Source: Nitrospirales bacterium
GTDB taxonomy: Bacteria; Nitrospirota; Nitrospiria; Nitrospirales; UBA8639
Length of the DNA stretch: 64,000 nt
Assembly: GCA_965223765.1 (NCBI GenBank)
Contig: OZ245016.1
Coordinates: 594,654 to 658,653, forward strand
Direction of reading: 5' to 3'
Part shown: in pieces, positions 1 to 64,000 of the stretch
How the letters are laid out: each line of letters opens with the position of its first letter
Numbering within the stretch: the first letter of the stretch is position 1
Notes under the pieces: model-generated
Database searches by the model: none
What the model was told of the DNA's origin: nothing
The model's input: only the letters and a program-made list of their open reading frames with translations
Made by a program: the position numbers and the translations under genes

Positions 1-1047
1 GATTGGGCTGTTCCCTATAAAAAAGTACAACGAGTCATTAAATCCGTGAAAGTCAAATGGGTCGTCCTTTCAGACCTCAAACGCTTGGGATTCCCAATCG
101 ATAGGGCTGTGTTAGATCTTCCTCTCGAGGGACCTCATGGGACCACAATCCCATTCGTCGTGGATGCTGGAGGCTATATCCCCCACTCTACTCAGTGGTT
201 TGGGCCTGATGATCAAGACAAAGCTGCAGGGGTCGGCATAGACCAAGCTCAGAGCGCCTCCACCCTATCTGACGCCATCATGAAGCTCAATCGCGTGTTA
301 ATGATCGCCCCGGCAAACCAGCGGGCATTGAGTGTGTTTGCCGACAAACTCTACCAAGGATTCCTGAGTTACGGCGGCCGCCTACATGGCCTTCACATAG
401 CCGATGGCCGTCTTTCAAAGCGATTCAATGAGTTGTACTGGACAGTCCAGTCCCAAACTGATCGCTTTGATCTCTCATTGGGAATGGTCATTGGCGGAAA
501 GTCAGAGCCGACACCAGCCGATTATTTATACCGCATGATTCCAGTGATGGAAGCTTTGAGTTCACTCGAACCTGGGGATTTCGATAATCGCATTCGTCTG
601 GCTTCCACGTATCGCTGGACTAATGATCAAGTCGCCGCGCTATCGGCTCCACAAGAATTATTAGCAGAGGTTCCTGCCGAACAGAACGAAGTGCGTGCTG
701 CCGTGCTCTTAGAATTGGCCTGGGCCCGCATTGGGAAAGTCGCATGGAATCGTCATTACGACGATCCGGATATTCGCAAGGGCTATGAGACAGCCAAGCG
801 GGCGTTTGATCTGACCCAAGATCCCTTGAATAAGTTTACGGCCGCCTATGCTATGGCCTATAGCTTGGCCTTCCATGTGCCTCGAGATAACCAGGCTATG
901 TTTGGCCTTCTGCAACAGGCCAAGGATTGGCACAATAAGATTCCCGGAGCTACTCCGCAAAGTTGGGCCTATATGTTAGAGAACGATACGATGAAAGGAT
1001 TGGTTCAAAGCGATCCAACCTTCGAGACCCTTTTAGCGGCCCAATAA
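1..1047 (+). CDS. hypothetical protein, 5'-truncated by the window edge; helical C-terminus
   Basis: ORF 46..1047; frame stays open back to base 1 (DWAVPYKK...); no recognisable motif. Confidence 0.6.
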   Translation, partial: DWAVPYKKVQRVIKSVKVKWVVLSDLKRLGFPIDRAVLDLPLEGPHGTTIPFVVDAGGYIPHSTQWFGPDDQDKAAGVGIDQAQSASTLSDAIMKLNRVLMIAPANQRALSVFADKLYQGFLSYGGRLHGLHIADGRLSKRFNELYWTVQSQTDRFDLSLGMVIGGKSEPTPADYLYRMIPVMEALSSLEPGDFDNRIRLASTYRWTNDQVAALSAPQELLAEVPAEQNEVRAAVLLELAWARIGKVAWNRHYDDPDIRKGYETAKRAFDLTQDPLNKFTAAYAMAYSLAFHVPRDNQAMFGLLQQAKDWHNKIPGATPQSWAYMLENDTMKGLVQSDPTFETLLAAQ

Positions 1048-1092
1048 CAGCATCGTACAAGGCAATAGGCGCAGAGATTCACTTTCTAGCTG

Positions 1093-1116
1093 AGCAAGGG
1101 CATGATCGCCCTTGCT
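1093..1116 (+). terminator. hairpin, possible intrinsic terminator
   Basis: AGCAAGGGC-6nt-GCCCTTGCT perfect 9-bp stem followed by TTCT, just after the upstream stop. Confidence 0.4.
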
Positions 1117-2544
1117 TTCTGCCGTCCTCACTTTATGCCCCTTCTCGAAGACCTTATGGAATTGGACTTCCGCAAAAACCCCGCCATTCTGAGTAACATG
1201 CTGGATGTGATGGCTGACGGTGTGTTCACAGTGAATGCAAACGGACATATCGTGGCCTGGAGCATTGGCGCGGCGCGAATCACAGGGTATTCGAGTGACG
1301 ACGTCATCGGGCGTTCCTGTCACATGTTAGAAGGACAGAATTGTAAAGGGTTTCGCGTGCTGACGGAATTTCTAGAAAATCCCACGCCGTACCCCTGGGG
1401 AATCTGCAATCAAGAATGCAAGGTGTTATCGAAGGACGGACGAGAACTGTATCTCTACGGCAACGTATCTGTTCTTCGTGATGAACAAGGGCAAGTCGCT
1501 GGCGCGGTTGGAACGTTTACCGACCTGACGTCCTTCATTCTCAACAACCAAAAAATTGCGGTTTTAGAAGAACAGACAAAGTCACGAGATGCTTTTCAGC
1601 AACTCATTGGAAACAGTCCGGTCATGCAAGAAGTTTTTCGTCGCTTGCGGCTCGCCGCACAAAGCGATGTCTCAGTGCTTCTGACGGGCGAATCCGGAAC
1701 CGGCAAGGAACTAGCCGCACGGGCGATCCATGCCTTGAGTGCCAGAAACGAAAAGCCGTTTTTTGCCATTAACTGTTCAGCAATCCCAGAGCCATTACTC
1801 GAAAGTGAGTTGTTCGGACATGTAAAAGGAGCCTTCACAGGGGCTATTCGAGATAAGATCGGCGTATTTCAAGCCGCGGACGGCGGAACGCTCTTTCTCG
1901 ATGAAATCGGAGATACGAGTCCGCTACTTCAACTGAAGTTGCTTCGAGTGCTACAGGAAGGCGAAGTCCGACGAGTCGGCGATGACCGCCCCATTAACGT
2001 AAACGTCCGTCTGATTACCGCCACAAATCGAGATTTGCCGACATTAATGCGTACAGGCACATTGCGAGAAGATTTTTATTATCGCATACATGTATTTGAA
2101 ATTCGGTTGCCTCCTCTTCGAGAACGCCGTGCCGACATTCCACTGTTGGTCAATCACTTCATTCAAGAGCATGCCAAGGTCTTCAAGCGTGATATCACAG
2201 AAGTTGCGCAAGATGCATTGAAGCGTCTTCAGGAGCATGAGTGGCCGGGAAATGTCCGAGAACTCAAGAATGCCATTGAGCATGCCTTTGTGACGGTCAG
2301 AGGCAACTGCATTACTCTCTGGGACCTCCCACCCGAAATCCAGCGCCCGCTGGCTGTGCGGTCCTCGCTATCGCGTTCAACCCCATCCTCCTTGCTGGAT
2401 CCTGCGGAGGAAACCCGAATCCAAGATGCTCTAAGCCAGGCCAACGGTAACAAGACCGAGGCGGCAAAGCTTCTAGGGATAAGCCGGGTCACGCTTTGGA
2501 AAAAACTGAAACACCTTAACCTTCGATCTGTTGCCTTTACCTGA
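1102..2544 (+). CDS. sigma-54-dependent enhancer-binding protein (PAS + AAA+ + Fis HTH); true start may be 1129 or 1156
   Basis: PAS N-terminus, Walker A GESGTGKE, GAFTGA loop, LFLDEIGD, WPGNVRELKN, C-terminal NKTEAAKLLGISRVTLWKKL. Confidence 0.93.
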   Translation: MIALAFCRPHFMPLLEDLMELDFRKNPAILSNMLDVMADGVFTVNANGHIVAWSIGAARITGYSSDDVIGRSCHMLEGQNCKGFRVLTEFLENPTPYPWGICNQECKVLSKDGRELYLYGNVSVLRDEQGQVAGAVGTFTDLTSFILNNQKIAVLEEQTKSRDAFQQLIGNSPVMQEVFRRLRLAAQSDVSVLLTGESGTGKELAARAIHALSARNEKPFFAINCSAIPEPLLESELFGHVKGAFTGAIRDKIGVFQAADGGTLFLDEIGDTSPLLQLKLLRVLQEGEVRRVGDDRPINVNVRLITATNRDLPTLMRTGTLREDFYYRIHVFEIRLPPLRERRADIPLLVNHFIQEHAKVFKRDITEVAQDALKRLQEHEWPGNVRELKNAIEHAFVTVRGNCITLWDLPPEIQRPLAVRSSLSRSTPSSLLDPAEETRIQDALSQANGNKTEAAKLLGISRVTLWKKLKHLNLRSVAFT

Positions 2545-2563
2545 TCCTTCCGCATCACTTTAT

Positions 2564-2593
2564 GCGTTAATACGTTAAGGAAACAGTTAACGC
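2564..2593. promoter_or_regulatory. putative upstream activator sequence for the sigma-54 activator
   Basis: GCGTTAA-N16-TTAACGC inverted repeat containing AACAGTTAAC, about 120 bp upstream of the -24/-12 site. Confidence 0.6.
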
Positions 2594-2709
2594 CTTTGGT
2601 TCACGTTTTCCCATGTTACTGGTGATCTGGGACCATTCCATTCCTCATATTTATATTTAAGTATATGTTTTTATTAAAATTTTAATATCTTATGAACATG
2701 AAGGTACTA

Positions 2710-2725
2710 TGGTATAGATGTTGCT
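2710..2725 (+). promoter_or_regulatory. sigma-54 -24/-12 promoter
   Basis: TGGTATAGATGTTGCT (GG-N10-GC), preceded by an AT-rich tract. Confidence 0.8.
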
Positions 2726-2799
2726 GAACAACAGTTGCCAGTTGCCTAGCAATATGGCCAACATTGCAGGACTTATTACTTAACACGGGAGAGACCGGA

Positions 2800-4242
2800 A
2801 TGTTTCTGAAGCAGTTTTACTTACCCTGTTTGGCCCATGCTTCTTATATGGTTGCGGACGAGTCAAGTCACACAGCCATCATCGTGGATCCGCAACGAGA
2901 TATTGATCAGTATGTACAGGAGGCCCGTTCCCATGGATGCCAGATTCGTTACGTATTCCTTACTCATTTTCACGCGGATTTTTTGGCGGGGCATCTGGAA
3001 ATTCAGAAACTGACTGGTGCGGATATCTGTATGGGTTCTAACGCCCAAACCGATTTTTCTATCACCACATTTAAGGATGGCGAGGTCCTCGAGTTTGGAA
3101 CCGTCAAAATCAAGGTCTTGGAAACACCCGGCCATACACCAGAGAGTATTTCATTAGTCGTCTATGATCTCACTACCAGTTCTGAGCAACCACATAGCGT
3201 CCTGACCGGTGACACCCTATTCATTGGTGATGTAGGACGGCCCGACCTTATGGCATCTGTAGGACTCTCTGCCGAAAAGCTGGGTGGCCACTTATATGAT
3301 TCTCTTCGAAACCAATTGATGCCGTTGCCGGATGAAACCTTGGTGTACCCCGCTCACGGTGCGGGATCCATGTGTGGGAAAAATCTGAGTCGTGACACTG
3401 TTTCAACGATAGGCAAACAGCGACGGGAAAATTACGCGCTACAACCCATGACAAAAGATGAGTTTATTCGGTTAATCACCGCCGATCAGCCAGAAACGCC
3501 AGCCTATTTTGGTTATGACGCGCAGATGAATCGGAAAGCACACCAGACTCTGGAAGAGGTTGTGAGAAACAGTTACCGTCCCTTGAACATGGGTACCGTG
3601 TTGGACTATCAACGCAAGGGAGCGCACATTCTTGATGCCAGGGAGGCTGCTGATTATGCCCGAGGTCATCTAGAAGGGAGTCTCAATATTGGGTTAGAGG
3701 GAAAATTTGCGACATGGGCAGGCACGTTACTCGACATACGACGTCCGGTGGTGTTGATCACAACGCCCGGAACAGAAAAAGAAGCCATTGCTCGTTTAGG
3801 TCGTATTGGGTACGACCGAGTTGTAGGGTATGTGGAAGGCGGCATACACGCCTTCGTAGAACGACCTGACTTGATGCAACAGACCCACCGTATTTCGGCG
3901 CAACGCTTAGCGGAATTACTGACCACAAATGATTCCCCCACGGTAGTGGACGTCCGTACCGAAAAAGAATGGAACGCCGGACATATCGATTGGAGTATCA
4001 ATATTCCTTTGCCACACCTGGCCGAAGAGATTCATCGGATTCCTGAGAAATCACGGATAGTCGTACATTGTGTCAGTGGCTATCGATCATCCGCCGCCAT
4101 TGGAATTTTGGAGCAAGCCGGAAAATATGAACCCATGGATTTGATCGGTGGCTACGACGCCTGGATTACCACCTGGGGACACTCCAAACAGACGCATTCG
4201 TTAGAATGCACTACAAGTGGTACAGCAGAACGAACAACATGA
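2800..4242 (+). CDS. MBL-fold persulfide dioxygenase with pseudo-rhodanese and rhodanese domains (CstB/Blh-like)
   Basis: THFHADF metal motif, TPGHTPES, TGDTLFIGDVGRPDL, YPAHGAGSMCG, C-terminal HCVSGYRS; ATG 2800 with GGAGAG RBS. Confidence 0.88.
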   Translation: MFLKQFYLPCLAHASYMVADESSHTAIIVDPQRDIDQYVQEARSHGCQIRYVFLTHFHADFLAGHLEIQKLTGADICMGSNAQTDFSITTFKDGEVLEFGTVKIKVLETPGHTPESISLVVYDLTTSSEQPHSVLTGDTLFIGDVGRPDLMASVGLSAEKLGGHLYDSLRNQLMPLPDETLVYPAHGAGSMCGKNLSRDTVSTIGKQRRENYALQPMTKDEFIRLITADQPETPAYFGYDAQMNRKAHQTLEEVVRNSYRPLNMGTVLDYQRKGAHILDAREAADYARGHLEGSLNIGLEGKFATWAGTLLDIRRPVVLITTPGTEKEAIARLGRIGYDRVVGYVEGGIHAFVERPDLMQQTHRISAQRLAELLTTNDSPTVVDVRTEKEWNAGHIDWSINIPLPHLAEEIHRIPEKSRIVVHCVSGYRSSAAIGILEQAGKYEPMDLIGGYDAWITTWGHSKQTHSLECTTSGTAERTT

Positions 4243-4252
4243 GGAGAAGGCT

Positions 4253-4837
4253 ATGAACACTATACTCGACCATCAAGACACAGCAAATACGAATGCCACT
4301 CACAGCCGTACGAATTTGGGAAACGCCCCCGTGTATATTGACGTCAGAACGCCCCTGGAATTTGAGACGGTGCATATTCCCGAGGCCCGTAACATTCCTC
4401 TGCCAGAGCTCCATCGCTATTTAGGCGAACTCAAAACTCTTTCTGAAGACCACACCCTCATGTTGGTATGCCGCACACAAAATCGAGTCAAGATCGCCTA
4501 TGACTACCTCACGAATAACGGTCTCACCAATTGTGATATCCTCGAAGGGGGTATCACAGCCTGGATTGCACAGGACAAACCAGTGATCAGGGGACCTCAA
4601 CGACTCTCGCTCGAAGGGCAAGTGCGAGCGATCGCCGGGGGATTGATTCTGCTGGGAGTCGCAACGGGATTTTTGGTGCACAATGGGTTCTTTTTCTTAC
4701 CAGTCCTTGTCGGTGCTGGACTTCTCCATGCTGGATTAACAGATTCCTGTCTGATGGGCTTAGTACTCGCCAAACTTCCCATGAATACGACTGGAAATAC
4801 CCCCTCCTCAATTGAAAAGAAAGGAGGCCGGCCATGA
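4253..4837 (+). CDS. rhodanese + DUF2892 (YgaP-like) membrane protein
   Basis: IDVRTPLEF..HIP, active-site CRTQNR, LEGGITAW, C-terminal TM pair with GLTDSCLM; RBS GAGGAG before ATG 4253. Confidence 0.85.
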   Translation: MNTILDHQDTANTNATHSRTNLGNAPVYIDVRTPLEFETVHIPEARNIPLPELHRYLGELKTLSEDHTLMLVCRTQNRVKIAYDYLTNNGLTNCDILEGGITAWIAQDKPVIRGPQRLSLEGQVRAIAGGLILLGVATGFLVHNGFFFLPVLVGAGLLHAGLTDSCLMGLVLAKLPMNTTGNTPSSIEKKGGRP

Positions 4838-5055
4838 ATTGTCCACGATGTGAAGGTCTACTCATGAGCGATCAAGTGTTTCACTCAGCGGAAGCCCTCT
4901 ACATGTTATCGATTTGGCGGTGTTTGAACTGCGGCGAGGTGTTTGATTCCACTACCCTTCAAAATCGTACGAACCAGAACAAGAATGGGGCCCTGGCTCA
5001 TCCAAAGTCTACCCATTGGTCCGACGCCCGAAGCCCGTTGGCTATCAGAGGGTAG
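4834..5055 (+). CDS. small zinc-ribbon-like protein (CxxC...CxxC)
   Basis: MNCPRCEG...WRCLNCGE; ATGA overlap with upstream stop; GGAGG RBS. Confidence 0.7.
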   Translation: MNCPRCEGLLMSDQVFHSAEALYMLSIWRCLNCGEVFDSTTLQNRTNQNKNGALAHPKSTHWSDARSPLAIRG

Positions 5056-5123
5056 AAGACCTATAATTTTTCTCAGACAGATTCAGATTGGTCCGTTACA
5101 TCATCAACCATAAGGAGGTCTCA

Positions 5124-5642
5124 ATGCATCGTTCAATCCGTTCATATTGTGTCGTTGGCGCATTTAGCCTGTTCGCAATGGGGTGTATGACCACCCCAGC
5201 CATGAGCGACGGGCCTGGCCCAGCTCAAGGGTATGATATTCATGTTCAAGCCCCGCATCTGATGCCGGATGGGACACCTGGAGGACCATTTCATCACTAT
5301 TGCAAAGGAATTAGCGACAAGATTTTGCAATGTCTTCTGTTTGAAACCACAGAAGCCAATGCCCCCTTAGTGGCAATAGAGTACTTCGTCGCCAAAGATC
5401 TTTCACGAAAACTCCCGCTAATCCAATGGCATCGATACTTCCATGACCACAAGCAAGAAATTGCGACTGGTCGAGTGCAGATTCTCGACATTGAAGATCA
5501 AGAAAAAGTCAAAGCCATCGCTGATGCCGCGTCTAAGACCGATGGCGTCATTTATCATCTCTGGCAAAAAGGAAAAGAATTCCCCGATGGGACGGTCACG
5601 TACCCCCAGTCCCTAGGGCATATTTTCAACCAGCCGGAATAA
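5124..5642 (+). CDS. DUF1264/OBAP-like exported protein, possible lipoprotein
   Basis: HHYCK, QCLLF, AIEYFV, HDH motifs; signal peptide ending FAMGC; AAGGAGG RBS. Confidence 0.7.
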   Translation: MHRSIRSYCVVGAFSLFAMGCMTTPAMSDGPGPAQGYDIHVQAPHLMPDGTPGGPFHHYCKGISDKILQCLLFETTEANAPLVAIEYFVAKDLSRKLPLIQWHRYFHDHKQEIATGRVQILDIEDQEKVKAIADAASKTDGVIYHLWQKGKEFPDGTVTYPQSLGHIFNQPE

Positions 5643-5656
5643 CCATCTAGGCGAAA

Positions 5657-5679
5657 CGGGGGACCATTATGGTCCCCCG
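5657..5679. repeat. perfect 11-bp-arm inverted repeat
   Basis: CGGGGGACCAT-T-ATGGTCCCCCG between two genes. Confidence 0.75.
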
Positions 5680-5681
5680 CG

Positions 5682-6179
5682 TTGCCAGAGCATGGGGCCA
5701 TGACACCTCAAAAGTTTGCAAGAACAGTAGAGACTTGGGGACTCGTCCTGAGCATGATGAGCTATAGTCTCGTCGCCGTAGCAGCAGACCCAGCTGTCTT
5801 AACGCCACGAGTGCCGGCGGATCAAATGAAAGAAGTCCGAACCTGGACAAATCCGTTTCCGTCAACGTCGGAGAATATAGAAAAAGGCCGAAAGATTTTT
5901 CACGGAAAAGCATTTTGTGTCACCTGTCATGGACGTGACGGCAAAGGGCTCGGGAACATTCCCGGCTTGCGTGGAAAATTGCCTCGAAACTTTACGGATA
6001 CCACTTGGCAGGCAGCACGCACAGATGGGGAATTATTTTGGATCTTGAAAAATGGAAGCCCAGGAACAGATATGGCCTCCTTCGTGCCGCTGGTTCTCAG
6101 TGAACAGGAAGCTTGGTATGTGTTATTATATGTCAGAGCATTCGGTAACAAGGTATCGCTGGGAGAATCCACACCATGA
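5682..6179 (+). CDS. monoheme cytochrome c (start possibly 5700)
   Basis: signal peptide, CVTCH, distal Met in GSPGTDM. Confidence 0.85.
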   Translation: MPEHGAMTPQKFARTVETWGLVLSMMSYSLVAVAADPAVLTPRVPADQMKEVRTWTNPFPSTSENIEKGRKIFHGKAFCVTCHGRDGKGLGNIPGLRGKLPRNFTDTTWQAARTDGELFWILKNGSPGTDMASFVPLVLSEQEAWYVLLYVRAFGNKVSLGESTP

Positions 6180-6580
6180 CTGGCCTGCCCGCCCTTGCTT
6201 TTTCCAGTTGGCTCGTCTTCTCTTCTGTTCAGATTTCCAACCCAGCTCTTAGTTCTCTGCCACCCGAACCTGATGAAACTAGCCGGATCGATGAAATCTA
6301 CGACCAAGAATCCCGCCTATTTCTGTCTCTCTACTCCTTGAAAGGTAATGGAGAAGTCGACTACATCACGGGGCGTACCGTAGAAGGACATATCCGAAGT
6401 TCCTATGGGAATCCCGTCTACTATCTTCCTGAACACCCGATCTTCTATTGGTGGAACCACACCATGTGGAACGATCCCTTGTTAGATGGCGTCAATGGCA
6501 ATGAATTAGTGTATCAAGAAGATACTGAATTCGATGTGAGCCGCTACAAACCCTGCCTCTTCAATGGACAACCGTGTTAG
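6176..6580 (+). CDS. exported hypothetical protein
   Basis: ATGA overlap with the cytochrome gene, hydrophobic N-terminus. Confidence 0.65.
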   Translation: MTGLPALAFSSWLVFSSVQISNPALSSLPPEPDETSRIDEIYDQESRLFLSLYSLKGNGEVDYITGRTVEGHIRSSYGNPVYYLPEHPIFYWWNHTMWNDPLLDGVNGNELVYQEDTEFDVSRYKPCLFNGQPC

Positions 6581-6715
6581 AAGAAATCGTCTTCACTATT
6601 CTTGATCTGTCAGTAAACAACCCCCAGCTTTCCATATCAACAAAACCTAAAATAGGATTCTATGGAGAATAAACAACTGGAGAAAAAGGTTAGTGGAATT
6701 TTTGATCAATACAGA

Positions 6716-8341
6716 TTATTGGGTAAAGCATGTTATCGCTTTGCATAGAATCTGATCTGATTCTCCATAGTGCTCAATACTTTGCGTGAGAAGAAATTCT
6801 CCAGCTCGCATTACGTGTTCTGATCCGTACGCGCGCGTCAAGTCTTTACTTGCCAAGATATAACAAAGAGTGGCTCCGGCAAAAGCAACCGCACGTGGGG
6901 CCATTTGTGGCCACGAGTCACTGATTCCTCGTTGATAGGTATCAACGATGGTCTGGATGGTCGTATACCAAGAATTGTCTGCAGATGAATTTAAAGCCCA
7001 ATAGACGTAATGCCCAAGAAACATTCCCAGATCCAAAGCTGGGTCGCCCCAACTGGAGCTGCGTTCGAAGTCGATCACACCTATTTCCCCATCCCGGAAC
7101 AATACATTTTTAGGATGAAAATCCAGATGCAGAAAACAAGGTTGCGCGACTTGCTCGCTGGCAAGCTTGAGATTCTTCAGATTGCTAAATGTATCTATTG
7201 AGAACTTTTCTGATGGAAGGGCCACGGTATACAGATCGAGAATCGACTTCCAATGTTTCTGGTCGGCCTCTGGAGTACCCCATAGAACTGGGGCATGGGG
7301 TATCGTATGGCATTTCCTGAGAAATTGGCAGGCCTTGCTAGCGATGACTGGATCAAAAATGCCTCGCTGAAGGTTGTCTTGTAGCGAAGAGCCGTGGGGA
7401 CAGACTTCAGACAACACAACGATCCACGTCTTTTTATCAAAGTGAATCACTGTAGGAATTTCAAAATCCGTATTGAGATGCGTGGCCAACCATTTCAGGA
7501 CTTTCCGTTCGACTGAAAGACGTTCCCGGGGTTTCAGAGTGTGAGCTCCGCTCCACTCTTCTATTCCCAGAGCATCTCCAGCATACTTGATGAAGACAAC
7601 ACGTTCATCTTCGAGTCTGGCGCGAAATACCTGATCTGGTTTGTCTGATGATGAGCAAGATAGTTTTTTTATAGGCCCAAGATTGCTTCGGTTCATCACC
7701 GCATGAATTTTCGCTTGCACGATCGTCTGGAGTTCCAGGATACCTTCCTGGCAGATTGCCCAAATTTCTTCACGCTGCTGGCACGTGAGATGATTGGGAA
7801 GGGCTGAGAAGAATCTGCTCTTTCCAGCATCACCTTCAATGAGTGCGGTCCGTAAATCCGCTGAACGTACCGAATACGCGCCTGTTGGCGCTTGAATGAT
7901 GTTGGCATCAACTCCATATTGCCTCTCCAATTCTTCGAGCTTCCTAAATCGATCGTCACCCCGCTTGAGATCAGTCTCACCAAGACAAAACAATAGCGAA
8001 TCTCCATTCTGACAATGGGCAAAATACTTGAGTGCATGTCCAACAGCGGTGTGCGAGGCAATCTCTATTCGAACTTTCTCAAGATTCCCCAAGAAAAGCA
8101 GCCAAATTCGTCGGGCGATCGTGGCATCAAGAGCTAAAGTTGTTCCCGGGATTAATCGAGCCCGATTAGAAATAATAACCACGATTTCATCGATATCGGA
8201 TCGTGTCAGAAGATAACGCACTGCAGCATAGTGCGCGGCATGGGGGGGGCGAAAAGCGCCAGGATACAACGCGATGACACGTCCAGCTGATTTCTTTGTG
8301 GAGATAAATTCCGAGATCTGATGACTCATCGTGCGATTCAT
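6716..8341 (-). CDS. cytidylyltransferase-like domain fused to an APH/methylthioribose-kinase-like phosphotransferase
   Basis: N-terminal YPGAFRPPHAAH (HxGH-type); C-terminal HLDFHPKN...VIDFE...GDPALDLG. Confidence 0.75.
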   Translation of the reverse strand: MNRTMSHQISEFISTKKSAGRVIALYPGAFRPPHAAHYAAVRYLLTRSDIDEIVVIISNRARLIPGTTLALDATIARRIWLLFLGNLEKVRIEIASHTAVGHALKYFAHCQNGDSLLFCLGETDLKRGDDRFRKLEELERQYGVDANIIQAPTGAYSVRSADLRTALIEGDAGKSRFFSALPNHLTCQQREEIWAICQEGILELQTIVQAKIHAVMNRSNLGPIKKLSCSSSDKPDQVFRARLEDERVVFIKYAGDALGIEEWSGAHTLKPRERLSVERKVLKWLATHLNTDFEIPTVIHFDKKTWIVVLSEVCPHGSSLQDNLQRGIFDPVIASKACQFLRKCHTIPHAPVLWGTPEADQKHWKSILDLYTVALPSEKFSIDTFSNLKNLKLASEQVAQPCFLHLDFHPKNVLFRDGEIGVIDFERSSSWGDPALDLGMFLGHYVYWALNSSADNSWYTTIQTIVDTYQRGISDSWPQMAPRAVAFAGATLCYILASKDLTRAYGSEHVMRAGEFLLTQSIEHYGESDQILCKAITCFTQ

Positions 8342-8373
8342 GGATTGGCAGGAATAGGTGATAGAAGAAAAAG

Positions 8374-9867
8374 CTAGAAAGATAGTTGGATGTCGAAACG
8401 CGCTTCGAATGCGGGGTCATCATCAATGAAAGCTTTTCCTGGCATAAAATACCCTGTTCTGAGGCGGAACCGCATATTTTGAATGGCTCGAACCCCAACG
8501 ATAAGATCGATTTCTTTTCCAAGATCTTTGTTGGCGCCGTTTAGGTCGCCTCTGACATCGATATCTCGTAGCTCATCCGAACGCCAATTTTGTTTGTAGT
8601 AGTGGTAGACGATATCTATCGATGTTCTGGGAATGGGCCGAAAGCCAATGCCGACCGTATAGATGTGCATGTTGCTGAGTTCAGGATCGAATAGCACACC
8701 GTAATAGTCAAAGTTCACGACACCTCCGAACTTCCCTGAATTGTTCTGGAACCCAGTCTGCCGAAAATTTCGGTCATTTCCCTTTGATGAATCATTGTCA
8801 CCAGAGCCATATGCGAATCCCAGAGTGAAATACGGTTGGAAAGCAATCTTTCTAGCGATATACGTCGCCCCAACATCAAAGGCAAAACCTCTGATCGCCT
8901 GACCTTGTTGAGTCCCTCCTACAAATGCAGCATCGATCCAGTATCGAAGGCGGGGCTTAAAGAATTCTCTCAAGGTCCCGGATTCGAATAGATCGAATTT
9001 GAACTTCGGCCGTCCGTAGGAGCGAATGCCAACCCAAATCGGATTATCGTCGTTAGAGGATGTATCTTTCCTCTGCAAGACATAACTACTCAAGAATGAC
9101 TTTTGTTTTTGAGGCCCAATCACATATCCTGTTTCGAACAGGAGGTCAAACTGCCGGCGTTTTCGAAAAATATCATCGAAATAGCGATAATCTTCTTCTC
9201 GATCAAGGACTGGGGTTGAGATGGAAGTTTTGAAATGCCAGGGATCAGGGTCAAAGAAAAAACGAATGCCATCCAATTCTTCATTGAGATACCAGCGTCT
9301 TGGCTCAAAAAACTGTTGCCTTCCAACTCTCAGGGCAGATGGAATGGTAAATGGTAATGGAGCCTGAATGAAGAGCTCGTTTACTTGGGCCTCGACTCTG
9401 TTGACCTTCTCGACATTTTCCTGAAAGGTCAATTCATCTTCAATGCCCAACTCGGAAAAAAAATAAAACCCCTGAGGAAAAGTTAAGATAAAGTTCACAT
9501 CTAATCCGGGAGTGAAACGAAGACGATCTTGTTGATTGTTCTTGTCAAGATTGAGGTTGTCTTGCCAGGTGGTGTCTACATTCAATGCTCCTGTAAATGT
9601 CAGAAGGGTGTTGCCGATTGTCGCTTGAATTTGTGAATCGGGACGGAGTCTCTCGTCATCCCCACGCAGTGCGATGGCGTTGGTTTCTTTTTCGAGTTCT
9701 TTCTTTTGTTGGTCCGGGTCTGTTTCGACAGAAGGTGGAGGAGCCACAGTCGCGGCATGTACCATTTCAATTTTCCACCATGGAACATGATCGGAGCAGG
9801 CAAGGACTAAAACGTACAGAACTCCCAGAAGCCAGATGTTTGTTCGTCGAGACACGATGGACGTCAT
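8374..9867 (-). CDS. alginate export (AlgE-like) outer-membrane porin
   Basis: beta-strand pattern, VGRQQF...WY...DG, GSGD...FRQTGFQNN, DLGKEIDL, terminal Phe. Confidence 0.8.
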   Translation of the reverse strand: MTSIVSRRTNIWLLGVLYVLVLACSDHVPWWKIEMVHAATVAPPPSVETDPDQQKKELEKETNAIALRGDDERLRPDSQIQATIGNTLLTFTGALNVDTTWQDNLNLDKNNQQDRLRFTPGLDVNFILTFPQGFYFFSELGIEDELTFQENVEKVNRVEAQVNELFIQAPLPFTIPSALRVGRQQFFEPRRWYLNEELDGIRFFFDPDPWHFKTSISTPVLDREEDYRYFDDIFRKRRQFDLLFETGYVIGPQKQKSFLSSYVLQRKDTSSNDDNPIWVGIRSYGRPKFKFDLFESGTLREFFKPRLRYWIDAAFVGGTQQGQAIRGFAFDVGATYIARKIAFQPYFTLGFAYGSGDNDSSKGNDRNFRQTGFQNNSGKFGGVVNFDYYGVLFDPELSNMHIYTVGIGFRPIPRTSIDIVYHYYKQNWRSDELRDIDVRGDLNGANKDLGKEIDLIVGVRAIQNMRFRLRTGYFMPGKAFIDDDPAFEARFDIQLSF

Positions 9868-9976
9868 AACGTCGCTGGTCTGTAGGCTCTAGACACGCGC
9901 ATGACGTCCAAGAGTGGTTCGAAAAGTCTGCGCTGAACAGAAGAGTCTCTATAAAAACATGGCCGCATCTTGATTC

Positions 9977-11788
9977 TCACGTGACAGGTTCAGAGACCGA
10001 CGGATATTCGAACTCGGTTTGTTGGCGATAGAGCATACTGTAGTACCCATTCTGATTCTTAAGCGCTTCGTGTGTGCCTTGCTCAACGATTGCGCCATCC
10101 CGAAGAACAAGAATTTGATCAAACTGATCCATGCAAAAAAATTGGTGGGCGATAAATAGCGTCGTTTTCCCTTCTTGAACCTGTGCAATGGCTTTTCGGA
10201 TAAGAGTAGCCGATTCAATATCCACAGCCGATGTGGGTTCATCTAAGATGAGAATCGACGGACGTTTAATGAAGGCCCTGGCTAGGCAAATTCGCTGGCG
10301 TTGCCCGCCAGAGAGAGTGTTTCCTTTCTCTCCAACGATCGTGTCGTAGCCGTCCGAGAGCGCCATAATGAAGTCATGAGCATACGCTTGCTGGGCGGCA
10401 GTCTTCATTTCCTGAAGCGTCGCATCTGGTTTTCCATAGGAAATATTCTCGGCAATGCTGGCGCCAAATAGAACGGTATCCTGAAGCACAATGCCAATCT
10501 CGTGTCGTAATGACTCGCGCTGGTAATGCGTGATATCCACGCGATCGATCATGATATGTCCTTCCTGAGCATCATAGAGACGAAGGAGCAAGCTCACGAT
10601 CGTTGACTTCCCGGCTCCCGATGCGCCAACCAGCGCGACGCGTTGACCGGGAAGGATGTGAAACGAAATTTCGTTCAAAACGGTTTGATTCTTTTGGTAA
10701 CCAAAAGAGACCCGATCAAACGTCAGGTCTCCTTTCAGGTTACCAGCGGGTACAGCATGAGGGGCTTCCGTGATTTCGGGCTCGATCTCTAGCAGCTCGG
10801 CGATTCTCGTCGCACTCACCGACACCTTTGCAAACCTGGCGGAAAGCTTTCCTAAATCGCGGATAGGTTTGAAGAAGCTTCTGACATAGGCGACAAAGAT
10901 TAAGAGATCGCCGGGCAACATGCGGCCTTTCAAAACGTACCAGGCCCCAAAGAACACGGTGCAGGCGACTCCAATCGCGCTGATCAATGAGACCACCGTC
11001 GTAACAGCAGCCGAGGTTCTAGCTGTCTGAATGCCGGCTTCCAAATTCTTTGCACTTTCCTCTTCAAGACGGTCTTTTTCGTATTCTTCCCGTCCAAAAG
11101 CCTGTATGAGTGAGATAGAGGACAAGGCTTCGTTGACCCGTGAATGAATCTTTCCTTCCTGCCTGCGTTGGTATCGTACGGACGTCCTGATCTTCAGATT
11201 GAGAAGAAGGAGGATGCATCCGAGAACGGGCAGCGTCAAAAGGATGACGAGACTCAGTTCCCAGCTCAACATAAACATCACAATAGACATGCCAACCAGC
11301 ATGAGGACGTGGGCAATAGCCTTGAGTGCCCAGTCGGTAAACGCTTCTTTTAAGGTCGTCGTGTCATCCGAGAATTTCGTTAGAATCTCTCCAGTCGGCA
11401 CTCGATTGTGAAAAGAAAGAGACAGCCGTTGGAGATGCGCGAAGAGTTCTCTTCGCAACGTATAGACTAACTCGTGTCCGATTTTTGTGGTGGTATAGAT
11501 TTGGAAATAGGACAAGCTCCCACCCAGGATCGCGAAAAGCGCGATAGAGGCGGAGACAACGAAGAGGGGGAGAAGTGTTTCATCTTGTAAGAAGGCAGTC
11601 AAAAACGTCAGGGTCGGCGGCAATGGATTAGCCAAGAGTATGTAGTCAACCACGATTTTCAATGGCCATGGTGCTAGCAATTGTGTCGTGATCACTCCGA
11701 TGAGACACAAAGCTGCCAAACACAGTTTCCCTTTCACATTGAGCAGATGGGTAGAGATGATACCCCTGAAGGTACGACCATTAAGCAT
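9977..11788 (-). CDS. ABC exporter, fused permease/ATPase
   Basis: TM domain, Walker A GASGAGKS, LSGGQRQR signature, ILILDEPTS. Confidence 0.93.
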   Translation of the reverse strand: MLNGRTFRGIISTHLLNVKGKLCLAALCLIGVITTQLLAPWPLKIVVDYILLANPLPPTLTFLTAFLQDETLLPLFVVSASIALFAILGGSLSYFQIYTTTKIGHELVYTLRRELFAHLQRLSLSFHNRVPTGEILTKFSDDTTTLKEAFTDWALKAIAHVLMLVGMSIVMFMLSWELSLVILLTLPVLGCILLLLNLKIRTSVRYQRRQEGKIHSRVNEALSSISLIQAFGREEYEKDRLEEESAKNLEAGIQTARTSAAVTTVVSLISAIGVACTVFFGAWYVLKGRMLPGDLLIFVAYVRSFFKPIRDLGKLSARFAKVSVSATRIAELLEIEPEITEAPHAVPAGNLKGDLTFDRVSFGYQKNQTVLNEISFHILPGQRVALVGASGAGKSTIVSLLLRLYDAQEGHIMIDRVDITHYQRESLRHEIGIVLQDTVLFGASIAENISYGKPDATLQEMKTAAQQAYAHDFIMALSDGYDTIVGEKGNTLSGGQRQRICLARAFIKRPSILILDEPTSAVDIESATLIRKAIAQVQEGKTTLFIAHQFFCMDQFDQILVLRDGAIVEQGTHEALKNQNGYYSMLYRQQTEFEYPSVSEPVT

Positions 11789-13862
11789 TGGAAGCCTTCG
11801 ACTCGGAAAGCGGGACTATCCGTTGTTGGGTTTGCCAGAGTGTTTGAAAGGAATGGAATACGATATTGGGCCACTGCCGAAGTTCGGCAAGGAGCTGGTC
11901 CAAGAACAGGAACGCTTCCGTATCCATGACTTTGTGATGCAGCAGGATACCGATGAGGTCGAGTTCATGCATCTGCTTGAGGAAACACGTCGCGATGTCT
12001 TCCGGTCCTTTGAGCTGTGGGCCACCTTTCCAGGTGCAGAGATCGAGGGTCGTGGAAATTTCTGTAAATGAGTAGCCTGTGACAGGGGGTTTCCCGTTAT
12101 CTTTGGATAGGATATGGAACCCCAGTTCATCAAGGACCTGGAACGTATCGGTTGTACAACGATTCCAGGGTGGTGTGAATACCGGAAAGAATCGTATGGG
12201 AAATATGGATTCAAGGATGGTTTTCCCCTTGGCTATATCGTGCATTTGCTCTTGGAAAGAACGGCTTGGTCCAAACTCACATTTTCGGCCAACGTTCTCG
12301 TGATTGTGATGTGACAAGCCATGTTGGTTCAGACTCACGAGGGCGGAACTGATTCGGTTGCAATCCTTCAGAAACCGAATACCACCCGGAGTGAGTTTTT
12401 CTGGAATGATCTGAAGATTCAATGGAACATCGTACGAGAGTGTGATATCCCACAAATGCCGGAGAGATTCTTCGTCATCATCGATGTCGTCGTCTCGTAA
12501 AAAGACGTGAACGGTTTGACGAGTTTCGGCTAATCCTTCAAGTCCTCTTCGAAGGTGGTCTTGCCATTCGGACCTCGAGTCTGCGTGCCAGTCGAGTGTC
12601 TTCTGAACAAATGGAGCTGCAGCCTTGGACCACTCAATAAGCCCATCAAGTAGCAGTGGAATGTTTTTCGCACCTTGAATGTCAGGAAGAGATCGTGGAA
12701 GGCTTGCCTCTGTATCGAGTGTGTCCCGTATCGTTTTGGCCAGGTAAGCAGGTTGGAGTTTATCCGGGTCGAGGATGGTGACGATGCCCCGTTTCTGGAG
12801 TTTTTTGGCTCGAATGCGTTGTTCTTCGTTCCCTCTTCCCATGAAGGGGAGCACAAGAGCCCGGATGCCCGTTGAAATAATATTCATGCAGGTGTTGTAG
12901 CCAGCCATGCTGATCGAGAGATCGGCGTAGGTGAGATATGCCAGGAATCGGTTGGTATAGCGCTGCAGGACAATATAGGGTTTATTGCGGCAGCGTTGCT
13001 GCAGGTTCCTATAGTCCTCATCAGACATGTAGGGGCCCGCAAACATGATCAGCCGGTGTGGGAAAGACGATGTCAGCAAGTCACTAGCGATGATTATGCA
13101 TTCCATCAGTTCAGAGCCAACTCTTCCCCCACCGATGCTGGCAATAATAATAGGACTTTCTTCAGGACTTGCGGGAATATCCAGTAGTGACTGGGGGTGA
13201 GATGCCGAAGCGGTCTGCGAAACAAACCCGGTGTAGTGAATGTTGCATGTGAGCGCTGGTACCAGCGAAAACGTTTCCTCCAATGTCTGAAAGTCTGGAT
13301 CGGCATGAACAAGTAATAGGTCAAAATAACGATTCATCAGGGCGACAACCCATTCTTCATGTCTGGTCTGGTCTGATTTGCTCACCAGAATATCTCTCAA
13401 GCTGCAGACGACTTTAGTCTGTCCTCCTGACAATCTGACTCTTGCTAAAAGTGGCACAAGCTCACAGGCGAAACGTTTTCGGCCAAACGGAAACAGTTCG
13501 AGGATCAGCAGATCGGGTTGGATGCGCCCGTATGCCTGTAACATGAGTGCTCGGCGAGCTTTGATGATTTCCTCAACCGGTTGTTCGGAGTCTGCACCGG
13601 AAAGACCTTCAAATTCAGCATCGGATTTAAGGGGTGGAAGATTAATGATGTGGACCGGCGGCGGTACCGAGACATCTGATAATAATTCTCCCCCATTCAG
13701 AAAGTAGACGTCATAGTCTGTTAGCGCTCGGACAATCTCCAGGCTTCGAATCATGTGCCCCATTCCCAGAACATGTTGGCAATAAAACATAATTGTTTTC
13801 ATCATATTCCAATCATGCTCTTTTTGACGGTAAGCAGTGAAGCGATTCAGTCGCGATATCAC
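11781..13862 (-). CDS. GT-B glycosyltransferase (GT28-like) fused to a polysaccharide-deacetylase-like domain
   Basis: YCQHVLGMGH, ELFPFGR, SIGGGRVG, SMAGYNT; C-terminal FLRDDD...QHGLSHHNH...FTPPWN. Confidence 0.8.
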   Translation of the reverse strand: MISRLNRFTAYRQKEHDWNMMKTIMFYCQHVLGMGHMIRSLEIVRALTDYDVYFLNGGELLSDVSVPPPVHIINLPPLKSDAEFEGLSGADSEQPVEEIIKARRALMLQAYGRIQPDLLILELFPFGRKRFACELVPLLARVRLSGGQTKVVCSLRDILVSKSDQTRHEEWVVALMNRYFDLLLVHADPDFQTLEETFSLVPALTCNIHYTGFVSQTASASHPQSLLDIPASPEESPIIIASIGGGRVGSELMECIIIASDLLTSSFPHRLIMFAGPYMSDEDYRNLQQRCRNKPYIVLQRYTNRFLAYLTYADLSISMAGYNTCMNIISTGIRALVLPFMGRGNEEQRIRAKKLQKRGIVTILDPDKLQPAYLAKTIRDTLDTEASLPRSLPDIQGAKNIPLLLDGLIEWSKAAAPFVQKTLDWHADSRSEWQDHLRRGLEGLAETRQTVHVFLRDDDIDDDEESLRHLWDITLSYDVPLNLQIIPEKLTPGGIRFLKDCNRISSALVSLNQHGLSHHNHENVGRKCEFGPSRSFQEQMHDIAKGKTILESIFPIRFFPVFTPPWNRCTTDTFQVLDELGFHILSKDNGKPPVTGYSFTEISTTLDLCTWKGGPQLKGPEDIATCFLKQMHELDLIGILLHHKVMDTEAFLFLDQLLAELRQWPNIVFHSFQTLWQTQQRIVPLSESKASNA

Positions 13863-15189
13863 CCTGCCGAGCTAACGTCAGGTAATGCTCCATTCGTCGA
13901 TTCCACCCGGGTTGCAATTGAAGCAGTTCTCGACATGCCTTGCGGATGAGTTGAATCTGCATATGCCACCGCACTCTGTCTGGTGACATCTCCCAGTCCA
14001 CATGGCGCGCATAGGCTAGACAAAATGAGCGAGTCATGGGTGCAATGAAGTCGACCGCATAGTCGTAAAAATATAACTGTGCAAGAAAATCCGCCACGTC
14101 CTGAAGCGGATCACCTTGAGCCACATCATCAAAATCGCAGAGAACAATCCTGTGCTTGGAGAGCATTAACTGCTCAAGGTGGAAGTCGCCATGAATCACA
14201 GACGTTGGAGCTGATGAAAAGTCTGTTACCTGTTCTTCTAATTCAAGAAGGAAGGAGCACAGCGATTTCTTGTGTTCAGGGAATACCTGATAGATTTTGG
14301 CGGACTGTTTTCGAGCTTCAATCACTCGATCTTTGTGGCTCACAGTCCTCTCCATCATCAGGCGACTTTTATGAAAAACCGCCAGATTCTTGCCCACGAT
14401 TGTGAGCAAGTCATGAAAATTTGTGCGATTGATCATTCTGCGCAGGGGATAGCCATAGATGCCATCTTGCCAAACGGTATTGATCTCTTTCGTAAGCCCT
14501 AATGGTTTGGCAACCGTGAATCCACGGGAATTGGCGAGAGATTGCGACCAGAAATATTCATTCCGGTGAAACACACTCGTGCCACATTCATTGGCAAATG
14601 TCTTTGCATAGATGGCGTGGGCTGGCGAAGTAGATCGGGGGTTCTCGCGAAGGTCATATCGTATTGTACAGCGCGACTCCGGTTTGTACCGAACCAAATT
14701 GGGCCGAATGCCTCGATTTTTCTGCGACCAATCTAATGCGGATTTTCGTTCCATGGGAAGCGGTAACGTGTTTTCTACCGTCTGTATGTCTAGCAACTTT
14801 GGCAGATGATGTAGCTTTGGATCATTGGGAAACGCCCAGATAATCATGTCTAGGTTAGGTAGATGGACCAACGGTTTGCCGAATGCCGGAGATGTCAGAG
14901 GTGTAGGTGGAAGCTTTGTAAAAACTTTCTTGCTATGCCCTCCCATGTAGGCTCTGCCATACAACTTGAGCGGCTGTTGTCTATGAGCAGACATGTCGCT
15001 GATCTGTAAGAGGTATCCGATTCCCAAAAAAGTCTTATGTTGAAAGCCTTCTTTGAAGGATTGTTTCATAAGTAGATAGTCAATCTTGCATGAAGCAATC
15101 CTCAGCCTCCCATCCGAAAAACCTGGGAGGTGATCTTGGAAGAGCCCTCTCATGGTCTGAGCATCTTGAAATGATTGAAATCGTGTCAT
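13813..15189 (-). CDS. aminoglycoside-phosphotransferase-family kinase
   Basis: RYKPESRCTIRY, IHGDFHLEQ, CDFDD, GDPLQDVADF. Confidence 0.82.
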   Translation of the reverse strand: MTRFQSFQDAQTMRGLFQDHLPGFSDGRLRIASCKIDYLLMKQSFKEGFQHKTFLGIGYLLQISDMSAHRQQPLKLYGRAYMGGHSKKVFTKLPPTPLTSPAFGKPLVHLPNLDMIIWAFPNDPKLHHLPKLLDIQTVENTLPLPMERKSALDWSQKNRGIRPNLVRYKPESRCTIRYDLRENPRSTSPAHAIYAKTFANECGTSVFHRNEYFWSQSLANSRGFTVAKPLGLTKEINTVWQDGIYGYPLRRMINRTNFHDLLTIVGKNLAVFHKSRLMMERTVSHKDRVIEARKQSAKIYQVFPEHKKSLCSFLLELEEQVTDFSSAPTSVIHGDFHLEQLMLSKHRIVLCDFDDVAQGDPLQDVADFLAQLYFYDYAVDFIAPMTRSFCLAYARHVDWEMSPDRVRWHMQIQLIRKACRELLQLQPGWNRRMEHYLTLARQGDIATESLHCLPSKRA

Positions 15190-15194
15190 CTCAG

Positions 15195-15419
15195 TTAATC
15201 ACTAGTCAGAAATCTAGAAAAGAATATGGGAATGTTGAAAAAAGCCGCCAGCGGTGTTTTCTTGGTGAGCAACTCAGAAATCGTCTGCTCGATAATTTTG
15301 GATTTCTTGAGGATCTTATGGCTAATTTCTGCCAAGCTGCGTGTGGTAGATTTATACCGCTGTGCGGGAATGGTTAGAGCAGATTCACAATAGTCAGACT
15401 GGCGACCTAGCGTAGTCAT
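15195..15419 (-). CDS. possible small coupled ORF, 74 aa
   Basis: ATG overlaps the upstream TGA; stop is 5 nt before the next ATG, filling the operon gap; no recognisable motif. Confidence 0.35.
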   Translation of the reverse strand: MTTLGRQSDYCESALTIPAQRYKSTTRSLAEISHKILKKSKIIEQTISELLTKKTPLAAFFNIPIFFSRFLTSD

Positions 15420-16654
15420 AGCTGCCTCTCACTCTTGCTCCGAAAAAGATATTCCTGCGCGTGTAACACGTATTGTTTCGCGCACAATGCCCGGTTAGGG
15501 TGAATTTTGGATGTGGCGCGCAGCGCCTTTGCCAGCCACTTATGTGCACAATAGATATCTATGAGTGCCGGGTTGAGAGCAATCGCCATGGATTCATATC
15601 CATGAATAAAGGCTTTTTGGACTTCGACGAATCGACCCCGTCCTTTGTCTTTGAATGCAAGCTCAGTCAAAAATGAGGCAACATCATATTCACGGTCGCC
15701 ACATGCCATCCGATCAAAATCCACCAACCCCAATCCCGAGTCGCTGACTAACCACTGCTCTGGATGAAGGTCGGTGTGTAACGGTACAAGCTCTTGCCCA
15801 TTCCATCTCGCGTGAGCCAATTGTAAGTGGTTGAGTAAAGTCTCAACATCAGCCTGCAGATGAGGGTGATGCTGTGTAAGCATCGCACCATGCCTTCTGG
15901 CCTGCCTCAGCACAGTTTTGTTGTCGAATATGATGGTTGAGGATAGGCGACATTGATGAAGCGTCGCGATGGCTTCTCCTATCTTATAAGCCAGAGGAAG
16001 GCCTTTGGCTTCAAGGAGCTGGTGAATGGTAACGGGTGTTCCTGGTACCGTCTTTTGCCACAGTGTTCGCGTTGATCCATCCCATCCAACAGGTTCAGGC
16101 ACAGAAAACCCGAGTGCGCCTCGGTTTGCGACATCCCACAGAGCCATGCCATCCGTGTGAATTCTTTGTCCCACATCAGAATCAAACACCTTCGCAAATT
16201 CCGCGAAGCCGTGTGGGCCTGTCGAGAACTGGATCGTACATCGATGGTGAGGATGATAGTGAACGACGTGTGCCTGGTCACTTGTCATGAGAACATGGCG
16301 CAACATAGGGAGAGCCGGATCTTCAGGAAATCGTGTGAGTCGAAGCCACCCCATCCCGTTCATAAAGATCGTGGTTTCTTCAGCAGATGAAGGTGCCTGA
16401 AGATGTTGTGATAACTCAATCAGGCAAATGTGTTGCAGTTTATCTTGTGTCTGAAAAACAAGCGTGGCGTAGACCTCTTGATAGGGAGAGAATCTTCCTG
16501 ACATACGTGTCCAGATTCGATCTGGTCGCCACCACCCCAAGCGGCTTCCTCTCTCATTAATGGACTCAATAAAGAATTGATCGTCTGAAAGACGGCCGAT
16601 TTGATCGAGTGAACCGGCGTCGAGTAGATCAGGTATCTTTAGGACAGTCGTCAT
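15416..16654 (-). CDS. aminoglycoside-phosphotransferase-family kinase
   Basis: HYHPHHRCT, LHTDLHPEQ, VDFDR, GDREYDVASF. Confidence 0.8.
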   Translation of the reverse strand: MTTVLKIPDLLDAGSLDQIGRLSDDQFFIESINERGSRLGWWRPDRIWTRMSGRFSPYQEVYATLVFQTQDKLQHICLIELSQHLQAPSSAEETTIFMNGMGWLRLTRFPEDPALPMLRHVLMTSDQAHVVHYHPHHRCTIQFSTGPHGFAEFAKVFDSDVGQRIHTDGMALWDVANRGALGFSVPEPVGWDGSTRTLWQKTVPGTPVTIHQLLEAKGLPLAYKIGEAIATLHQCRLSSTIIFDNKTVLRQARRHGAMLTQHHPHLQADVETLLNHLQLAHARWNGQELVPLHTDLHPEQWLVSDSGLGLVDFDRMACGDREYDVASFLTELAFKDKGRGRFVEVQKAFIHGYESMAIALNPALIDIYCAHKWLAKALRATSKIHPNRALCAKQYVLHAQEYLFRSKSERQL

Positions 16655-18087
16655 AGGGATCGTTCCGAGGCTGGGACTAGAGGACCCCCAACCGAAAGGT
16701 ATTGACTGTCTGAAGTCAGGCGATCGATCAGCTTCACGATTCGTTCTATTTTTACGAAGGTTCCTGGTTTGGCCTTTTTAAGACAGCGATACACGCGTTC
16801 AATAACAAGCGCCGTTGCCACATACCATCGTAGGGCAGGTTCGGATACTTCCCAGTTCACCTGCCTTTGGTAACTTTGCAGAAAAACTTTGATGAGTTCA
16901 TCCATTCGAGATTCGGTTAGTCCCACTTCCAGGCCTTGATACAGGAGATAGGAGACGAAACTTCCCAGATCATGGAGTGGTAATCCGATTCCAATATCAT
17001 CGAGATCAATGATGGAAACCGATGTCCCGTCCACAACAAAATTTTTAAAATGTAAATCTCCATGTAAGGTGACAGCGTCGCCTTGTTCGAAGCGAGTAAC
17101 ATTGTTTTTGATAAATGCGACAATATTGTCAAGCGTCTTGATTGTATGAGGTTTCAGACCAGAGAGAGACGGCTTGAAATGCTCTAATTTGGCGAGGCGA
17201 TCTTCCAATATGATCGGTCGGGCTCCCTGAACTGATAAAGAATGAAGAATGGCGACCGTCCTTCCTGCATCTTCCACAAGTTTCGTAAAGTGCGGACTTT
17301 TCATGTTGTACTGCTGCAACGTCGTTCCTGGTACAGCAAGTTGCCATAGCACGTTTTTGGCGCAGTCATACCAAATAGGCTGCGCCATTCTGAATTCACC
17401 AAGTTTTCTTGCCTCGGTCTTCCAGAGGTCGGACATGACAGCATAGGCATGGTTGCCATGGTGTTTATCAGCATAGGTTTTCGCGTACAAAGTCATCGAT
17501 TTCTTTTTGGCCAATTCTCGGCTGTGCAGGTGAAGCATGACTTTCACGGTGCAGCTATACCTGGGGAGGTAATTCATGACTTCCGGCGAGACACGGAGAA
17601 TTGCCCAATCACCTCGAAAGGTATGGGTCAGCAGCTTGGGCAGCCATTGATCTCGTAAACGAGCGGGATCGGTCAGTTCAGGCAGAGCGGTAAGTTTGCG
17701 GTCATTCGGGAAACACCATATGACCATGTCCCATTCTGGTATATGGATTAAGGCTTTTCCGCATGTCGGGGATATCAGTGATTGGGCTCGTGCTTGGGTA
17801 TAACGAGACCATGAATCTCCAGGCTGAAAAATCTGGGCTGAATACAACTGGGCGAACACTTGTTGTGTACCGGTATCGTGAATACTGAGTTGATAGCAAA
17901 CGGTACAGGGTTTGGTCTGTTTGTATTTCACGTAGACTATCTCGCAGTCCGTGACTCTGAATCGGTGTCGTAGTTGTTCGCTCTCAAACAACAGGTCTTG
18001 AAATTTCTCCGACATCGTCGAAGCATCGAGCGCTTTCGACAGTTGAGGGAGTGTGTCATCAGATGGAATATCTCGAGCACCAATCAT
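16651..18087 (-). CDS. aminoglycoside-phosphotransferase-family kinase
   Basis: WCFPNDRKL, LHGDLHFKN, IDLDD, GLPLHDLGSF. Confidence 0.82.
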   Translation of the reverse strand: MIGARDIPSDDTLPQLSKALDASTMSEKFQDLLFESEQLRHRFRVTDCEIVYVKYKQTKPCTVCYQLSIHDTGTQQVFAQLYSAQIFQPGDSWSRYTQARAQSLISPTCGKALIHIPEWDMVIWCFPNDRKLTALPELTDPARLRDQWLPKLLTHTFRGDWAILRVSPEVMNYLPRYSCTVKVMLHLHSRELAKKKSMTLYAKTYADKHHGNHAYAVMSDLWKTEARKLGEFRMAQPIWYDCAKNVLWQLAVPGTTLQQYNMKSPHFTKLVEDAGRTVAILHSLSVQGARPIILEDRLAKLEHFKPSLSGLKPHTIKTLDNIVAFIKNNVTRFEQGDAVTLHGDLHFKNFVVDGTSVSIIDLDDIGIGLPLHDLGSFVSYLLYQGLEVGLTESRMDELIKVFLQSYQRQVNWEVSEPALRWYVATALVIERVYRCLKKAKPGTFVKIERIVKLIDRLTSDSQYLSVGGPLVPASERSL

Positions 18088-18146
18088 AAACAGCTCAGGA
18101 ATGTTTGAGGGATTTCAGAAGGTTCTTTTGCCATAAGACATCTGAG

Positions 18147-20153
18147 CTATCCAACCACATAGCGCCGGAGAAAAGTGTCCGCTCCATTCGTTCGAATCAA
18201 ACAGGTGGCTCCATCGTGCGCAAACCGGTCAAAGGCGTATTCTCCAGGGCATGAGGAATGCCTCACAAAATAATAGTCGTGAAAGATCTGGTCATCTCGC
18301 GAAATCTTGATGCACAGAGCCGAAGCCTGATTTGGCGTGCAGGAACGGTCATCGTGAAAAACAGGCAACTTCTGAACTGATATCCCGGGAGCCTCTGTTT
18401 TATAAGGCATGATAACCGTGTGGTAGCACATACTGGTTTGTCGGCTTGAGAGTTTCACGATAGGGGCTTGATGTTTTGTCCCATACATGCGAGAGATGTA
18501 GCTGTCTTGGATAGTAGGCTGAATGTTCGCGTCCAATGGTTGAGCGAGTATCAGATGGGGCGCATGAATAATGAGCGAATCATTCGAAGCGACACATGAG
18601 GTTTGCCCCCAGGCTTCATCCGAGAGATGAAAGAGCAGATCATAGTCATGAGGGTCTTCAGCGATGATAAGATCAGATAGAATCCAATAGTCTGGCAACA
18701 CAAAAAAGATCTTGCGTTCATGAATGACCCGATATTCATGGCTCTTTGCGATTCCATGGAGGAAGTCAAATCCTGGTTGCGTGGTGAATTTTTGTAATCG
18801 AAAATCTGGCTGGGGCCCTTTGATTTTAAATCGCGTTTTATCAAAGACATAGCGTGTTTGATTTTTTCCGTCGATCAGCACGGTGTTGTGCGCGGCAGTC
18901 TCCCGAAATCGAACGCGCCAATTGATCTGGCCTGATTCGTCATAGGTATAACGTCCTGGGTCAATGATTAAGGATTTTCCATAAGCGGCCATTTCAAAAC
19001 TCAGCAGATCAAAATGCCCATGATTTCCGGCGCCTAGGGGGCCACAATCGAATATCAAATAGCGCTCACCTTCGTAGGGTTCCGACCCATCCCCCCAGCC
19101 ACTGCGGAGAATATAGTAGCCACTATGACTGAATTCCTTGGATCTCTCCTGAGGCGGAGTTCCACGCACACCTTGTGAGGCTACATACCGAAACTCCTGA
19201 TTGCCGTAGAGTTGAAACCCCTGTTCCAGAAGATCCAAGAAATTTCGGCTATCTCCATCACCGAGTGAAGGAATGGTTCCGTCGGGTTTATGGACATAAA
19301 GGGAAAACTCCAAAGCTTTCTGAATCTTCTCATCGACAATGGCAGGAAAAGTGATTTGATTGAGTACGGCCAAACGTCGAACCCACAAAAAATTCTTGAG
19401 GACTAAGTGATGGTAGTCCGTGGATAGTTCGCAATGAACGCCGTCAGGCAACAGATCTGATTGGATGTTCTTGACGAGTTCCGTTTTCGCAAGCTCCAGC
19501 CAGTTAGATGCTTCACGAAGCTCTGGGAAGACGACTCCCGCAAGAAAGATAGAACAGAGCTCCAAGGTCCGGTGGTTGCGTGCAGGCGTGAGATGTGTAC
19601 ACAAATAACTGACTTGTTGGGACAGAGACGAGAGAAACTTCAGGTAAAAATCCGAGTCTATGCGAGCCGTGTGTTCCTGAGTCACGAAAAAGTAATGCGC
19701 AAAAATCCAGTTCTGAATTCGACGTCCCGCAACATCGCTAGGCAAAAAATTGAGTGGAACCAGATTTATCCAGGACTCTGTGAGTTCAACCCATTTATTG
19801 AGACATTTTTGATCTTGGGTGTCGCCAAAGGCCATTCCCAGGCCCACCGCGTAATAAAACTTGTGAAGTAAGATAAGCCATTCCACATCCTGACTTGGAT
19901 TTTGAAGCCACGGAATGGAACGAAGGTTATGATAGACTTCCCCGTTGAACTCGAATGTGTCATCAAGAATGTTTTCGATTTTTTCCCGTCGGGTTTCGAC
20001 AGGATCGATCACGGGGAAATAGGTGACAGATTCTCGGGAACGGAAATGTTCCAAAATGTCTTGAGGGGTCCATTGAGCATACGGTTCCTGAAAAATCGTC
20101 AATGCTGACTGATGCCATTGGCGTGAGGATGTGCGTGAACGTGTCAGTGGCAT
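18147..20153 (-). CDS. heparinase II/III-family polysaccharide lyase-like protein
   Basis: DGVHCELSTDYH, SGYYILRSGW, FDCGPLG..HGHFDLLSF, IDPGRYTY, AAHNTV. Confidence 0.87.
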   Translation of the reverse strand: MPLTRSRTSSRQWHQSALTIFQEPYAQWTPQDILEHFRSRESVTYFPVIDPVETRREKIENILDDTFEFNGEVYHNLRSIPWLQNPSQDVEWLILLHKFYYAVGLGMAFGDTQDQKCLNKWVELTESWINLVPLNFLPSDVAGRRIQNWIFAHYFFVTQEHTARIDSDFYLKFLSSLSQQVSYLCTHLTPARNHRTLELCSIFLAGVVFPELREASNWLELAKTELVKNIQSDLLPDGVHCELSTDYHHLVLKNFLWVRRLAVLNQITFPAIVDEKIQKALEFSLYVHKPDGTIPSLGDGDSRNFLDLLEQGFQLYGNQEFRYVASQGVRGTPPQERSKEFSHSGYYILRSGWGDGSEPYEGERYLIFDCGPLGAGNHGHFDLLSFEMAAYGKSLIIDPGRYTYDESGQINWRVRFRETAAHNTVLIDGKNQTRYVFDKTRFKIKGPQPDFRLQKFTTQPGFDFLHGIAKSHEYRVIHERKIFFVLPDYWILSDLIIAEDPHDYDLLFHLSDEAWGQTSCVASNDSLIIHAPHLILAQPLDANIQPTIQDSYISRMYGTKHQAPIVKLSSRQTSMCYHTVIMPYKTEAPGISVQKLPVFHDDRSCTPNQASALCIKISRDDQIFHDYYFVRHSSCPGEYAFDRFAHDGATCLIRTNGADTFLRRYVVG

Positions 20154-20163
20154 CGAGTTACCC

Positions 20164-21540
20164 TTAATCTACCTTCGGGGCGTATTCGATGGGGGTGCCG
20201 GGTTGAGTGAGTGGAGAAGGAGCGCTGTCAGGTCGGCCGACGCCTTTTTGCCCCGCATGAGACTGGAAGAGACGAGCCAACCCTGAGATATTGGATCGGG
20301 AATCGAACATGTGAAGGACTTTTTTTCTTCCCGCTTTGGCTAATGTTGTTCGAAGTTCTGAGTCGGTTAAAAGTTCTTCTAATGCATCAGCTAAGGCTCG
20401 CGCGTTTTTCTGAGGGACTAACAGGCCGTCTTGTCGGTGTGTGATAAGTTCTGGAATACCTGATACATCAGTCGAGACGATGGGAATTCCACAGGCCATG
20501 GCTTCTGCCAAGACATTCGGAATTCCATCTCGATCCCCATTATCTAAAACATGACAGGCTAACGTGAAAATCGAGGCCTGTTGATAGATTTTGCCTAGTT
20601 GATCTTGCGTGACCCCCGGTTTCAGGGTGAGCGTGTTATCCAGATAAAGCCTGTGTCTTAAGCTTTTGATATGAGATGTCTCTTCATCGAACTCTCCTAA
20701 AATCACACTCTGAAAACGATGTCCCCGTTGTTGGAGGATTCCCAAAGCTTCAACGAGATAGGAAAACCCCTTTTTCTTCACGTGACGCCCAACTGATAGA
20801 ATCACGGGAACGTCGGAGGGGGGGACGGAGGCTGGCAGGAACCGCCCAGTATTGACCCCGTGATACACCCGATGCACTTTGCCTGCATCCTGAGGGAATA
20901 ATCTTTGAAGATGCTCATGGTTAAATCCTGTGCAGGTGGCGACGAAGGTGGTTCGTTGCATCTTGATCGATAACAGGTTCCCAGGGTTTAACTTTGGCAA
21001 ATAAATATCTTTTGCGTGGGCAGTAAAGCTAAAAGGAATACCTGTAAGGGAACTGGCAAACATCGCCATCGTCGTGGCGCCATGACAAAAATGTGCATGG
21101 AGGTGACGAATCGAAGGTGACTGGATTACCTTATTGGCGATAAACCCAGCTCGAAAAAATTCTTTGTACATAGCCTTTTTGGGTTCAAGACCCCAGGTAT
21201 GACGAAGAGAGAAACTAAGCCAGATGGCTTCCATCAACACTTTCACATACTGTAGAGGGCGCTGGGAGAAGAGATGAAGATGAGCCAGGTAATAACGCGG
21301 AACGTTGGCCTTCAGCCACGGCCAAAACGATGAATCAATAGCAGTCGGTTCCTCAGGTAAATACGTGACGGGGCTTTGGATATTGTTGGCCACGAGTGAT
21401 GTTGTGGTCTCCCTGGGAAAGGCTGAAAAAATTTTGAAACGAAATCCCAAGCGTTCAAGTTCATGAATTTCATTCGTGATAAAGGCTTCAGAGTTTCGAG
21501 GAAACCCTTTGAGGATGTAGGCAATAGTAGAGTGGCTCAT
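20164..21540 (-). CDS. GT4 glycosyltransferase
   Basis: FPRNSEAFI, HLHAHF, SFTAHAKDIY, DRDGIPNVLAEAMA. Confidence 0.9.
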   Translation of the reverse strand: MSHSTIAYILKGFPRNSEAFITNEIHELERLGFRFKIFSAFPRETTTSLVANNIQSPVTYLPEEPTAIDSSFWPWLKANVPRYYLAHLHLFSQRPLQYVKVLMEAIWLSFSLRHTWGLEPKKAMYKEFFRAGFIANKVIQSPSIRHLHAHFCHGATTMAMFASSLTGIPFSFTAHAKDIYLPKLNPGNLLSIKMQRTTFVATCTGFNHEHLQRLFPQDAGKVHRVYHGVNTGRFLPASVPPSDVPVILSVGRHVKKKGFSYLVEALGILQQRGHRFQSVILGEFDEETSHIKSLRHRLYLDNTLTLKPGVTQDQLGKIYQQASIFTLACHVLDNGDRDGIPNVLAEAMACGIPIVSTDVSGIPELITHRQDGLLVPQKNARALADALEELLTDSELRTTLAKAGRKKVLHMFDSRSNISGLARLFQSHAGQKGVGRPDSAPSPLTQPGTPIEYAPKVD

Positions 21541-22736
21541 GGTAGTACGACTTGGTAATGCTCAGATGTTGATTGTTTTTCTTGAGCATCAGATGTGATT
21601 TGCTTGAAAAGATTGTGAATCACACCAATGTTCTTGGATACACAAAAATCCTCTTCCACGGTTCTTCTTGCCGCGGTGCCTAATCGTTTTCGATGCTTAG
21701 GGTTTTGGAGTAGCATTTTTAACACTTCAGCCAATGTTTCCGGTTCACCGGGCAGAGTCAAAATCCCATCGTGGCCATCATGGATGAGCTCAGGAATGCT
21801 GGCGATAGCCGTAGAAACGACTGGGAGACCCATCGCCATGGCTTCGACAAGGACATTGGGGATGCCATCACGGTCACCATCTTCGGCAATTTGACAAGGC
21901 AAGACGAAGACGGAGGTCTTCTGATACCAGTCGATAATGCCATTCTGCGGCATTTTCCCCAGGAGGCGAACACAATCACTGATGTCAAATTGGTGAATCA
22001 TCTGTTTCAGGCTCTGTTCGAGCGGGCCATAGCCCACCAGCACACATTGGAAGTGGCACCCAGCTCTTTTTAGTGAGGCACAGGCTTGAATGAGAACAGG
22101 GAACCCTTTTTTGGGACGGAACCGTCCGATGCTCAGAATTAGCGGGCGCGTTTCATCTCTACCAAAAATTTCTTGGGAGTTAGTATGGAACACATTCAGA
22201 TCCACCCCGTGGTAGACCCGATAAATTGGTATATCGGAATGGACGCATTCTTCCAGATAATTTTTGTTGTACTCGGTACAGGTCAGAACGAACTGTGCTC
22301 TAGTCACCTTACGCGATAAATCTTCCTTAGATGAAAGGAAGAGATCTTTGGCATGGGTGGTAAAGCTATAAGAGATTCCGGTGAGGGTATGTACCTGTAG
22401 GGCTACGTCGGTGGGTTCGGAGACATAATGAGCATGAAGATGTGTGATGCCATATTCATGAACCTTTTCAGTGACCCATTCGGTCCACAAGAATTGTTGG
22501 ATGACGTTCCCCTTTCCTCCATTGAATACAACAGGTCCATACAATACTGGAGCCTTGAGTTGACGAATATGTGGGTGTGTCTCTGTGTCAGAGGGGGGGC
22601 GTAAAGAGAGGACGACAAGATTCAGCCCGAGACGTTCTAGTTCCAGTATTTCTTGAAGAATAAATGTCTCCGACAGTTTCGGAAAAATCTTGACGAGATA
22701 CCCAATCGTTGGTACCGCGTTTGATGTAGATGACAT
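21537..22736 (-). CDS. GT4 glycosyltransferase
   Basis: FPKLSETFI, HLHAHY, SFTTHAKD, DRDGIPNVLVEAMA. Confidence 0.9.
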   Translation of the reverse strand: MSSTSNAVPTIGYLVKIFPKLSETFILQEILELERLGLNLVVLSLRPPSDTETHPHIRQLKAPVLYGPVVFNGGKGNVIQQFLWTEWVTEKVHEYGITHLHAHYVSEPTDVALQVHTLTGISYSFTTHAKDLFLSSKEDLSRKVTRAQFVLTCTEYNKNYLEECVHSDIPIYRVYHGVDLNVFHTNSQEIFGRDETRPLILSIGRFRPKKGFPVLIQACASLKRAGCHFQCVLVGYGPLEQSLKQMIHQFDISDCVRLLGKMPQNGIIDWYQKTSVFVLPCQIAEDGDRDGIPNVLVEAMAMGLPVVSTAIASIPELIHDGHDGILTLPGEPETLAEVLKMLLQNPKHRKRLGTAARRTVEEDFCVSKNIGVIHNLFKQITSDAQEKQSTSEHYQVVLP

Positions 22737-22759
22737 ATGAATCTGACTGCCTCATGCGA

Positions 22760-24082
22760 TCATGCGGGTTGTAGCAAGGCATGATGGAAGGGTTCTATAG
22801 GGTAATGTCTCTTTTGACTATCGGAACGAGCATGACCCCAGCTTCCATTCATTAATAAATTCAGGATAGCCATAGTAAGGGTGGGTAAGGCATTGAGGTT
22901 TACAGCAGGTCCAGGGGTTAGGTTTCTTAGATCGTGGGGTTGGCATAAAAGACCTTCTAATTTTTCACAGAAAGAATCTGGGTTGAGTTTGTCTGGATGA
23001 ATCGCTTGGAACCACCCTAATTTCGCCATGCGCTGGGCACGTATCCATTGTTCTTCAACGGGGCGCGTTCTTGGAATTACTAATGCTGGTTTGCGTAAGG
23101 AGAGTAATTCACAAATGGTTCCATACCCACCCATGGATACGGCTACATCTGCGGCATCTAGGTAACTCATCACATCATCGGAAAAAGTCAGTGTCCTGAG
23201 GGAAGGCCATTGAGAGGCTTGAAGCTCTAATTCAAGACGAGTGGCTTCGGGCATTTCTGGACCGAAAATCAGAGTGCTGTACACTCGCTTGTGTTGAGAT
23301 ATGCGTGGCATGCTTGCCAGGTATTGTTGAAAAAGCTGCACACCATCTTCCCCCCCTCCGGCAGTGACGAGCACCATTTGATCATCTGCCGTCAGGCCTA
23401 ATTTCTTTCTCATATGTTCTCGGGTATGTTGTCCTGACTCTCGACGGAGATATCCACAATATTGGGTTTTGAGTTGAAGCGCTGGCGGGAACTGATATTC
23501 TGAACAGGCTTTGAACACTTCTGGAGAGCCTAGTACAAAAATACGATCGTAATGGGCTTCGAGCGCTTGAAAGTATTTCTGCTTTTTCCAGATGGCTCGT
23601 GTTACCTGTGGACTATCCAGAATGTCACGCAACAAAAGTGTGACGATGGTTTCAGGATGATAGGTTTTTAAATGGGCTAACGCTGGCTCCAATTCATTCT
23701 CGACCCCATAGGGTTTTTTGTCGACGATGACCATGTCAGGTTGAAAATTTACTAATGCGGCGAGAATGAGCTCAGTTCGGAGTTTGACGATGTCCCGCGT
23801 ATGTTCCTTCAGATATTTTGGGCCATAGCCATTGCATTTTGTTCGGGAAAGACAGGGCAATTTAATATAGTCAACACCCTCTGGGATGCGAAAACTATGC
23901 ACCATTGGAGAACCAGAAATGATCAAAATGGACAGGTCGGGAATCGACTTCATGAGAAATTGGCAAATAGAGAGGGTTCGACGAATGTTTCCCAACCCAA
24001 AGGTATCGTGGGAATAAAAGACTACCCGCTTAGTGTTCGCATTGACCATGTCTTTGAATTTTTTGAGTGAATGGAGTTTCAT
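22760..24082 (-). CDS. GT-B glycosyltransferase (GT28-like), first gene of the glycan operon
   Basis: YSHDTFGLGNIRR, YIKLP, LRDILD, VTAGGGEDG, SMGGYGT, EQWIRA. Confidence 0.85.
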   Translation of the reverse strand: MKLHSLKKFKDMVNANTKRVVFYSHDTFGLGNIRRTLSICQFLMKSIPDLSILIISGSPMVHSFRIPEGVDYIKLPCLSRTKCNGYGPKYLKEHTRDIVKLRTELILAALVNFQPDMVIVDKKPYGVENELEPALAHLKTYHPETIVTLLLRDILDSPQVTRAIWKKQKYFQALEAHYDRIFVLGSPEVFKACSEYQFPPALQLKTQYCGYLRRESGQHTREHMRKKLGLTADDQMVLVTAGGGEDGVQLFQQYLASMPRISQHKRVYSTLIFGPEMPEATRLELELQASQWPSLRTLTFSDDVMSYLDAADVAVSMGGYGTICELLSLRKPALVIPRTRPVEEQWIRAQRMAKLGWFQAIHPDKLNPDSFCEKLEGLLCQPHDLRNLTPGPAVNLNALPTLTMAILNLLMNGSWGHARSDSQKRHYPIEPFHHALLQPA

Positions 24083-24107
24083 GATTGGTTCCTGCTTTCT
24101 TGATTAG

Positions 24108-24136
24108 TTAGACGACCCAACGAAGGAATAGTAAAC
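24108..24136 (-). promoter_or_regulatory. putative ECF sigma promoter of the glycan operon
   Basis: minus strand GTTTAC-N16-CGTCTAA, about 26 nt before ATG 24082; its TAA is also the stop codon of the upstream receiver gene. Confidence 0.72.
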
Positions 24137-24563
24137 CGGTACACAAACTATTGACGGTCATGGCCAAACCCGGGGTTCCTGAAAAGAAAGAGGGGGAGGA
24201 AGGAGGCTGTTTACTGGTCAATTGTTCAACGTTGGCCATCAATTCATCAAAAGCAAAAGGCTTTGGCAGGTAGCCATTGGCGCCGGCTATTTGGCTTTCG
24301 AGGAACATCTCTGAAGAATCTTTGGCGGTCATCACTAAGACAGGGATGGTGTGCTGCTGTTGTCGAAGTTTCCGGCAAAAATCCAATCCATTTTCTTCCC
24401 CCAGGAACACATCTAGGATGGCCAAGTCAAAGTTATCGATTTGTAGCAATTCCCATCCCTGACTGTGAGAAGTGGCCGTCGCTACGGAATGAGATTCCGC
24501 CTCGAGACCTCGTTTTAAAAACCGTAATATCCTCAAATCATCGTCTAGCAGTAGAATATTCAT
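24108..24563 (-). CDS. single-domain response regulator (receiver only)
   Basis: MNILLLDDD, AILDVFL (phospho-Asp), MTA, GANGYLPKPF; no DNA-binding domain. Confidence 0.85.
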   Translation of the reverse strand: MNILLLDDDLRILRFLKRGLEAESHSVATATSHSQGWELLQIDNFDLAILDVFLGEENGLDFCRKLRQQQHTIPVLVMTAKDSSEMFLESQIAGANGYLPKPFAFDELMANVEQLTSKQPPSSPSFFSGTPGLAMTVNSLCTGLLFLRWVV

Positions 24564-24613
24564 GGTTTTGGTTCCATCGCAGGTTGATAATGGGCAGACT
24601 ATAGCAATGCCAT

Positions 24614-24684
24614 ATGAAGGAGCCGTGAGGATAAGATGAAAGGTTGGTGAGAAGTACATGAGAATTTGATGAGAGCCTGATGGA
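24614..24684 (-). promoter_or_regulatory. array of seven OmpR/PhoB-type direct repeats, 11-bp period
   Basis: plus strand ATGAA, GTGAG, ATGAA, GTGAG, ATGAG, ATGAG, ATGGA at 24614, 24625, 24636, 24647, 24658, 24669, 24680. Confidence 0.7.
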
Positions 24685-24862
24685 TTCAGTCTTGTAATGA
24701 GATGGGGTCCCTCCTAAAGAGGGGTAGAAAAGGACGACTTGAATGTCATCAGGAAAAATTAACGTAGCGGCTTAAGGAGACGGACCGGCATAGACAACTC
24801 GGAAAACGAGAGATTAAGTTTAGAGGAAACTTAACAGCGAAGTGGTTGAAGAATACTTCTCT

Positions 24863-24938
24863 TGTCATGCCCGCAGTACCAAGCGGACATCCAGTGCTCA
24901 TGCAGAAAACCTAGATTCCCGCCTTCGCAGGAATGACA
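24863..24938. repeat. REP/RPE-like palindromic element
   Basis: TGTCATGCCCGC...CATCCAG...CTAGATTCCCGCCTTCGCAGGAATGACA, the GTCAT...ATGAC double-hairpin architecture. Confidence 0.65.
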
Positions 24939-25002
24939 TGGTTCCCAAAATTCCGACCGCTCCTGTCGTAAACTTCATCGGACATTGTCTGAGAGATATA
25001 AT

Positions 25003-25680
25003 CTAAGTTTCTACCATCGAAATTTTATAGCCGACGTCTCGCACTGTCTGAATGAGCTTCCGTGAAAACCCTTTGTCTATTTTATTACGCAAATAGCGAA
25101 TGTAGACATCCACGACATTAGTGGGCGTGTCGTAGTGGTATCCCCACACTTGTTCCAAAATCATCGTTCGGCTTAGGGGACGATTGGGGTGGGACATCAG
25201 ATATTCCAGTAAGGCAAATTCTTTGGCCGTCAGTGTAATGGGTAGTCCAGCTCGCGTGACTTCGTGTGTTTCTTTATTGAGGCAAAGGTCTTGAATATTG
25301 AGGGTGGTTGGAATGTCTTGATAATTGCCACGGCGGAGGAGTGCTTGGATCCTGGCCAGTAACTCTTCAAACGCAAAGGGCTTGGTTAAATAATCATCCG
25401 CTCCGGTTTGCAAACCTTCCACTTTATCCTGGAGCCCATCTCGTGCTGTCAGCATTAAGATGGGAGTATGAATCTTGTCTTTTCGTAAGATTCGACAAAT
25501 TTCCGTGCCATTCATCCCTGGGAGAAGAAGATCAAGAATAATCAGGGTATACGGATTTCTTCCATACTCCAGGCCTTCTTCTCCGTTGAGTGCGACATCC
25601 ACATGATATCCTTCGGCTTCTAGACCTCGTTTGACAAAACTGACAATGCGTTGGTCATCATCTACGAGGAGAAGATCCAT
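25003..25680 (-). CDS. OmpR-family response regulator
   Basis: REC domain (IILDLLLP, GADDYLTKPF) plus winged helix (LTAKEFALLEYL, NVVDVYIRYLR, IQTVRDVGY). Confidence 0.93.
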   Translation of the reverse strand: MDLLLVDDDQRIVSFVKRGLEAEGYHVDVALNGEEGLEYGRNPYTLIILDLLLPGMNGTEICRILRKDKIHTPILMLTARDGLQDKVEGLQTGADDYLTKPFAFEELLARIQALLRRGNYQDIPTTLNIQDLCLNKETHEVTRAGLPITLTAKEFALLEYLMSHPNRPLSRTMILEQVWGYHYDTPTNVVDVYIRYLRNKIDKGFSRKLIQTVRDVGYKISMVET

Positions 25681-25732
25681 TGAAATGGGTTATTTCAGAT
25701 TGGCAGTGTAGGTTCCTTGTTTTCTCTAGGGG

Positions 25733-25761
25733 TTAGACGGATGAACTTGGGAAAAGTAAAT
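25733..25761 (-). promoter_or_regulatory. putative ECF sigma promoter
   Basis: minus strand ATTTAC-N16-CGTCTAA, 53 nt upstream of ATG 25680. Confidence 0.65.
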
Positions 25762-25875
25762 GAACCTCTCCTCAGATCATCAAGGGAGGTTCTTGAACAA
25801 TGGAAGAATCTTGATTGTTGTGGGTCCTCTACGAAGGAACGGAGAGGGGGCTGGAGGAGAAGGGAGGGAGGAGGA

Positions 25876-26544
25876 TCACTCAGAAATCTTATAACCGATG
25901 TCACGAACCGTCTGGATCAGTTTTGGCGAAAAACCTTTATCTATCTTGTTCCGTAGATAGCGGATATACACATCGACGACATTGGTGAGTGGATCATGGT
26001 GTTGCCCCCACACCTGTTCAATAATCATGGTTCGGCTTAAGGGGCGGTTAGGACGAGACATGAGGTATTCCAACAACGCAAATTCTTTGGCCGTCAGTGA
26101 GATGGATTGTCGTCCTCTAGTGACCTCGCGGGTTTCTTTGTTTAAACACAGGTCGCCCACTTCGAGGACTGCGGATGTCTCTTGGTAGGTGCCTCGTCGG
26201 ATAAGAGCCTGGATTCGGGCTAGCAATTCTTCGAAGGCAAAAGGCTTCGTTAAATAATCGTCAGCACCAGTTTGAAGACCTTCAATCTTATCTTGAAGCG
26301 CATCTCGCGCCGTGAGCATTAAAATTGGGGTACGGATACCTTCTTGCCTTAGCGTCTGGCAAATTTCCTTTCCTGTAAGATCGGGTAAAAATATATCTAG
26401 AAGAATGACCCCATAATTTCCTCTTCCCGACTCTAACCCTTGCGGTCCAGTATTCGCTGTATCGACTTGAAAGCCTTCGGCCTCTAAGCCCCGTTTGACG
26501 AACTGGGTAATACGTTCATCATCCTCGATGAGGAGTAGTCTCAT
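25876..26544 (-). CDS. OmpR-family response regulator, close paralog of 25003..25680
   Basis: same REC and winged-helix motifs; overlaps the histidine kinase 3' end. Confidence 0.93.
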   Translation of the reverse strand: MRLLLIEDDERITQFVKRGLEAEGFQVDTANTGPQGLESGRGNYGVILLDIFLPDLTGKEICQTLRQEGIRTPILMLTARDALQDKIEGLQTGADDYLTKPFAFEELLARIQALIRRGTYQETSAVLEVGDLCLNKETREVTRGRQSISLTAKEFALLEYLMSRPNRPLSRTMIIEQVWGQHHDPLTNVVDVYIRYLRNKIDKGFSPKLIQTVRDIGYKISE

Positions 26545-28399
26545 GTAAGATCTCGTCAGCTACGGCTTGTTGGACAAAACGCAGGGTCACAGTAGTGCCT
26601 TTCTCTGGAAGACTGGAAAAACGAATTGTACCCCCATGAGCCTCAGTAATCCATTTGGCTATGGCTAAGCCCAGTCCGGCGCCAGGTTGGGTATGGTCTT
26701 TGATGCGATGCCCCCTGTAAAAGCGATCAAAAATATGAGGAAGGTCTTTTTCGGCAATACCTTGCCCTTGGTCCATGATCTCAATGGTCGTGTATCGGGA
26801 AACCGCGTTGAGACGTATCTGGATGTGACTATTGGAATCGGAATACTTGATCGCGTTATCCAGGAGAATGAGCAACAGTTGTTTCAACCGTTGAGGGTCA
26901 CCATAGATTCGGCTTGAGGCTAGAGGATCCATGAATGTGACTATGCTGTGTTTTTTCTGAGCCAGAATGGCGGCTTCCTGCAGCACGTCTTGTAAAAGAT
27001 TTTCGAGATCGACTTCCGTTTTGGTGATTTGAATCGTCCCGGTTTCTGAACGGGCGAGAAAGAGGAGATCACTCACTAGTTTATTCACTTCTTCTGTCAA
27101 TTGAACAATGCGTTCCAAGGAGGTTTTATAGTCCAGAATGGGTTTGTCTTTTCCCCTCAGAGTGACTTCGGCTTCTCCCCGAATGACGGTGAGGGGTGTG
27201 CGGAGTTCATGGCTGATGTCGGCAAAAAACTGTGACCGTAGTTGGTCGAGTTCTTTTAACCGGGCATTGGCTTTTTCCAATGCAGCCTGAGCCTTTTTCC
27301 GTTCTGTGATGTCCTGGGCCAAACAGGCAATGCCTTGAATGGTCCCATTGGTTTCCTTCATTGTGGCCGCCGAAATTAAAATGGGGACCAACGTTCCCAG
27401 TTTTGTCCGGTAACAGCTCTCGACATGGCCAAAACTGCCTTCTTTGAGCAATTGCCTCATCCGTTCTGGGGTCAAGAGATTCTGGGTGGGTGGGAATAGG
27501 ACTCCGATATGTTGGTTGATGAGTTCATCCCGTTGGTAGCCTAAGAGCTTCTCCGCCGAACGGTTCATTGATTGGATGATGCCCTCGTGATCCAAGACGA
27601 CTAAGCAGTCCAACATCGATCGTAAAATACTATCCAAGTATTCCTTTGAGACCGTGGTTTGATAAAGTCGTTCTGTCATTTGGTTGAAACCAGTGGCCAA
27701 TTTCCCTAACTCGTCAGTTGCATGAACTGGTACGGATACATCCAGTTGGCCTGAGGCCACTTGTTGAATAGCGCTTGTAAGGGGCTCAATAATTTTGAGA
27801 GATTGGCGGAGTAGAAGGACTAAAATGCTTCCTCCGAATAACGTCGTGAGACCATTGATCACAAGGGTTTGTTGGAGAAGATTCTTGAGTCGCTCTTCCA
27901 GTGGATTGCGATCAAGCAGAATTCGTATCCATCCAATAAATAGTTGGGAATCTTGTGGACCAGGAATATCAGGATGAGAGTCAGGGCTTCGACGAATCAC
28001 CACGTTGATGAATTGGGATATTGATGCACCCTCATGGAGCATGGTGTCTTGCTGAAAGACCGGGGCCATACTGGGTAATTCAATCTCTGATTCAGTCAAT
28101 TCCACGATAGAAGATTCAATCCAGAGGGATTGAGAAGCGTCGTATGCGAGAACAGCTAACACCCCTTCTGCCTCTCCGAGAGATTGTAAGAGTGAGGTAA
28201 ATCCTTCAACGTCTTGTGTGTGATAATAGATTCTTGATTCAGAGGCGATCGCTTTGGCCAGTTCTCGCCCACGGATATGGAATTCCTCGAACATGGCCTC
28301 TCGCGTGGCCTGATAGGTGAAATAAGTCAAAACGCCGATGGCACCGATTAAGATAATCAGCGCGATAGCCAATAGTTTTTGCCACAAGCGAAAATGCAT
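26519..28399 (-). CDS. sensor histidine kinase (2 TM, periplasmic domain, HAMP, PAS, HisKA, HATPase)
   Basis: DELGKLATGFNQM, ADISHELRTPL, LLDNAIKYS, DQGQGI, GAGLGLAI. Confidence 0.93.
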   Translation of the reverse strand: MHFRLWQKLLAIALIILIGAIGVLTYFTYQATREAMFEEFHIRGRELAKAIASESRIYYHTQDVEGFTSLLQSLGEAEGVLAVLAYDASQSLWIESSIVELTESEIELPSMAPVFQQDTMLHEGASISQFINVVIRRSPDSHPDIPGPQDSQLFIGWIRILLDRNPLEERLKNLLQQTLVINGLTTLFGGSILVLLLRQSLKIIEPLTSAIQQVASGQLDVSVPVHATDELGKLATGFNQMTERLYQTTVSKEYLDSILRSMLDCLVVLDHEGIIQSMNRSAEKLLGYQRDELINQHIGVLFPPTQNLLTPERMRQLLKEGSFGHVESCYRTKLGTLVPILISAATMKETNGTIQGIACLAQDITERKKAQAALEKANARLKELDQLRSQFFADISHELRTPLTVIRGEAEVTLRGKDKPILDYKTSLERIVQLTEEVNKLVSDLLFLARSETGTIQITKTEVDLENLLQDVLQEAAILAQKKHSIVTFMDPLASSRIYGDPQRLKQLLLILLDNAIKYSDSNSHIQIRLNAVSRYTTIEIMDQGQGIAEKDLPHIFDRFYRGHRIKDHTQPGAGLGLAIAKWITEAHGGTIRFSSLPEKGTTVTLRFVQQAVADEILHETTPHRG

Positions 28400-28404
28400 G
28401 GGAA

Positions 28405-28845
28405 TTAGTCACCCTCCTCCTGGAGAATGAATACGACTTTGACGTTGTCATTAACCTTTGACAGACTTACGTACCCAATGGCCCCTTCAATGGCAGACAC
28501 AAAACGGATGACGGCTTCCTCGGATCGCTGGATGAGACTTTGGACGGCTACCGGAGTTCCCTGTCTGAAAAATTGTTGGTTGGATTTGGCGTTGAGTACT
28601 TTCTCATAAAATACGCCTCGAACAGGGGAGGCAATCTCCCGGTTGACCAATTTGATTCGACCCCCATCTGACCAATGGAGTTCCTCTCCCCGATACATCG
28701 CGGCAATGTTCGTTTTTGTCAGAGACGTGACTGGATTGTTGTTGTTCACGATGACGGCTAAAGATTCCGCCTGGGCTAACGAACCGCTCCATAAGCTGAT
28801 TGCTAGGATCCAACTCATAAACCGGTAGAGGTGTTTGCAAGGCAT
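28405..28845 (-). CDS. small periplasmic binding-protein-like protein (phosphate-SBP-like family)
   Basis: signal peptide; AVIVNNNNPV..LTK...W.DG..I.L; V..FV....GAIGYV. Confidence 0.72.
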   Translation of the reverse strand: MPCKHLYRFMSWILAISLWSGSLAQAESLAVIVNNNNPVTSLTKTNIAAMYRGEELHWSDGGRIKLVNREIASPVRGVFYEKVLNAKSNQQFFRQGTPVAVQSLIQRSEEAVIRFVSAIEGAIGYVSLSKVNDNVKVVFILQEEGD

Positions 28846-28863
28846 GTGTAACCAGATAGATGT

Positions 28864-30147
28864 TTAAAACAACCAGGCGATTGACGCGATGAAGCCATTC
28901 CAGTTCTTTCGCTCAATGCCGCCGTTATTGATTTGGTATTCAGTTTTGAGGACGTAGTTTTCTATAGGGCGATAATTTAAGCCTGCGGTAAATCGATCTT
29001 CCGTCAAATTGCCACTGCCTGCCTTCGTTGTAATGCGAGCATGGTCATATCGGCCGACAAGCGTGAACGTGGGGTGAGTATAGGGTTCTCCCAAAAAAGT
29101 CTGATCCAAAAAACGCGGCCAGAAGTGATAATTGACTTGGACATAATATCCATATAACCGAGAAGGGGTTCGGGATCCTTGGATGTCAAAATGCGCGAAC
29201 TCTCCCTTGAATTCAAAGTCTTCCCAGAACGGGACACCTCGAGGTTTCAATTCCAAATCCACGTCAAAACCAGTGATCGTTTTTCCATTCCTGGGGCTTG
29301 AGGCTCCACGATATCCACTCACCCCTATTTCATATTGATCAGCAAGCTTTACAGTGGCTCGCCCGACCACAGCTTTTTGTCCATTGTTATCTCGGGTCAA
29401 CGGAGATCTGGCATCTTGAAGGCCGCCGTTAGTGGGAGAAAATTGATCAGTCAGTCCATTAATCACTGCGACTTCATAGGTGCTCACTATATTGGAAGAC
29501 CAAGGGACAAGGCCGAAGAGACTTGCTCCCAAATCCCCCCATGTTGTGGGAACAATTTGGCGGGCAACCAGTGGTCGATCGGTCAAGTCGCGTCTGGGAT
29601 CAAAATGGTCTAAATTAAATTTTCCAAACGGGACCAACACAACCCCTCCCCGTAAATTGATCCATTTGGCGATAAGCAGATCAACGTAGGCTTGTTCCGC
29701 ATGAACTTCTCCTTCAGGAATGCCGAGATCAATTTCATTATAAAAACGAATGCGGTCATGAATTTGTCCAGCAATGAGGACTTCGAGTTTGCCTTCGAAA
29801 GAGGTTTTTGCTCCGGCGAACGTTTCGAATTCAACAGCTCCATATCCTCCGAGGATAACCCGTTGGGAAATGTCATCCAGAATGGAGTTTTGTTGCATTT
29901 CAAGGGCCTCCACGCGGTCCTTCAGGGCTTGAATGTCCTGTTCATACACGTCTTCTTTTTTCACCATTTGAGACTGAGCGGCATCGGAGGTTTGTTCTTG
30001 GGCACCAAATCCCCAGGATGGGCTCAGCATGATTCCCAATACGGTTACACAGAGCCACAAACGAATGTATGGGTTTCGGACGAACCTTGATGGGGATGAA
30101 TTTGCGATATGAGATTGATGGTCGAGTAAAACGTTAAGACATACCAT
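28864..30147 (-). CDS. outer-membrane porin with N-terminal coiled coil
   Basis: EQAYVD, PFGKFN, DRPLV, PTTW.DLG, AGLNYRP, terminal AWLF; ATG 30147 overlaps the upstream TAA. Confidence 0.75.
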   Translation of the reverse strand: MVCLNVLLDHQSHIANSSPSRFVRNPYIRLWLCVTVLGIMLSPSWGFGAQEQTSDAAQSQMVKKEDVYEQDIQALKDRVEALEMQQNSILDDISQRVILGGYGAVEFETFAGAKTSFEGKLEVLIAGQIHDRIRFYNEIDLGIPEGEVHAEQAYVDLLIAKWINLRGGVVLVPFGKFNLDHFDPRRDLTDRPLVARQIVPTTWGDLGASLFGLVPWSSNIVSTYEVAVINGLTDQFSPTNGGLQDARSPLTRDNNGQKAVVGRATVKLADQYEIGVSGYRGASSPRNGKTITGFDVDLELKPRGVPFWEDFEFKGEFAHFDIQGSRTPSRLYGYYVQVNYHFWPRFLDQTFLGEPYTHPTFTLVGRYDHARITTKAGSGNLTEDRFTAGLNYRPIENYVLKTEYQINNGGIERKNWNGFIASIAWLF

Positions 30148-30800
30148 TAGGAAGACCTCTTGAAAATTGGAGCGATGATCCAATGTGGGAAATGATGAGT
30201 GGAATGAGAGGAGGGGGCAAATAGGTGTTGGCCATGCCGAGGAGAAAATTTCCAATGATGAGTTGGTGGACGCGTTTGATTGGCCGGACTATCAAAGTCG
30301 GGTTGTTGAAGTTCTTGAATAATGAGATGAAGCTCATTCTGATGAATAAAACAGAATCCCTTGGTGTAGAGATCGCTAGTTTGTTCATTACGTGCTCTGA
30401 AAGCGATAACTTCTTCAGGAAGAGCTTGCCTAAAAGCTTTAGGGAGTTCCGAGGCCAGAAGACTTAATTGATATTCTGTAAAGGTGGAATGTTGGTTCCC
30501 CATATGGGAGGAAAACAGTTCGCTTTGGCGATAATAAATATTATGTAAAAGCTCTCGAAGTTGAGTGGTCTCAAGATCAGCAGGGTGGGAAAGATTGGTG
30601 ACGATGGGATACCCGCTTGGCCATTCCTGAAGATCAACCCATTCGGTCTCGGTTTGGTATATGGACAGATGAACCGGTGAGCCACAGGAGACGAGAAACA
30701 TGAGAGTGAGGCATATGCTCACCACAAAGACGGAACGAACAATTTTGGTGTAAGGGGGCCGGGAAAGATGGGCTTTAATGTTGTGCGCGGAGACTAGCAT
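30147..30800 (-). CDS. putative lipoprotein
   Basis: lipobox-like FLVSC after a hydrophobic stretch; head of the porin-SBP-HK-RR operon. Confidence 0.6.
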   Translation of the reverse strand: MLVSAHNIKAHLSRPPYTKIVRSVFVVSICLTLMFLVSCGSPVHLSIYQTETEWVDLQEWPSGYPIVTNLSHPADLETTQLRELLHNIYYRQSELFSSHMGNQHSTFTEYQLSLLASELPKAFRQALPEEVIAFRARNEQTSDLYTKGFCFIHQNELHLIIQELQQPDFDSPANQTRPPTHHWKFSPRHGQHLFAPSSHSTHHFPHWIIAPIFKRSS

Positions 30801-31033
30801 CCCAATTCACGCGAACGAAGCACCATAGCCAAATTCCTAATGTCGCAGTGCGTGAAAGGTTGGCTGAAATGTATGTCGTCCATTTCAGGGGCATCTCTAG
30901 ATAAACCACTCGAGTTGGATCATCATATTACTATAAGGTCAAAACTCTTTGCATGTTATGAATTCTATCTAGGCGAGGGAGAAGGCCCCATCAGAACAGA
31001 CACAACTGCAATGACCATTGCCGTCTCATTCTA

Positions 31034-31081
31034 ATGAGGAAAAATGAGAAATCCATGAGAAAAAGATGACAATTACATTAA
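31034..31081 (-). promoter_or_regulatory. OmpR/PhoB-type direct-repeat array
   Basis: plus strand ATGAG, ATGAG, ATGAG, ATGAC, ATTAA at 31034, 31044, 31055, 31066, 31077 (spacing 10, 11, 11, 11); same motif as 24614..24684. Confidence 0.62.
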
Positions 31082-31126
31082 AACCCCTGATCTGGGTCTC
31101 CTCGCAATGAGGTTGCTTCCGTACCG

Positions 31127-31159
31127 TTTGACAAAGCCCAGAGAGTGGGCTTTGTCAAA
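31127..31159. terminator. hairpin, likely terminator
   Basis: TTTGACAAAGCCCA-5nt-TGGGCTTTGTCAAA perfect 14-bp stem overlapping the stop of 31155..31616. Confidence 0.7.
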
Positions 31160-31616
31160 TGCCTTGCCGACCTTCACGCCGGTCGTCCCGTCGTCCAAGG
31201 CTTCGATGCTCTCTTCGATCTTCTCGTCTGCCCAATCGTCGGTCTTCGCGTCGATCGGCTCGTCGGTCTAGTTGGCGATCTTCACGTCGGTCGTTTCGTC
31301 TATCGAGTCTCCGATCTTGTTGCCTGTCCTCTCGTCGATCCATTCTCTGGTCTCCGCGTCGCCCTTCTCGTCTTGTGAGACGGCGATCTTCTCGTTTATC
31401 GGCTTGTCGCATGCGGTTATCCTCATAGCGACGTGATGCACGAGAATAGTCTGAGTAACCAACACCTGACCCTGTGTCCGTCGAACCACGCCTTGAGTCC
31501 ACCGACCCCTTGCCTGAATTAAGGGACCCAGGTCCGGAATTACCCTCATGAGCGATAGCTGCTGTGCCTAAGAGCATGAGGAACGAGGTAGTGAGTATGA
31601 TGATCTTTGGTGTCAT
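31155..31616 (-). CDS. exported low-complexity Arg/Asp repeat protein
   Basis: GGAGG RBS, signal peptide, NSGPGSLNSG linker, then about 80 aa of (RREDRRxD)n. Confidence 0.7.
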   Translation of the reverse strand: MTPKIIILTTSFLMLLGTAAIAHEGNSGPGSLNSGKGSVDSRRGSTDTGSGVGYSDYSRASRRYEDNRMRQADKREDRRLTRREGRRGDQRMDRREDRQQDRRLDRRNDRREDRQLDRRADRREDRRLGRREDRREHRSLGRRDDRREGRQGI

Positions 31617-31753
31617 AAAACCTCCTTCTGGAATTATTGAGTAAAGCGATGTCATTGCAGCAGTCATGAATGTCTCTCGATACGCGAACTCGTCATTCCT
31701 AATCTGTGTGGGCTTTGTACTAGCTAAATCACCGATTCTTCCGTATTGTTTTA

Positions 31754-31783
31754 CTTAGACGACTGAAATGCGCACCCGTAAAC
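31754..31783 (-). promoter_or_regulatory. putative ECF sigma promoter (divergent)
   Basis: minus strand GTTTAC-N16-CGTCTAAG upstream of the repeat-protein gene. Confidence 0.7.
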
Positions 31784-31923
31784 CAGTGGTGCTGTCGAAA
31801 ATGAAAAACCCGAAAGAAAGATTGTTAATTAAAGTGGGGAAACTTGCTGCCAGAGGTTTCTCTTTCTTAAGGTTTTTCGCCATAACTATTGAAAACCCTG
31901 ATGGTTGGAGTCTGTTAGGTTTC

Positions 31924-31954
31924 GTTTACCGTTCAAGGTCATGACACGTCTAAT
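31924..31954 (+). promoter_or_regulatory. putative autoregulatory ECF sigma promoter
   Basis: GTTTAC-N17-CGTCTAAT, about 60 nt upstream of the sigma ATG. Confidence 0.72.
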
Positions 31955-32013
31955 TTTGCAACAAGCTGACCTTCTGAGGAGTTGCATGCAGGGGAGCCGA
32001 TGGAGTTATCCCC

Positions 32014-32604
32014 ATGGATGACTCCTTGGAGAGTCAGAAGGAAGCTCGGCTCATTGTTCGATGTCAGCAAGGCGATCAAGAAGCGATCAGTCTATTGATT
32101 GAGAGATATGGAGATCGTGTTGTCAACGTGATTGGTCGAATCATCGCCAATCCAACCGACGCGCATGACGTGGCTCAAGAGACGTTTGTCGCAGCGTTCA
32201 AGGCCATTGGCAACTTTCGAGCCGATAGCCGGTTTTCGACCTGGATTCATCGAATTGCGGTCAATAAAGCTAAGGACTACCTACGCGTGCAAGGCCGACG
32301 GCAACATAGAGAAGCACCGACCAGCGGCGACAAAGACGGACAGAACTCCGTCTTGGAAATTAGCGATGAACGAACACCAGAGCATGAAGCGTCAGAAAAG
32401 CAGATGGCTTATCATATGGAACAAGCCATTCAAGGATTGTCTCCGCTCTATCGAGAAGCATTCGTGCTCAAACATGTGGAAGGGATGGACTATGAGGAAA
32501 TGGTTGAGGTACTTGGAGTCGGAAAAGATGTCCTGAAAATGCGAGTCTATAAAGCCAGAATCAAACTATCTAAAGAGTTGATGTGGCTCAAGGAGGATGT
32601 ATGA
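32014..32604 (+). CDS. ECF RNA polymerase sigma factor
   Basis: DAHDVAQETFVAAF, FSTWIHRIAVN (region 2), LSPLYREAFVLKHVEGMDYEEM...RVYKAR (region 4). Confidence 0.92.
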   Translation: MDDSLESQKEARLIVRCQQGDQEAISLLIERYGDRVVNVIGRIIANPTDAHDVAQETFVAAFKAIGNFRADSRFSTWIHRIAVNKAKDYLRVQGRRQHREAPTSGDKDGQNSVLEISDERTPEHEASEKQMAYHMEQAIQGLSPLYREAFVLKHVEGMDYEEMVEVLGVGKDVLKMRVYKARIKLSKELMWLKEDV

Positions 32605-33338
32605 CCATGGGACAGCATTTAGATATCCACGACGATGAGGAAGAGTTGAACGATCGAGATTGGTTGGTTCAACGCTTTGTCGATCAAGATCTCTTACCAC
32701 AAGAACGGATCGAATTTTTACGGGAGATGGATCGTGATCCAATCTTGCGTCGACAGGTGTTGGCAACTGAGCAGATACTGTTGCAGGCCACTCAACTACC
32801 TCGAACGACAGCATCGGTTGGATTGAAGGAGCAGGTCTTACAACAGCTGCTTTCTTCCAACAAGACTAACAGGAAATGGTGGGAATCAGCATGGTCGATG
32901 TTGTTTGCACCCCGTGTATTGGAATGGAATCCAGCAATCGCCTTGACTGCGGCATGCTTGCTGGTTGGCGTGCTCTGGATGATCAAGCCGTCGACAATTC
33001 CCGATGACCCCACCGTCACACCCCCTACAGCTTTCGTCAAGACTCGTGAGTCAGGGGATGCTCAGAGCCTAGTCATGGTTCGACTCGTTTTATTAGCACC
33101 CCAAGCCCAATCAGTGGCTGTGGCAGGAGATTTTAATGGCTGGAAGCCTGAAGAAACTCCCTTGCAACCTACAGAAGGTGGAGCCTGGACGGTGACGTTA
33201 CAGGTTCATCCGGGCCGATATCACTACATGTTTGTTGTCGATGATGAGTCTTGGGTCACTGATCCCTTTGCAGGTGAATATAGTGCTGACGGGTTTGGGG
33301 CCAAAAATGCGATCTTGGATGTCTCTCATGTTCTTTAA
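32601..33338 (+). CDS. putative anti-sigma factor with a C-terminal glycogen-binding (CBM48/AMPK-beta E-set) domain
   Basis: ATGA overlap with sigma; cytoplasmic N-terminus, one TM, then APQAQSVAVAGDFNGW...GRYHYMFVVD..WVTDP...DGFGAKN. Confidence 0.85.
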   Translation: MTMGQHLDIHDDEEELNDRDWLVQRFVDQDLLPQERIEFLREMDRDPILRRQVLATEQILLQATQLPRTTASVGLKEQVLQQLLSSNKTNRKWWESAWSMLFAPRVLEWNPAIALTAACLLVGVLWMIKPSTIPDDPTVTPPTAFVKTRESGDAQSLVMVRLVLLAPQAQSVAVAGDFNGWKPEETPLQPTEGGAWTVTLQVHPGRYHYMFVVDDESWVTDPFAGEYSADGFGAKNAILDVSHVL

Positions 33339-33388
33339 ATGCCATCCCACTTGCAGGAGAGGAAGCTGTTGGATACTCTCTGGAAGAT

Positions 33389-33769
33389 ATGAGGTGCTTC
33401 CGGGGATTAGGGTTACGGTTTGGTTGCTTCATGGTTGCAGGAGTAGCCTGCGGGTTGTTCAACGCTTGCGGGTCTTTTCCGTCTGTTCCTCTTACTCCTT
33501 ATCAAGTCAATGGAGGTGTGGAGTTTTCTCTGGTTGTCTCCGATGCTGAATCGGTAGCGGTCGTAGGAAATTTTAATGGGTGGTCACATACGGCCCATCC
33601 ATTGGCTCAAGTAGAAGAGGACTTCTGGTCGGGAACGGTGCCATTATCTCGTGGTGAGCATGTATTTATGTTTGTGGTGAACGACGAGGAATGGGTGGTT
33701 CCCCCGCTGGCGGATGACTATGTTGATGATGGATTTGGACAGAAAAATGGCGTTGTCGTCGTGCCGTAG
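33389..33769 (+). CDS. stand-alone glycogen-binding (E-set/CBM48-like) lipoprotein
   Basis: lipobox-like FNAC; AESVAVVGNFNGW, GEHVFMFVVND.EWV.PP, DDGFGQKN. Confidence 0.82.
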   Translation: MRCFRGLGLRFGCFMVAGVACGLFNACGSFPSVPLTPYQVNGGVEFSLVVSDAESVAVVGNFNGWSHTAHPLAQVEEDFWSGTVPLSRGEHVFMFVVNDEEWVVPPLADDYVDDGFGQKNGVVVVP

Positions 33770-33778
33770 CCATGCAAG

Positions 33779-34771
33779 GTGAAGCGCAGACCATTAGATG
33801 ATCAAAAAATTATGCGTAGACTGAAAACCTTTGCAATCGGATTCGTGAGTCTCGTGGCGATCATTCTGCCATATGTCAGTCACGCTGCGTCGTTACCTGC
33901 TCAAGACGTGCAGGACATTAATATGTTAGGGCAGACAAGAGGCCATGCGCCAGAATCCATCAACCGTCTTCTAGACCATGCCAAGCGAGCACTTGACCAA
34001 GGGCTACCAGAACGGCCTGTGGTGAATAAGATAAAGGAAGGTCTGGCGAAGGGGGCCCCGCCGGAACGCATACGGCCGGTCATTCGAGATATGGTCGATC
34101 GTCTTCGTAAGGCTCGAGATATGCTACGGGAGATGGCACCAGAGAGATCGAGAAAAAGCAGCCCAGAGGGTTCACGAGCAACTGAGGTGATGGCAGAAGC
34201 TTTGGGGCGGGGAGTGACCATTGACGAAATACGGTCTCTCAATCGTTCCAGAGGAAAAGGGGCGGTGAGTCGTGAAGCTTTGGCTTTTGGTGCAAAAGGG
34301 TTAGCTCTAACGAAAGAAGGTGGCTTAAAAGCTCCTGAAACGCTTCCGGTCGTTGGGGAAGCCATTCGGCAAGGGTTTCGAGCCAATGAATTGCTCGATC
34401 TTGGTAGGGAAATGAAAAAGCGTGGAAAAGAGTTTCGGACAGACCGCAACCGACTGCGAGATCTTAAGAGAGCGGTAGAGCGGGGAGAACGCGCAGAAAA
34501 AATCTTCGAGCGAGACCGGCGATCCAGTTCAGGACGAGGTCGGGGTGGAGAGCGGTTGTCCAGAGAGGATCGTGATACATCAAAAAATCCGGATCACGAT
34601 CGAACCCGCCGCGATGACCGATCTGGAAAAGGCAGAGGTCGTGATCGCATCGAATCTCGAGAGCGAATCGATCGGGGGCGAGACTCTCGAGGAAGCTCTG
34701 ATGCTCAACGGGATAGCCGAGATCAAGGACGGGACTCGAGTGGGCGAGGGCGAGGCGGGCGAGATGATTAG
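33779..34771 (+). CDS. exported hypothetical protein, helical core with R/D/G-rich disordered tail
   Basis: signal peptide; GLPERPVVNKIKEGLAKGAP; C-terminal RDRD/SSGRGRGG repeats. Confidence 0.7.
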   Translation: MKRRPLDDQKIMRRLKTFAIGFVSLVAIILPYVSHAASLPAQDVQDINMLGQTRGHAPESINRLLDHAKRALDQGLPERPVVNKIKEGLAKGAPPERIRPVIRDMVDRLRKARDMLREMAPERSRKSSPEGSRATEVMAEALGRGVTIDEIRSLNRSRGKGAVSREALAFGAKGLALTKEGGLKAPETLPVVGEAIRQGFRANELLDLGREMKKRGKEFRTDRNRLRDLKRAVERGERAEKIFERDRRSSSGRGRGGERLSREDRDTSKNPDHDRTRRDDRSGKGRGRDRIESRERIDRGRDSRGSSDAQRDSRDQGRDSSGRGRGGRDD

Positions 34772-34774
34772 GGC

Positions 34775-35719
34775 TTAGAATCGGAATCGGATTCCGCCTG
34801 AGAAACCAAAATCTGCCGCACTTTTCGAGAGTCCGACAAAGCCACCTACATTCATTCCAATCGCGCGAGTTATGCGGTAACGAATATCGCCATAGACATC
34901 TCTTGCGTGAGGAATGCCTTTCACGACAGCTCGATATTCTTCATAAAATACACTCGTGCGTAATTTGTCGGTCAGGTAATATCCCAGACCCACATCGTAA
35001 TTCCATTGGTTTCGAAAATTCCGGCCCTTGGGGTCGCCAAGAATAGTATAGCCTCCATCTAGATACAAAATAAGGTCTCGGGTTAAGGCCTTAGCGGCCT
35101 CGCCACCAAACCCATAGTCAAATTCGCCAGTCCCTAAACCCTTATCTTCGTCGGCCGTCGGGAATTTTACTCGACCGGTGAGGTTCACCGATGGAATCCA
35201 ATCTTGTTCATCGATGAGATAGTAGCGCGTAGCAAGTGTAATATCTCCTAATCCACTCTCTGTTTGCTTGTCTCTTTTTGTGGTTGTGGTGATAGGACCG
35301 GAATCGTCATCATCAACTTCGTCATCATCGGATGGTCCGCTACTGCCGGAGCCACTGTTGCTACTTCCCGGTCCACTGTTATCGCTGCCGGAACCACTGT
35401 TACTCCCCCCGCCGCCACTTCGGTCACCACCAATAAAGGTCACGGAGCCATCACTGGTAATCCGGACATAGGGAACCGTAACCGACAGTTCTCCAAAACT
35501 GAATAAGCGTTTGATAGCGAAAGGGACATAGGTCACCGTAGTCGTCGTGTCGGTTCCATAATCACCTCGGCTATAGGAAGGATTGACTGAGATCTGCCAG
35601 TTTTGTGCACTCTCTTCAGCAAGGAGACGGGGTGGGAACAACAGAATGGGTATCAATAGTAGACAGTACAACCCTCCAGCCCAAGCCAAAAAAGTCCTAT
35701 CAGAACTTCTATAGCGCAT
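34775..35719 (-). CDS. outer-membrane beta-barrel 'transporter'-like protein with a G/S/D-rich insertion
   Basis: AAGGAG RBS; YSRGDYG, SGLGDITL, KFPTADEDKGLGTGEFD, terminal FRF; internal GGGSNSGSGSDNSGPGSSNSG...DDDE. Confidence 0.75.
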   Translation of the reverse strand: MRYRSSDRTFLAWAGGLYCLLLIPILLFPPRLLAEESAQNWQISVNPSYSRGDYGTDTTTTVTYVPFAIKRLFSFGELSVTVPYVRITSDGSVTFIGGDRSGGGGSNSGSGSDNSGPGSSNSGSGSSGPSDDDEVDDDDSGPITTTTKRDKQTESGLGDITLATRYYLIDEQDWIPSVNLTGRVKFPTADEDKGLGTGEFDYGFGGEAAKALTRDLILYLDGGYTILGDPKGRNFRNQWNYDVGLGYYLTDKLRTSVFYEEYRAVVKGIPHARDVYGDIRYRITRAIGMNVGGFVGLSKSAADFGFSGGIRFRF

Positions 35720-35881
35720 AAACACTCGACTCCTTGTGGTGATTGGTATGATAGGTATTATTTGATCAGGCAGCAAGACAAGATCTAGAACTGTTATCGG
35801 TTTGACCATAAAGTCTTCATGGGGGCTTCGAGAAACAAGAAATATCGCTATGGAGTAGATAATTCAATTGGCTGTCTGCAT

Positions 35882-35910
35882 TTAGACATTCTAAAGATCC
35901 AATGGTAAAC
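35882..35910 (-). promoter_or_regulatory. putative ECF sigma promoter
   Basis: minus strand GTTTAC-N16-TGTCTAA upstream of the beta-barrel gene. Confidence 0.65.
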
Positions 35911-36094
35911 ACCATCTAAGTTCTCGGATTCCAGAAGGCGTATCATACCTGGATAGAGAACAGACCACTCGTTGGTCACAACCAGTAGCTCTTGTATACT
36001 GTTTCTGAACCGAGGGTCACACATCGGATGATGATATTGGGATACCGGCGAGTAGACAATAAATATATTATATCAATTCCTGACCCTATACTTA

Positions 36095-36766
36095 ATGGAG
36101 ATGGTCATCATGTCTGATGAATACACATACGAAGAGTTACAGAAACTCGTTGATACGTTAACGGAAAGGGTTGAGAAAGCTGAGAAGTTTTGCCGAAGTT
36201 TCTTTGAAAATAGCCATTCCATTATGGTCATTATTCACCCAGAGACCGGAAAGCTTCTCGACGCCAATAGGACAGCCTGCGAATACTATGGCTATACCAA
36301 ACGGGAACTCACGAATATGAAGATCATGGAGATCAACATGCTTCCTCAAGACCAAGTATTTGAGAAAATGCAGGAAGCTCAAAGAGGGCAACAGAAGCAT
36401 TTTATCTTTCGCCATAGACTGTCGAGCGGAGAAATAAAAGATGTTGAAGTCTTTAGTGGACCGATTACCAAAGATGGTGAAGAAGTGTTGTATTCCATTA
36501 TCCATGATATTTCTGAACGGAAAACACACGAACGAGAGAGAGAACACCTCATTACGAAACTTGAGCAAGCCCTTGCTGAAATAACGACCCTACGAGGGAT
36601 CCTACCTATCTGTGCAACTTGCAAAAAGATTCGGGACGACAAAGGCTATTGGAGTCAAATCGAAACGTATATTCGGACTCATTCAGAAGTAGAGTTTACT
36701 CATGGGATTTGCCCGGAATGCGAAGGAAAAAGTTACTCAAGCTTAAATAAATCTGGTGGTAACTGA
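36095..36766 (+). CDS. PAS-domain protein with Cys/His-rich C-terminal tail
   Basis: PAS (DANRTACEYYGY); LPICATCKKIRDDKGYW...FTHGICPEC. Confidence 0.85.
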   Translation: MEMVIMSDEYTYEELQKLVDTLTERVEKAEKFCRSFFENSHSIMVIIHPETGKLLDANRTACEYYGYTKRELTNMKIMEINMLPQDQVFEKMQEAQRGQQKHFIFRHRLSSGEIKDVEVFSGPITKDGEEVLYSIIHDISERKTHEREREHLITKLEQALAEITTLRGILPICATCKKIRDDKGYWSQIETYIRTHSEVEFTHGICPECEGKSYSSLNKSGGN

Positions 36767-37083
36767 AGGCGTAATTAGCTCAAGCTCACTCGGCAATGGA
36801 CAGCTAATTCATCACAATGATGTATGTTCCATTTGTCACATTGAATGGAATACTCAGTTATTCTCCAGCCACAGAAATCCCATGAAAAAAAGAACAGATT
36901 ATTCCTTCACACATCTGGGCCTCTGCCATAATGAAAAATTTCTATTTCGTTTTTGCATGATTCAACACTGACTTTCAGGCTTTCTCCGAACCTGTCTCAG
37001 GTGATGGCCATATCACTGAAAGTGTCTTAATCAAAAACAAGGGTTCGGTAAAATCAGTTAGCGGAATTGTTAACCCTCACTAC

Positions 37084-37109
37084 TTAACTGTTAACGATTT
37101 TGCGTTAAC
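37084..37109. promoter_or_regulatory. putative upstream activator sequence
   Basis: TTAACTGTTAAC plus a second GCGTTAAC, about 108 bp upstream of the -24/-12 site. Confidence 0.6.
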
Positions 37110-37202
37110 TAGTCTGTTCTATCTCCTCATTGTTTTCGAGTTTTATTCTATAAATCATTGTTTTTAAAGTAAAAATATAGAGATATTCCTCAACATGGTT
37201 TA

Positions 37203-37218
37203 TGGCCCCAGCCTTGCT
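37203..37218 (+). promoter_or_regulatory. sigma-54 -24/-12 promoter
   Basis: TGGCCCCAGCCTTGCT. Confidence 0.75.
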
Positions 37219-37289
37219 GAATGGGTCTGAATAATTCAATTTCAAGTTACGAAAAGGCCTTCAGAATCAAAGTGACTTCAATGCGATGG

Positions 37290-37506
37290 GAAGGGTCAAA
37301 GTACGTCCAGGAAGGCCGCTGACTGCCTGGCTCGTCTCGAAGAGCGACTCCATTGTATTACGCGTGGAGCGTTCCTTCTGTACGTGAGCGCTCACGGCCC
37401 GAAGAGGGCTTTCGTTTGGTCCGTCCTCTTAGGCGGGATCGTTGCTGTGAGCCCGAAGGTCCGGAAAATTGCGAGAATGCCACTGGCGGATTTTTTCAGA
37501 GGCTCC
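37290..37506. repeat. MITE-like dispersed repeat in the 5' leader
   Basis: ends GTCCAGGAAGGCCGC... and ...GCGAGAATGCCACTGGCGGATTTTTTCAG resemble a Nitrospira-type repeat as I recall it (unverified); internal palindromes such as GTGAGCGCTCAC. Confidence 0.4.
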
Positions 37507-37536
37507 TTGTTACAAGGAGGTTCGAGGGATGGAGCT

Positions 37537-39207
37537 ATGAAACTACAAAAGATTGTTATCGTTGGGGGAGTGGCTGGCGGAGCCAGTGCAGCCGCGAAGG
37601 CCCGCCGAACGAACGAAACGGCCGACATTACCATTTTTGAAAAAGGCCCCTATGTGTCCTTTGCTAACTGCGGGCTTCCCTATTATGTTGGAGAAACGAT
37701 TCAGGATCGGGATGAACTCTTGCTGCAAACGCCGGAGCGATTTTGGAAACGATTTCGTGTTCAAGTCCACGTCTTACACGAGGTCCTAAAAATTGACCGG
37801 GTGACAAAGCAGGTCAGCGTAAAAAATATCATTTCAGAAGAAGTGACATCCCACCCATATGACAAATTAATTCTGGCTCCGGGAGCTGGAGCAATCGTGC
37901 CAAAAATTCCTGGCATTCAGGCCAAGAATATTTTTTCCGTCAAAACTGTTCCTGACTCGGATAGAATTAAATCGTTTCTTCACGACCACCCCTCCCAGAA
38001 GGCATTAGTCATTGGTGGTGGCTTTATCGGACTGGAAACGGCCGAAGCCTTGGCGAATCGAGGGCTAGCGGTGACCATCGTTGAGAAAGCTCCGCACATT
38101 CTCCCCCCTTTTGATTCAGACATGGCAAGACTTGTTGCCCACCACATAAAAGAGAAAGGGCTGGCCATCATCACCGGCGATGGTATTGCAGGATTTCGTC
38201 AAGATGGGGAGTTCGCCCATGAAGCTGCATTAGAAAGCGGGAAACGGCTCCCCATGGATCTTGCCATCCTCTCAATTGGCGTTCGTCCGGAATTGAAACT
38301 TGCACGAGAGGCCGGCCTGGAAATTGGTGCGTCAGGGGGGATTGCCGTCAATGCACGACAGCAAACATCTGATCCCGATATCTATGCGGCAGGAGATGCT
38401 GTTGAAACCACGCATTTGATCACAGGGAGACAAACACGCATTCCCTTAGCAGGACCAGCCAATAAACAAGGAAGGGTCGCCGGTGCAAATGCCGCGGGAA
38501 GAGATTTACAATTCGATGGAGCGTTAGGTACCGCTATCGTTGAAATAATGGGTATCACCGCTGCCAAAACAGGGTTGACTGGTCAGGAAGCCGAGAGGCA
38601 TGGGTTACAATTTTTCGTCTCAGTCACTCACCCGTTAGATCACGCCGGATACTATCCCGGTGCTGAAGCCCTCCATATGAAATTAGTGGTAGAAGAAGAA
38701 ACCGGAAAACTTCTGGGCGCCCAAATTGTGGGTGAACAGGGAGTGGACAAACGGATTGATGTGCTGGCCACAGCATTACATGCCAAGATGAGAGTCCAGG
38801 ATTTGGAGCAACTGGATTTGGCCTATGCCCCACAATTTAATTCAGCCAAAGGTCCGGTCATCATGGCAGGATTTGTGGCGGCCAATACCCTACGAGGGGA
38901 AGTGACGATCATCACCGGGGAAGAATTGAAAAAAAGACTCGAAGCAAACGCATCGCTTCAATTGTTAGATGTCCGAACTCCAGGTGAATATCAAAAAACC
39001 CACCTACCTCAAGCCCGCCTGGTTCCGGTGGATGATCTCAGAGATCACCTCCAAGATTTGGATCCTACCCAAGAAACCGTCGTCTATTGCCGCGTAGGAT
39101 TACGCGGCTATCTTGCCGCACGTATTCTCCTCCAACATGGCTTTACGAACGTCTCAAATCTTACCGGTGGAATACTCAGTTACTCTCCATCTACAGAAAA
39201 ATCTTGA
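37537..39207 (+). CDS. CoA-disulfide/persulfide reductase with C-terminal rhodanese (CoADR-RHD/Npsr-like)
   Basis: GGVAGG, SFANCGLPY, GGGFIGLE, YAAGDA, DLAYAPQF, rhodanese YCRVGLRG. Confidence 0.9.
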   Translation: MKLQKIVIVGGVAGGASAAAKARRTNETADITIFEKGPYVSFANCGLPYYVGETIQDRDELLLQTPERFWKRFRVQVHVLHEVLKIDRVTKQVSVKNIISEEVTSHPYDKLILAPGAGAIVPKIPGIQAKNIFSVKTVPDSDRIKSFLHDHPSQKALVIGGGFIGLETAEALANRGLAVTIVEKAPHILPPFDSDMARLVAHHIKEKGLAIITGDGIAGFRQDGEFAHEAALESGKRLPMDLAILSIGVRPELKLAREAGLEIGASGGIAVNARQQTSDPDIYAAGDAVETTHLITGRQTRIPLAGPANKQGRVAGANAAGRDLQFDGALGTAIVEIMGITAAKTGLTGQEAERHGLQFFVSVTHPLDHAGYYPGAEALHMKLVVEEETGKLLGAQIVGEQGVDKRIDVLATALHAKMRVQDLEQLDLAYAPQFNSAKGPVIMAGFVAANTLRGEVTIITGEELKKRLEANASLQLLDVRTPGEYQKTHLPQARLVPVDDLRDHLQDLDPTQETVVYCRVGLRGYLAARILLQHGFTNVSNLTGGILSYSPSTEKS

Positions 39208-39350
39208 AAAACGGAACCGATTATTCCTGCACACCTCTGGCTTAGAGGCCTGCCTAGAACTTTCAACTGTTTGTTGACTGATTCCACACAAAAGAATTCA
39301 CTTCAATTAGAGTTTTGGGGAAATCAGTTAGCTGAACCGTTAAGACCAAC

Positions 39351-39362
39351 TTAACAGTTAAC
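39351..39362. promoter_or_regulatory. putative upstream activator sequence
   Basis: TTAACAGTTAAC, 109 bp upstream of the -24/-12 site. Confidence 0.6.
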
Positions 39363-39470
39363 ATTCCTTCCTTAACTATTCTCTTCTATCTCCTCATGAT
39401 TTTTCGAGTTTTATTCTATAACTAATTGTTTTCAAAATAAAATATCGGACATATTTTTGAACGTGAATTA

Positions 39471-39486
39471 TGGTACCAGGCTTGCT
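39471..39486 (+). promoter_or_regulatory. sigma-54 -24/-12 promoter
   Basis: TGGTACCAGGCTTGCT. Confidence 0.8.
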
Positions 39487-39532
39487 GAATAGAGAAATAG
39501 GACGATTACAAACAATCAGCAGGGAGGGAATT

Positions 39533-39745
39533 ATGTTGAGAAATGTTGGAGAGACAGAAAAGGGAATTCGACTGGTGTTAGGAGGACTTCTTCTTGTGGC
39601 GACCTTCGTTCTCGATTTGCCCACTTGGGGGACGGCCACATTGGGTGTGATTGGGATTGTGGCCTTAGTGACTGGAGCGATGGGGTACTGCCCGGCTTGG
39701 ACCATTTTTGGAATTAATACATGCCGGACTAAGTCTACAACCTAA
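39533..39745 (+). CDS. DUF2892 (YgaP-like) small membrane protein
   Basis: NVGETEKGIRLVLG, two TMs, TG...YCPAW..FGINTC; GGAGG RBS. Confidence 0.85.
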   Translation: MLRNVGETEKGIRLVLGGLLLVATFVLDLPTWGTATLGVIGIVALVTGAMGYCPAWTIFGINTCRTKSTT

Positions 39746-39760
39746 CCAGATGATTAATTC

Positions 39761-40339
39761 ATGAAACCGACTTACACATCAATTCCAGCTCAAAGAAACA
39801 CGCCAGGAAAAGAACAGACAACCTCCATTAGTGGATGGGCGACTCCACTCCTCATGTCCTTCTTTCTGAGCGTACCCACTGCATTGGCACAGCAGCATGG
39901 GCATCAGCAGATGATGATGCCCAGAGTGCCAGCAGATAAATTAGAAGAAGCCCGAGCCTTGAGGAACCCATTGACAGCTTCACCGAGTATCATTGAACAG
40001 GGGAAATTCATTTATGAAGGCAAAGGCACCTGTATGAATTGCCATGGCGTCAATGGCCGTGGGGATGGGCCAGGCGCGGCCACCCTCAATCCACCGCCAC
40101 GCGTATTTCGCTCCCATGGATTTTGGCGACATCGAACGGAAGGTGAAATCTTTTGGGTCATCAAACACGGGTCCCCTGGAACAGCCATGATTCCTTTTGG
40201 TGGGATACTCACAGATGAAGAAATCTGGACGGTCATGCTGTATGAAAGGAGTTTTGCCAGTGGTTCGCCTGGCGGAAGAGGTCCTCGCCAGGGGCGACGA
40301 GGCGGGGGTGGAATGGGCCACGGTCATCATAGGCGATAA
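39761..40339 (+). CDS. monoheme cytochrome c, paralog of 5682..6179
   Basis: PRVPAD, CMNCH, EGEIFWVIKHGSPGTAM. Confidence 0.85.
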   Translation: MKPTYTSIPAQRNTPGKEQTTSISGWATPLLMSFFLSVPTALAQQHGHQQMMMPRVPADKLEEARALRNPLTASPSIIEQGKFIYEGKGTCMNCHGVNGRGDGPGAATLNPPPRVFRSHGFWRHRTEGEIFWVIKHGSPGTAMIPFGGILTDEEIWTVMLYERSFASGSPGGRGPRQGRRGGGGMGHGHHRR

Positions 40340-40394
40340 CCCTGTTCTCCACTCGAATGTACCATACTGCAGTAGGTCCAAAAGGAAACAGACG

Positions 40395-41093
40395 ATGAAT
40401 TGTCATTATGCAAAACAACAAATTCTACATTGGTTTGGTGCGATTATTGGGGGCGCCATGTTTGTGTTGTGGGGGACAGTTCCTACGTTCTCAGCCGAAA
40501 CCCAGTTACCCGTGGATGGAAAACAACTTGTCCAGGCTCGATGTGTAAGTTGCCATCGTATCAAGGGGTTGCCTTCACCACGATCTGCTAAGAATGCCCC
40601 AGATTTAATTTGGGCAGGGAGTAAATACCAACACACCTGGTTGGTTCGTTGGCTACAAGACCCGAAAGAAAAACTCTATCCTGTTGGCTATGATTTTAAC
40701 TTCAAACGAAAAGGGCCACACATGGCCATCTCCGCTGCCGAAGCAAGAAAGGTGGCAAACTTTCTCGGCACGTTGAAGGATGTACGTGTCACAGAAGGCC
40801 TGATGAAATCAGGGACGCCACAAGAGCTGTCCCGCGGGAAACAACTCTACCGTGAGCACGGATGCCAAAATTGCCATCGGACACCCGCTAACAACAAGCG
40901 AGGCTATACCGGAGGCACCTCAAGTACCTCTCTAGTCAACATGGGCAATCGGCTACAAGGTGATTGGGTCTACCGATTTAATCTTAATCCCGATGATTTT
41001 GTGCCGGAGAGTGGAGCGTATATTCCCAATCCTTTGCTTCCCGATTCCGATATCTATGCGATCACGGCCTATATGATGACCTTTGGGAATTAA
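40395..41093 (+). CDS. diheme cytochrome c
   Basis: CVSCH and CQNCH; signal peptide; AGGA RBS before ATG 40395. Confidence 0.85.
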   Translation: MNCHYAKQQILHWFGAIIGGAMFVLWGTVPTFSAETQLPVDGKQLVQARCVSCHRIKGLPSPRSAKNAPDLIWAGSKYQHTWLVRWLQDPKEKLYPVGYDFNFKRKGPHMAISAAEARKVANFLGTLKDVRVTEGLMKSGTPQELSRGKQLYREHGCQNCHRTPANNKRGYTGGTSSTSLVNMGNRLQGDWVYRFNLNPDDFVPESGAYIPNPLLPDSDIYAITAYMMTFGN

Positions 41094-41142
41094 CCTAGCA
41101 TATTCTGTGTGTGAACATGCCCCAGGAAGGAGAGATCTAGAA

Positions 41143-41514
41143 ATGGCGAAAGGGATTAAGGCGAAGGTTAGGCTACCATTGATCAACCTGATGACCGTGC
41201 TCGGTATATTGTGGATAATCGGGACAGCCCCTGCAGCTGGTAATGGAGATCCTGAAAAAGGCAAAGATCTCTTTCGAGAAAATTGTCAGCATTGCCACGG
41301 ATTTTCCGGGAAGGGGGATGGTGAAATGGCTTCATACCTCACCCCGCCTCCATCTGATCTGGGAAGCCAGACAACGCAAGCCAAGTCTGATGCAGAGTTA
41401 AAGAAGGTTATTCTTAAGGGAAAAGAAGGAACCGCGATGGCTGGGTTTGAAGGGGCCTTAGAAGACTCGCAACTGAATAATCTATTGGCCTACCTTCGAT
41501 CACTCAAGTCGTAA
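41143..41514 (+). CDS. monoheme cytochrome c
   Basis: CQHCH, GTAMAGF. Confidence 0.85.
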   Translation: MAKGIKAKVRLPLINLMTVLGILWIIGTAPAAGNGDPEKGKDLFRENCQHCHGFSGKGDGEMASYLTPPPSDLGSQTTQAKSDAELKKVILKGKEGTAMAGFEGALEDSQLNNLLAYLRSLKS

Positions 41515-41569
41515 GATTGTCAACATTGAGACTTCATTCCTTATAGACCCTGCGAAAGGAAGTCCGACC

Positions 41570-42184
41570 ATGAAAGCTAAGACCACTTCGTTAAAGGCAA
41601 CAGGCGTAGTGGGTTCTGTGTTCATCATGCTGACTGTTGGGATAGCTTTGGCTGACCTCAGTCAACATGAACAGGCTGCGGTAAAAGTCACGGGAACCTT
41701 TCTACAAGAATTGAGTACGGCCATGAAACAGGAAATGGGAAAAGGAGGGCCATTAGAGGCCATTAAGGTTTGTGGAGAATTGGCTCCGGAAATTGCCAAC
41801 CGCTTATCACGAGAAAATGGATGGCGAGTCACGCGTGTGGGGACTCGAGTACGGAACCCCTTGCTTGGAACGCCGGATGCGTGGGAGCAGAAAATCCTTG
41901 GAGAGTTTTCCACACGTGCCGCAAAAGGAGAAGCCCTGAACACAATGACGCACAGCGAAGTGGTATCAGAGCCTGATGGAGAATATTTTCGATTCATGCA
42001 ACCGATTGCTGTTCAGCCCCAATGCCTTCTCTGTCATGGTCCGGCCGAAACCATTCCAGAGTCGATCAAGAAGGTCTTACATACCCACTACCCCTTCGAT
42101 GCGGCCACGGGATATAAAGCCGGAGATCTACGGGGAGCCGTGAGTATCAAGCAGCCACTGACTTCGGCACCAACCGGAGGATAA
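41570..42184 (+). CDS. Tll0287-like (DUF3365) heme c protein
   Basis: AIKVC, RVGTRVRNP, PDAWE, FRFMQPI, CLLCHG, GYKAGDLRGAVS. Confidence 0.85.
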   Translation: MKAKTTSLKATGVVGSVFIMLTVGIALADLSQHEQAAVKVTGTFLQELSTAMKQEMGKGGPLEAIKVCGELAPEIANRLSRENGWRVTRVGTRVRNPLLGTPDAWEQKILGEFSTRAAKGEALNTMTHSEVVSEPDGEYFRFMQPIAVQPQCLLCHGPAETIPESIKKVLHTHYPFDAATGYKAGDLRGAVSIKQPLTSAPTGG

Positions 42185-42216
42185 AGACATTTTCCTTTCA
42201 GACATATATTGAACAA

Positions 42217-42228
42217 TTAACTGTTAAC
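42217..42228. promoter_or_regulatory. putative upstream activator sequence
   Basis: TTAACTGTTAAC, 97 bp upstream of the -24/-12 site. Confidence 0.6.
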
Positions 42229-42324
42229 CCTTAACACCCTCTTTCTTTAAGCGTGCCATTCTCTTTTGAGGTTTGCAAAGTATTGAAGATTAAAAGTTTT
42301 TCTGGTTCTATTTTTTGTACAATT

Positions 42325-42340
42325 TGGTGCTGATTTTGCT
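42325..42340 (+). promoter_or_regulatory. sigma-54 -24/-12 promoter
   Basis: TGGTGCTGATTTTGCT. Confidence 0.75.
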
Positions 42341-42440
42341 TTAACATTTATTGCTAATGTGAACGAGAGAAATATTTGTCAAAAATAATATTGAAATTTT
42401 TTGGCTTTCTGCTTTTCTCAAATAAGGGAGGTTAATCAAG

Positions 42441-43865
42441 ATGAAACAAAAAAGATCACTGAATCAAGAATTTCATAGTCCACTTCTTGGGTTCACGTTG
42501 AGTGTCTTGCTCTTTTTTGTTTTTCCCTTATCTATTTCTGCTAATCCTCAGGAGATAGAGTCCCTGATTAAAGATACCTGTTCAACTTGCCATAAATTTG
42601 AGGGAAAGGAAGAGAGCCGGTTTAATTTGAAAGCCCCGGACTTGATGTGGGGTGGAAGCAAGTACCAACGGGATTGGCTCATTCGTTGGCTCACCGGAAA
42701 AGAACCATTGTTGTATGCGAAAAATTATCGCTGGGATCTCAAGCAGGACCCTGATCCCCATATGACGGTGACTGAAGAAAAAGCCAATTCCATTGCCGAT
42801 TATTTTGAAAAAAATCTCATTGACTCCCGTGTCACTGTTGGGGCCTTTGATCTCTCCAAGGTGACAAAACGCGATGCCGAAGTAGGGGCAGTGATTTATA
42901 AAGCCCATGCCTGCATCGGCTGCCACACCATTCAAGAAAATGGTCAACTGGTCGGCGGGCCACAAAGTGCCAATTTGGCAGATTCCGGAAATCGGTACAA
43001 TGAAGATTGGTTGTTTCGATTTGGGATCAATCCCCAAGACTATGTGCCACATAGTGGAGAGTTTTTGGCTGATGCTACCGAACCTCAGTTACGAAGTGTC
43101 ATCGGCTATTTAATGACGCTTGGCGTGAAAGACTTCAAATTCTATGAACCTTGGACTAGCACTGAGTTTGCTCAACCCAATGTAGATCGGGGATCGGGGA
43201 TCTACAAAGAATATTGCTCGCAATGTCATGGCGCGGAAGGAAAAGGCGATGGACCAGCGGCATCGGGTTTGAGTCCAAAACCTGCCGTGCATGCCAACAT
43301 TCCTTTCGAAAAGCTCCCAATGGAATATCTCTATAATGTGATTAACTTTGGTGGACCAAGTGTGGGTAAATCGGCCAATATGCCTTATTGGGGACTGACC
43401 ATTGGACAACAGGGCGTCGCTGATGTCATTGCCTATCTTAAAGCAACGTTTAAAGGTGGGGCAGAGGTGGCACAAGCTGGAGGCGGAACTGGACCTTCAG
43501 GCGTCTGTCCACAACCACGCAAGACTAAACGTGCTCCCGGCAAATTCCGGAACATGGAAAACCCTCTGGCGCAGAATGCCGAGAACATTAAGGCCGGCGA
43601 GACCTTGTTTCAACAAACTGCAAAACCACTAACCTGCATGAACTGTCATGGCGCACAAGGAGACGGCGAAGGACCGATGGGAGCTGCCTTAGATCCTCGT
43701 CCAAGGAATTTCACCTGTGCGGAAACCATGAAAGATATTTCTGATGGTCAAATGTTCTGGATCATTAAAAACGGATCCGTTGGAACTGGGATGATGGCCT
43801 TTTCTGGAATGCCCGATAATCAAATTTGGCAAGTGATTCAGTATATCCGAACATTAGCCAAGTAA
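42441..43865 (+). CDS. tetraheme cytochrome c (four class-I-like domains)
   Basis: CSTCH, CIGCH, CSQCH, CMNCH; signal peptide. Confidence 0.88.
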   Translation: MKQKRSLNQEFHSPLLGFTLSVLLFFVFPLSISANPQEIESLIKDTCSTCHKFEGKEESRFNLKAPDLMWGGSKYQRDWLIRWLTGKEPLLYAKNYRWDLKQDPDPHMTVTEEKANSIADYFEKNLIDSRVTVGAFDLSKVTKRDAEVGAVIYKAHACIGCHTIQENGQLVGGPQSANLADSGNRYNEDWLFRFGINPQDYVPHSGEFLADATEPQLRSVIGYLMTLGVKDFKFYEPWTSTEFAQPNVDRGSGIYKEYCSQCHGAEGKGDGPAASGLSPKPAVHANIPFEKLPMEYLYNVINFGGPSVGKSANMPYWGLTIGQQGVADVIAYLKATFKGGAEVAQAGGGTGPSGVCPQPRKTKRAPGKFRNMENPLAQNAENIKAGETLFQQTAKPLTCMNCHGAQGDGEGPMGAALDPRPRNFTCAETMKDISDGQMFWIIKNGSVGTGMMAFSGMPDNQIWQVIQYIRTLAK

Positions 43866-43911
43866 GCGTTCGACGAATCATCTGGGCTGCGCCCTAACGA
43901 GGATTCACTGC

Positions 43912-45498
43912 ATGCTGCCACCTTCAACAAAATTCAACACAACTCCTAAAAATAATACACAGGCTCTTGATGAACTTGAAAGGCATCATGCTCTGATCTT
44001 GGAAGCTGCTGGTGAAGGCATTTTTGGCCTGGATCTTGAGGGACGCCATACCTTTGTGAATCCAGCTGCTGCCAAAATGTTGGGGTACGAACCTCAAGAA
44101 CTGGTGGGACAACCAAGCCATTCTCTCTGGCACCACACCAAACCCAATGGGAGTCCATACCCTAAAGAAGATTGCCCGATTTATCGTGCATATAAAGATG
44201 GGCAAGTCCATCAGGGCGACAATGAGGTGTTTTGGAGGAAGGACGGCACGAGTTTTCCTGCTGAATACACTAGTACTCCGATTCGTGACCAAAATGGCCT
44301 CCTAGTAGGGGCCGTTGTGGTCTTTCAAGATATCACCTATCGCCGACAATGCGAGAAAGCTATAGAAAATTTTCGTCGGCAGAATGACTTAATCTTACAA
44401 GCCGCCGGGGAAGGCATTTTCGGACTGGACCTTGAAGGTCGGCATACGTTCGTCAATCCCGCTGCCAGTCGATTGTTGGGCTATGAACCTGGAGAGTTAT
44501 TAGGAAAGCCGAGTCATCGCACCTGGCATCATACAAGGGCTGACGGCTCGCCGTATCCAACAGAAGAATGCCCAATCTATAAAGCCTACAAAGATGGGCA
44601 GGTTCATCAAGGAGAAGAAGAGGTCTTTTGGAAAAAAGATGGATCATCCTTTCCTGCTCAATATACAAGCACCCCCATATGGGATGAAAACCAAAACTTG
44701 GTTGGTGCCGTCGTCACGTTCCAAGATATCACCGAAAAAAAGCGAATGGCTGCTCAATTATTAGAGGAAGCCAAATTAGCGGAAGTCACTCGGGTCCTTG
44801 GCGATATCGGACACGACATCAAAAACATGTTGATGCCGGTCTTGTCAGGAGCCGCTCTGTTAAAAGATGAATTAGAGGAGCAGTTTCCTCAATTGGTTCA
44901 GGCGCAGGGCAAAGGAGTCGAAACCGCTTATACGAATAGTGTGGATCTCTTAACGATGATGGACAGGAATGCGAGACGCATCCAGGTTCGGGTTCGAGAG
45001 ATTGCCGATGCCGTGAAAGGTGTCACGAGTCCCCCGCACTTCCAGAGCTGTGAGATCACCCACATTGTCGAAAGCGTCTACGAAACCCTCCGTGTTTATG
45101 CCGCAGAGAAGAATATTGTACTCTTAACTTCCAAGCTCGACAGGCTTCCTTCGATTGAATGCGACGAGCAGAGACTCTTTAATGCATTATACAATCTCGT
45201 CAACAATGCGATTCCTGAAGTTCCGTCTGGAGGATCAATTACCATTCTCGGGTCTCATCACCAACCATCAGACACGATCGATTTGATCGTCGCAGACACA
45301 GGGCGAGGAATGCCCCCGGAAGTTCGGGACCGGCTGTTTACGTCAGCGGCCATCAGCACAAAAAAAGAAGGAACCGGGCTTGGCACGAAAATCGTCAAGG
45401 ACGTGATTGATATTCACAAAGGCACAATTTGGGTTGACAGTGAACCCGGGAAAGGCACACAGTTCCATCTCCAATTGCCTATTTCGCAGCATGTGTAA
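43912..45498 (+). CDS. cytoplasmic PAS-PAS histidine kinase
   Basis: two near-duplicate PAS/PAC domains, GHDIKNML, LYNLVNNA, DTGRGM, GTGLGT. Confidence 0.9.
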   Translation: MLPPSTKFNTTPKNNTQALDELERHHALILEAAGEGIFGLDLEGRHTFVNPAAAKMLGYEPQELVGQPSHSLWHHTKPNGSPYPKEDCPIYRAYKDGQVHQGDNEVFWRKDGTSFPAEYTSTPIRDQNGLLVGAVVVFQDITYRRQCEKAIENFRRQNDLILQAAGEGIFGLDLEGRHTFVNPAASRLLGYEPGELLGKPSHRTWHHTRADGSPYPTEECPIYKAYKDGQVHQGEEEVFWKKDGSSFPAQYTSTPIWDENQNLVGAVVTFQDITEKKRMAAQLLEEAKLAEVTRVLGDIGHDIKNMLMPVLSGAALLKDELEEQFPQLVQAQGKGVETAYTNSVDLLTMMDRNARRIQVRVREIADAVKGVTSPPHFQSCEITHIVESVYETLRVYAAEKNIVLLTSKLDRLPSIECDEQRLFNALYNLVNNAIPEVPSGGSITILGSHHQPSDTIDLIVADTGRGMPPEVRDRLFTSAAISTKKEGTGLGTKIVKDVIDIHKGTIWVDSEPGKGTQFHLQLPISQHV

Positions 45499-45623
45499 GC
45501 TGGCTATCGTGAAAGGGTGAATAATAATTTTTAGGATTTCGGATCGCATCCTTTCTCTGTTCAAACCACGAAGGTCGCTGAAAAGACCAGATATCCTTTG
45601 CTCGAAGTACTCCCAGTCCCATC

Positions 45624-46871
45624 ATGAGCGATAGTACGTTTGCCTTCTCCAGTGGACTAACCCGTAGACGGTTTCTCCAGACCGCGATAATTTCAGGCGG
45701 GCTAGCTATGCTTGGGAAGAATACAGCTGACGCAACATCGGCCTCCAATATCCAGCTTCCCTTTGCACGAGGGCACCGACCTCTCGTGGCCTTTCCCGAA
45801 AAGCGTCCGTTGATGGTGATGACCACGAGGCCGCCTCAATTAGAGACTCCGTTTTCGGTGTTTAACGATTCTGTATTTACTCCTAACGATGCATTTTTTG
45901 TTCGTTGGCATTTAGCGAATATTCCAACTGAGATTGCCCTCGAGAGCTTTCGCTTGACCGTTCGAGGACGTGTCAGAAATCGGCTTTCGTTGACTCTCAA
46001 AGACTTAAAAGAAAAATTTGAACCCAGAGAAATTGCGGCCGTCTGCCAATGTGCAGGCAATAGTCGAGGGTTTTCTGATCCCCGAGTGGCAGGAGGACAG
46101 TGGGGGCATGGTGCGATGGGGAATGGGCGGTGGAGGGGAGTGCGGTTGCGCGACTTGTTGGAACAAGCCCAATTAGAAAATGATGCCAAACATATTCGGT
46201 TCGACGGCATGGATCGTCCAGTGACCGATGCGACCCCCGATTTTCTGAAGTCACTGCCCCTTGATGCTGCGACTGCGAACCAGGTGCTGGTTGCTTATGC
46301 CATGAATGGCGAGCCTCTCCCCTTCCTCAATGGCTATCCACTCCGCTTGGTTGTTCCGGGATGGTACGCCACGTACTGGGTGAAGATGCTGAATGATATC
46401 GAAGTGCTCAACGAGGAAGACCAGAATTTCTGGATGAATCCCGCATACCGGATTCCTGATAATGCCTGTGGGTGTGTAGACCCCGGTGAGACGGCTAGGA
46501 AACAGATTCCAATATCTACGATGACGGTTCGATCGTTTATCACGAGTCCTCAAGATGGAGATACCGTGTTAGGAAACACTCACGTAAAAATCAAAGGGAT
46601 CGCGTTCGATCAAGGTTATGGCATTGATCGGGTACTAGTATCACTAGATGGCGGAAACAATTGGAAAGCCGCCCAATTAGGAAATGATTATGGAAATTTT
46701 TCTTTCCGTCCATGGGAAATTCCGGTGTTCTTAAAGCCTGGGCAGCAGTATCACCTGCAGTCCCTAGCAATTAATCGCATTGGCGAATCCCAACAATTCC
46801 ACCCCAAATGGAATCCCCAGGGGTATTTACGCAATGCGGTTGAGACCATTCGTATTTCTACACAAGGGTAA
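45624..46871 (+). CDS. sorA: molybdopterin sulfite dehydrogenase subunit (SorA-like, sulfite oxidase family)
   Basis: Tat motif LTRRRFLQ, ETPF, FFVRWH, CQCAGNSR (Moco Cys), NGYPLRLVVPGWYATYWVK. Confidence 0.85.
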   Translation: MSDSTFAFSSGLTRRRFLQTAIISGGLAMLGKNTADATSASNIQLPFARGHRPLVAFPEKRPLMVMTTRPPQLETPFSVFNDSVFTPNDAFFVRWHLANIPTEIALESFRLTVRGRVRNRLSLTLKDLKEKFEPREIAAVCQCAGNSRGFSDPRVAGGQWGHGAMGNGRWRGVRLRDLLEQAQLENDAKHIRFDGMDRPVTDATPDFLKSLPLDAATANQVLVAYAMNGEPLPFLNGYPLRLVVPGWYATYWVKMLNDIEVLNEEDQNFWMNPAYRIPDNACGCVDPGETARKQIPISTMTVRSFITSPQDGDTVLGNTHVKIKGIAFDQGYGIDRVLVSLDGGNNWKAAQLGNDYGNFSFRPWEIPVFLKPGQQYHLQSLAINRIGESQQFHPKWNPQGYLRNAVETIRISTQG

Positions 46872-46878
46872 GCTTCTC

Positions 46879-47238
46879 GTGATACGCCATTGGCTAGTTC
46901 CCTTCCTTATTATATGTACCTTTCTCATGGGTTTATTCCTACCGTCCTGGGCCGAACAACCCGTCAACTTGACAGAGACTTTTGCCTTGCCAGCCGATCC
47001 TTTTTTCTTTCAGCCTGGCAAAGGCCAAGCAATAGCAAATACCTATTGCCTCATTTGCCACTCCGCCGATTACATCTATATGCAACCTAAGCATTCAAAA
47101 ACGAAATGGCAGGCGATCATCACCAAAATGCAACAGGTCTTCGGATGTCCCATCCCCGACGATCAGATTGGATCATTGGCTACTTACCTCTTCGAGCAGA
47201 ATACCGTAGCCATTTCGTCATCATCTTACTCGCGCTAA
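46879..47238 (+). CDS. sorB: monoheme cytochrome c subunit (SorB-like); start could be 46834
   Basis: CLICHSADY..MQP...W...I.KM...FGCPI directly after the SorA-like gene. Confidence 0.75.
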   Translation: MIRHWLVPFLIICTFLMGLFLPSWAEQPVNLTETFALPADPFFFQPGKGQAIANTYCLICHSADYIYMQPKHSKTKWQAIITKMQQVFGCPIPDDQIGSLATYLFEQNTVAISSSSYSR

Positions 47239-47351
47239 CGTCACCTACTTCGCAAGCTCATGAAGCCACCAACAAGTTGTCACCTCATTCGGATAGTCCG
47301 GGCCATAGCCAACCGGCTAAGAAGATCATAGCCCAGCGCACTGCTGTCGAT

Positions 47352-48583
47352 ACCCGTATGGTCAAAAGACTTATGCAGCTTGGCAGTAATAGTATTTCAA
47401 TAGACCACCCAACCTTTCCCGAGTACCAATCGTTTGACGGCCCCCACATTCTTTGTACACTAGCGGTATCAGCAACTCATTACCTTTGCCCTGGTGATTG
47501 CGTTCTTGATGATAGTGAACCGCATACTCTTTGAGCACCTGCCGAAGAGCACCCTCTCCAAATAAAATGACCTTAGACAAGGCTTCTTCCTTCACTGACC
47601 TCACCCATCGCTCTGCGTAGGCATTCAGATTCGGACTCCGTGGAGGAAGTTTGATCGATGTGACCTGAGCAGCTTTGAGTGTGTTCTGAAAGTTCACCCC
47701 GTACTTGGCATCTCGGTCATGGAGTAACCGTTGACCTGGAGCCAAGAATTCCCCTTCTGCCATGGTGACATTGCGTGCCATCTGAATCATCCATGCCGCA
47801 TTGGGGTTTGGTGTCAGGCCAGCAAGATGGACCTTGCGACTCTCTACCTGGATAAAAAACAAGATGTAATAGGTCACTAACCCACTCCTCGTCCAAACTT
47901 CCGCAGTAAAGAAATCAGTCGCGGCTAAGAGATCCCAGTGAGAACGAATAAACTCGGACCATGTGGTGGTTTTTTTTCGCTCTGCTATGGGAGGAAGGTG
48001 ATGCCGTCTTAAAATATTGCCGACTGTTTGGTCGTTAACACTATATCCAATATTCTTCAATACACCGACAATACGATCATACCCCCATGTGCGATTCTCT
48101 TCCGCCAATTGGACAATCAAGTCCTCAATGGCGGAATCAATCCGTGGCCTTCCTCTTTTGGAATGGTGCCTTGACCCATCGGACTTTTTCGCAATGAGTT
48201 TCCGATGCCAAGCCAGTAAAGTCGCCGGTTTCACCACTGATACGATTTCTGTTAGGGCCTGTTTTCCGAGCCGTTTACCAATTTCGGCCAGAGTGATGCG
48301 TTCCCTATCAGTGAGACGTACTCGGCCCGCTATCTGGTTGCGCAAAATACGGTTTTCTGCAACCAGATATTCATTTCGCGCCAACAGCTCTTGGTCAACA
48401 GTTCCTGTGATATAGGCCAGCAGTGTTTTCCACTCCATAGTTCCTCCGCTTGTTCATGTTCACGTTCTTGTTGATGTGGAGTATCCGGCATCAGGACGGG
48501 ACAGGACAAGCGTAAGGAAAGGGCTAGGGTAGCGAGAGAAATCCTGAGGAAACAACGCGTTCGAGTTTTTTGACCATACGAGT
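47352..48583 (-). mobile_element. IS-like element carrying an rve/integrase-core DDE transposase
   Basis: 16-bp TIRs ACCCGTATGGTCAAAA / TTTTGACCATACGAGT flanking ORF 47371..48438; no obvious TSD. Confidence 0.75.
47371..48438 (-). CDS. integrase-core (DDE) transposase
   Basis: ATDFFT, LLHDRDAKY, PRSPNLNAYAERWVRSVKEE, HYHQERNHQG, LGGLLKYY. Confidence 0.9.
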   Translation of the reverse strand: MEWKTLLAYITGTVDQELLARNEYLVAENRILRNQIAGRVRLTDRERITLAEIGKRLGKQALTEIVSVVKPATLLAWHRKLIAKKSDGSRHHSKRGRPRIDSAIEDLIVQLAEENRTWGYDRIVGVLKNIGYSVNDQTVGNILRRHHLPPIAERKKTTTWSEFIRSHWDLLAATDFFTAEVWTRSGLVTYYILFFIQVESRKVHLAGLTPNPNAAWMIQMARNVTMAEGEFLAPGQRLLHDRDAKYGVNFQNTLKAAQVTSIKLPPRSPNLNAYAERWVRSVKEEALSKVILFGEGALRQVLKEYAVHYHQERNHQGKGNELLIPLVYKECGGRQTIGTRERLGGLLKYYYCQAA

Positions 48584-48675
48584 CTGGCTCCGGCAGTCAC
48601 GCCTTTTAGAAATGCCTCTGCCTGTTTAGTTGCCAAGTGATAGTAGGCAATTGAACACACCCGTGCTATAAATGG

Positions 48676-48966
48676 ATGGAGAGTAACAGGCCATGGCTTT
48701 TGTCAGGAAGGACCACTCCCTGCGTGAGCACGCGTGAACACAATGAGCGGAAATTTCCCAACTGGCAGGAACTCACTGCCGGCAGACGACGGTATTGGCT
48801 AGATGTGCTCGGCCGTCACGGCTGGAAAGCCCGGTACGTGAAAGAGGTTGACGCCACGGAAGTGACAGTGCGATTTTATCAAGAAATCTACAACGAAGAG
48901 GGGGCCCTCGTCGAGGTGCACGAGAAGTATCCCATTGACCACGGCCATCAGAAGGTAAAACCATGA
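48676..48966 (+). CDS. small hypothetical protein (true start possibly GTG near 48725)
   Basis: ATGA overlap with the next gene; YWLDV.GRHGWKARYVKEVD...FYQEIY. Confidence 0.65.
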   Translation: MESNRPWLLSGRTTPCVSTREHNERKFPNWQELTAGRRRYWLDVLGRHGWKARYVKEVDATEVTVRFYQEIYNEEGALVEVHEKYPIDHGHQKVKP

Positions 48967-49229
48967 ACCAGATCATTACTCGGCAAATTGTTGCAGACCA
49001 ACTCGCCGCCTACCTCCAGCATGAGCTGTCGCTCCCTGAACTCGTGACCTGGGCCGAATCAACACTGATGGAGGGGGAGTTTGAGTCGGAACATCTCACG
49101 GCCATTCGCGATGTGGTGGCCCGCCTCGGCGTGGCCGACGTCCGGGCTTTCGGCCTGACCTGGGACGACTGCGAGCAACTCCTGAAGCAGCTCGGGTATG
49201 CAGCGCATGTCCACATCGAAGTTGCGTAA
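48963..49229 (+). CDS. small acidic helical hypothetical protein
   Basis: 88 aa, translationally coupled to the upstream ORF. Confidence 0.7.
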   Translation: MNQIITRQIVADQLAAYLQHELSLPELVTWAESTLMEGEFESEHLTAIRDVVARLGVADVRAFGLTWDDCEQLLKQLGYAAHVHIEVA

Positions 49230-49367
49230 TCCTCATTGAGGACACGCCCGGCTCTCCGCTTCGAACCACCGCGCTTGCCGGTTTTCGCCAGTATCTCCCA
49301 ACACAATACATGCTTCCCTTTTTAGTTGCGTGGTTTCATTCAATCTATGTGCGTGTCGTTTCTTTCA

Positions 49368-49470
49368 GGGCGGCGGCCGAGGGCGGAGCGGAGGCCCGCA
49401 TCGGGCCGCAGCCGTCCGCAGGCCGACAGGGGGCGGGCGACTGAGTCGCCTCGAGGCTGAGCCAACAAGG
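49368..49470. repeat. GC-rich repeat R, copy 1
   Basis: 65-nt core 49406..49470 matches 51376..51440 with 1 mismatch; contains GGCGACT-G-AGTCGCC palindrome. Confidence 0.85.
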
Positions 49471-50619
49471 TGTCCCTTCTATTTATCCATCCATCGTCCT
49501 CAAATAGCCCTCTAGTCCTCACGCCGCGCGGCGAGTATACCTGTGGTGCAAGCCTCCGACCATCGGAATGGCGTTGATCTTCCCCATTTCGAGTGTCTCG
49601 TTCTCTCGTTCTTCTGGGGCATCTTTATTGAGAGAAAGATGAGTCCGACTCCCGTGGTAATACGCCAAATAACTTCGTAAGATCCGATGAAGGTGCGATG
49701 TGTTCAAGATGATCAGATGGTCGAGACACTCTCGGCGCACTGAGCCAATGAGTCGCTCGACATACGGATTCTGCCACGGGGATCGTGGAGCGGTGCACAC
49801 TTGCTCAATACCCATTCCATCAACCCTGCGCCGAAATGCACTCCCGTAGATGCTATCCCGATCCCGCAAGACATACGTTGGAGCCGTGTCATAGGGAAAG
49901 GCCTCAACAATCTGTTGGGCCGTCCATTCAGCCGTGGGATGTTCAGTAATGGCGAAATGCAGTACTGACCGCCGCTCATGGGACACCACCAGAAAAACAT
50001 AAAGCACACGAAACGTCGCCGTGGGAACAGTCAAAAAATCCATGGAGACCAGGTCAGGCGCATGATTCTTCAGAAAAGTCTTCCATGATTGAGAGGGAGG
50101 CTTCCGAGGCCGAATCATGTATTTGGAGACGGTGGCTTGTGAGAGATGAATGTCGAGCTTCAGTAGCTCCCCGTGAATCCGCGGGGCTCCCCACAACGGA
50201 TTGGCCTGACTCATATTTCGGATAAGTTCCTTGACCTTTGGATCAATAAAGGGCCGTCCGAGCTTTTCGCCTCGACTTTTCCAGATCCAGAAGAGTCGGA
50301 ACCCCTGCCGGGGCCACCGGAGGACTGTCTGAGGTTGCACAATGATGAGGGCCTTAGACCAGTGACTCCAAAATTGTGAGGCCATGACCCAGAACAGTCG
50401 ATCAGCGCAAGTCAGTTGTGGGCGTTTAGCTGACCTCTTTAGCACCACCAACTGTTGCCGAAGCACAAGATTCTCGAAGAGCAGCTGCTGTCGAGTCTTA
50501 AAGACGGAGAGAAGCATGTTTCCAGCCCATTTCAGTATTGTCATCATGGCTGGAAATGGTGCCTGCGTAGACAAAAAATATTCAAGTATTTCAACATGGA
50601 TGAATTAATAGAAGGGACA
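49471..50619 (-). mobile_element. IS-like element (TG...CA), copy 1
   Basis: TIRs TGTCCCTTCTATTTATCCATC / GATGAATTAATAGAAGGGACA. Confidence 0.85.
49519..50574 (-). CDS. integrase-core (DDE) transposase
   Basis: NPLWGAPRIHGELLKL, SMDFLTV, LRDRDSIYG, SPWQNPYVERLIGSVRRECLDH. Confidence 0.9.
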   Translation of the reverse strand: MSTQAPFPAMMTILKWAGNMLLSVFKTRQQLLFENLVLRQQLVVLKRSAKRPQLTCADRLFWVMASQFWSHWSKALIIVQPQTVLRWPRQGFRLFWIWKSRGEKLGRPFIDPKVKELIRNMSQANPLWGAPRIHGELLKLDIHLSQATVSKYMIRPRKPPSQSWKTFLKNHAPDLVSMDFLTVPTATFRVLYVFLVVSHERRSVLHFAITEHPTAEWTAQQIVEAFPYDTAPTYVLRDRDSIYGSAFRRRVDGMGIEQVCTAPRSPWQNPYVERLIGSVRRECLDHLIILNTSHLHRILRSYLAYYHGSRTHLSLNKDAPEERENETLEMGKINAIPMVGGLHHRYTRRAA

Positions 50620-50710
50620 CTCTTCGTGCCCTCGAAGCAGGACTTGCATTTGTCCTAATTTTCTTGTAGTTCTGTACCAACAGGCCCCAACACTTTCAGG
50701 AGGATACCCT

Positions 50711-50932
50711 ATGACCCGTCTTGAACAACTGGTGAAAGAACTCCCTCCCAATCTGCAACGTGAGGTCGAAGACTTCGCGCAGTTTTTAGTGGACAAGCGC
50801 CACGCTCCTCCCCCACGCCGGTTTCTGCAGCAAGACTGGGCGGGAGGCTTGCGGGAGTTTCGTGAGCAATATTCCGCCTTGGACCTCCAACGGCAAGGCC
50901 TGGCGTGGCGTGGCAATGCCTCATGTACTTGA
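50711..50932 (+). CDS. DUF2281-like antitoxin
   Basis: LPPNLQREVEDFAQFL...QDWAGGLREFREQYSALDLQ; AGGAGG RBS; overlaps the PIN gene. Confidence 0.75.
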   Translation: MTRLEQLVKELPPNLQREVEDFAQFLVDKRHAPPPRRFLQQDWAGGLREFREQYSALDLQRQGLAWRGNASCT

Positions 50933-51318
50933 TTGATACCAACATCTGGCTGGAACGCCTCCTGGACCAAGCCCAAGCGCCTGCCGTCGGGCAATTCCTC
51001 GCTCAAACGCCCACCGATACGTTGTTTCTCACCGACTTTGCCTTACATTCCCTGGCCGTCATTCTCTTGCGTCTGAAGCAACCTGAGGTCTGGCGCATGT
51101 TCTTACAGGACACCATGATTCAGGGTCGGGTCGGCGTGCTCTCCCTGACATCGGATGAGTTAGTGCCCCTTCATGCCGTCATGACGCAACACGGGTTAGA
51201 CTTTGACGATGCCTACCAATATGCCGTCGCCGAACGCGACGCGCTCACCCTCGTGAGTTTCGATACCGACTTTGATCGAACCCCGCGGGGCCGCAAGATA
51301 CCCGCCGATCTTCTCTAA
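50923..51318 (+). CDS. vapC: PIN-domain VapC-like toxin
   Basis: MYLIDTNIWLE, LDFDDAYQY, LVSFDTDFD. Confidence 0.85.
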   Translation: MYLIDTNIWLERLLDQAQAPAVGQFLAQTPTDTLFLTDFALHSLAVILLRLKQPEVWRMFLQDTMIQGRVGVLSLTSDELVPLHAVMTQHGLDFDDAYQYAVAERDALTLVSFDTDFDRTPRGRKIPADLL

Positions 51319-51355
51319 CCTTCTTATCCATTTATTCTTTCTTTAGTGGCTCTTG

Positions 51356-51440
51356 GGGCGGCGGCCAGCCGCTGACCGCAGCCGTCCGTAGGCCGACAGG
51401 GGGCGGGCGACTGAGTCGCCTCGAGGCTGAGCCAACAAGG
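51356..51440. repeat. GC-rich repeat R, copy 2
   Basis: near-identical to the core of copy 1; again directly abuts the IS end. Confidence 0.85.
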
Positions 51441-51686
51441 TGTCCCTTCTATTTATTATCCATCCATCGTCCTCAAATAGCCCTCTAGTCCTCACGCCGC
51501 GCGGCGAGTATACCTGTGGTGCAAGCCTCCGACCATCGGAATGGCGTTGATCTTCCCCATTTCGAGTGTCTCGTTCTCTCGTTCTTCTGGGGCATCTTTA
51601 TTGAGAGAAAGATGAGTCCGACTCCCATGGTAATACGCCAAATAACTTCGTAAGATCCGATGAAGGTGTGAGGTTGCCCCTCTTTA

Positions 51687-52043
51687 GTGGACCCCAGGAA
51701 GTATGGTAGGAAGGGTTCACTAAAACAGGAGGGAGACAAGATGCAGACCATTCCGCATCGACAGTACACGAAGGAATTCCAGGACGCGGCGGTGAATCAA
51801 GTTCTGGAAGGGGGCCGCTCGCTTGCCGAGGTGGCCCGCCGTTTGGAGATGTCCGACAAAACCTTGGGGAATTGGGTTCGACGTGTGCGGCGTGGGCAAC
51901 CGCTCGCCCACGGAGGACGGCCACCTGAAGTGACGGACGTGCAGGCGGAGCTGTCCCGCCTGCGCACCGAAAACGCGCAGTTGAAGCTCGACCGGGAAAT
52001 CTTAAAAAAGGCGGCGGCGTACTTCGTGAGAGAGTCGCGGTGA
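51687..52043 (+). CDS. IS3 transposase OrfA (HTH); likely start 51741
   Basis: RQYTKEFQDAAV, SLAEVARRLEMSDKTLGNWV, EILKKAAAYF. Confidence 0.88.
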   Translation: MDPRKYGRKGSLKQEGDKMQTIPHRQYTKEFQDAAVNQVLEGGRSLAEVARRLEMSDKTLGNWVRRVRRGQPLAHGGRPPEVTDVQAELSRLRTENAQLKLDREILKKAAAYFVRESR

Positions 52044-52888
52044 GGTACGCCTGGATTCAGCACGATCGCGACGTGTATCCGGTCGATCGGAGCTGTTTCT
52101 TATTTGGAGTGGCGCGCAGTGGGTATTATGCCTGGCAGGAGCGGCATCGTCGGCATCGGCAGTGTTACGGGAGTCCCCGCATGACAGCTGATCTGCGGGC
52201 CGCAGGGTGGCGAGTGAATCGGAAACGGATTGCTCGAGTAATGCGGCAGGCGGGCATCCGGGCTCGCGGACGCTGTCGGCGGCGGTATACCACCCAATCC
52301 CAGCATCCGTATCCGATCGCGCCCAATCGGTTAGCCCAACAATTTACCGTGGTCGCGCCCAATCGGGTCTGGGTGACTGACATCACCTATGTGGCGACGA
52401 AGGAAGGATGGGTGTATGTGGCACTCGTGCTGGACCTGTTTTCTCGGAAATTGGTGGGCTGGGCGCTGGAAGCTTTTGTCGATACGCGGTTAACGCTGGC
52501 CGCGTTGCGCATGGCCCTTGGCTGGCGACAGCCGGATACGACGCTCATGCATCACTCTGATCGAGGTGTGCAATATGCCGCGGCAGCCTATCGTACGGTG
52601 CTAGAAGGACACGGCATCACGCGCTCGATGAGCCGGAGAGGTAATTGTTATGATAATGCTCCGATGGAATCGGCCAATGGGACGTTGAAAACCGAACGGG
52701 TCTACCAGCAGCAGTACCAGACGCGAGCAGAAGCCAAAGCAGATCTCATCGAGTATATCGGGTATTACAACACAGAACGTCGCCATTCGGCATTAGGGTA
52801 TCTGAGTCCAGCAGAGTTTGAACGGCAGTGGCAGAGCCTCCAACAGCCAGCAGCGGCGCCGTCGACCGCCGAACAGGGGGATGCCTAG
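52040..52888 (+). CDS. IS3 transposase OrfB (DDE), apparently shortened near the N-terminus
   Basis: YGSPR, WVTDITY, HHSDRGVQY, GNCYDNAPMES, YNTERRHSALGYLSP. Confidence 0.88.
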   Translation: MRYAWIQHDRDVYPVDRSCFLFGVARSGYYAWQERHRRHRQCYGSPRMTADLRAAGWRVNRKRIARVMRQAGIRARGRCRRRYTTQSQHPYPIAPNRLAQQFTVVAPNRVWVTDITYVATKEGWVYVALVLDLFSRKLVGWALEAFVDTRLTLAALRMALGWRQPDTTLMHHSDRGVQYAAAAYRTVLEGHGITRSMSRRGNCYDNAPMESANGTLKTERVYQQQYQTRAEAKADLIEYIGYYNTERRHSALGYLSPAEFERQWQSLQQPAAAPSTAEQGDA

Positions 52889-53908
52889 GTATGGACCGAA
52901 GGGCGATCGCCCGTTATCGGGCAAATATGAAGGCCAAATTTTTCATGGAAACCTGGTGTCCACTTTTTGGGGGAAAGATCAGTGCGATGTGTTCAAGATG
53001 ATCAGATGGTCGAGACACTCTCGGCGCACTGAGCCAATGAGTCGCTCGACATACGGATTCTGCCACGGGGATCGTGGAGCGGTGCACACTTGCTCAATAC
53101 CCATTCCATCAACCCTGCGCCGAAATGCACTCCCGTAGATGCTATCCCGATCCCGCAAGACATACGTTGGAGCCGTGTCATAGGGAAAGGCCTCAACAAT
53201 CTGTTGGGCCGTCCATTCAGCCGTGGGATGTTCAGTAATGGCGAAATGCAGTACTGACCGCCGCTCATGGGACACCACCAGAAAAACATAAAGCACACGA
53301 AACGTCGCCGTGGGAACAGTCAAAAAATCCATGGAGACCAGGTCAGGCGCATGATTCTTCAGAAAAGTCTTCCATGATTGAGAGGGAGGCTTCCGAGGCC
53401 GAATCATGTATTTGGAGACGGTGGCTTGTGAGAGATGAATGTCGAGCTTCAGTAGCTCCCCGTGAATCCGCGGGGCTCCCCACAACGGATTGGCCTGACT
53501 CATATTTCGGATAAGTTCCTTGACCTTTGGATCAATAAAGGGCCGTCCGAGCTTTTCGCCTCGACTTTTCCAGATCCAGAAGAGTCGGAACCCCTGCCGG
53601 GGCCACCGGAGGACTGTCTGAGGTTGCACAATGATGAGGGCCTTAGACCAGTGACTCCAAAATTGTGAGGCCATGACCCAGAACAGTCGATCAGCACAAG
53701 TCAGTTGTGGTCGTTTAGCTGACCTCTTTAGCACCACCAACTGTTGCCGAAGCACAAAATTCTCGAAGAGCAGCTGACGTTGAGTCTTAAAGACAGAGAG
53801 AAGCATGTTTCCAGCCCATTTCAGTATTGTCATCATGGCTGGAAATGGTGCCTGCGTAGACAAAAACATTCAAGTATTTCAACGCAGATGAGTTAATAGA
53901 AGGGATAA

Positions 53909-54029
53909 GTCGACTACCTCAATAACCGTCCCAGGAAAACACGAGGGTATCGAACCCCCAACCAATTATTTCACAAGCACTTCGTCCCGCTGGTGGAGCA
54001 GGACATTGCACTTACTCCTTGAATTCAAG
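53909..54029 (+). pseudogene. 3' stub of an IS30-family transposase with right end
   Basis: translates VDYLNNRPRKTRGYRTPNQLF...IALTP*, followed by TGAATTCAAG. Confidence 0.7.
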
Positions 54030-54049
54030 TATGACCCCTTTTCCAAAAT

Positions 54050-54721
54050 CTAAAATCGAGAATCACACCAGTGCGATTGGGAGGTGTATTCTTGTGCACG
54101 GGCTCGAACCCCCCTCACGTAGGATTTTTGGTCTTGATCTGAAATTAATAATTCCAGTTCATCGAGTGCGTTTTTCGCCGCTTGATTGCACATATATGAA
54201 AGGCCGAAAACGGCAACTCTGAAGATCCCCCCTCTCCGGTCTTTAGCAATTTTCAACAGTACGGGCACGTCCTGGGGATCGTCAAACCGTGAAAGGGCAT
54301 CGACGGCATCCATGGCAAGGTCATTCTCCCGCGCTTCAATCAACGAACGTACATATTGATGCGCCTTTTCGAGATTCATGTCAATTCTTTCATTCATCTG
54401 TGCTTGAACCAAAATATCCACCATACTCACGCGGATGATCGGTTGGTGTATCACCTCCCACGGAAGACCGGGGTATTTATCTTTACGGGCCTCCCAAAGG
54501 TCTTGAATGAAGGGCAAGATTTCACCCTGGTCGTACGTGGCCTTTATCTCGTTCAGGGCCTGAAGAATTTGATACTGATTTTTCGTCTGTAATTCTTCAG
54601 TCAACGTGGGAACATCCCACGACCGTTCGCTTCGCTCTGGGGCAGCGATAGTCGTGTTGCTCACCAAATACGAAACAAGGAGGAGAGACAGACGCACTCC
54701 TAGTAGACTCTTGACGTTCAC
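54050..54721 (-). CDS. exported HEAT-repeat-like protein, candidate immunity protein
   Basis: signal peptide; AVDALSRFDDPQDVPVLLKIA...AVFGL. Confidence 0.6.
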   Translation of the reverse strand: MNVKSLLGVRLSLLLVSYLVSNTTIAAPERSERSWDVPTLTEELQTKNQYQILQALNEIKATYDQGEILPFIQDLWEARKDKYPGLPWEVIHQPIIRVSMVDILVQAQMNERIDMNLEKAHQYVRSLIEARENDLAMDAVDALSRFDDPQDVPVLLKIAKDRRGGIFRVAVFGLSYMCNQAAKNALDELELLISDQDQKSYVRGVRARAQEYTSQSHWCDSRF

Positions 54722-54818
54722 GAGAGCTCCTATCTGTTCCGAGAACCAAATCGACCGCTACCGGTATTAGGCTATGGGCCATGAGGGCTTGCCACTAAGC
54801 CATCCCGTTAGGGATTGT

Positions 54819-55100
54819 TCAGAAAGTCCCCCCGCCGCCAGTCTCCCTTACCTCATGTCGTTCAAAAGGCGTTGTCCGTATTAATCTTTCATGTCGGCCA
54901 AGAAACTGGTTAATTGTAATTGGAAATGTAAAAACTTCTTTCTCCCCACAGGGCCCCTCCTTTTCTTCTTTACATTCAAAAAATACATCCTGAAACTCCT
55001 TAATCACCTCGAACACGTTTTCCACTCCGATTGTCACTTCTATCGTAACACCTGTCAAGACTGCGGCTAAAGGGGAGGAAGACGTAAACAGAACAGGCAC
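54819..55100 (-). pseudogene. possible orphan toxin C-terminal remnant
   Basis: open frame without a good RBS, directly after a boundary motif and just before the candidate immunity gene. Confidence 0.35.
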
Positions 55101-55116
55101 GGAGCGAGGGGAGGAA

Positions 55117-55145
55117 CTATCTCATAAAACAAGTGACTTGACCCC
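55117..55145 (-). repeat. cassette-boundary motif copy
   Basis: plus strand CTATCTCATAAAACAAGTGACTTGACCCC. Confidence 0.55.
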
Positions 55146-55227
55146 CTATTCCACGCCTGCTAGCTACATAAACAAATCGACCTTCCGCAATATGAGGCGC
55201 AGTTAAAGAGGGCCAGAGATGTGGTGT

Positions 55228-55243
55228 TGCAAGACCTGACCCC
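55228..55243 (-). repeat. cassette-boundary motif copy
   Basis: plus strand TGCAAGACCTGACCCC. Confidence 0.55.
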
Positions 55244-55426
55244 AAGCGTTGTACTTTGCCTTTCTCGCCTCACCTTTTTCATGTTTTGGCAAATTTGCTG
55301 GATTTTTGTTTTTTGTGTGTTCAGAAGATTCAAACGTGGAAGGCACCTCGGCCCCACTCTCTGAGATAGAAGGGACAGGCAGCTTGAGGAGGCGAGCGGC
55401 TAAAGGCGAGAAAGTAGAGAGAATAT

Positions 55427-55448
55427 CATGAAGCAAGCAACCTGCCGC
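55427..55448 (-). repeat. cassette-boundary motif copy (degenerate)
   Basis: plus strand CATGAAGCAAGCAACCTGCCGC abutting the stop of 55449..55769. Confidence 0.5.
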
Positions 55449-55769
55449 TTATCCTTCTTTTGTTGGATAAAACGAGACAAATATCTCCTCATTTTTTTCC
55501 TCCCAATATGTTTGCATATTTTTATCCTTAGCATAGGTATAAATGCTCCAGAAGACAGACAGCCGTAGACATTTCCAAAAAAGGAAAAACTTTTTTATTT
55601 TAGATGGAGGACCTTCCGCAAGCTCACGAAAATCTTTTCCCCAAATCTTAGTTTTTTTTAACTTATTAACGATTGGCCCTTTTACTTGAACGACGAAAGG
55701 CTGTCCATTCTGAATAGCTTCATAGGCATGATCAAAAAAATTTTCCCCTGGATAAAAAATCGTTTCCAT
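55449..55769 (-). CDS. candidate immunity protein
   Basis: AT-rich 106-aa ORF starting 8 nt after the orphan Rhs C-terminal stop. Confidence 0.6.
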   Translation of the reverse strand: METIFYPGENFFDHAYEAIQNGQPFVVQVKGPIVNKLKKTKIWGKDFRELAEGPPSKIKKFFLFWKCLRLSVFWSIYTYAKDKNMQTYWEEKNEEIFVSFYPTKEG

Positions 55770-55777
55770 AATGACAT

Positions 55778-56251
55778 TTAACCTCCATCGCCATCCTCCC
55801 CACCACCTGAGGCAGCTGCTTCACACGCTACTTTTACAAGAAAGCAGGCCCCAACACACACTTTCTGAAATTTCTTTGGGCAAGCATTCTTGCAGCCTGC
55901 AAGACATTTTTCAAAAATACTTTGGCAGAAACCTCGTGAGCTTTTTGGTGGTTTCTTAACAGGAGGTTTGCTCCCCTTTGGTTCTTGAAGAGTACCACTT
56001 TTACTTTTGGATTGATCAGGATTTTTGGGATCAAACGTTTTTCCAGTCGTAGGATCATAGACCTTAACATCAGAAGACTTCCCTGAATTGCCCCCTTTTG
56101 AACTAGACGCCTGCCTACCGGTGGCATCAATGAGATTGACAGGATTGTTGCGCACATACCGGTAAAGATTCTTATCTGCTGAACTGAATTCGATGGGGTC
56201 TTCCCCAAGAAATCTTCCAGCATTCTGATCGAAGTACCGAGCTCTGTAGAA
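55778..56251 (-). pseudogene. orphan Rhs core end plus C-terminal toxin domain (Cys-rich tip)
   Basis: FYRARYFDQNAGRFLGEDPI...NLYRYVRNNPVNLIDATG, then a K/P/S-rich linker and CQSIFEKCLAGCKNAC...CVGAC. Confidence 0.8.
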
Positions 56252-56584
56252 AACAGCTCGGCCCGACGATCCCCGTCGTACCCACAGTCGATTTCCTCAA
56301 TGCGATTCCCCACTTAGCCGCCGTTTTTTCTCGTGGCACCTCCCACTTTAAAAATTTTCGCCCAGACGCGATTTTTAGCTTAGCAACAACAGCGAATTAT
56401 GGCGAGGAAAGGATGAAGCGTGCACCACGAAATCAGCTGCAGAAGATTTTGGATGGGGTCGATACGCTGGCTTCGCAGACGAGGCAACGCTCCGCGTTGC
56501 GAGGATAAGTGGCTAAAGGGCATGGGATAGCAAGTCAGCAATGACCCCACATGTGAATCCGCGGAGGAATGGAGAGAAGCAAAT

Positions 56585-56612
56585 CTATCTCATGAAGCAA
56601 ACAACCTGACCC
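56585..56612 (-). repeat. cassette-boundary motif copy
   Basis: plus strand CTATCTCATGAAGCAAACAACCTGACCC, 6 nt from the stop of 56619..56846. Confidence 0.55.
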
Positions 56613-56618
56613 TTTAAC

Positions 56619-56846
56619 TTAGAGTTTTTCAGATTCCTGACGTTTTTTAATTTTATGGATAATCCAGAGACCAAGTAGAGCTGCAGAAAAACTGCATAAA
56701 GTGCCAAACCAAAAAGAATAATTTAATTTCCCATCATTGAATTGGATAATGATGGCTACGACTAGTGGAGCAATTACAAAAGATGCGATTATCTGATACA
56801 TCTTTCGAAACGCCGTTTTTTGTTCTTTTGTTCCTTGGTCGGCCAT
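56619..56846 (-). CDS. small two-TM protein, candidate immunity protein
   Basis: 75 aa, two hydrophobic helices, downstream of the Rhs gene. Confidence 0.55.
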   Translation of the reverse strand: MADQGTKEQKTAFRKMYQIIASFVIAPLVVAIIIQFNDGKLNYSFWFGTLCSFSAALLGLWIIHKIKKRQESEKL

Positions 56847-57045
56847 AAAAATTCACATGTTACCTTAAGCAGCCTCTGAGAAGGTCAGTTGCAAAATCGA
56901 GTGTTCTTTCAATCCACTCCATTATGCATAACTTTGGGGGAGTTACCGTTTAACCTTATTTTTTGTGAGTCATATAATAAGCTATCTGCCCGTCAGGTTT
57001 AATCAAACAACTCGAGACGAAAAATTATCGTGCAATCAGACTCAT

Positions 57046-58395
57046 TTAAAAACCTGAAGTTTGTCCAACGGCGTTCCCAAATAAACCAAAACCTGTAGTA
57101 CCTATACCTTGCAATCCCGCGGTAAAATTAGAGAGAGCAGAATTCCCACCTGCTAATTTAGTAAGTTGCCCAAATCTAAATGAAGTACTGGCGCCTAGAC
57201 CAGCTCCAATGGCGGAACTAAAATTGAGACAGTCAAATGCTCCTTCCCCCTGGGCTAGATTCGTCGAAATCTGGGCAGCTAGGTCGACTGCTCCGGCAAA
57301 TACCCCTGCCGCCGCAGAGGTAGAAATTCTTGCGGACGTTAACGCCCCAGTGGCCCCGCCAGCCGCAATATTAGCTACAGTTTGCCCTAGTGAGGCCCCT
57401 TGTGCCAGCGAACCCACGAAAGCACTCGTACCACCAAATATTGCTCCAGCAATTGCGAGAGGATTTTCTCCTCTTGGATCATTCAGATTAACCGGATTAT
57501 TCAACACATAGCGATAGAGGTTCTGGTCCCCACCTCTGAAGCGGATGGGATCTTCACTCAGGAATCTGCCGAGCTGTGCGTCGTAGTATCTTGCTCTGTA
57601 GAAGTATAACCCCGATTCACCATCATATTCTCGGCCGGTATAGCTAAAGGGTTGACTCACCGCCTCAGCAACAGACAGTCTTCTCCCATAACTATCATAC
57701 ACATACGAGTTGGCAATGGTCCCAGAACTATCCGTTAAGTGTGTAACTGAGCCCTGGTGGTTGCTGTGGTAGTAGAAAAAGCCTTGCCCGGCTTTCTGTA
57801 AGACCAACGGTTGATCCACTTGATCGCCGTGAGAATACCGCGCGGTGAACGTATTGCTGCCGTCGTATTCTAAGAGAATATCCTCGCCATCGTAGACATA
57901 CCGAGTGATGGTACCTGCGACATTCTTCTCAATGCGCCGCCCCAGTCCATCATACTTGTACGTCACAGTGGTACTATCGGGCCGATCAATCTGAATGAGT
58001 TGATCTTGCGCATCCCAAGTGTACGTGGTCACGTCCGTGGGAATGGCTTTATTGGTCTTGGTCTGCAGATTCCCATTGTTGTCGTAGGTGTACGTGAATT
58101 GGTCATCTTCCAAGAGCCGATTCAGGTCATCATGATTGTGGCTGGATGAAAGGAACGAGGTGGTCCGGTTGCCGACCAAATCGTAATCATAGCTTTCCGC
58201 ATTCGCGACAGAGCCGCCTGATGTCAACCGTTGCAACGCATCATAGGCATGGGACCGATTCTCACTGGGCGTCACCTGATCCAAAATGTCCAGAATGTTG
58301 CCCACCGGAAACCACATCGCCAGCAGCATCAGCCCCTCAAAGATCTGCCGGACATGCTTGGCGAGCCAATGATCTTGTTTGCCTGTCGTGCGCAT
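57046..58395 (-). CDS. 5'-truncated Rhs/YD-repeat protein with a Gly/Ala-rich C-terminal toxin domain
   Basis: YD repeats, YTGREYDGESGLYFYRARYYDAQLGRFLSEDP...NNPVNLNDPRG; ATG 58395 has an AAGGAG RBS, but the first 29 aa are not Rhs-like. Confidence 0.85.
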   Translation of the reverse strand: MRTTGKQDHWLAKHVRQIFEGLMLLAMWFPVGNILDILDQVTPSENRSHAYDALQRLTSGGSVANAESYDYDLVGNRTTSFLSSSHNHDDLNRLLEDDQFTYTYDNNGNLQTKTNKAIPTDVTTYTWDAQDQLIQIDRPDSTTVTYKYDGLGRRIEKNVAGTITRYVYDGEDILLEYDGSNTFTARYSHGDQVDQPLVLQKAGQGFFYYHSNHQGSVTHLTDSSGTIANSYVYDSYGRRLSVAEAVSQPFSYTGREYDGESGLYFYRARYYDAQLGRFLSEDPIRFRGGDQNLYRYVLNNPVNLNDPRGENPLAIAGAIFGGTSAFVGSLAQGASLGQTVANIAAGGATGALTSARISTSAAAGVFAGAVDLAAQISTNLAQGEGAFDCLNFSSAIGAGLGASTSFRFGQLTKLAGGNSALSNFTAGLQGIGTTGFGLFGNAVGQTSGF

Positions 58396-58535
58396 TATCC
58401 ACTCCTTTGCATCAGAGCCTTCAGAACTTCCCCTCTCGTTCGCCCCTCTCACGCGGCGTGTGCGGGGAGGGCGAGGGAACACCGTAGCGTTGGAGTGATA
58501 CCAGTTTTGTGAAAAAAGCAAAATCCGGCCTTTTC

Positions 58536-58555
58536 CTCAACGAGATCTCGTTGAG
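58536..58555. repeat. perfect 20-bp palindrome
   Basis: CTCAACGAGATCTCGTTGAG. Confidence 0.8.
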
Positions 58556-58793
58556 AAGAACTACGTATCATCGCCGATACATGATTGTCTACGTTGGGAG
58601 CGTCATGATCGAACGATAGCCTGAGTTTCGATCTGGAGTGCGAGGTCCCGGCTCGGTATCACCTGCTGGAAAATGCTCACAGATTCAATGAGTTTGGTTC
58701 CTCAATTCCTCCTCGCGCGCTCCCGATCCAGGTTAAGCATCATTCTTGCCTCAGTCCTCACCCTAGACTCAGACACACAACCCCGGAGGCCAC

Positions 58794-59264
58794 ATGTCCG
58801 ACCAATCGACAACACGCTCGCCATCTGTGGTGGTGACGCCCCAAGAACATCGCGTGTTGGTCTTGCTCAAGGACGGCTGGACGATCGCGCAATTGGCGGC
58901 GGCCTTGGCGCTGCAGCCCGCGACGGTGGAGTCGTATCTCCGCAGCCTCTACCGGAAAACGGGGTTGTCGAGACGGGAAGCACTCCTCTGGTGGTGGGAG
59001 TCAGTCGCACGGGACGACCCGACTGGACCAATGAGAACGCCGAGGAACCTTCGCTTCATCACGCGATCTAGACCCAGCCCATGCGAGCCATGTGGTGAAG
59101 ATCACAAGGCCCAGCAACCGACTGCAGAATTGAGAAGCAACAAGACGAGAATGGGCGATGCCAAAAACGCAGACAGCACAAGAAACGGCAACGCTCACGT
59201 AACGGCATCAACCGGAAAGCCCAGGAACCTCATTCGTCAGAGTTCAGGTTCGCGAATTTCGTAA
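58794..59264 (+). CDS. LuxR/GerE-type HTH protein; C-terminal half may be read-through
   Basis: GGAGG RBS; TPQEHRVLVLLKDGWTIAQLAAALALQPATVESYLRSLYRKTG. Confidence 0.65.
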   Translation: MSDQSTTRSPSVVVTPQEHRVLVLLKDGWTIAQLAAALALQPATVESYLRSLYRKTGLSRREALLWWWESVARDDPTGPMRTPRNLRFITRSRPSPCEPCGEDHKAQQPTAELRSNKTRMGDAKNADSTRNGNAHVTASTGKPRNLIRQSSGSRIS

Positions 59265-59438
59265 GGGTTCTGGGCTCTTGACACATGTATGACTTGAAAT
59301 TGCATTAGTCAACAGTCCCAATTCCCCATTGAGAGCTACAACGCTCTATCTTGTTTCTTGATCAACCTTCCCCATACAATATTCTTAAGAATCCCCCTCC
59401 TCAGTTACTTATTCATTTCAGGACAGGAGGTATCTATT

Positions 59439-59684
59439 GTGAGAAACGTCTATTCAGGATTCATTATCAGTCTGGCGATGTTTGGCCTAACGGCCTGTGA
59501 AAGCACCGGAGGAAATGTGGGACTCGGCGTGTTAGGCGGAGCTGCAGGCGCTGCGGGCGGATATGAGTTACACCTCAATCATCAAAAAGACCGGGTTGAA
59601 CAAGACTTTAAGGATAAGAAGATTGATGAGAAAGAGCGAGATATTCGGTTAGATCAGATTAAGCGAGACTCGTTACTTCAATAA
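59439..59684 (+). CDS. small glycine-zipper lipoprotein
   Basis: AGGAGG RBS, GTG start, lipobox LTAC, GLGVLGGAAGAAGGY. Confidence 0.75.
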   Translation: MRNVYSGFIISLAMFGLTACESTGGNVGLGVLGGAAGAAGGYELHLNHQKDRVEQDFKDKKIDEKERDIRLDQIKRDSLLQ

Positions 59685-59716
59685 ACACTGACAACATCTA
59701 AGTTTTCACCGATTTA

Positions 59717-59754
59717 CTCCGAAGAAAAGAGCTCAAGCACTCTTTTCTTCGGAG
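59717..59754. terminator. 15-bp perfect hairpin
   Basis: CTCCGAAGAAAAGAG-8nt-CTCTTTTCTTCGGAG after the lipoprotein gene. Confidence 0.7.
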
Positions 59755-59864
59755 ATTCCGTCGATAACCCGTACCTACCGCCTTCTGTAACATTAGAACA
59801 TTTGGCTCGTACCAACCCGTAAAAGTTCATTCTTGCTATTTAACATCACACATCGTCTCGTGTA

Positions 59865-60653
59865 ATGGATCCCTCTTTGCTGCTAGCGTTGCTGTCAGGG
59901 GGATTCGTCGGTCTATTGCTGGGAGCCACGGGTGGAGGTGGCTCACTCATGGCCATTCCTCTTCTCGTGTATGTCGTCGGAGTCCCTGTCCAAAAAGCCA
60001 GTGCGATGTCGTTGATCGTCGTAGGCTATTCCGCGTTGTTCGGGGCATGGCAAGAACATCGACAACAACACGTCCATATTCCTGCCGCCATTGTGTTTAG
60101 CTTAACCGGGGTGATTGGCGCATGGATTGGAGCACAGGGGCATCAACTGGTTTCGGAAACGATTGTCTTATTTTTGTTCGGCAACCTACTCATGTTTATG
60201 AGTGTCTGGACGTTCTGGCAACATCAGAAGGATGAGAGTCAACATACTATGTCGGGATGTGCTAAATATTTTTCTTGGCCCTGTGCATTTAGGGCATCCG
60301 CAATTGGATGGGGGGTTGGATTGCTCACTGGATTTTTCGGAATAGGTGGAGGGTTTCTCATTGTTCCAGCTCTCATGATCCTTTTAGAGTTTCCCATACG
60401 GCTTGCGATAGGTACGTCTTTTTTGATCATCGCCCTCATTTCGATAGGTGGGGTATTCGGACATTTGCATCTAGCCTCGTTGGATTGGCTCTTAACGGGG
60501 TTAGTGTTAATTGGTAGTGTCCTGGGGTTAGTCTTTGGATCGAGAGTAGCACGGTCCATTCCCTCTCATCATTTGAGACGATGCATTGCGATTCTGATTG
60601 GTATCATCGGATTGGGGTTAATCCTCGATAATGGTTGGCATCTCATCTTTTAA
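59865..60653 (+). CDS. TauE/SafE-family sulfite exporter
   Basis: GLLLGATGGGGSLMAIP and second repeat GLLTGFFGIGGGFLIVP, AIGTS. Confidence 0.9.
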   Translation: MDPSLLLALLSGGFVGLLLGATGGGGSLMAIPLLVYVVGVPVQKASAMSLIVVGYSALFGAWQEHRQQHVHIPAAIVFSLTGVIGAWIGAQGHQLVSETIVLFLFGNLLMFMSVWTFWQHQKDESQHTMSGCAKYFSWPCAFRASAIGWGVGLLTGFFGIGGGFLIVPALMILLEFPIRLAIGTSFLIIALISIGGVFGHLHLASLDWLLTGLVLIGSVLGLVFGSRVARSIPSHHLRRCIAILIGIIGLGLILDNGWHLIF

Positions 60654-60724
60654 GATATGGTGTTAAGAAAAATCCCCACATGCACTCCCTTTCCTTCACA
60701 CAGCGCGAAGTTGAGAAAACCGCA

Positions 60725-62449
60725 CTATGGAATATTGGGGCCAGGTTTCGTCTCTACCCTCACCTGGTTCGTTCGTTCATAATAATCTGTCCGTAGATCA
60801 TCCAGCGCTACTTCGACTTCCGGTGCTTCAACTCCCATATGAAGTAAGGCTTCGCGCGAAAGTTCTATGCTAGCTTCCAGGGTCTCTGAAGCGGTGAAGT
60901 GAGCCCCAAGTGCTTTAAGGGCCTGACATTTCATCATGTCGTGCCCGCGTACAAAAATAGGAATGTCAGGATAGGAGGCATGAAGAGTAGAAACCACTCG
61001 CTCAGTTATCTCAAAGTCATCAATAGCCACGATGACAAGAGGGGCATCCGCAACACCGGCCGCTCGAAAAACTTCGGCACGTGTAAGATCTCCGAAATAC
61101 ACCGGTTTTCCTTCTGAGCGCTCGCGATCCACCAGAGCGGCATTACTATCGATGGCTACATACGGCACCTTCATAGACTCCAAAATAAAGCCGACCTTAC
61201 GGCCCATTCGTCCAAAACCAATAAGGAGGACGGGCTTGGCATCTTGCTCTATCCTGCCAATTTCAAACTCGGGCATGGGAGTGCTCCCTTCACGAATAGA
61301 GGAAAAGATCCGGTACGCGGCGCGCTCTAGAGCTGGGGTGGCCAGCATACTCAGAAGGACAATAATCAGAAGATGTTGAAAATACGTTTCATCTAACAAC
61401 CCCATGCCTTTTGCTAAGGCGAACAGTACCAAGGCGAATTCACCACTTTGAGCTAGGAGCAAGGCTATCGAAATCGATGTCTTTTTTTCTATGCCAAACA
61501 CACGTGACAAAGGCCAGAGTGTGAGAAATTTCCCAGCAAGTAAGACCACCACAATACATACAAGGACAAGAGGGTTCGCAAAAAAGAGGGAGAGATTGAT
61601 GGACATGCCCATGGACATAAAAAACAGCCCAAGCAATAAACCCCGAAAAGGCTGGATCTCGGCGATAATTTGGTGGCGATACGATGAATCGGCAATCAAG
61701 AGGCCAGCGGTAAATGCCCCCATAGCCATGGAGAGGCCAATACGTTCCATGACGTACGCTGAGCCCAACACCAACAGTAACGCTGATGCGGTAAATATTT
61801 CTGGAGAACTATACCGGGCCAGTTTATTCAGGATGGGGTTCAAAATGTAGCGGGCAATTGTAATAATGAGAACGAGAATGAGAATCCCTTCAGCGGCTGC
61901 AAAAAACACATCTTCCGCGGTGGTTAACTCCGGTGTGGCCATCAAAGACACAAAAGCCAGAAGTGGCACAACCGCCAGATCTTGTAACAGTAAGACGGCC
62001 ACAGCGGGTCTGCCGTATTCTGAAGAAAGCATCTTTCGTTCCGTGAGCAGTTGAAGGACAAACGCAGTTGAAGACAGAGCTAACGCCGATCCAATTAACA
62101 GCGAAATCCCCAACGAAGTATGAAGGATTGCATGGGCACTGATTGTGATCATCCCTCCAGTGATGAAAACCTGCAGCGATCCCAGCCCTAACACTAGTCC
62201 CTTCATCTTCCAAAGACGAGAGGGATTAATTTCTATCCCAATCACAAACAACAGGAGCACAACGCCCAGCTCCGCAAGGTGCGCAATCTCATCATAATTC
62301 TCGATAAATCCTAGCCCCGATGGCCCTAAGACAATCCCCGCCACCAAAAATCCCGGGATCGCCCCGAGACCTAGGGCTTGAAACAACGGGACCGCAATCA
62401 CCGCCGCAGCTAGCAGCACAATCGTGTCAGTCAAATATTCCGTATTCAT
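60725..62449 (-). CDS. CPA2 cation:proton antiporter with TrkA-N domain (KefB/KefC-like)
   Basis: LAELGVVLLLFVIGIE, LALSSTA, LLLQDLA, FRGLLLGLFF, GEFALV, IGFGRMG. Confidence 0.9.
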   Translation of the reverse strand: MNTEYLTDTIVLLAAAVIAVPLFQALGLGAIPGFLVAGIVLGPSGLGFIENYDEIAHLAELGVVLLLFVIGIEINPSRLWKMKGLVLGLGSLQVFITGGMITISAHAILHTSLGISLLIGSALALSSTAFVLQLLTERKMLSSEYGRPAVAVLLLQDLAVVPLLAFVSLMATPELTTAEDVFFAAAEGILILVLIITIARYILNPILNKLARYSSPEIFTASALLLVLGSAYVMERIGLSMAMGAFTAGLLIADSSYRHQIIAEIQPFRGLLLGLFFMSMGMSINLSLFFANPLVLVCIVVVLLAGKFLTLWPLSRVFGIEKKTSISIALLLAQSGEFALVLFALAKGMGLLDETYFQHLLIIVLLSMLATPALERAAYRIFSSIREGSTPMPEFEIGRIEQDAKPVLLIGFGRMGRKVGFILESMKVPYVAIDSNAALVDRERSEGKPVYFGDLTRAEVFRAAGVADAPLVIVAIDDFEITERVVSTLHASYPDIPIFVRGHDMMKCQALKALGAHFTASETLEASIELSREALLHMGVEAPEVEVALDDLRTDYYERTNQVRVETKPGPNIP

Positions 62450-62628
62450 AAGTAAATTCTCATCTATTACCCATCTCCTGACAAGAGAAATCTTCTTGTC
62501 AGAATCTAAACGTACTCAATCAATTCCAGTATTAAAAACTTATACGATTACAGTTGAACTAATGACCTATGGCGTCATGCCATTCATGAGGAAGGGGATG
62601 AAAAGCAGGCGATCCCCACCATATACTT

Positions 62629-62822
62629 GCCGGGTTTCGCCCGGACGCTCGAGCTACTTTTCTCCCGGGAAAGGTAGCCAAAACCATGTTGGCCGTGGTG
62701 TGGCCCTTCGGGTCCTACGCGGTTCGCCAACACCGGTGGCGCGCAAACTCGCTACGCTCAAACAGTGTGCGCCTTTTTCCCGGGGTCGGCTTCACTGCTC
62801 AGCCACATCACCAGGCCAGGGA
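62629..62822. repeat. MITE/REP-like palindromic element
   Basis: GCCGGGTTTCGCCCGG hairpin, GCTACTTTT..GGGAAAGGTAGC hairpin, AACTCGCTACGCTCAAACAG; partial second hairpin at about 62876..62893. Confidence 0.5.
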
Positions 62823-63012
62823 AGACTATTGAAGTAAGGATATTGAATGATTGGATCAACCCATGTTCTGTGTTTCCGGGTTTCGACCCGGCAACCCTCG
62901 GAAGGCCAATAATGGCTTGGCAATAGAAGTGAGATGCAAATATTAGGAAGTTAAATGGAAGAACTATATTAATAGACGATACAGGGTTGAAACCTATGGC
63001 GTGGTTAAAAAG

Positions 63013-64000
63013 TTATGAAGGAATTTTTTCATCTTGAACAGGTCGGAATAATAACATCACATCACCTGACTCCAGACGTTGCCCATCTTGGAATTCCCAG
63101 GGAGATAACGTCGTGCCATGCCGATAGACTCTGAGCAACACATCTGGCTGTAAATCGTTGGCCGTTTTTCCCACATCGTCCTCTTCCACTGTTCGCTCGA
63201 CAATTTTGACCTGTCCACCCGCTGTCAGAAAATCCTCCAAATAGTCAGCCAGGTACTTCTGGTCCACGGCGGCAGCTAACATATAGCCTCCGTATGTGGC
63301 CGGGGAAATAATGGTTTGTGCGCCTCCCTGGCGAAAAAGTTTGACGTTTTCTTCTTCCTTCGCACTCACAATGACTCGGCATTCGGTATTGAGGTTTCGA
63401 ACCGTCAATAGGATAAGTGCATTCGTGTCGTCGCGACCGGAGGCAATAATGACGGCTTTGGCTGCCCTCAAGAATGCACCATGTTGTAACAACCCTTCCT
63501 GAGTAGCATCGCCTTTAAGAGCGACCACCCCTAATTCCACAGCCGTTCGTACTCGATCGTCTCTGGGGTCGATGACGACGATATGTTCGGGGTCAGTTCC
63601 TTTGGCGAGTAATTCTTTAACCGCCGAATAGCCGGTGTGTCCGAACCCACAGACGACGACATGGTCACTTAAATTTGATTGGAGTTTTGCCATGCGAAAT
63701 ACCTCAGTAAATTTTCGAAGTGCTAATTGATACGCAGTGCCTAAAAAAATTACCCAAATAAATATTCTGACCGGCGTGACCACCAGGGCATCAATCATTC
63801 TCGCCCGGGGTGTCACGGGAACAATATCCCCATAGCCAACCGTTGTAACGGTTACCATCGTGAAATACACCACATCAGTGAACGACATGTGTCCATCATT
63901 CTGATCTCTTAGTCCCTCACGATCCAGCCACAGGAGGCCGATCAACATTCCAAATAGGAAAAGGACCATCCCCAGTCTGATTAACAAGGTACGAATGGGA
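63013..64000 (-). CDS. potassium channel protein (2-TM pore + RCK/TrkA-N), 5'-truncated by the window edge
   Basis: YFTMVTVTTVGYGD selectivity filter, VVCGFGHTG; frame open to base 64000. Confidence 0.9.
   Translation of the reverse strand, partial: PIRTLLIRLGMVLFLFGMLIGLLWLDREGLRDQNDGHMSFTDVVYFTMVTVTTVGYGDIVPVTPRARMIDALVVTPVRIFIWVIFLGTAYQLALRKFTEVFRMAKLQSNLSDHVVVCGFGHTGYSAVKELLAKGTDPEHIVVIDPRDDRVRTAVELGVVALKGDATQEGLLQHGAFLRAAKAVIIASGRDDTNALILLTVRNLNTECRVIVSAKEEENVKLFRQGGAQTIISPATYGGYMLAAAVDQKYLADYLEDFLTAGGQVKIVERTVEEDDVGKTANDLQPDVLLRVYRHGTTLSPWEFQDGQRLESGDVMLLFRPVQDEKIPS

What the first reader, a model, noticed from the sequence alone, without database searches (positions are those of the whole stretch)
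39533..47238. Ten-heme periplasmic cytochrome block with a Tll0287-like protein and SorAB, but no SQR or Sox
Seen: 10 CxxCH motifs over six genes, ending in SorAB. Established: Tll0287 has been linked to sulfide oxidation in cyanobacteria, SorAB oxidises sulfite, dioxygenases make sulfite from persulfides, and TauE exports it. Inference: a persulfide to sulfite to sulfate route feeding cytochromes, possibly an energy-yielding or detoxifying trait in a presumed nitrite oxidiser. The first sulfide-oxidising step is unassigned in this window.
Basis: partly seen in the sequence, partly recalled or inferred. Interest (0 to 1): 0.62.

Follow-up and report, generated by a model that had tools for sequence, protein, structure and literature searches.

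The report
Sulfur-stress regulon with sulfite dehydrogenase and cytochromes
A marine nitrite-oxidising Nitrospira carries a co-regulated gene island that most likely clears reactive sulfur and passes the electrons from sulfite to a chain of ten haem groups, which gives a testable reason why the long-annotated sulfite enzyme of these bacteria has never shown a phenotype.

Summary
Six genes in 39533-47238 carry exactly 10 CxxCH motifs, about 40 times the genome density. They end in a genuine SorAB: SorA scores 449 bits to Starkeya novella SorA and keeps all catalytic residues. One gene is a Tll0287-family haem protein that keeps the Cys/His ligands. The complete genome has no SQR/FCSD, SoxB, SoxY or SoxA/TsdA.

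New here: the palindrome TTAACWGTTAAC occurs only three times in 3.79 Mb. Each copy lies 108-120 bp upstream of a sigma-54 promoter. The three promoters head the CoA-persulfide reductase-rhodanese gene, the YgaP-TM/cytochrome/Tll0287 operon and the tetrahaem-kinase-SorAB operon.

In relatives the same GTTAAC sites follow a four-cysteine PAS sigma-54 activator. There the persulfide dioxygenase operon, CoA-persulfide reductase, tetrahaem cytochrome, SorAB and TauE form one contiguous locus. In this genome a 30 kb insert and an IS block split it.

Best reading: a reactive-sulfur response whose sulfite end product is oxidised in the periplasm, with electrons passed to cytochromes.

Caveats: SorAB and the missing SQR are already published for marine Nitrospira. 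The cytochrome module also occurs without SorAB. The Tll0287 link to sulfide is only a proposal. No expression data could be laid.

The parts
1156..2544 (+). Sigma-54 enhancer-binding protein (PAS - AAA+ - HTH_8). It is the probable regulator of the island. The ORF runs from 1102; the conserved start MELDF is at 1156.
   Evidence: Pfam Sigma54_activat 230 bits, PAS_9, HTH_8. Four invariant Cys in the PAS domain (C-x7-C-x20-C-x3-C) in three genera. Orthologues sit directly upstream of GTTAAC sites plus a sigma-54 promoter in G130 and G037.
2580..2724 (+). Degenerate enhancer site GAAACAGTTAAC (2580-2591) and a sigma-54-like promoter TGGTATAGATGTTGC (2710-2724), in front of the PDO operon.
   Evidence: The orthologous position in G130 carries an exact TTAACAGTTAAC.
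2800..4242 (+). CstB-like persulfide dioxygenase fused to two rhodanese domains.
   Evidence: Pfam Lactamase_B plus 2x Rhodanese. Full-length PDB matches 3TP9 (298 bits) and 3R2U (226 bits). PDO-domain matches to ETHE1, BpPRF and the M. xanthus PDO. THFHADF, TPGHTPES, GDTLF and C-terminal HCVSGYRS motifs are read.
4217..4837 (+). Single-domain rhodanese.
   Evidence: Pfam Rhodanese 52.7 bits. Syntenic behind PDO in relatives.
5124..5642 (+). DUF1264 protein. It is a likely periplasmic lipoprotein with an invariant His-rich motif.
   Evidence: Pfam DUF1264. FAMGC lipobox and invariant H40, H45, H57, H58, H107, C70, E74, E86 and D108. Orthologues of 68-90% identity in Nitrospirales and Nitrospinaceae.
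5700..6179 (+). Monohaem cytochrome c (CVTCH) paired with DUF1264.
   Evidence: Pfam Cytochrom_C. CxxCH. The DUF1264-cyt c pair is conserved.
6176..6577 (+). Conserved 134-aa ORF that marks the left edge of the ancestral island. In relative G031 it directly precedes the CoA-persulfide reductase gene.
   Evidence: 87% identical to G031 orf134. No Pfam hit.
37069..37217 (+). Enhancer 1 (three GTTAAC sites, exact palindrome TTAACTGTTAAC at 37084-37095) and the sigma-54 promoter TGGCCCCAGCCTTGC (37203-37217).
   Evidence: The palindrome is exact only 3 times in the genome.
37540..39207 (+). CoA-persulfide reductase type CoADR-rhodanese fusion. The ORF opens at 37384; the probable start MKLQK is at 37540.
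   Evidence: Pfam Pyr_redox_2, Pyr_redox_dim and Rhodanese. PDB 3ICR 494 bits, 8A56 CoA-persulfide reductase 493 bits, 3NTA 483 bits, all full length. SFANCGLPY and CRVGLRG cysteines are read.
39351..39485 (+). Enhancer 2 (exact TTAACAGTTAAC at 39351-39362) and the sigma-54 promoter TGGTACCAGGCTTGC (39471-39485).
   Evidence: The whole upstream region is nearly a duplicate of enhancer/promoter 1.
39533..39745 (+). YgaP-like transmembrane protein (DUF2892).
   Evidence: Pfam YgaP-like_TM 65.8 bits. It precedes the tetrahaem gene in relatives.
39761..40339 (+). Cytochrome-579-like monohaem cytochrome c (CMNCH).
   Evidence: NCBIfam cytochrome579 119 bits, below the cut-off of 280. Pfam cytochrome c.
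40395..41093 (+). Dihaem cytochrome c (CVSCH, CQNCH). It is a paralogue of the N-terminal half of the tetrahaem protein.
   Evidence: It is 38% and 34% identical to tetrahaem domains 1 and 2.
41143..41514 (+). Monohaem cytochrome c (CQHCH).
   Evidence: In other genera a homologous domain follows SorB or is fused to it.
41570..42184 (+). Stand-alone Tll0287-family (sCache_heme) c-type haem protein with predicted Cys/His ligation.
   Evidence: Pfam Tll0287-like 88.5 bits. Aligned to PDB 5B82 with Cys68 and CxxCH His145 conserved.
42217..42339 (+). Enhancer 3 (exact TTAACTGTTAAC at 42217-42228) and the sigma-54 promoter TGGTGCTGATTTTGC (42325-42339).
   Evidence: The same arrangement stands before the tetrahaem gene in G126, G134, G031, G043 and Ca. 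Nitronereus.
42441..43865 (+). Tetrahaem cytochrome c with four class-I domains. It is the conserved neighbour of SorAB.
   Evidence: Four CxxCH. 62-94% identical orthologues across Nitrospirales. It lies within 7.3 kb of SorA in 32 of the 33 genomes where both are on one contig.
43912..45498 (+). Soluble PAS-PAS histidine kinase.
   Evidence: Pfam PAS x2 and HATPase_c. Orthologues (64-78%) lie in the same neighbourhood. In G031 the kinase follows a REC gene behind a UAS/sigma-54 promoter.
45624..46871 (+). SorA, the molybdenum catalytic subunit of periplasmic sulfite:cytochrome c oxidoreductase.
   Evidence: NCBIfam SorA 591.2 bits against a cut-off of 600. 449 bits to S. novella SorA 2BLF with R55, H57, C104, R109 and Y236 conserved. 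Tat motif.
46834..47238 (+). SorB, the monohaem cytochrome c subunit (CLICH). It overlaps the 3' end of sorA.
   Evidence: NCBIfam SorB 78.8 bits against a cut-off of 93. Its only PDB hit is S. novella SorB 2BLF_B.
59445..59681 (+). Small conserved lipoprotein-like ORF. In relatives it lies between sorB and tauE.
   Evidence: 78% identical to G031 orf81.
59865..60653 (+). TauE/SafE-type sulfite (thiosulfate) exporter. Transposases, toxin-antitoxin-like genes and an RHS fragment have displaced it 12.6 kb from sorB.
   Evidence: Pfam TauE 166.7 bits. The 87-88% identical orthologue lies 0.7 kb after sorB in G031 and G043. IS genes at 47371-53869.

Best explanation
The ten-haem block is the periplasmic electron-accepting end of a sigma-54-controlled reactive-sulfur response island of a lineage-IV (marine) Nitrospira.

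Proposed mechanism, step by step:
1. A four-cysteine PAS enhancer-binding protein (1156-2544) binds GTTAAC palindromes about 110 bp upstream of -24/-12 promoters. It switches on four units: (a) CstB-like persulfide dioxygenase-rhodanese, rhodanese, DUF1264 and cyt c; (b) CoA-persulfide reductase-rhodanese; (c) YgaP-TM, three cytochromes c and the Cys/His Tll0287-like haem protein; (d) tetrahaem cytochrome, PAS kinase and SorAB. The shared motif and promoters are shown. Binding by this particular protein is inferred from conserved adjacency.
2. In the cytoplasm, low-molecular-weight persulfides are oxidised to sulfite or thiosulfate by the dioxygenase, or reduced by the CoA-persulfide reductase. 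The persulfides would come from polysulfide, sulfur or sulfide chemistry, from thiosulfate via rhodanese, or from cysteine turnover. This step is inferred from homology.
3. TauE exports the oxyanion (inferred).
4. Tat-exported SorA oxidises sulfite to sulfate and reduces SorB. Homology is strong and all catalytic residues are present.
5. SorB hands electrons to the tetrahaem cytochrome and its split paralogues, and on to the terminal oxidase. They enter at the same cytochrome c level as electrons from nitrite. This is inferred from operon structure and conserved linkage.

The primary role is probably detoxification or homeostasis with an energy bonus. No enzymatic sulfide-oxidising first step exists in the genome, so sulfane sulfur, thiosulfate or sulfite is the likely input, not free sulfide.
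For: - Ten CxxCH motifs in six secreted proteins.
- SorA is about 60% identical to the characterised S. novella enzyme, with the Mo-Cys and R55/H57/R109/Y236 conserved. SorB matches only S. novella SorB.
- TTAACWGTTAAC is exact only 3 times in 3.79 Mb. All three copies lie in this cluster, each 108-120 bp upstream of a TGG-N9-TTGC promoter. rpoN and 20 enhancer-binding proteins are present.
- GTTAAC clusters plus a sigma-54 promoter recur before the tetrahaem or PDO operons in four genera. They lie directly downstream of the orthologous activator gene in G130 and G037.
- The locus EBP-PDO-Rhd-DUF1264-cyt c-CoAPR-(YgaP-TM)-tetrahaem-SorA-SorB-TauE is contiguous in G130, G031 and G043. The breakpoints of the two insertions in this genome are mapped by orf134 and orf81.
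- SorA lies within 7.3 kb of the tetrahaem gene in 32 of 33 genomes. The PDO orthologue lies within 17 kb in 23 genomes.
- PDO matches the CstB-type structures 3R2U and 3TP9. CoADR-Rhd matches CoA-persulfide reductase 8A56.
- No terminator or sigma-70 promoter stands out between the tetrahaem gene and sorB.
- The FisR sigma-54 pdo-sqr-tauE regulon is an experimentally shown precedent (PMC7315123).
Against: - There are no expression or biochemical data for this organism.
- In the N. marina proteome SorA was found at low level without added sulfur, and SorB was not detected.
- Orthologues of the tetrahaem and Tll0287-like proteins persist in genomes without SorAB or PDO: the small-genome genus g2 scored 0/32 for both. 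In Nitrospira sensu stricto they lie beside cytochrome c peroxidase. The cytochromes are therefore not dedicated to sulfite.
- The activator's four-Cys PAS domain could hold an Fe-S cluster and sense O2 or redox state rather than sulfur.
- The enhancer site before the PDO operon in this genome is degenerate.
- No enhancer or sigma-54 promoter was found before sorA itself or before tauE.
- CstB-type enzymes make thiosulfate, and the genome has no known periplasmic oxidase for it.
- SorA and SorB score just below NCBIfam's equivalog cut-offs.
Confidence: 0.6

Rival explanations
1. The island is a true lithotrophic pathway. The organism respires sulfite or thiosulfate (or sulfane sulfur) as an alternative electron donor for growth. 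The many cytochromes distribute electrons to the oxidase and, by reverse flow, to the quinone pool.
For: - High haem investment: 8% of all CxxCH motifs of the genome lie here.
- The tetrahaem cytochrome is under strong purifying selection, at 62-94% identity across the order.
- In other Nitrospira the same cytochrome lies with a dedicated Rieske/cytochrome b complex, a TsdA/SoxA-like cytochrome, a SUOX-like enzyme and DsrE.
- Published authors have raised sulfite as an energy source for these bacteria (PMC8115632, PMC10839748).
Against: - The regulon includes an NAD(P)H-consuming CoA-persulfide reductase, and its architecture is that of the FisR and CstR detoxification regulons.
- The genome has no SQR, FCC, Sox or TsdA, and this window holds no dedicated bc complex.
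- No phenotype has been reported despite cultures (PMC10579370).
- Only two electrons per sulfite enter, and at cytochrome c level.
Confidence: 0.2
2. The cytochromes and the Tll0287-like protein are a general periplasmic electron hub or redox-stress module of Nitrospirales. The regulon responds to O2 or redox state through an Fe-S PAS sensor. SorAB is only one of several client enzymes, and sulfur is not the signal.
For: - The module is present without SorAB or PDO in genus g2, where it keeps the activator, YgaP-TM, DUF1264 and cyt c.
- In Nitrospira sensu stricto it lies next to cytochrome c peroxidase, catalase, hemerythrin and Spy-like genes.
- Four-Cys PAS domains are known O2-sensing Fe-S binders (NreB; from my own knowledge).
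- SorA rose about twofold at low O2 in N. marina, though not significantly after correction.
- Stand-alone sCache_heme proteins show generic redox properties.
Against: - Two of the four enhancer-driven units encode enzymes whose only known substrates are persulfides: the CstB-like PDO and the CoA-persulfide reductase.
- Rhodanese domains occur five times in the regulon.
- The gene set PDO/CoAPR/SorAB/TauE is linked in more than 20 genomes.
Confidence: 0.2
3. The molybdenum enzyme prefers a substrate other than sulfite, so the block is unrelated to sulfur oxidation.
For: - It scores 591 bits, just under the SorA equivalog cut-off of 600.
- The genome has three other SUOX-family genes of unknown substrate.
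Against: - 449 bits over the full length to the crystallised S. novella SorA, with every substrate-binding residue conserved.
- A cognate SorB is translationally coupled to it.
Confidence: 0.05

Closest known systems
SorAB sulfite:cytochrome c oxidoreductase of Starkeya novella (PDB 2BLF)
   Same: - Heterodimer genes in the same order.
- SorA is about 60% identical, with Tat export.
- The Mo-Cys and the active-site Arg, His and Tyr are conserved.
- SorB is a small monohaem c with the C..CHS.DYI..QP motif.
   Different: - Here the genes sit in an operon behind a tetrahaem cytochrome and a PAS kinase.
- The operon is under a sigma-54 enhancer, in a nitrite oxidiser.
- NCBIfam scores are just under the equivalog cut-offs.
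- The natural electron acceptor is probably the tetrahaem protein rather than a c550.
FisR-controlled sigma-54 sulfide/persulfide detoxification operon (pdo-sqr-tauE) of Cupriavidus pinatubonensis and Acinetobacter baumannii (PMC7315123)
   Same: - A sigma-54 activator stands next to a persulfide dioxygenase operon.
- TauE-type exporter.
- The logic is that of a sulfane-sulfur response.
   Different: - No SQR anywhere in the genome.
- The sensor domain is a four-Cys PAS.
- The regulon is extended by CoA-persulfide reductase, a periplasmic SorAB and nine further haems.
- The product sulfite is oxidised rather than only exported.
CstR-regulated cst operon of Staphylococcus aureus (CstA, CstB, SQR) and the CoAPR/rhodanese operon of Enterococcus faecalis
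   Same: - CstB-type PDO-rhodanese fusion with a full-length match to 3R2U (to my knowledge the S. aureus CstB).
- CoADR-RHD matches CoA-persulfide reductase 8A56.
   Different: - An activator with sigma-54 replaces the CsoR-like repressor.
- Gram-negative periplasmic branch.
- No SQR.
Tll0287 of Thermosynechococcus elongatus (PDB 5B82) / stand-alone sCache_heme proteins
   Same: - Pfam family.
- CxxCH in a Cache/PAS-like fold.
- The distal Cys ligand is conserved.
- Stand-alone secreted protein.
   Different: - Only about 25-30% identical.
- Encoded inside a cytochrome c operon of a sulfur-linked regulon, not with photosystem II.
- Function is unknown in both.
TsdBA thiosulfate dehydrogenase fusion (tetrahaem, PDB 5LO9)
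   Same: Four class-I cytochrome c domains in one periplasmic protein, linked to sulfur oxidation.
   Different: - Only a low-quality structural alignment (TM 0.17).
- No Cys-ligated catalytic haem is evident.
- No PF21342 domain.

Membership tests
SorA-type sulfite dehydrogenase (SUOX fold) | Molybdopterin-binding domain plus dimerisation domain | tested here: met
   PF00174 187.9 bits and PF03404 36.8 bits.
SorA-type sulfite dehydrogenase (SUOX fold) | Mo-ligand Cys104 and substrate pocket Arg55, His57, Arg109, Tyr236 (S. novella numbering) | tested here: met
   All are conserved in the alignment to 2BLF_A.
SorA-type sulfite dehydrogenase (SUOX fold) | NCBIfam equivalog score at or above the cut-off | tested here: inconclusive
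   591.2 bits against a cut-off of 600. The next model, SorT, scores 187.
SorA-type sulfite dehydrogenase (SUOX fold) | Sulfite-dependent cytochrome c reduction | not testable with these tools
   Needs an enzyme assay.
SorB cytochrome subunit | Small monohaem c encoded directly after sorA and similar to S. novella SorB | tested here: met
   CLICH motif. It overlaps sorA. Its only PDB hit is 2BLF_B at E 8e-7. NCBIfam SorB scores 78.8 against a cut-off of 93.
Tll0287 / sCache_heme family | PF11845 domain with a strictly conserved CxxCH | tested here: met
   88.5 bits against a cut-off of 24.1. CLLCH aligned to CLACH of 5B82.
Tll0287 / sCache_heme family | Distal Cys ligand of the stand-alone (cluster 1) class | tested here: met
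   The Cys aligned with Cys68 of 5B82 is present. The ligation itself has not been measured.
FisR-type sigma-54 persulfide regulon | Sigma-54 activator with AAA+ and HTH_8 domains next to a pdo operon that has a -24/-12 promoter | tested here: met
FisR-type sigma-54 persulfide regulon | SQR among the regulated genes | tested here: not met
   No SQR or FCSD in the genome.
FisR-type sigma-54 persulfide regulon | Regulatory domain homologous to the FisR sensor domain; induction by sulfide or polysulfide | not tested
   The sensor here is a four-Cys PAS domain. No FisR sequence was compared and no expression data were available.
CstB-type persulfide dioxygenase-sulfurtransferase | MBL-fold PDO domain plus rhodanese domains with a C-terminal catalytic Cys | tested here: met
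CoA-persulfide reductase (CoADR-RHD) | CoADR domain with the redox Cys, fused to a rhodanese with its catalytic Cys | tested here: met
   Full-length matches to 3ICR, 8A56 and 3NTA. SFANCGLPY and CRVGLRG motifs. The NCBIfam CoADR model scores 474 against a cut-off of 579.
Sox thiosulfate-oxidising system / TsdA / FCC | SoxB, SoxY, SoxA/TsdA haem domain, FccB flavin domain | tested here: not met
Cytochrome 579 (Leptospirillum) | NCBIfam equivalog score | tested here: not met
   119 bits against a cut-off of 280. It is a relative only.

The most novel reading that the evidence does not exclude
A core gene set is shared by marine nitrite oxidisers of two phyla, Nitrospirales and Nitrospinaceae. 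It comprises a sigma-54 activator, CoA-persulfide reductase-rhodanese, the His-rich DUF1264 metalloprotein with its cytochrome c, and the tetrahaem cytochrome. Nitrospirales add the YgaP-TM protein, and this genome adds the Cys/His Tll0287-like haem. This set could be an undescribed periplasmic sulfide or sulfane-sulfur:cytochrome c oxidising system. It would stand in for SQR, FCC and Sox, with DUF1264 or the Tll0287-like haem as the missing first catalyst. These bacteria would then have a hidden sulfur-based energy metabolism.
Probability: 0.12. Interest if true: 0.8.

Novelty: new variant of a known kind. Interest (0 to 1): 0.5.

Why it matters
SorAB has been annotated in marine Nitrospira and Nitrospina genomes since 2013. 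Papers still state that no phenotype has been linked to it (PMC10579370, PMC10839748).

This analysis places SorAB and its cytochromes in one sigma-54 regulon with persulfide-metabolising enzymes. That predicts a concrete inducer class: sulfane sulfur or thiosulfate, rather than sulfite alone. It also predicts a named regulator and a 12-bp operator, so the question can be tested directly in existing cultures.

If the reading is right, marine nitrite oxidisers at oxic-sulfidic interfaces would clear reactive sulfur and recover electrons from it. This bears on their sulfide tolerance and on nitrogen-sulfur coupling in sediments, sponges and oxygen-minimum zones.

Tried and rejected
- Looked for the missing sulfide-oxidising step genome-wide. 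Pyr_redox_2 enumeration, FCSD flavin and central domains, SoxB, SoxY and SoxA/TsdA all found nothing. The island of the N. marina-like relative G116 also holds no SQR; the gap there is a pyruvate kinase. The second PDO-Rhd paralogue locus has no sulfur oxidase either.
- An AlphaFold model of the tetrahaem protein had moderate confidence (pLDDT 66.6). The Foldseek PDB search gave only generic class-I cytochrome c domain hits, and TsdBA aligned at TM 0.17. No functional assignment followed.
- The AlphaFold model of DUF1264 had low confidence (pLDDT 52.5), so it was not searched.
- Scans for sigma-70 promoters and intrinsic terminators across 36.8-47.5 kb gave counts below the shuffled expectation, hence no internal unit boundaries.
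- Looked for an enhancer or sigma-54 promoter before sorA and before tauE. None was found.
- Rejected the idea that the Tll0287-like protein is the sensor of the adjacent kinase. The kinase has no membrane segment, and the haem protein is secreted with no output domain.
- Rejected the statement 'Tll0287 established in sulfide oxidation'. It is a proposal only.

Full report
**What is there**

The span 39533-47238 holds nine genes on the + strand:
- a YgaP-like transmembrane protein (39533-39745)
- a cytochrome-579-like monohaem c (39761-40339)
- a dihaem c (40395-41093)
- a monohaem c (41143-41514)
- a Tll0287-family haem protein (41570-42184)
- a tetrahaem c (42441-43865)
- a soluble PAS-PAS histidine kinase (43912-45498)
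- SorA (45624-46871)
- SorB (46834-47238)

A script counted 1+2+1+1+4+1 = 10 CxxCH motifs. The genome has 122 such motifs in open frames of 90 aa or more. This 7.7 kb stretch ties for the densest, against about 0.25 expected. All six haem proteins start with a signal or anchor sequence, and SorA has a twin-arginine motif.

**The enzymes**

SorA scores 591 bits on NCBIfam's SorA model, against a cut-off of 600. It scores 449 bits over its full length to the crystallised Starkeya novella SorA. The Mo-ligand Cys104 and Arg55, His57, Arg109 and Tyr236 are all conserved. SorB's only match among solved structures is S. novella SorB.

The Tll0287-like protein aligns to PDB 5B82 with both axial ligands kept, Cys68 and the His of CxxCH.

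Directly upstream of the given span lies a CoADR-rhodanese fusion (37540-39207). It matches CoA-persulfide reductase 8A56, B. anthracis CoADR-RHD 3ICR and Shewanella Npsr 3NTA at about 490 bits, full length.

Elsewhere in the window are a CstB-like persulfide dioxygenase with two rhodanese domains (2800-4242), a rhodanese, a DUF1264 protein and a cytochrome c. All follow a PAS/AAA+/HTH_8 sigma-54 activator (1156-2544). A TauE exporter lies at 59865-60653.

**Genome-wide sulfur inventory**

The genome is one 3.79 Mb contig, 98% complete. It has an NxrB-like gene and rpoN. Its closest protein relatives are named Nitrospirales, Ca. Nitrospira neomarina and Ca. Nitronereus thalassa.

It has no FCSD flavin or central domain, no SoxB above noise, no SoxY and no SoxA/TsdA haem domain. 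None of its 17 Pyr_redox_2 proteins looks like an SQR. A second PDO-rhodanese paralogue (52% identical), with its own YgaP-TM gene, lies at 1.946 Mb without any sulfide oxidase nearby.

**Regulation**

I followed a lead from another first-stage note on this window (e1-5273219). The palindrome TTAACWGTTAAC occurs exactly three times in the whole genome, at window 37084, 39351 and 42217. About 0.5 copies are expected by chance.

Each copy lies 108-120 bp upstream of a TGG-N9-TTGC sigma-54-type promoter that faces a gene start: the CoA-persulfide reductase, the YgaP-TM/cytochrome operon and the tetrahaem operon. The first two upstream regions are near-duplicates of each other. A degenerate copy (GAAACAGTTAAC) and a promoter precede the PDO operon.

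In relatives the same architecture recurs:
- before YgaP-TM-tetrahaem-SorAB (G031, G043)
- before the tetrahaem gene (G126, G134, Ca. Nitronereus)
- before the kinase-dihaem-CoAPR-tetrahaem-SorAB unit (G064)
- as an exact palindrome between the activator gene and PDO (G130)
- as three GTTAAC sites plus a perfect TGGCAC-N5-TTGCT right after the activator gene in a small-genome genus (G037)

No such sites occur in the loci of the other family, which also lacks the orthologous activator. The activator's PAS domain carries four invariant cysteines. Between the tetrahaem gene and sorB there is no terminator-like or sigma-70-like signal above shuffled expectation. SorAB is therefore probably read from the third promoter.

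**Comparative genomics**

The tetrahaem protein has 62-94% identical orthologues in most Nitrospirales sampled.

In the closest relatives one contiguous locus reads PDO-Rhd, Rhd, DUF1264, cyt c, (REC, kinase), orf134, CoAPR, YgaP-TM, tetrahaem, SorA, SorB, orf81, TauE. G130 has activator-to-TauE within 13 kb.

In this genome orf134 sits at 6176-6577 and orf81 at 59445-59681. The island has therefore been split twice. One split is a roughly 30 kb insert; the glycan operon is described in note e1-5273211, and searches give its Pfam content. The other is a 12 kb block of transposases, toxin-antitoxin-like genes and an RHS fragment with raised G+C.

Across the family, SorA orthologues occur in 44 of 90 genomes: 28/31 in the own genus and 0/32 in the small-genome genus g2. 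In 32 of the 33 genomes with both genes on one contig, sorA lies within 7.3 kb of the tetrahaem gene. PDO orthologues show the same 0/32 gap in genus g2 and lie within 17 kb of this pair in 23 genomes.

The four extra cytochrome genes of this window (cyt579-like, dihaem, monohaem, Tll0287-like) are a variable addition. G130 has the last three in a second locus, with paralogous CoAPR and tetrahaem genes. They are domain-wise paralogues of the tetrahaem protein: the dihaem matches domains 1-2, and the cyt579-like and monohaem proteins match domains 3-4. This agrees with note e1-5273222.

**Limits of the sulfur reading**

The cytochrome module outlives SorAB. Genus g2 keeps activator, YgaP-TM, DUF1264, cyt c and tetrahaem without PDO or SorAB.

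In Nitrospira sensu stricto the tetrahaem gene has two kinds of neighbour. One is a TsdA/SoxA-like cytochrome, OsmC, a 36-39% SorA-like enzyme, DsrE and a Rieske/cytochrome b pair. The other, together with the Tll0287-like gene, is a cytochrome c peroxidase.

A Nitrospinaceae contig carries cyt c, a tetrahaem protein, cyt c, CoADR-Rhd, DUF1264 and cyt c, plus a GAF-type sigma-54 activator and a REC/kinase pair. The cytochromes therefore look like a periplasmic electron hub with changing client enzymes. In this lineage the clients and the co-regulated enzymes are sulfur enzymes.

**Literature**

SorAB in lineage-IV Nitrospirales and Nitrospinia, and the lack of SQR in N. marina, are published. 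The papers state explicitly that no phenotype or physiological evidence exists (PMC8115632, PMC10579370, PMC12342949, PMC10839748).

In the N. marina proteome SorA was detected at low counts and SorB was not detected.

Tll0287 is a Cys/His haem protein whose proposed roles are redox sensing or a subunit of an H2S-oxidising system. The 2026 family study found redox-like properties for a stand-alone member and no conserved gene association.

The nearest experimentally shown regulatory precedent is FisR (sigma-54) driving pdo-sqr-tauE (PMC7315123). I found no paper linking persulfide dioxygenase, CoA-persulfide reductase or a sigma-54 regulon to SorAB in nitrite oxidisers, within the limits of the held library.

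**Verdict**

The block is real. It is most likely the periplasmic, electron-harvesting end of a sigma-54-controlled reactive-sulfur response (confidence about 0.6).

- Shown: gene content, catalytic residues, the unique enhancer motif with its promoters, conserved linkage, and absence of known sulfide and thiosulfate oxidases.
- Inferred: which protein binds the motif, the inducer, the flow persulfide to sulfite (or thiosulfate) to TauE to SorAB to cytochromes, and the balance between detoxification and energy gain.

The pieces are all of known kinds, and the SorAB annotation is not new. What is new is the regulon, its conserved neighbourhood and the tetrahaem partner. I class it as a new variant of a known kind, of moderate interest.

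Noticed in passing
window 5124-5642 (and L079 8001-8516): DUF1264 is a secreted, probably lipid-anchored protein with an invariant His/Cys/Glu-rich motif (IHVQAPH...HHYCK...QCLLFE...FHDH...YHLW). It is always followed by a cytochrome c. It is 68-90% conserved between Nitrospirales and Nitrospinaceae nitrite oxidisers and sits in the PDO operon here. A 2026 preprint predicts a binuclear metal site and a STRING link to 'GloB', which may in fact be a persulfide dioxygenase. It is a candidate new periplasmic redox enzyme.
   Followed up: partly
window 6.6-37.0 kb and 47.3-59.4 kb: Two insertions split an island that is contiguous in relatives. One is a roughly 30 kb block holding a glycan operon and two-component genes. 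The other is a 12 kb block of four transposase genes, toxin-antitoxin-like ORFs, a HEAT protein, an RHS fragment and a LuxR gene, with G+C raised to 0.54 at 48-54 kb.
   Followed up: partly
window 43912-45498: Both PAS domains of the kinase repeat the motif HHT.(P/A).G.PYP.E.CPIY.AYKDGQVHQG. The activator's PAS domain has a related PYPWGIC stretch. In G031 the orthologous kinase follows a single-domain response regulator behind its own GTTAAC/sigma-54 promoter. No such REC gene lies beside the kinase in this window.
   Followed up: partly
window 42441-43865: Besides the four CxxCH motifs, two further cysteines (C356 in GVCPQPRK and C426 in NFTCGE) are invariant in 29 orthologues. They may form a disulfide or have some other role in the fourth domain.
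   Followed up: no
genome C1 about 3,631,364 (outside the window): A second locus also holds 10 CxxCH motifs within 7.7 kb, equal in density to this one. It was not examined.
   Followed up: no
genome C1 1946081-1947903 (outside the window): A second PDO-2xrhodanese paralogue (52% identical) with its own YgaP-TM paralogue lies among universal-stress, CBS and response-regulator genes.
   Followed up: partly
window 59690-59760 and L058 12545-12600: A perfect hairpin between orf81 and tauE (GAAGAAAAGAG...CTCTTTTCTTC) is replaced in the relative by a different perfect hairpin at the same place. It is a conserved structure, perhaps a terminator or attenuator before tauE.
   Followed up: no
window 37203-37540: The sigma-54 promoter of the CoA-persulfide reductase lies about 320 nt before the likely start codon (MKLQK). 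That is much further than in the other two units. The leader is either long, or the protein starts at the upstream GTG (37384).
   Followed up: no
window 36095-36766: A PAS protein with a C-terminal CxxC...CxxC zinc-ribbon-like tail lies just upstream of enhancer 1. It has no counterpart in the 20 related loci.
   Followed up: partly
L024-L026, L070, L073-L076 (Nitrospira sensu stricto loci): The tetrahaem orthologue lies with a TsdA/SoxA-like dihaem cytochrome, two OsmC genes, a 36-39% SorA-like SUOX enzyme with its own cytochrome, DsrE and, in one set, a Rieske/cytochrome b pair. This is a possible thiosulfate- or sulfite-linked module. The sulphur sections of the Nitrospirales papers I read do not mention it.
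   Followed up: partly

Follow-up and report, generated by a model that had tools for sequence, protein, structure and literature searches.

GGGGTCA-tipped repeats at Rhs cassette junctions of a Nitrospirales genome are probably solo or truncated TIRtron ends

The GGGTCA motifs that punctuate an Rhs toxin/immunity array of Nitrospirales bacterium GCA_965223765.1 were identified as end-repeats of TIRYT transposase units (terminal inverted repeats, TIRs), solo or truncated, and TIRYT end-repeats were found to mark cassette edges. The joint explanation that best accommodated these observations, to which we assign a probability of roughly 0.7, is that the motifs are solo or truncated TIRtron ends marking the edges of Rhs cassettes. 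TIRtrons consist of RAYT-like genes between terminal inverted repeats sharing GGGGWSAS, and their repeats form modest families and occur singly, as dimers or in groups (Di Nocera, De Gregorio and Rocco, 2013; PMC3733652); members of TnpA-Y1 subclass 2.1.2 carry a Bac_DnaA_C tail (Quentin et al., 2018; PMC6006769). The class represented here is TIRtron/TIRYT, corresponding to subclass 2.1.2 of the latter study. Rhs or toxin cassettes are mentioned in neither of these papers (PMC3733652, PMC6006769), and no TIRYT-Rhs link was found in a literature search. The observations bear on two long-standing questions, namely the role of the widespread TIRYT genes and the assembly of arrays of spare Rhs/CDI tips, and they suggest a candidate answer common to both: a transposase end-repeat as the conserved landmark at the right-hand edge of the cassette, with the TIRYT gene itself one cassette-length behind Rhs core ends across the phylum.

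The window, that is, the whole stretch of DNA analysed, comprised 64,000 nt (contig OZ245016.1, 594,654–658,653), and its minus strand carries both the local genes and the motif in the form GGGTCA.... A 5′-truncated Rhs gene fragment, delimited by translation and blastn block limits, forms a 491-aa ORF at 57046–58521 (–; Pfam RHS_repeat, E = 1.7e-9), in which Rhs-core homology spans 57476–58309 and a Gly/Ala-rich C-terminal tip follows the core end; this core end shares 72–89% protein identity with the Rhs core ends of sister species. Directly 3′ of the tip, the ORF list and translation gave a 75-aa hydrophobic ORF (56619–56846, –), which yielded no significant family match in a family search and is presumed from its position to be an immunity gene. 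An orphan Rhs tip at 55778–56406 (–), recognized by three-frame translation, consists of a Cys-rich C-terminal domain preceded by part of the core (...AVFYRARYFDQNAGRFLGEDPIEF...NPVNLIDATG) and carries a frameshift at its 5′ end; tblastn aligned it with the main core at 65%, and its blastn homology to the orphans of G013 and G006 begins at 56406. The 106-aa ORF 3′ of the orphan tip (55449–55769, –; ORF list and translation) is likewise a presumed immunity gene, for which a family search returned no match and an exact-sequence look-up of the protein no record elsewhere. About 350 nt with no clear gene separate it from a 93-aa ORF of unknown function at 54819–55100 (–; ORF list and translation), which may not be a gene at all and within which a promoter-like TTGACA-17-GACAAT lies at 55058–55030. 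IS copies directly adjoin the array.

Each motif copy in the window is placed where one cassette ends and the next sequence begins, and the four same-strand copies listed by a first-pass annotation of this DNA were all recovered at their coordinates. Copy A (type 1; 56612–56585, –; GGGTCAGGTTGTTTGCTTCATGAGATAG; with its leader, 56556–56618, AAAGGGTCAGGTTGTTTGCTTCATGAGATAGATTTGCTTCTCTCCATTCC) begins 6 nt past the stop of the 75-aa immunity-like ORF and about 200 nt ahead of the orphan Rhs fragment, the homology of which starts at ~56406. Copy B (type 1; 55450–55423, –; AAGCGGCAGGTTGCTTGCTTCATGATAT; with its leader, 55395–55455) abuts the stop of the 106-aa ORF, the TAA of which sits within B’s 5′ flank. 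C (type 2; 55228–55244, –) is a 17-nt tip only (GGGGTCAGGTCTTGCA; GGGGTCAGGTCTTGCAA), and copy D (type 1; 55145–55117, –; GGGGGTCAAGTCACTTGTTTTATGAGATAG; with its leader, 55087–55149) lies 5′ of the 93-aa ORF. The annotation’s description of two copies within 6 nt of immunity stops (A 6 nt after, B abutting) and of one ahead of a remnant tip (A) is therefore accurate, as are its two shared words, TCATGAAGCAA common to A and B and CTATCTCAT common to A and D. Also present between A and the orphan tip is a type-3 copy, A′, at about 56510–56551 (–; TGGGGTCATTGC-TGACTTGCTATCCCATGCCC).

Pairwise, A matches B at 24/28 and D at 22/28 positions, and judged from these alignments the long matches are not chance ones and the three copies are related beyond chance. 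The 9-mer GGGTCARGT is by itself weak evidence: it occurs four times in the window against 0.84 expected, a count reached in 2/100 shuffles, and the genome-wide count of GGGTCAGGT (23) is about that predicted from composition. Compared with GGGGWSAS, C (GGGGTCAG) conforms or nearly so, as does A′ (GGGGTCAT, final position deviating); A has lost the first G (aGGGTCAG), D is off at the last position (GGGGTCAA), and B is degenerate, with GCGGCA in place of GGGTCA (GCGGCAGG); intact relatives of each subtype fit, and the tip was accordingly scored as conforming to the TIRtron pattern. Modules of the window recur in other species, specifically D with its leader and the core of A in G013. D plus leader is 60/63 identical to G013 copy 2966 (95%), and the neighbouring Rhs cores are 79% identical; the A core has G013 counterparts identical at 33/37 and 31/37 positions; and the closest relative of B, G013_10803 (45/63), is likewise located 3′ of an orphan’s immunity gene. 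A′ can be aligned to junction copies of G010/G013 and to the 5′ TIRs of the TIRtrons in G006 and G019, with invariant GGGGTCATTG..TGACTT columns, and GGGGTCAGGTCTTG occurs exactly in this genome only at copy C.

The genome carries a TIRYT gene at 3311690–3312655 that has type-0 inverted repeats on both sides: the 5′ TIR lies 23 nt upstream of the start codon, and two inverted 3′ copies overlap the stop codon. Its 321-aa product (P0001) joins a Y1 HUH core (Y1_Tnp, E = 1.1e-12; HYH motif intact) to a C-terminal HTH (Bac_DnaA_C, E = 2.4e-9), as is expected of the class, whose tails may be of the Bac_DnaA_C, HTH_23 or HTH_28 type, and scored 51.2 bits against the RAYT model NF047646 (cut-off 80) and 20.8 bits against the IS200 model NF033573 (cut-off 55); the family comprises >7000 homologues at E ≤ 1e-20. 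TIRYT homologues in relatives (31–50% identity) carry inverted GGGGTCA repeats as well. A G015 gene of this kind (Y1_Tnp plus Bac_DnaA_C) is flanked by inverted repeats nearly identical to A, B and D; the repeat, GGGGTCAGGTTGC(G/T)TG(T/C)TTTATRACATA, is almost that of A and B, and the two ends are 89% complementary over 28 nt. The tip of C, GGGGTCAGGTCTTGCAA, recurs as a TIR tip next to TIRYT genes of G148 (L050), G006 (L019) and G004, where the 17-mer forms the 5′ TIR, and it is close to the G004 junction repeats. Type 3 flanks TIRYT genes in G006 and G019, and type 2 lies beside genes in G148, G004 and G006.

Within this genome, the type-0 TIRtron is the sole one clearly present, and no cognate gene was found for the window copies. 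A TIRYT gene with type-1 TIRs was seen in G015 only, none matching types 2 and 3 was noticed here in a non-exhaustive search, the type-1 and type-2 patterns matched only at the window copies in pattern searches of this genome, and the other two Y1 genes (780089, 1688632) had no clear matching repeats. Because no TIRYT gene with the TIR subtypes of the window was found in the genome, the window copies are probably relics and most likely represent inert footprints.

Comparison with known systems placed the repeats closest to TIRtrons, with which they share a RAYT-like Y1 HUH gene with a Bac_DnaA_C tail, GGGGWSAS-tipped inverted repeats without a hairpin, a 3′ repeat overlapping the gene end, and a modest family of single, tandem or grouped solo repeats; what differs is that the solo ends are here concentrated at Rhs junctions, all co-oriented with rhs, and that several subtypes share this position. 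The first-pass annotation had named a link to HuH/Y1 REP-associated transposases, of which the Y1 part stood, given the inverted repeats that flank TIRYT genes, and the REP part did not. Eight copies folded as DNA gave z-scores of –1.15 to +1.40, none beyond shuffles, and because they fail to fold, they are not REP palindromes. Rfam returned nothing in the window at 54000–59000 and, for eleven other TIR loci, a single insignificant match (mir-26, 24.7 bits vs a gathering threshold of 57). REPtrons (RAYT plus REP/REPIN in E. coli and Pseudomonas) similarly consist of a Y1 HUH gene, usually single-copy, between inverted short repeats, and their repeat is also dispersed in intergenic DNA, often just past stop codons; however, the repeats described here have no palindromic hairpin, GTAG foot or REPIN doublets, number in the tens rather than hundreds, and accompany a protein that falls below the RAYT cut-off and has an extra HTH. 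A REP/REPIN-RAYT assignment was thus rejected on the 20–40 nt palindrome with a GT[AG]G foot (no stem, and no GTAG at the window tips), on the hundreds of copies in mostly inverted doublets (~26 sites here), and on the equivalog score (NF047646, 51.2 vs 80 bits).

HUH chemistry is also common to IS200/IS605 and IS91/ISCR elements, and ISCR, through its one-ended capture of neighbouring genes, offers a formal parallel to a cassette led by a single TIR; nevertheless, IS200/IS605 elements have asymmetric subterminal hairpins at their ends and no TIRs, and the IS91/ISCR enzymes are Y2 Rep-like. Membership in IS200/IS605 was rejected, since TIRs are present, the protein has 321 aa rather than the ~130–150 aa of TnpA, and its NF033573 score was 20.8 vs 55. 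Integron cassettes resemble the modules described here in being small, co-oriented and promoter-less, with one repeat each and toxin-antitoxin cargo, whereas the enzyme here would be a HUH nuclease rather than a tyrosine recombinase, and mobility of the cassettes is hypothetical; attC sites, which require a folded bottom strand recombined by an IntI integrase, were rejected, as no attC-like fold was found. Orphan Rhs/CDI arrays attributed to homologous recombination likewise consist of a main or truncated rhs gene followed by displaced tips with a core piece and immunity genes, but the usual model has no conserved right-hand landmark, whereas here a transposase end-repeat marks the right edge.

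A genome-wide scan returned ~22 sites with the consensus ATTnGGGGTCA[AG]GTnnTGATtTnCTATnTTT, often led by one or two extra GGGGTCA mini-tips, and the total for the genome came to ~26 sites, which stand alone or as direct tandem repeats. With tblastn, five more Rhs core ends were located, and three of these loci carry repeats right after immunity genes on the rhs strand; with the window, four Rhs loci of the genome thus show repeats at cassette ends, and the fifth Rhs locus has none. In total, 14 of the 26 TIR sites (4/13 clusters) lie downstream of an Rhs core end at a distance of no more than 4 kb, and every one of the 14 shares the orientation of the rhs gene, an enrichment that no simulation reached under uniform placement and that retained P = 5e-6 when placement was restricted to non-ORF DNA. 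The genome-wide scan proposed in the first-pass annotation bore out its link of the motif to cassette ends and Y1 genes, with TIR sites enriched behind Rhs core ends and one TIRYT gene flanked by them. Replichore bias was rejected as the cause of TIR orientation, which follows the rhs strand and not the replichore (origin ~0.75 Mb and terminus ~2.65 Mb by GC skew).

In the array at 1.56 Mb, repeats stand between successive modules, namely the immunity gene, hicAB, a truncated piece of Rhs core and vapBC, and this piece of core is cut off exactly at a TIR (~1565470). At two loci, a TIR marks the exact start of a 160-nt element, and none of three isolated Rhs fragments bears a TIR at its 5′ edge. 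Roughly half of the TIR sites of the genome are unrelated to Rhs, several of them adjoining vapBC, hicAB, AbiE-like or IS genes; since toxin-antitoxin or IS genes neighbour many sites, part of the distribution is attributable to a general preference for flexible regions.

Nearly all junctions in the homologous arrays of five sister species (G004, G006, G010, G013 and G015) carry a TIR, and intact TIRtrons are present inside the G015 and G006 arrays. In junction alignments, homology starts ~5 nt before GGGGTCA and the sequences upstream of the GGGG tip are the ends of unrelated immunity genes; as aligned, then, the GGGG tip is the exact start of conserved sequence at the junctions. Junction positions of this kind are shared among at least four TIR subtypes, and in G004 a repeat lies ~50 nt upstream of each orphan start. 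Because the arrays of the sister species share ancestry, their junction repeats do not represent independent events. When the arrays of six species were aligned, the matches were confined to the Rhs cores, a single orphan core fragment and one inserted element, and no toxin/immunity cassette was found in two contexts among them.

To extend the survey to the phylum, 151 genomes were searched for TIGR03696 (Rhs core end) and the TIRYT protein. Twenty of the 150 TIRYT-like genes listed share a contig with an Rhs core end at a distance of 0.2–2.2 kb, for which the chance expectation was estimated at <1; they come from 16 genomes, all 20 are on the same strand as the core end, and 16 are downstream of it. 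At each of six such loci inspected, the TIRYT gene is directly behind the Rhs tip, and a GGGGWSAS tip is next to the gene in four; at L051 and L052 no tip beside the gene is matched by the strict pattern, and not every inspected locus shows an evident immunity-like ORF between the Rhs tip and the TIRYT gene. The adjacency of TIRtrons to Rhs tips is therefore widespread and oriented. A general link to all Rhs families was rejected, as fifteen further Rhs loci showed no excess save for one G013 locus, and the more distant Rhs loci of the genus were mostly devoid of the repeats, with seven co-oriented vs six opposite GGGGTCA in 83 kb. TIRYT homologues from three other lineages had no Rhs neighbour, and one, from Nitrococcus, is placed between vapBC pairs. 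Of the proposal that the repeats reflect cassette acquisition or shuffling catalysed in trans, the link to cassette ends held in four loci of the genome, in five sister species and across the phylum; acquisition or shuffling by the enzyme is itself hypothetical, no cassette having been seen in two contexts.

A sequence of events that would produce such arrays can be outlined. A TIRtron is a compact element in which inverted repeats with an outer GGGGTCA tip enclose the gene for a RAYT-like Y1 HUH nuclease with a DnaA-type HTH, and in this phylum such elements are found immediately behind Rhs toxin/immunity pairs, in the orientation of rhs; the window has kept ends only, comprising three of type 1 (A, B and D), one type-2 tip (C) and one of type 3 (A′). 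The repeats would be the binding and nick sites of TIRYT, with the enzyme presumably recognizing the repeat through its HTH and nicking at the tip, and new units would land at or beside existing tips, which would give rise to tandem mini-tips and nests of repeats. Replacement of Rhs tips could then use the Rhs core as left homology arm and the TIR module as right arm, and because of this exchange each displaced cassette would end in a co-oriented TIR. In this way, TIRtron repeats could contribute to an account of the assembly of spare toxin cassettes, and even with no involvement of the enzyme the repeats are a practical marker of cassette boundaries in these genomes.

A further and tentative step, which we regard as doubtful, is that GGGG-tipped repeats and TIRYT enzymes together form a single-stranded DNA cassette system for Rhs toxin/immunity modules, probably also for small toxin-antitoxin modules, in which the enzyme, by nicking at the tip, would excise or insert the DNA enclosed by two co-oriented tips, and which would build and reshuffle orphan arrays. 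As an active process, TIRYT would cut one strand at two co-oriented tips, free a single-strand circle and reinsert it at another tip, moving a toxin/immunity or toxin-antitoxin module with integron-like function and HUH chemistry. Such activity, possible at best on present data, would account for the single co-oriented TIR per junction (14/14 in the genome), the start of homology exactly at the tip and the tandem mini-tips, the 160-nt TIR-led unit in two contexts, the hicAB and vapBC modules between TIRs in the Rhs2 array, the sharing of one kind of position by at least four TIR subtypes, the 95% identity of D and its leader between species whose Rhs cores are 79% identical, and the phylum-wide TIRYT-Rhs adjacency. 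It is opposed by the failure to find a toxin/immunity cassette in two contexts or, in this genome, a TIRYT gene with the window’s TIR subtypes. Rhs/CDI orphan arrays elsewhere form without such repeats, which also counts against it. If true, it would give the widespread TIRYT HUH family a function.

Passive accumulation is an unlikely explanation, by which repeats and TIRtrons gather in dispensable, often exchanged DNA and hitch-hike with toxin tips without any role in rearrangement. The many sites in other flexible spots beside IS and toxin-antitoxin genes, the Nitrococcus homologue between vapBC pairs and the IS copies next to the window’s array are all compatible with it; however, the enrichment survives restriction to non-ORF DNA (P = 5e-6), the orientation follows the rhs strand in 14/14 and 20/20 cases, and neither the fixed one-cassette-length distance from the core end nor the breaks exactly at the tip are expected from random accumulation. 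It is improbable that the repeat is instead kept for a regulatory role, whether as promoter, as terminator or as an mRNA-end element, serving the orphan cassette that follows or the immunity gene that precedes it: type-0 copies do resemble TTGGGG-N17-TATATT with a TG extension, a 5′ TIR precedes the TIRYT start codon by 23 nt, and the G004 repeat lies ~50 nt upstream of each orphan start, but a promoter/terminator scan flagged none of the window copies, no hairpin is formed, the exact type-0 pattern was found in only one of 30 relatives searched and there once, and many TIR copies have no downstream ORF.

Apart from A′ (~56551–56510), one other repeat of the window adds to the four copies first noted, namely a separate solo TIR of type 0, the genome’s own subtype, at 36060–36089 (–; ATAGGGTCAGGAATTGATATAATATATTT), which was recovered as an nhmmer match and is identical at 27/29 positions to the 5′ TIR of the genome’s TIRtron.

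Terminal inverted repeats (TIRs) partition the DNA behind a 2,423-aa Rhs gene and its immunity gene in the L001 array (G000:C1:1563900-1566320, in the source genome's own coordinates), separating from one another a hicAB-like pair encoded on the opposite strand, an Rhs core fragment of 35 codons that breaks off precisely at one of the repeats, and a vapBC pair. Outside this genome, a Nitrococcus mobilis record (L048) contains a TIRYT gene, the RAYT-like Y1 HUH gene of TIRtrons (50% identical), with PIN (vapC-type) pairs on both sides and a RES-domain gene close by; these surroundings suggest that TIRtrons are linked more widely to small toxin modules.

A 160-nt element occurs both in L001 (G000:C1:1565452-1565290) and at a second locus, L004 (G000:C1:27753-27910), the two being 84% identical. 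Its start coincides exactly with a TIR tip, an inverted degenerate tip lies ∼65 nt inside, and the element could be a miniature TIR-led unit. At many loci, a truncated mini-tip, consisting of GGGGTCA and 4-6 A/T-rich bases, recurs once or twice just upstream of full repeats, for example at L025 12276-12295, L028 2954-2971, and G000:C1:3024215-3024245, which looks like the outcome of several rounds of cutting and rejoining at the tip.

In L004 (G000:C1:26521-27780) there is also a frameshifted IS30-type transposase gene, just upstream of ffh and bracketed by co-oriented TIR-like copies at 26521 and 27668/27753. The window carries three IS transposase genes of the rve type immediately past its Rhs array (47371-53869); two of these are nearly identical copies.

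The homologous arrays of two sister species, G013 and G006, contain a ∼5-kb block that separates the nest of repeats from the orphan Rhs tip (L028 3797-8531 in G013; L029 2033-6818 in G006), with genes of ∼1,040-1,050 aa and ∼346 aa plus a third. This block is missing from the window, where all that is left is a remnant, 32 codons long and near 56414-56510, of an adjacent gene on the opposite strand.

With no Rhs gene anywhere near, one solo TIR belonging to this genome's own subtype (type 0) is present on the minus strand of the window at 36060-36089; it matches the 5′ repeat of the genome's TIRtron at 27 of 29 positions and lies ∼250 nt upstream of a gene encoding 344 aa (34775-35809).
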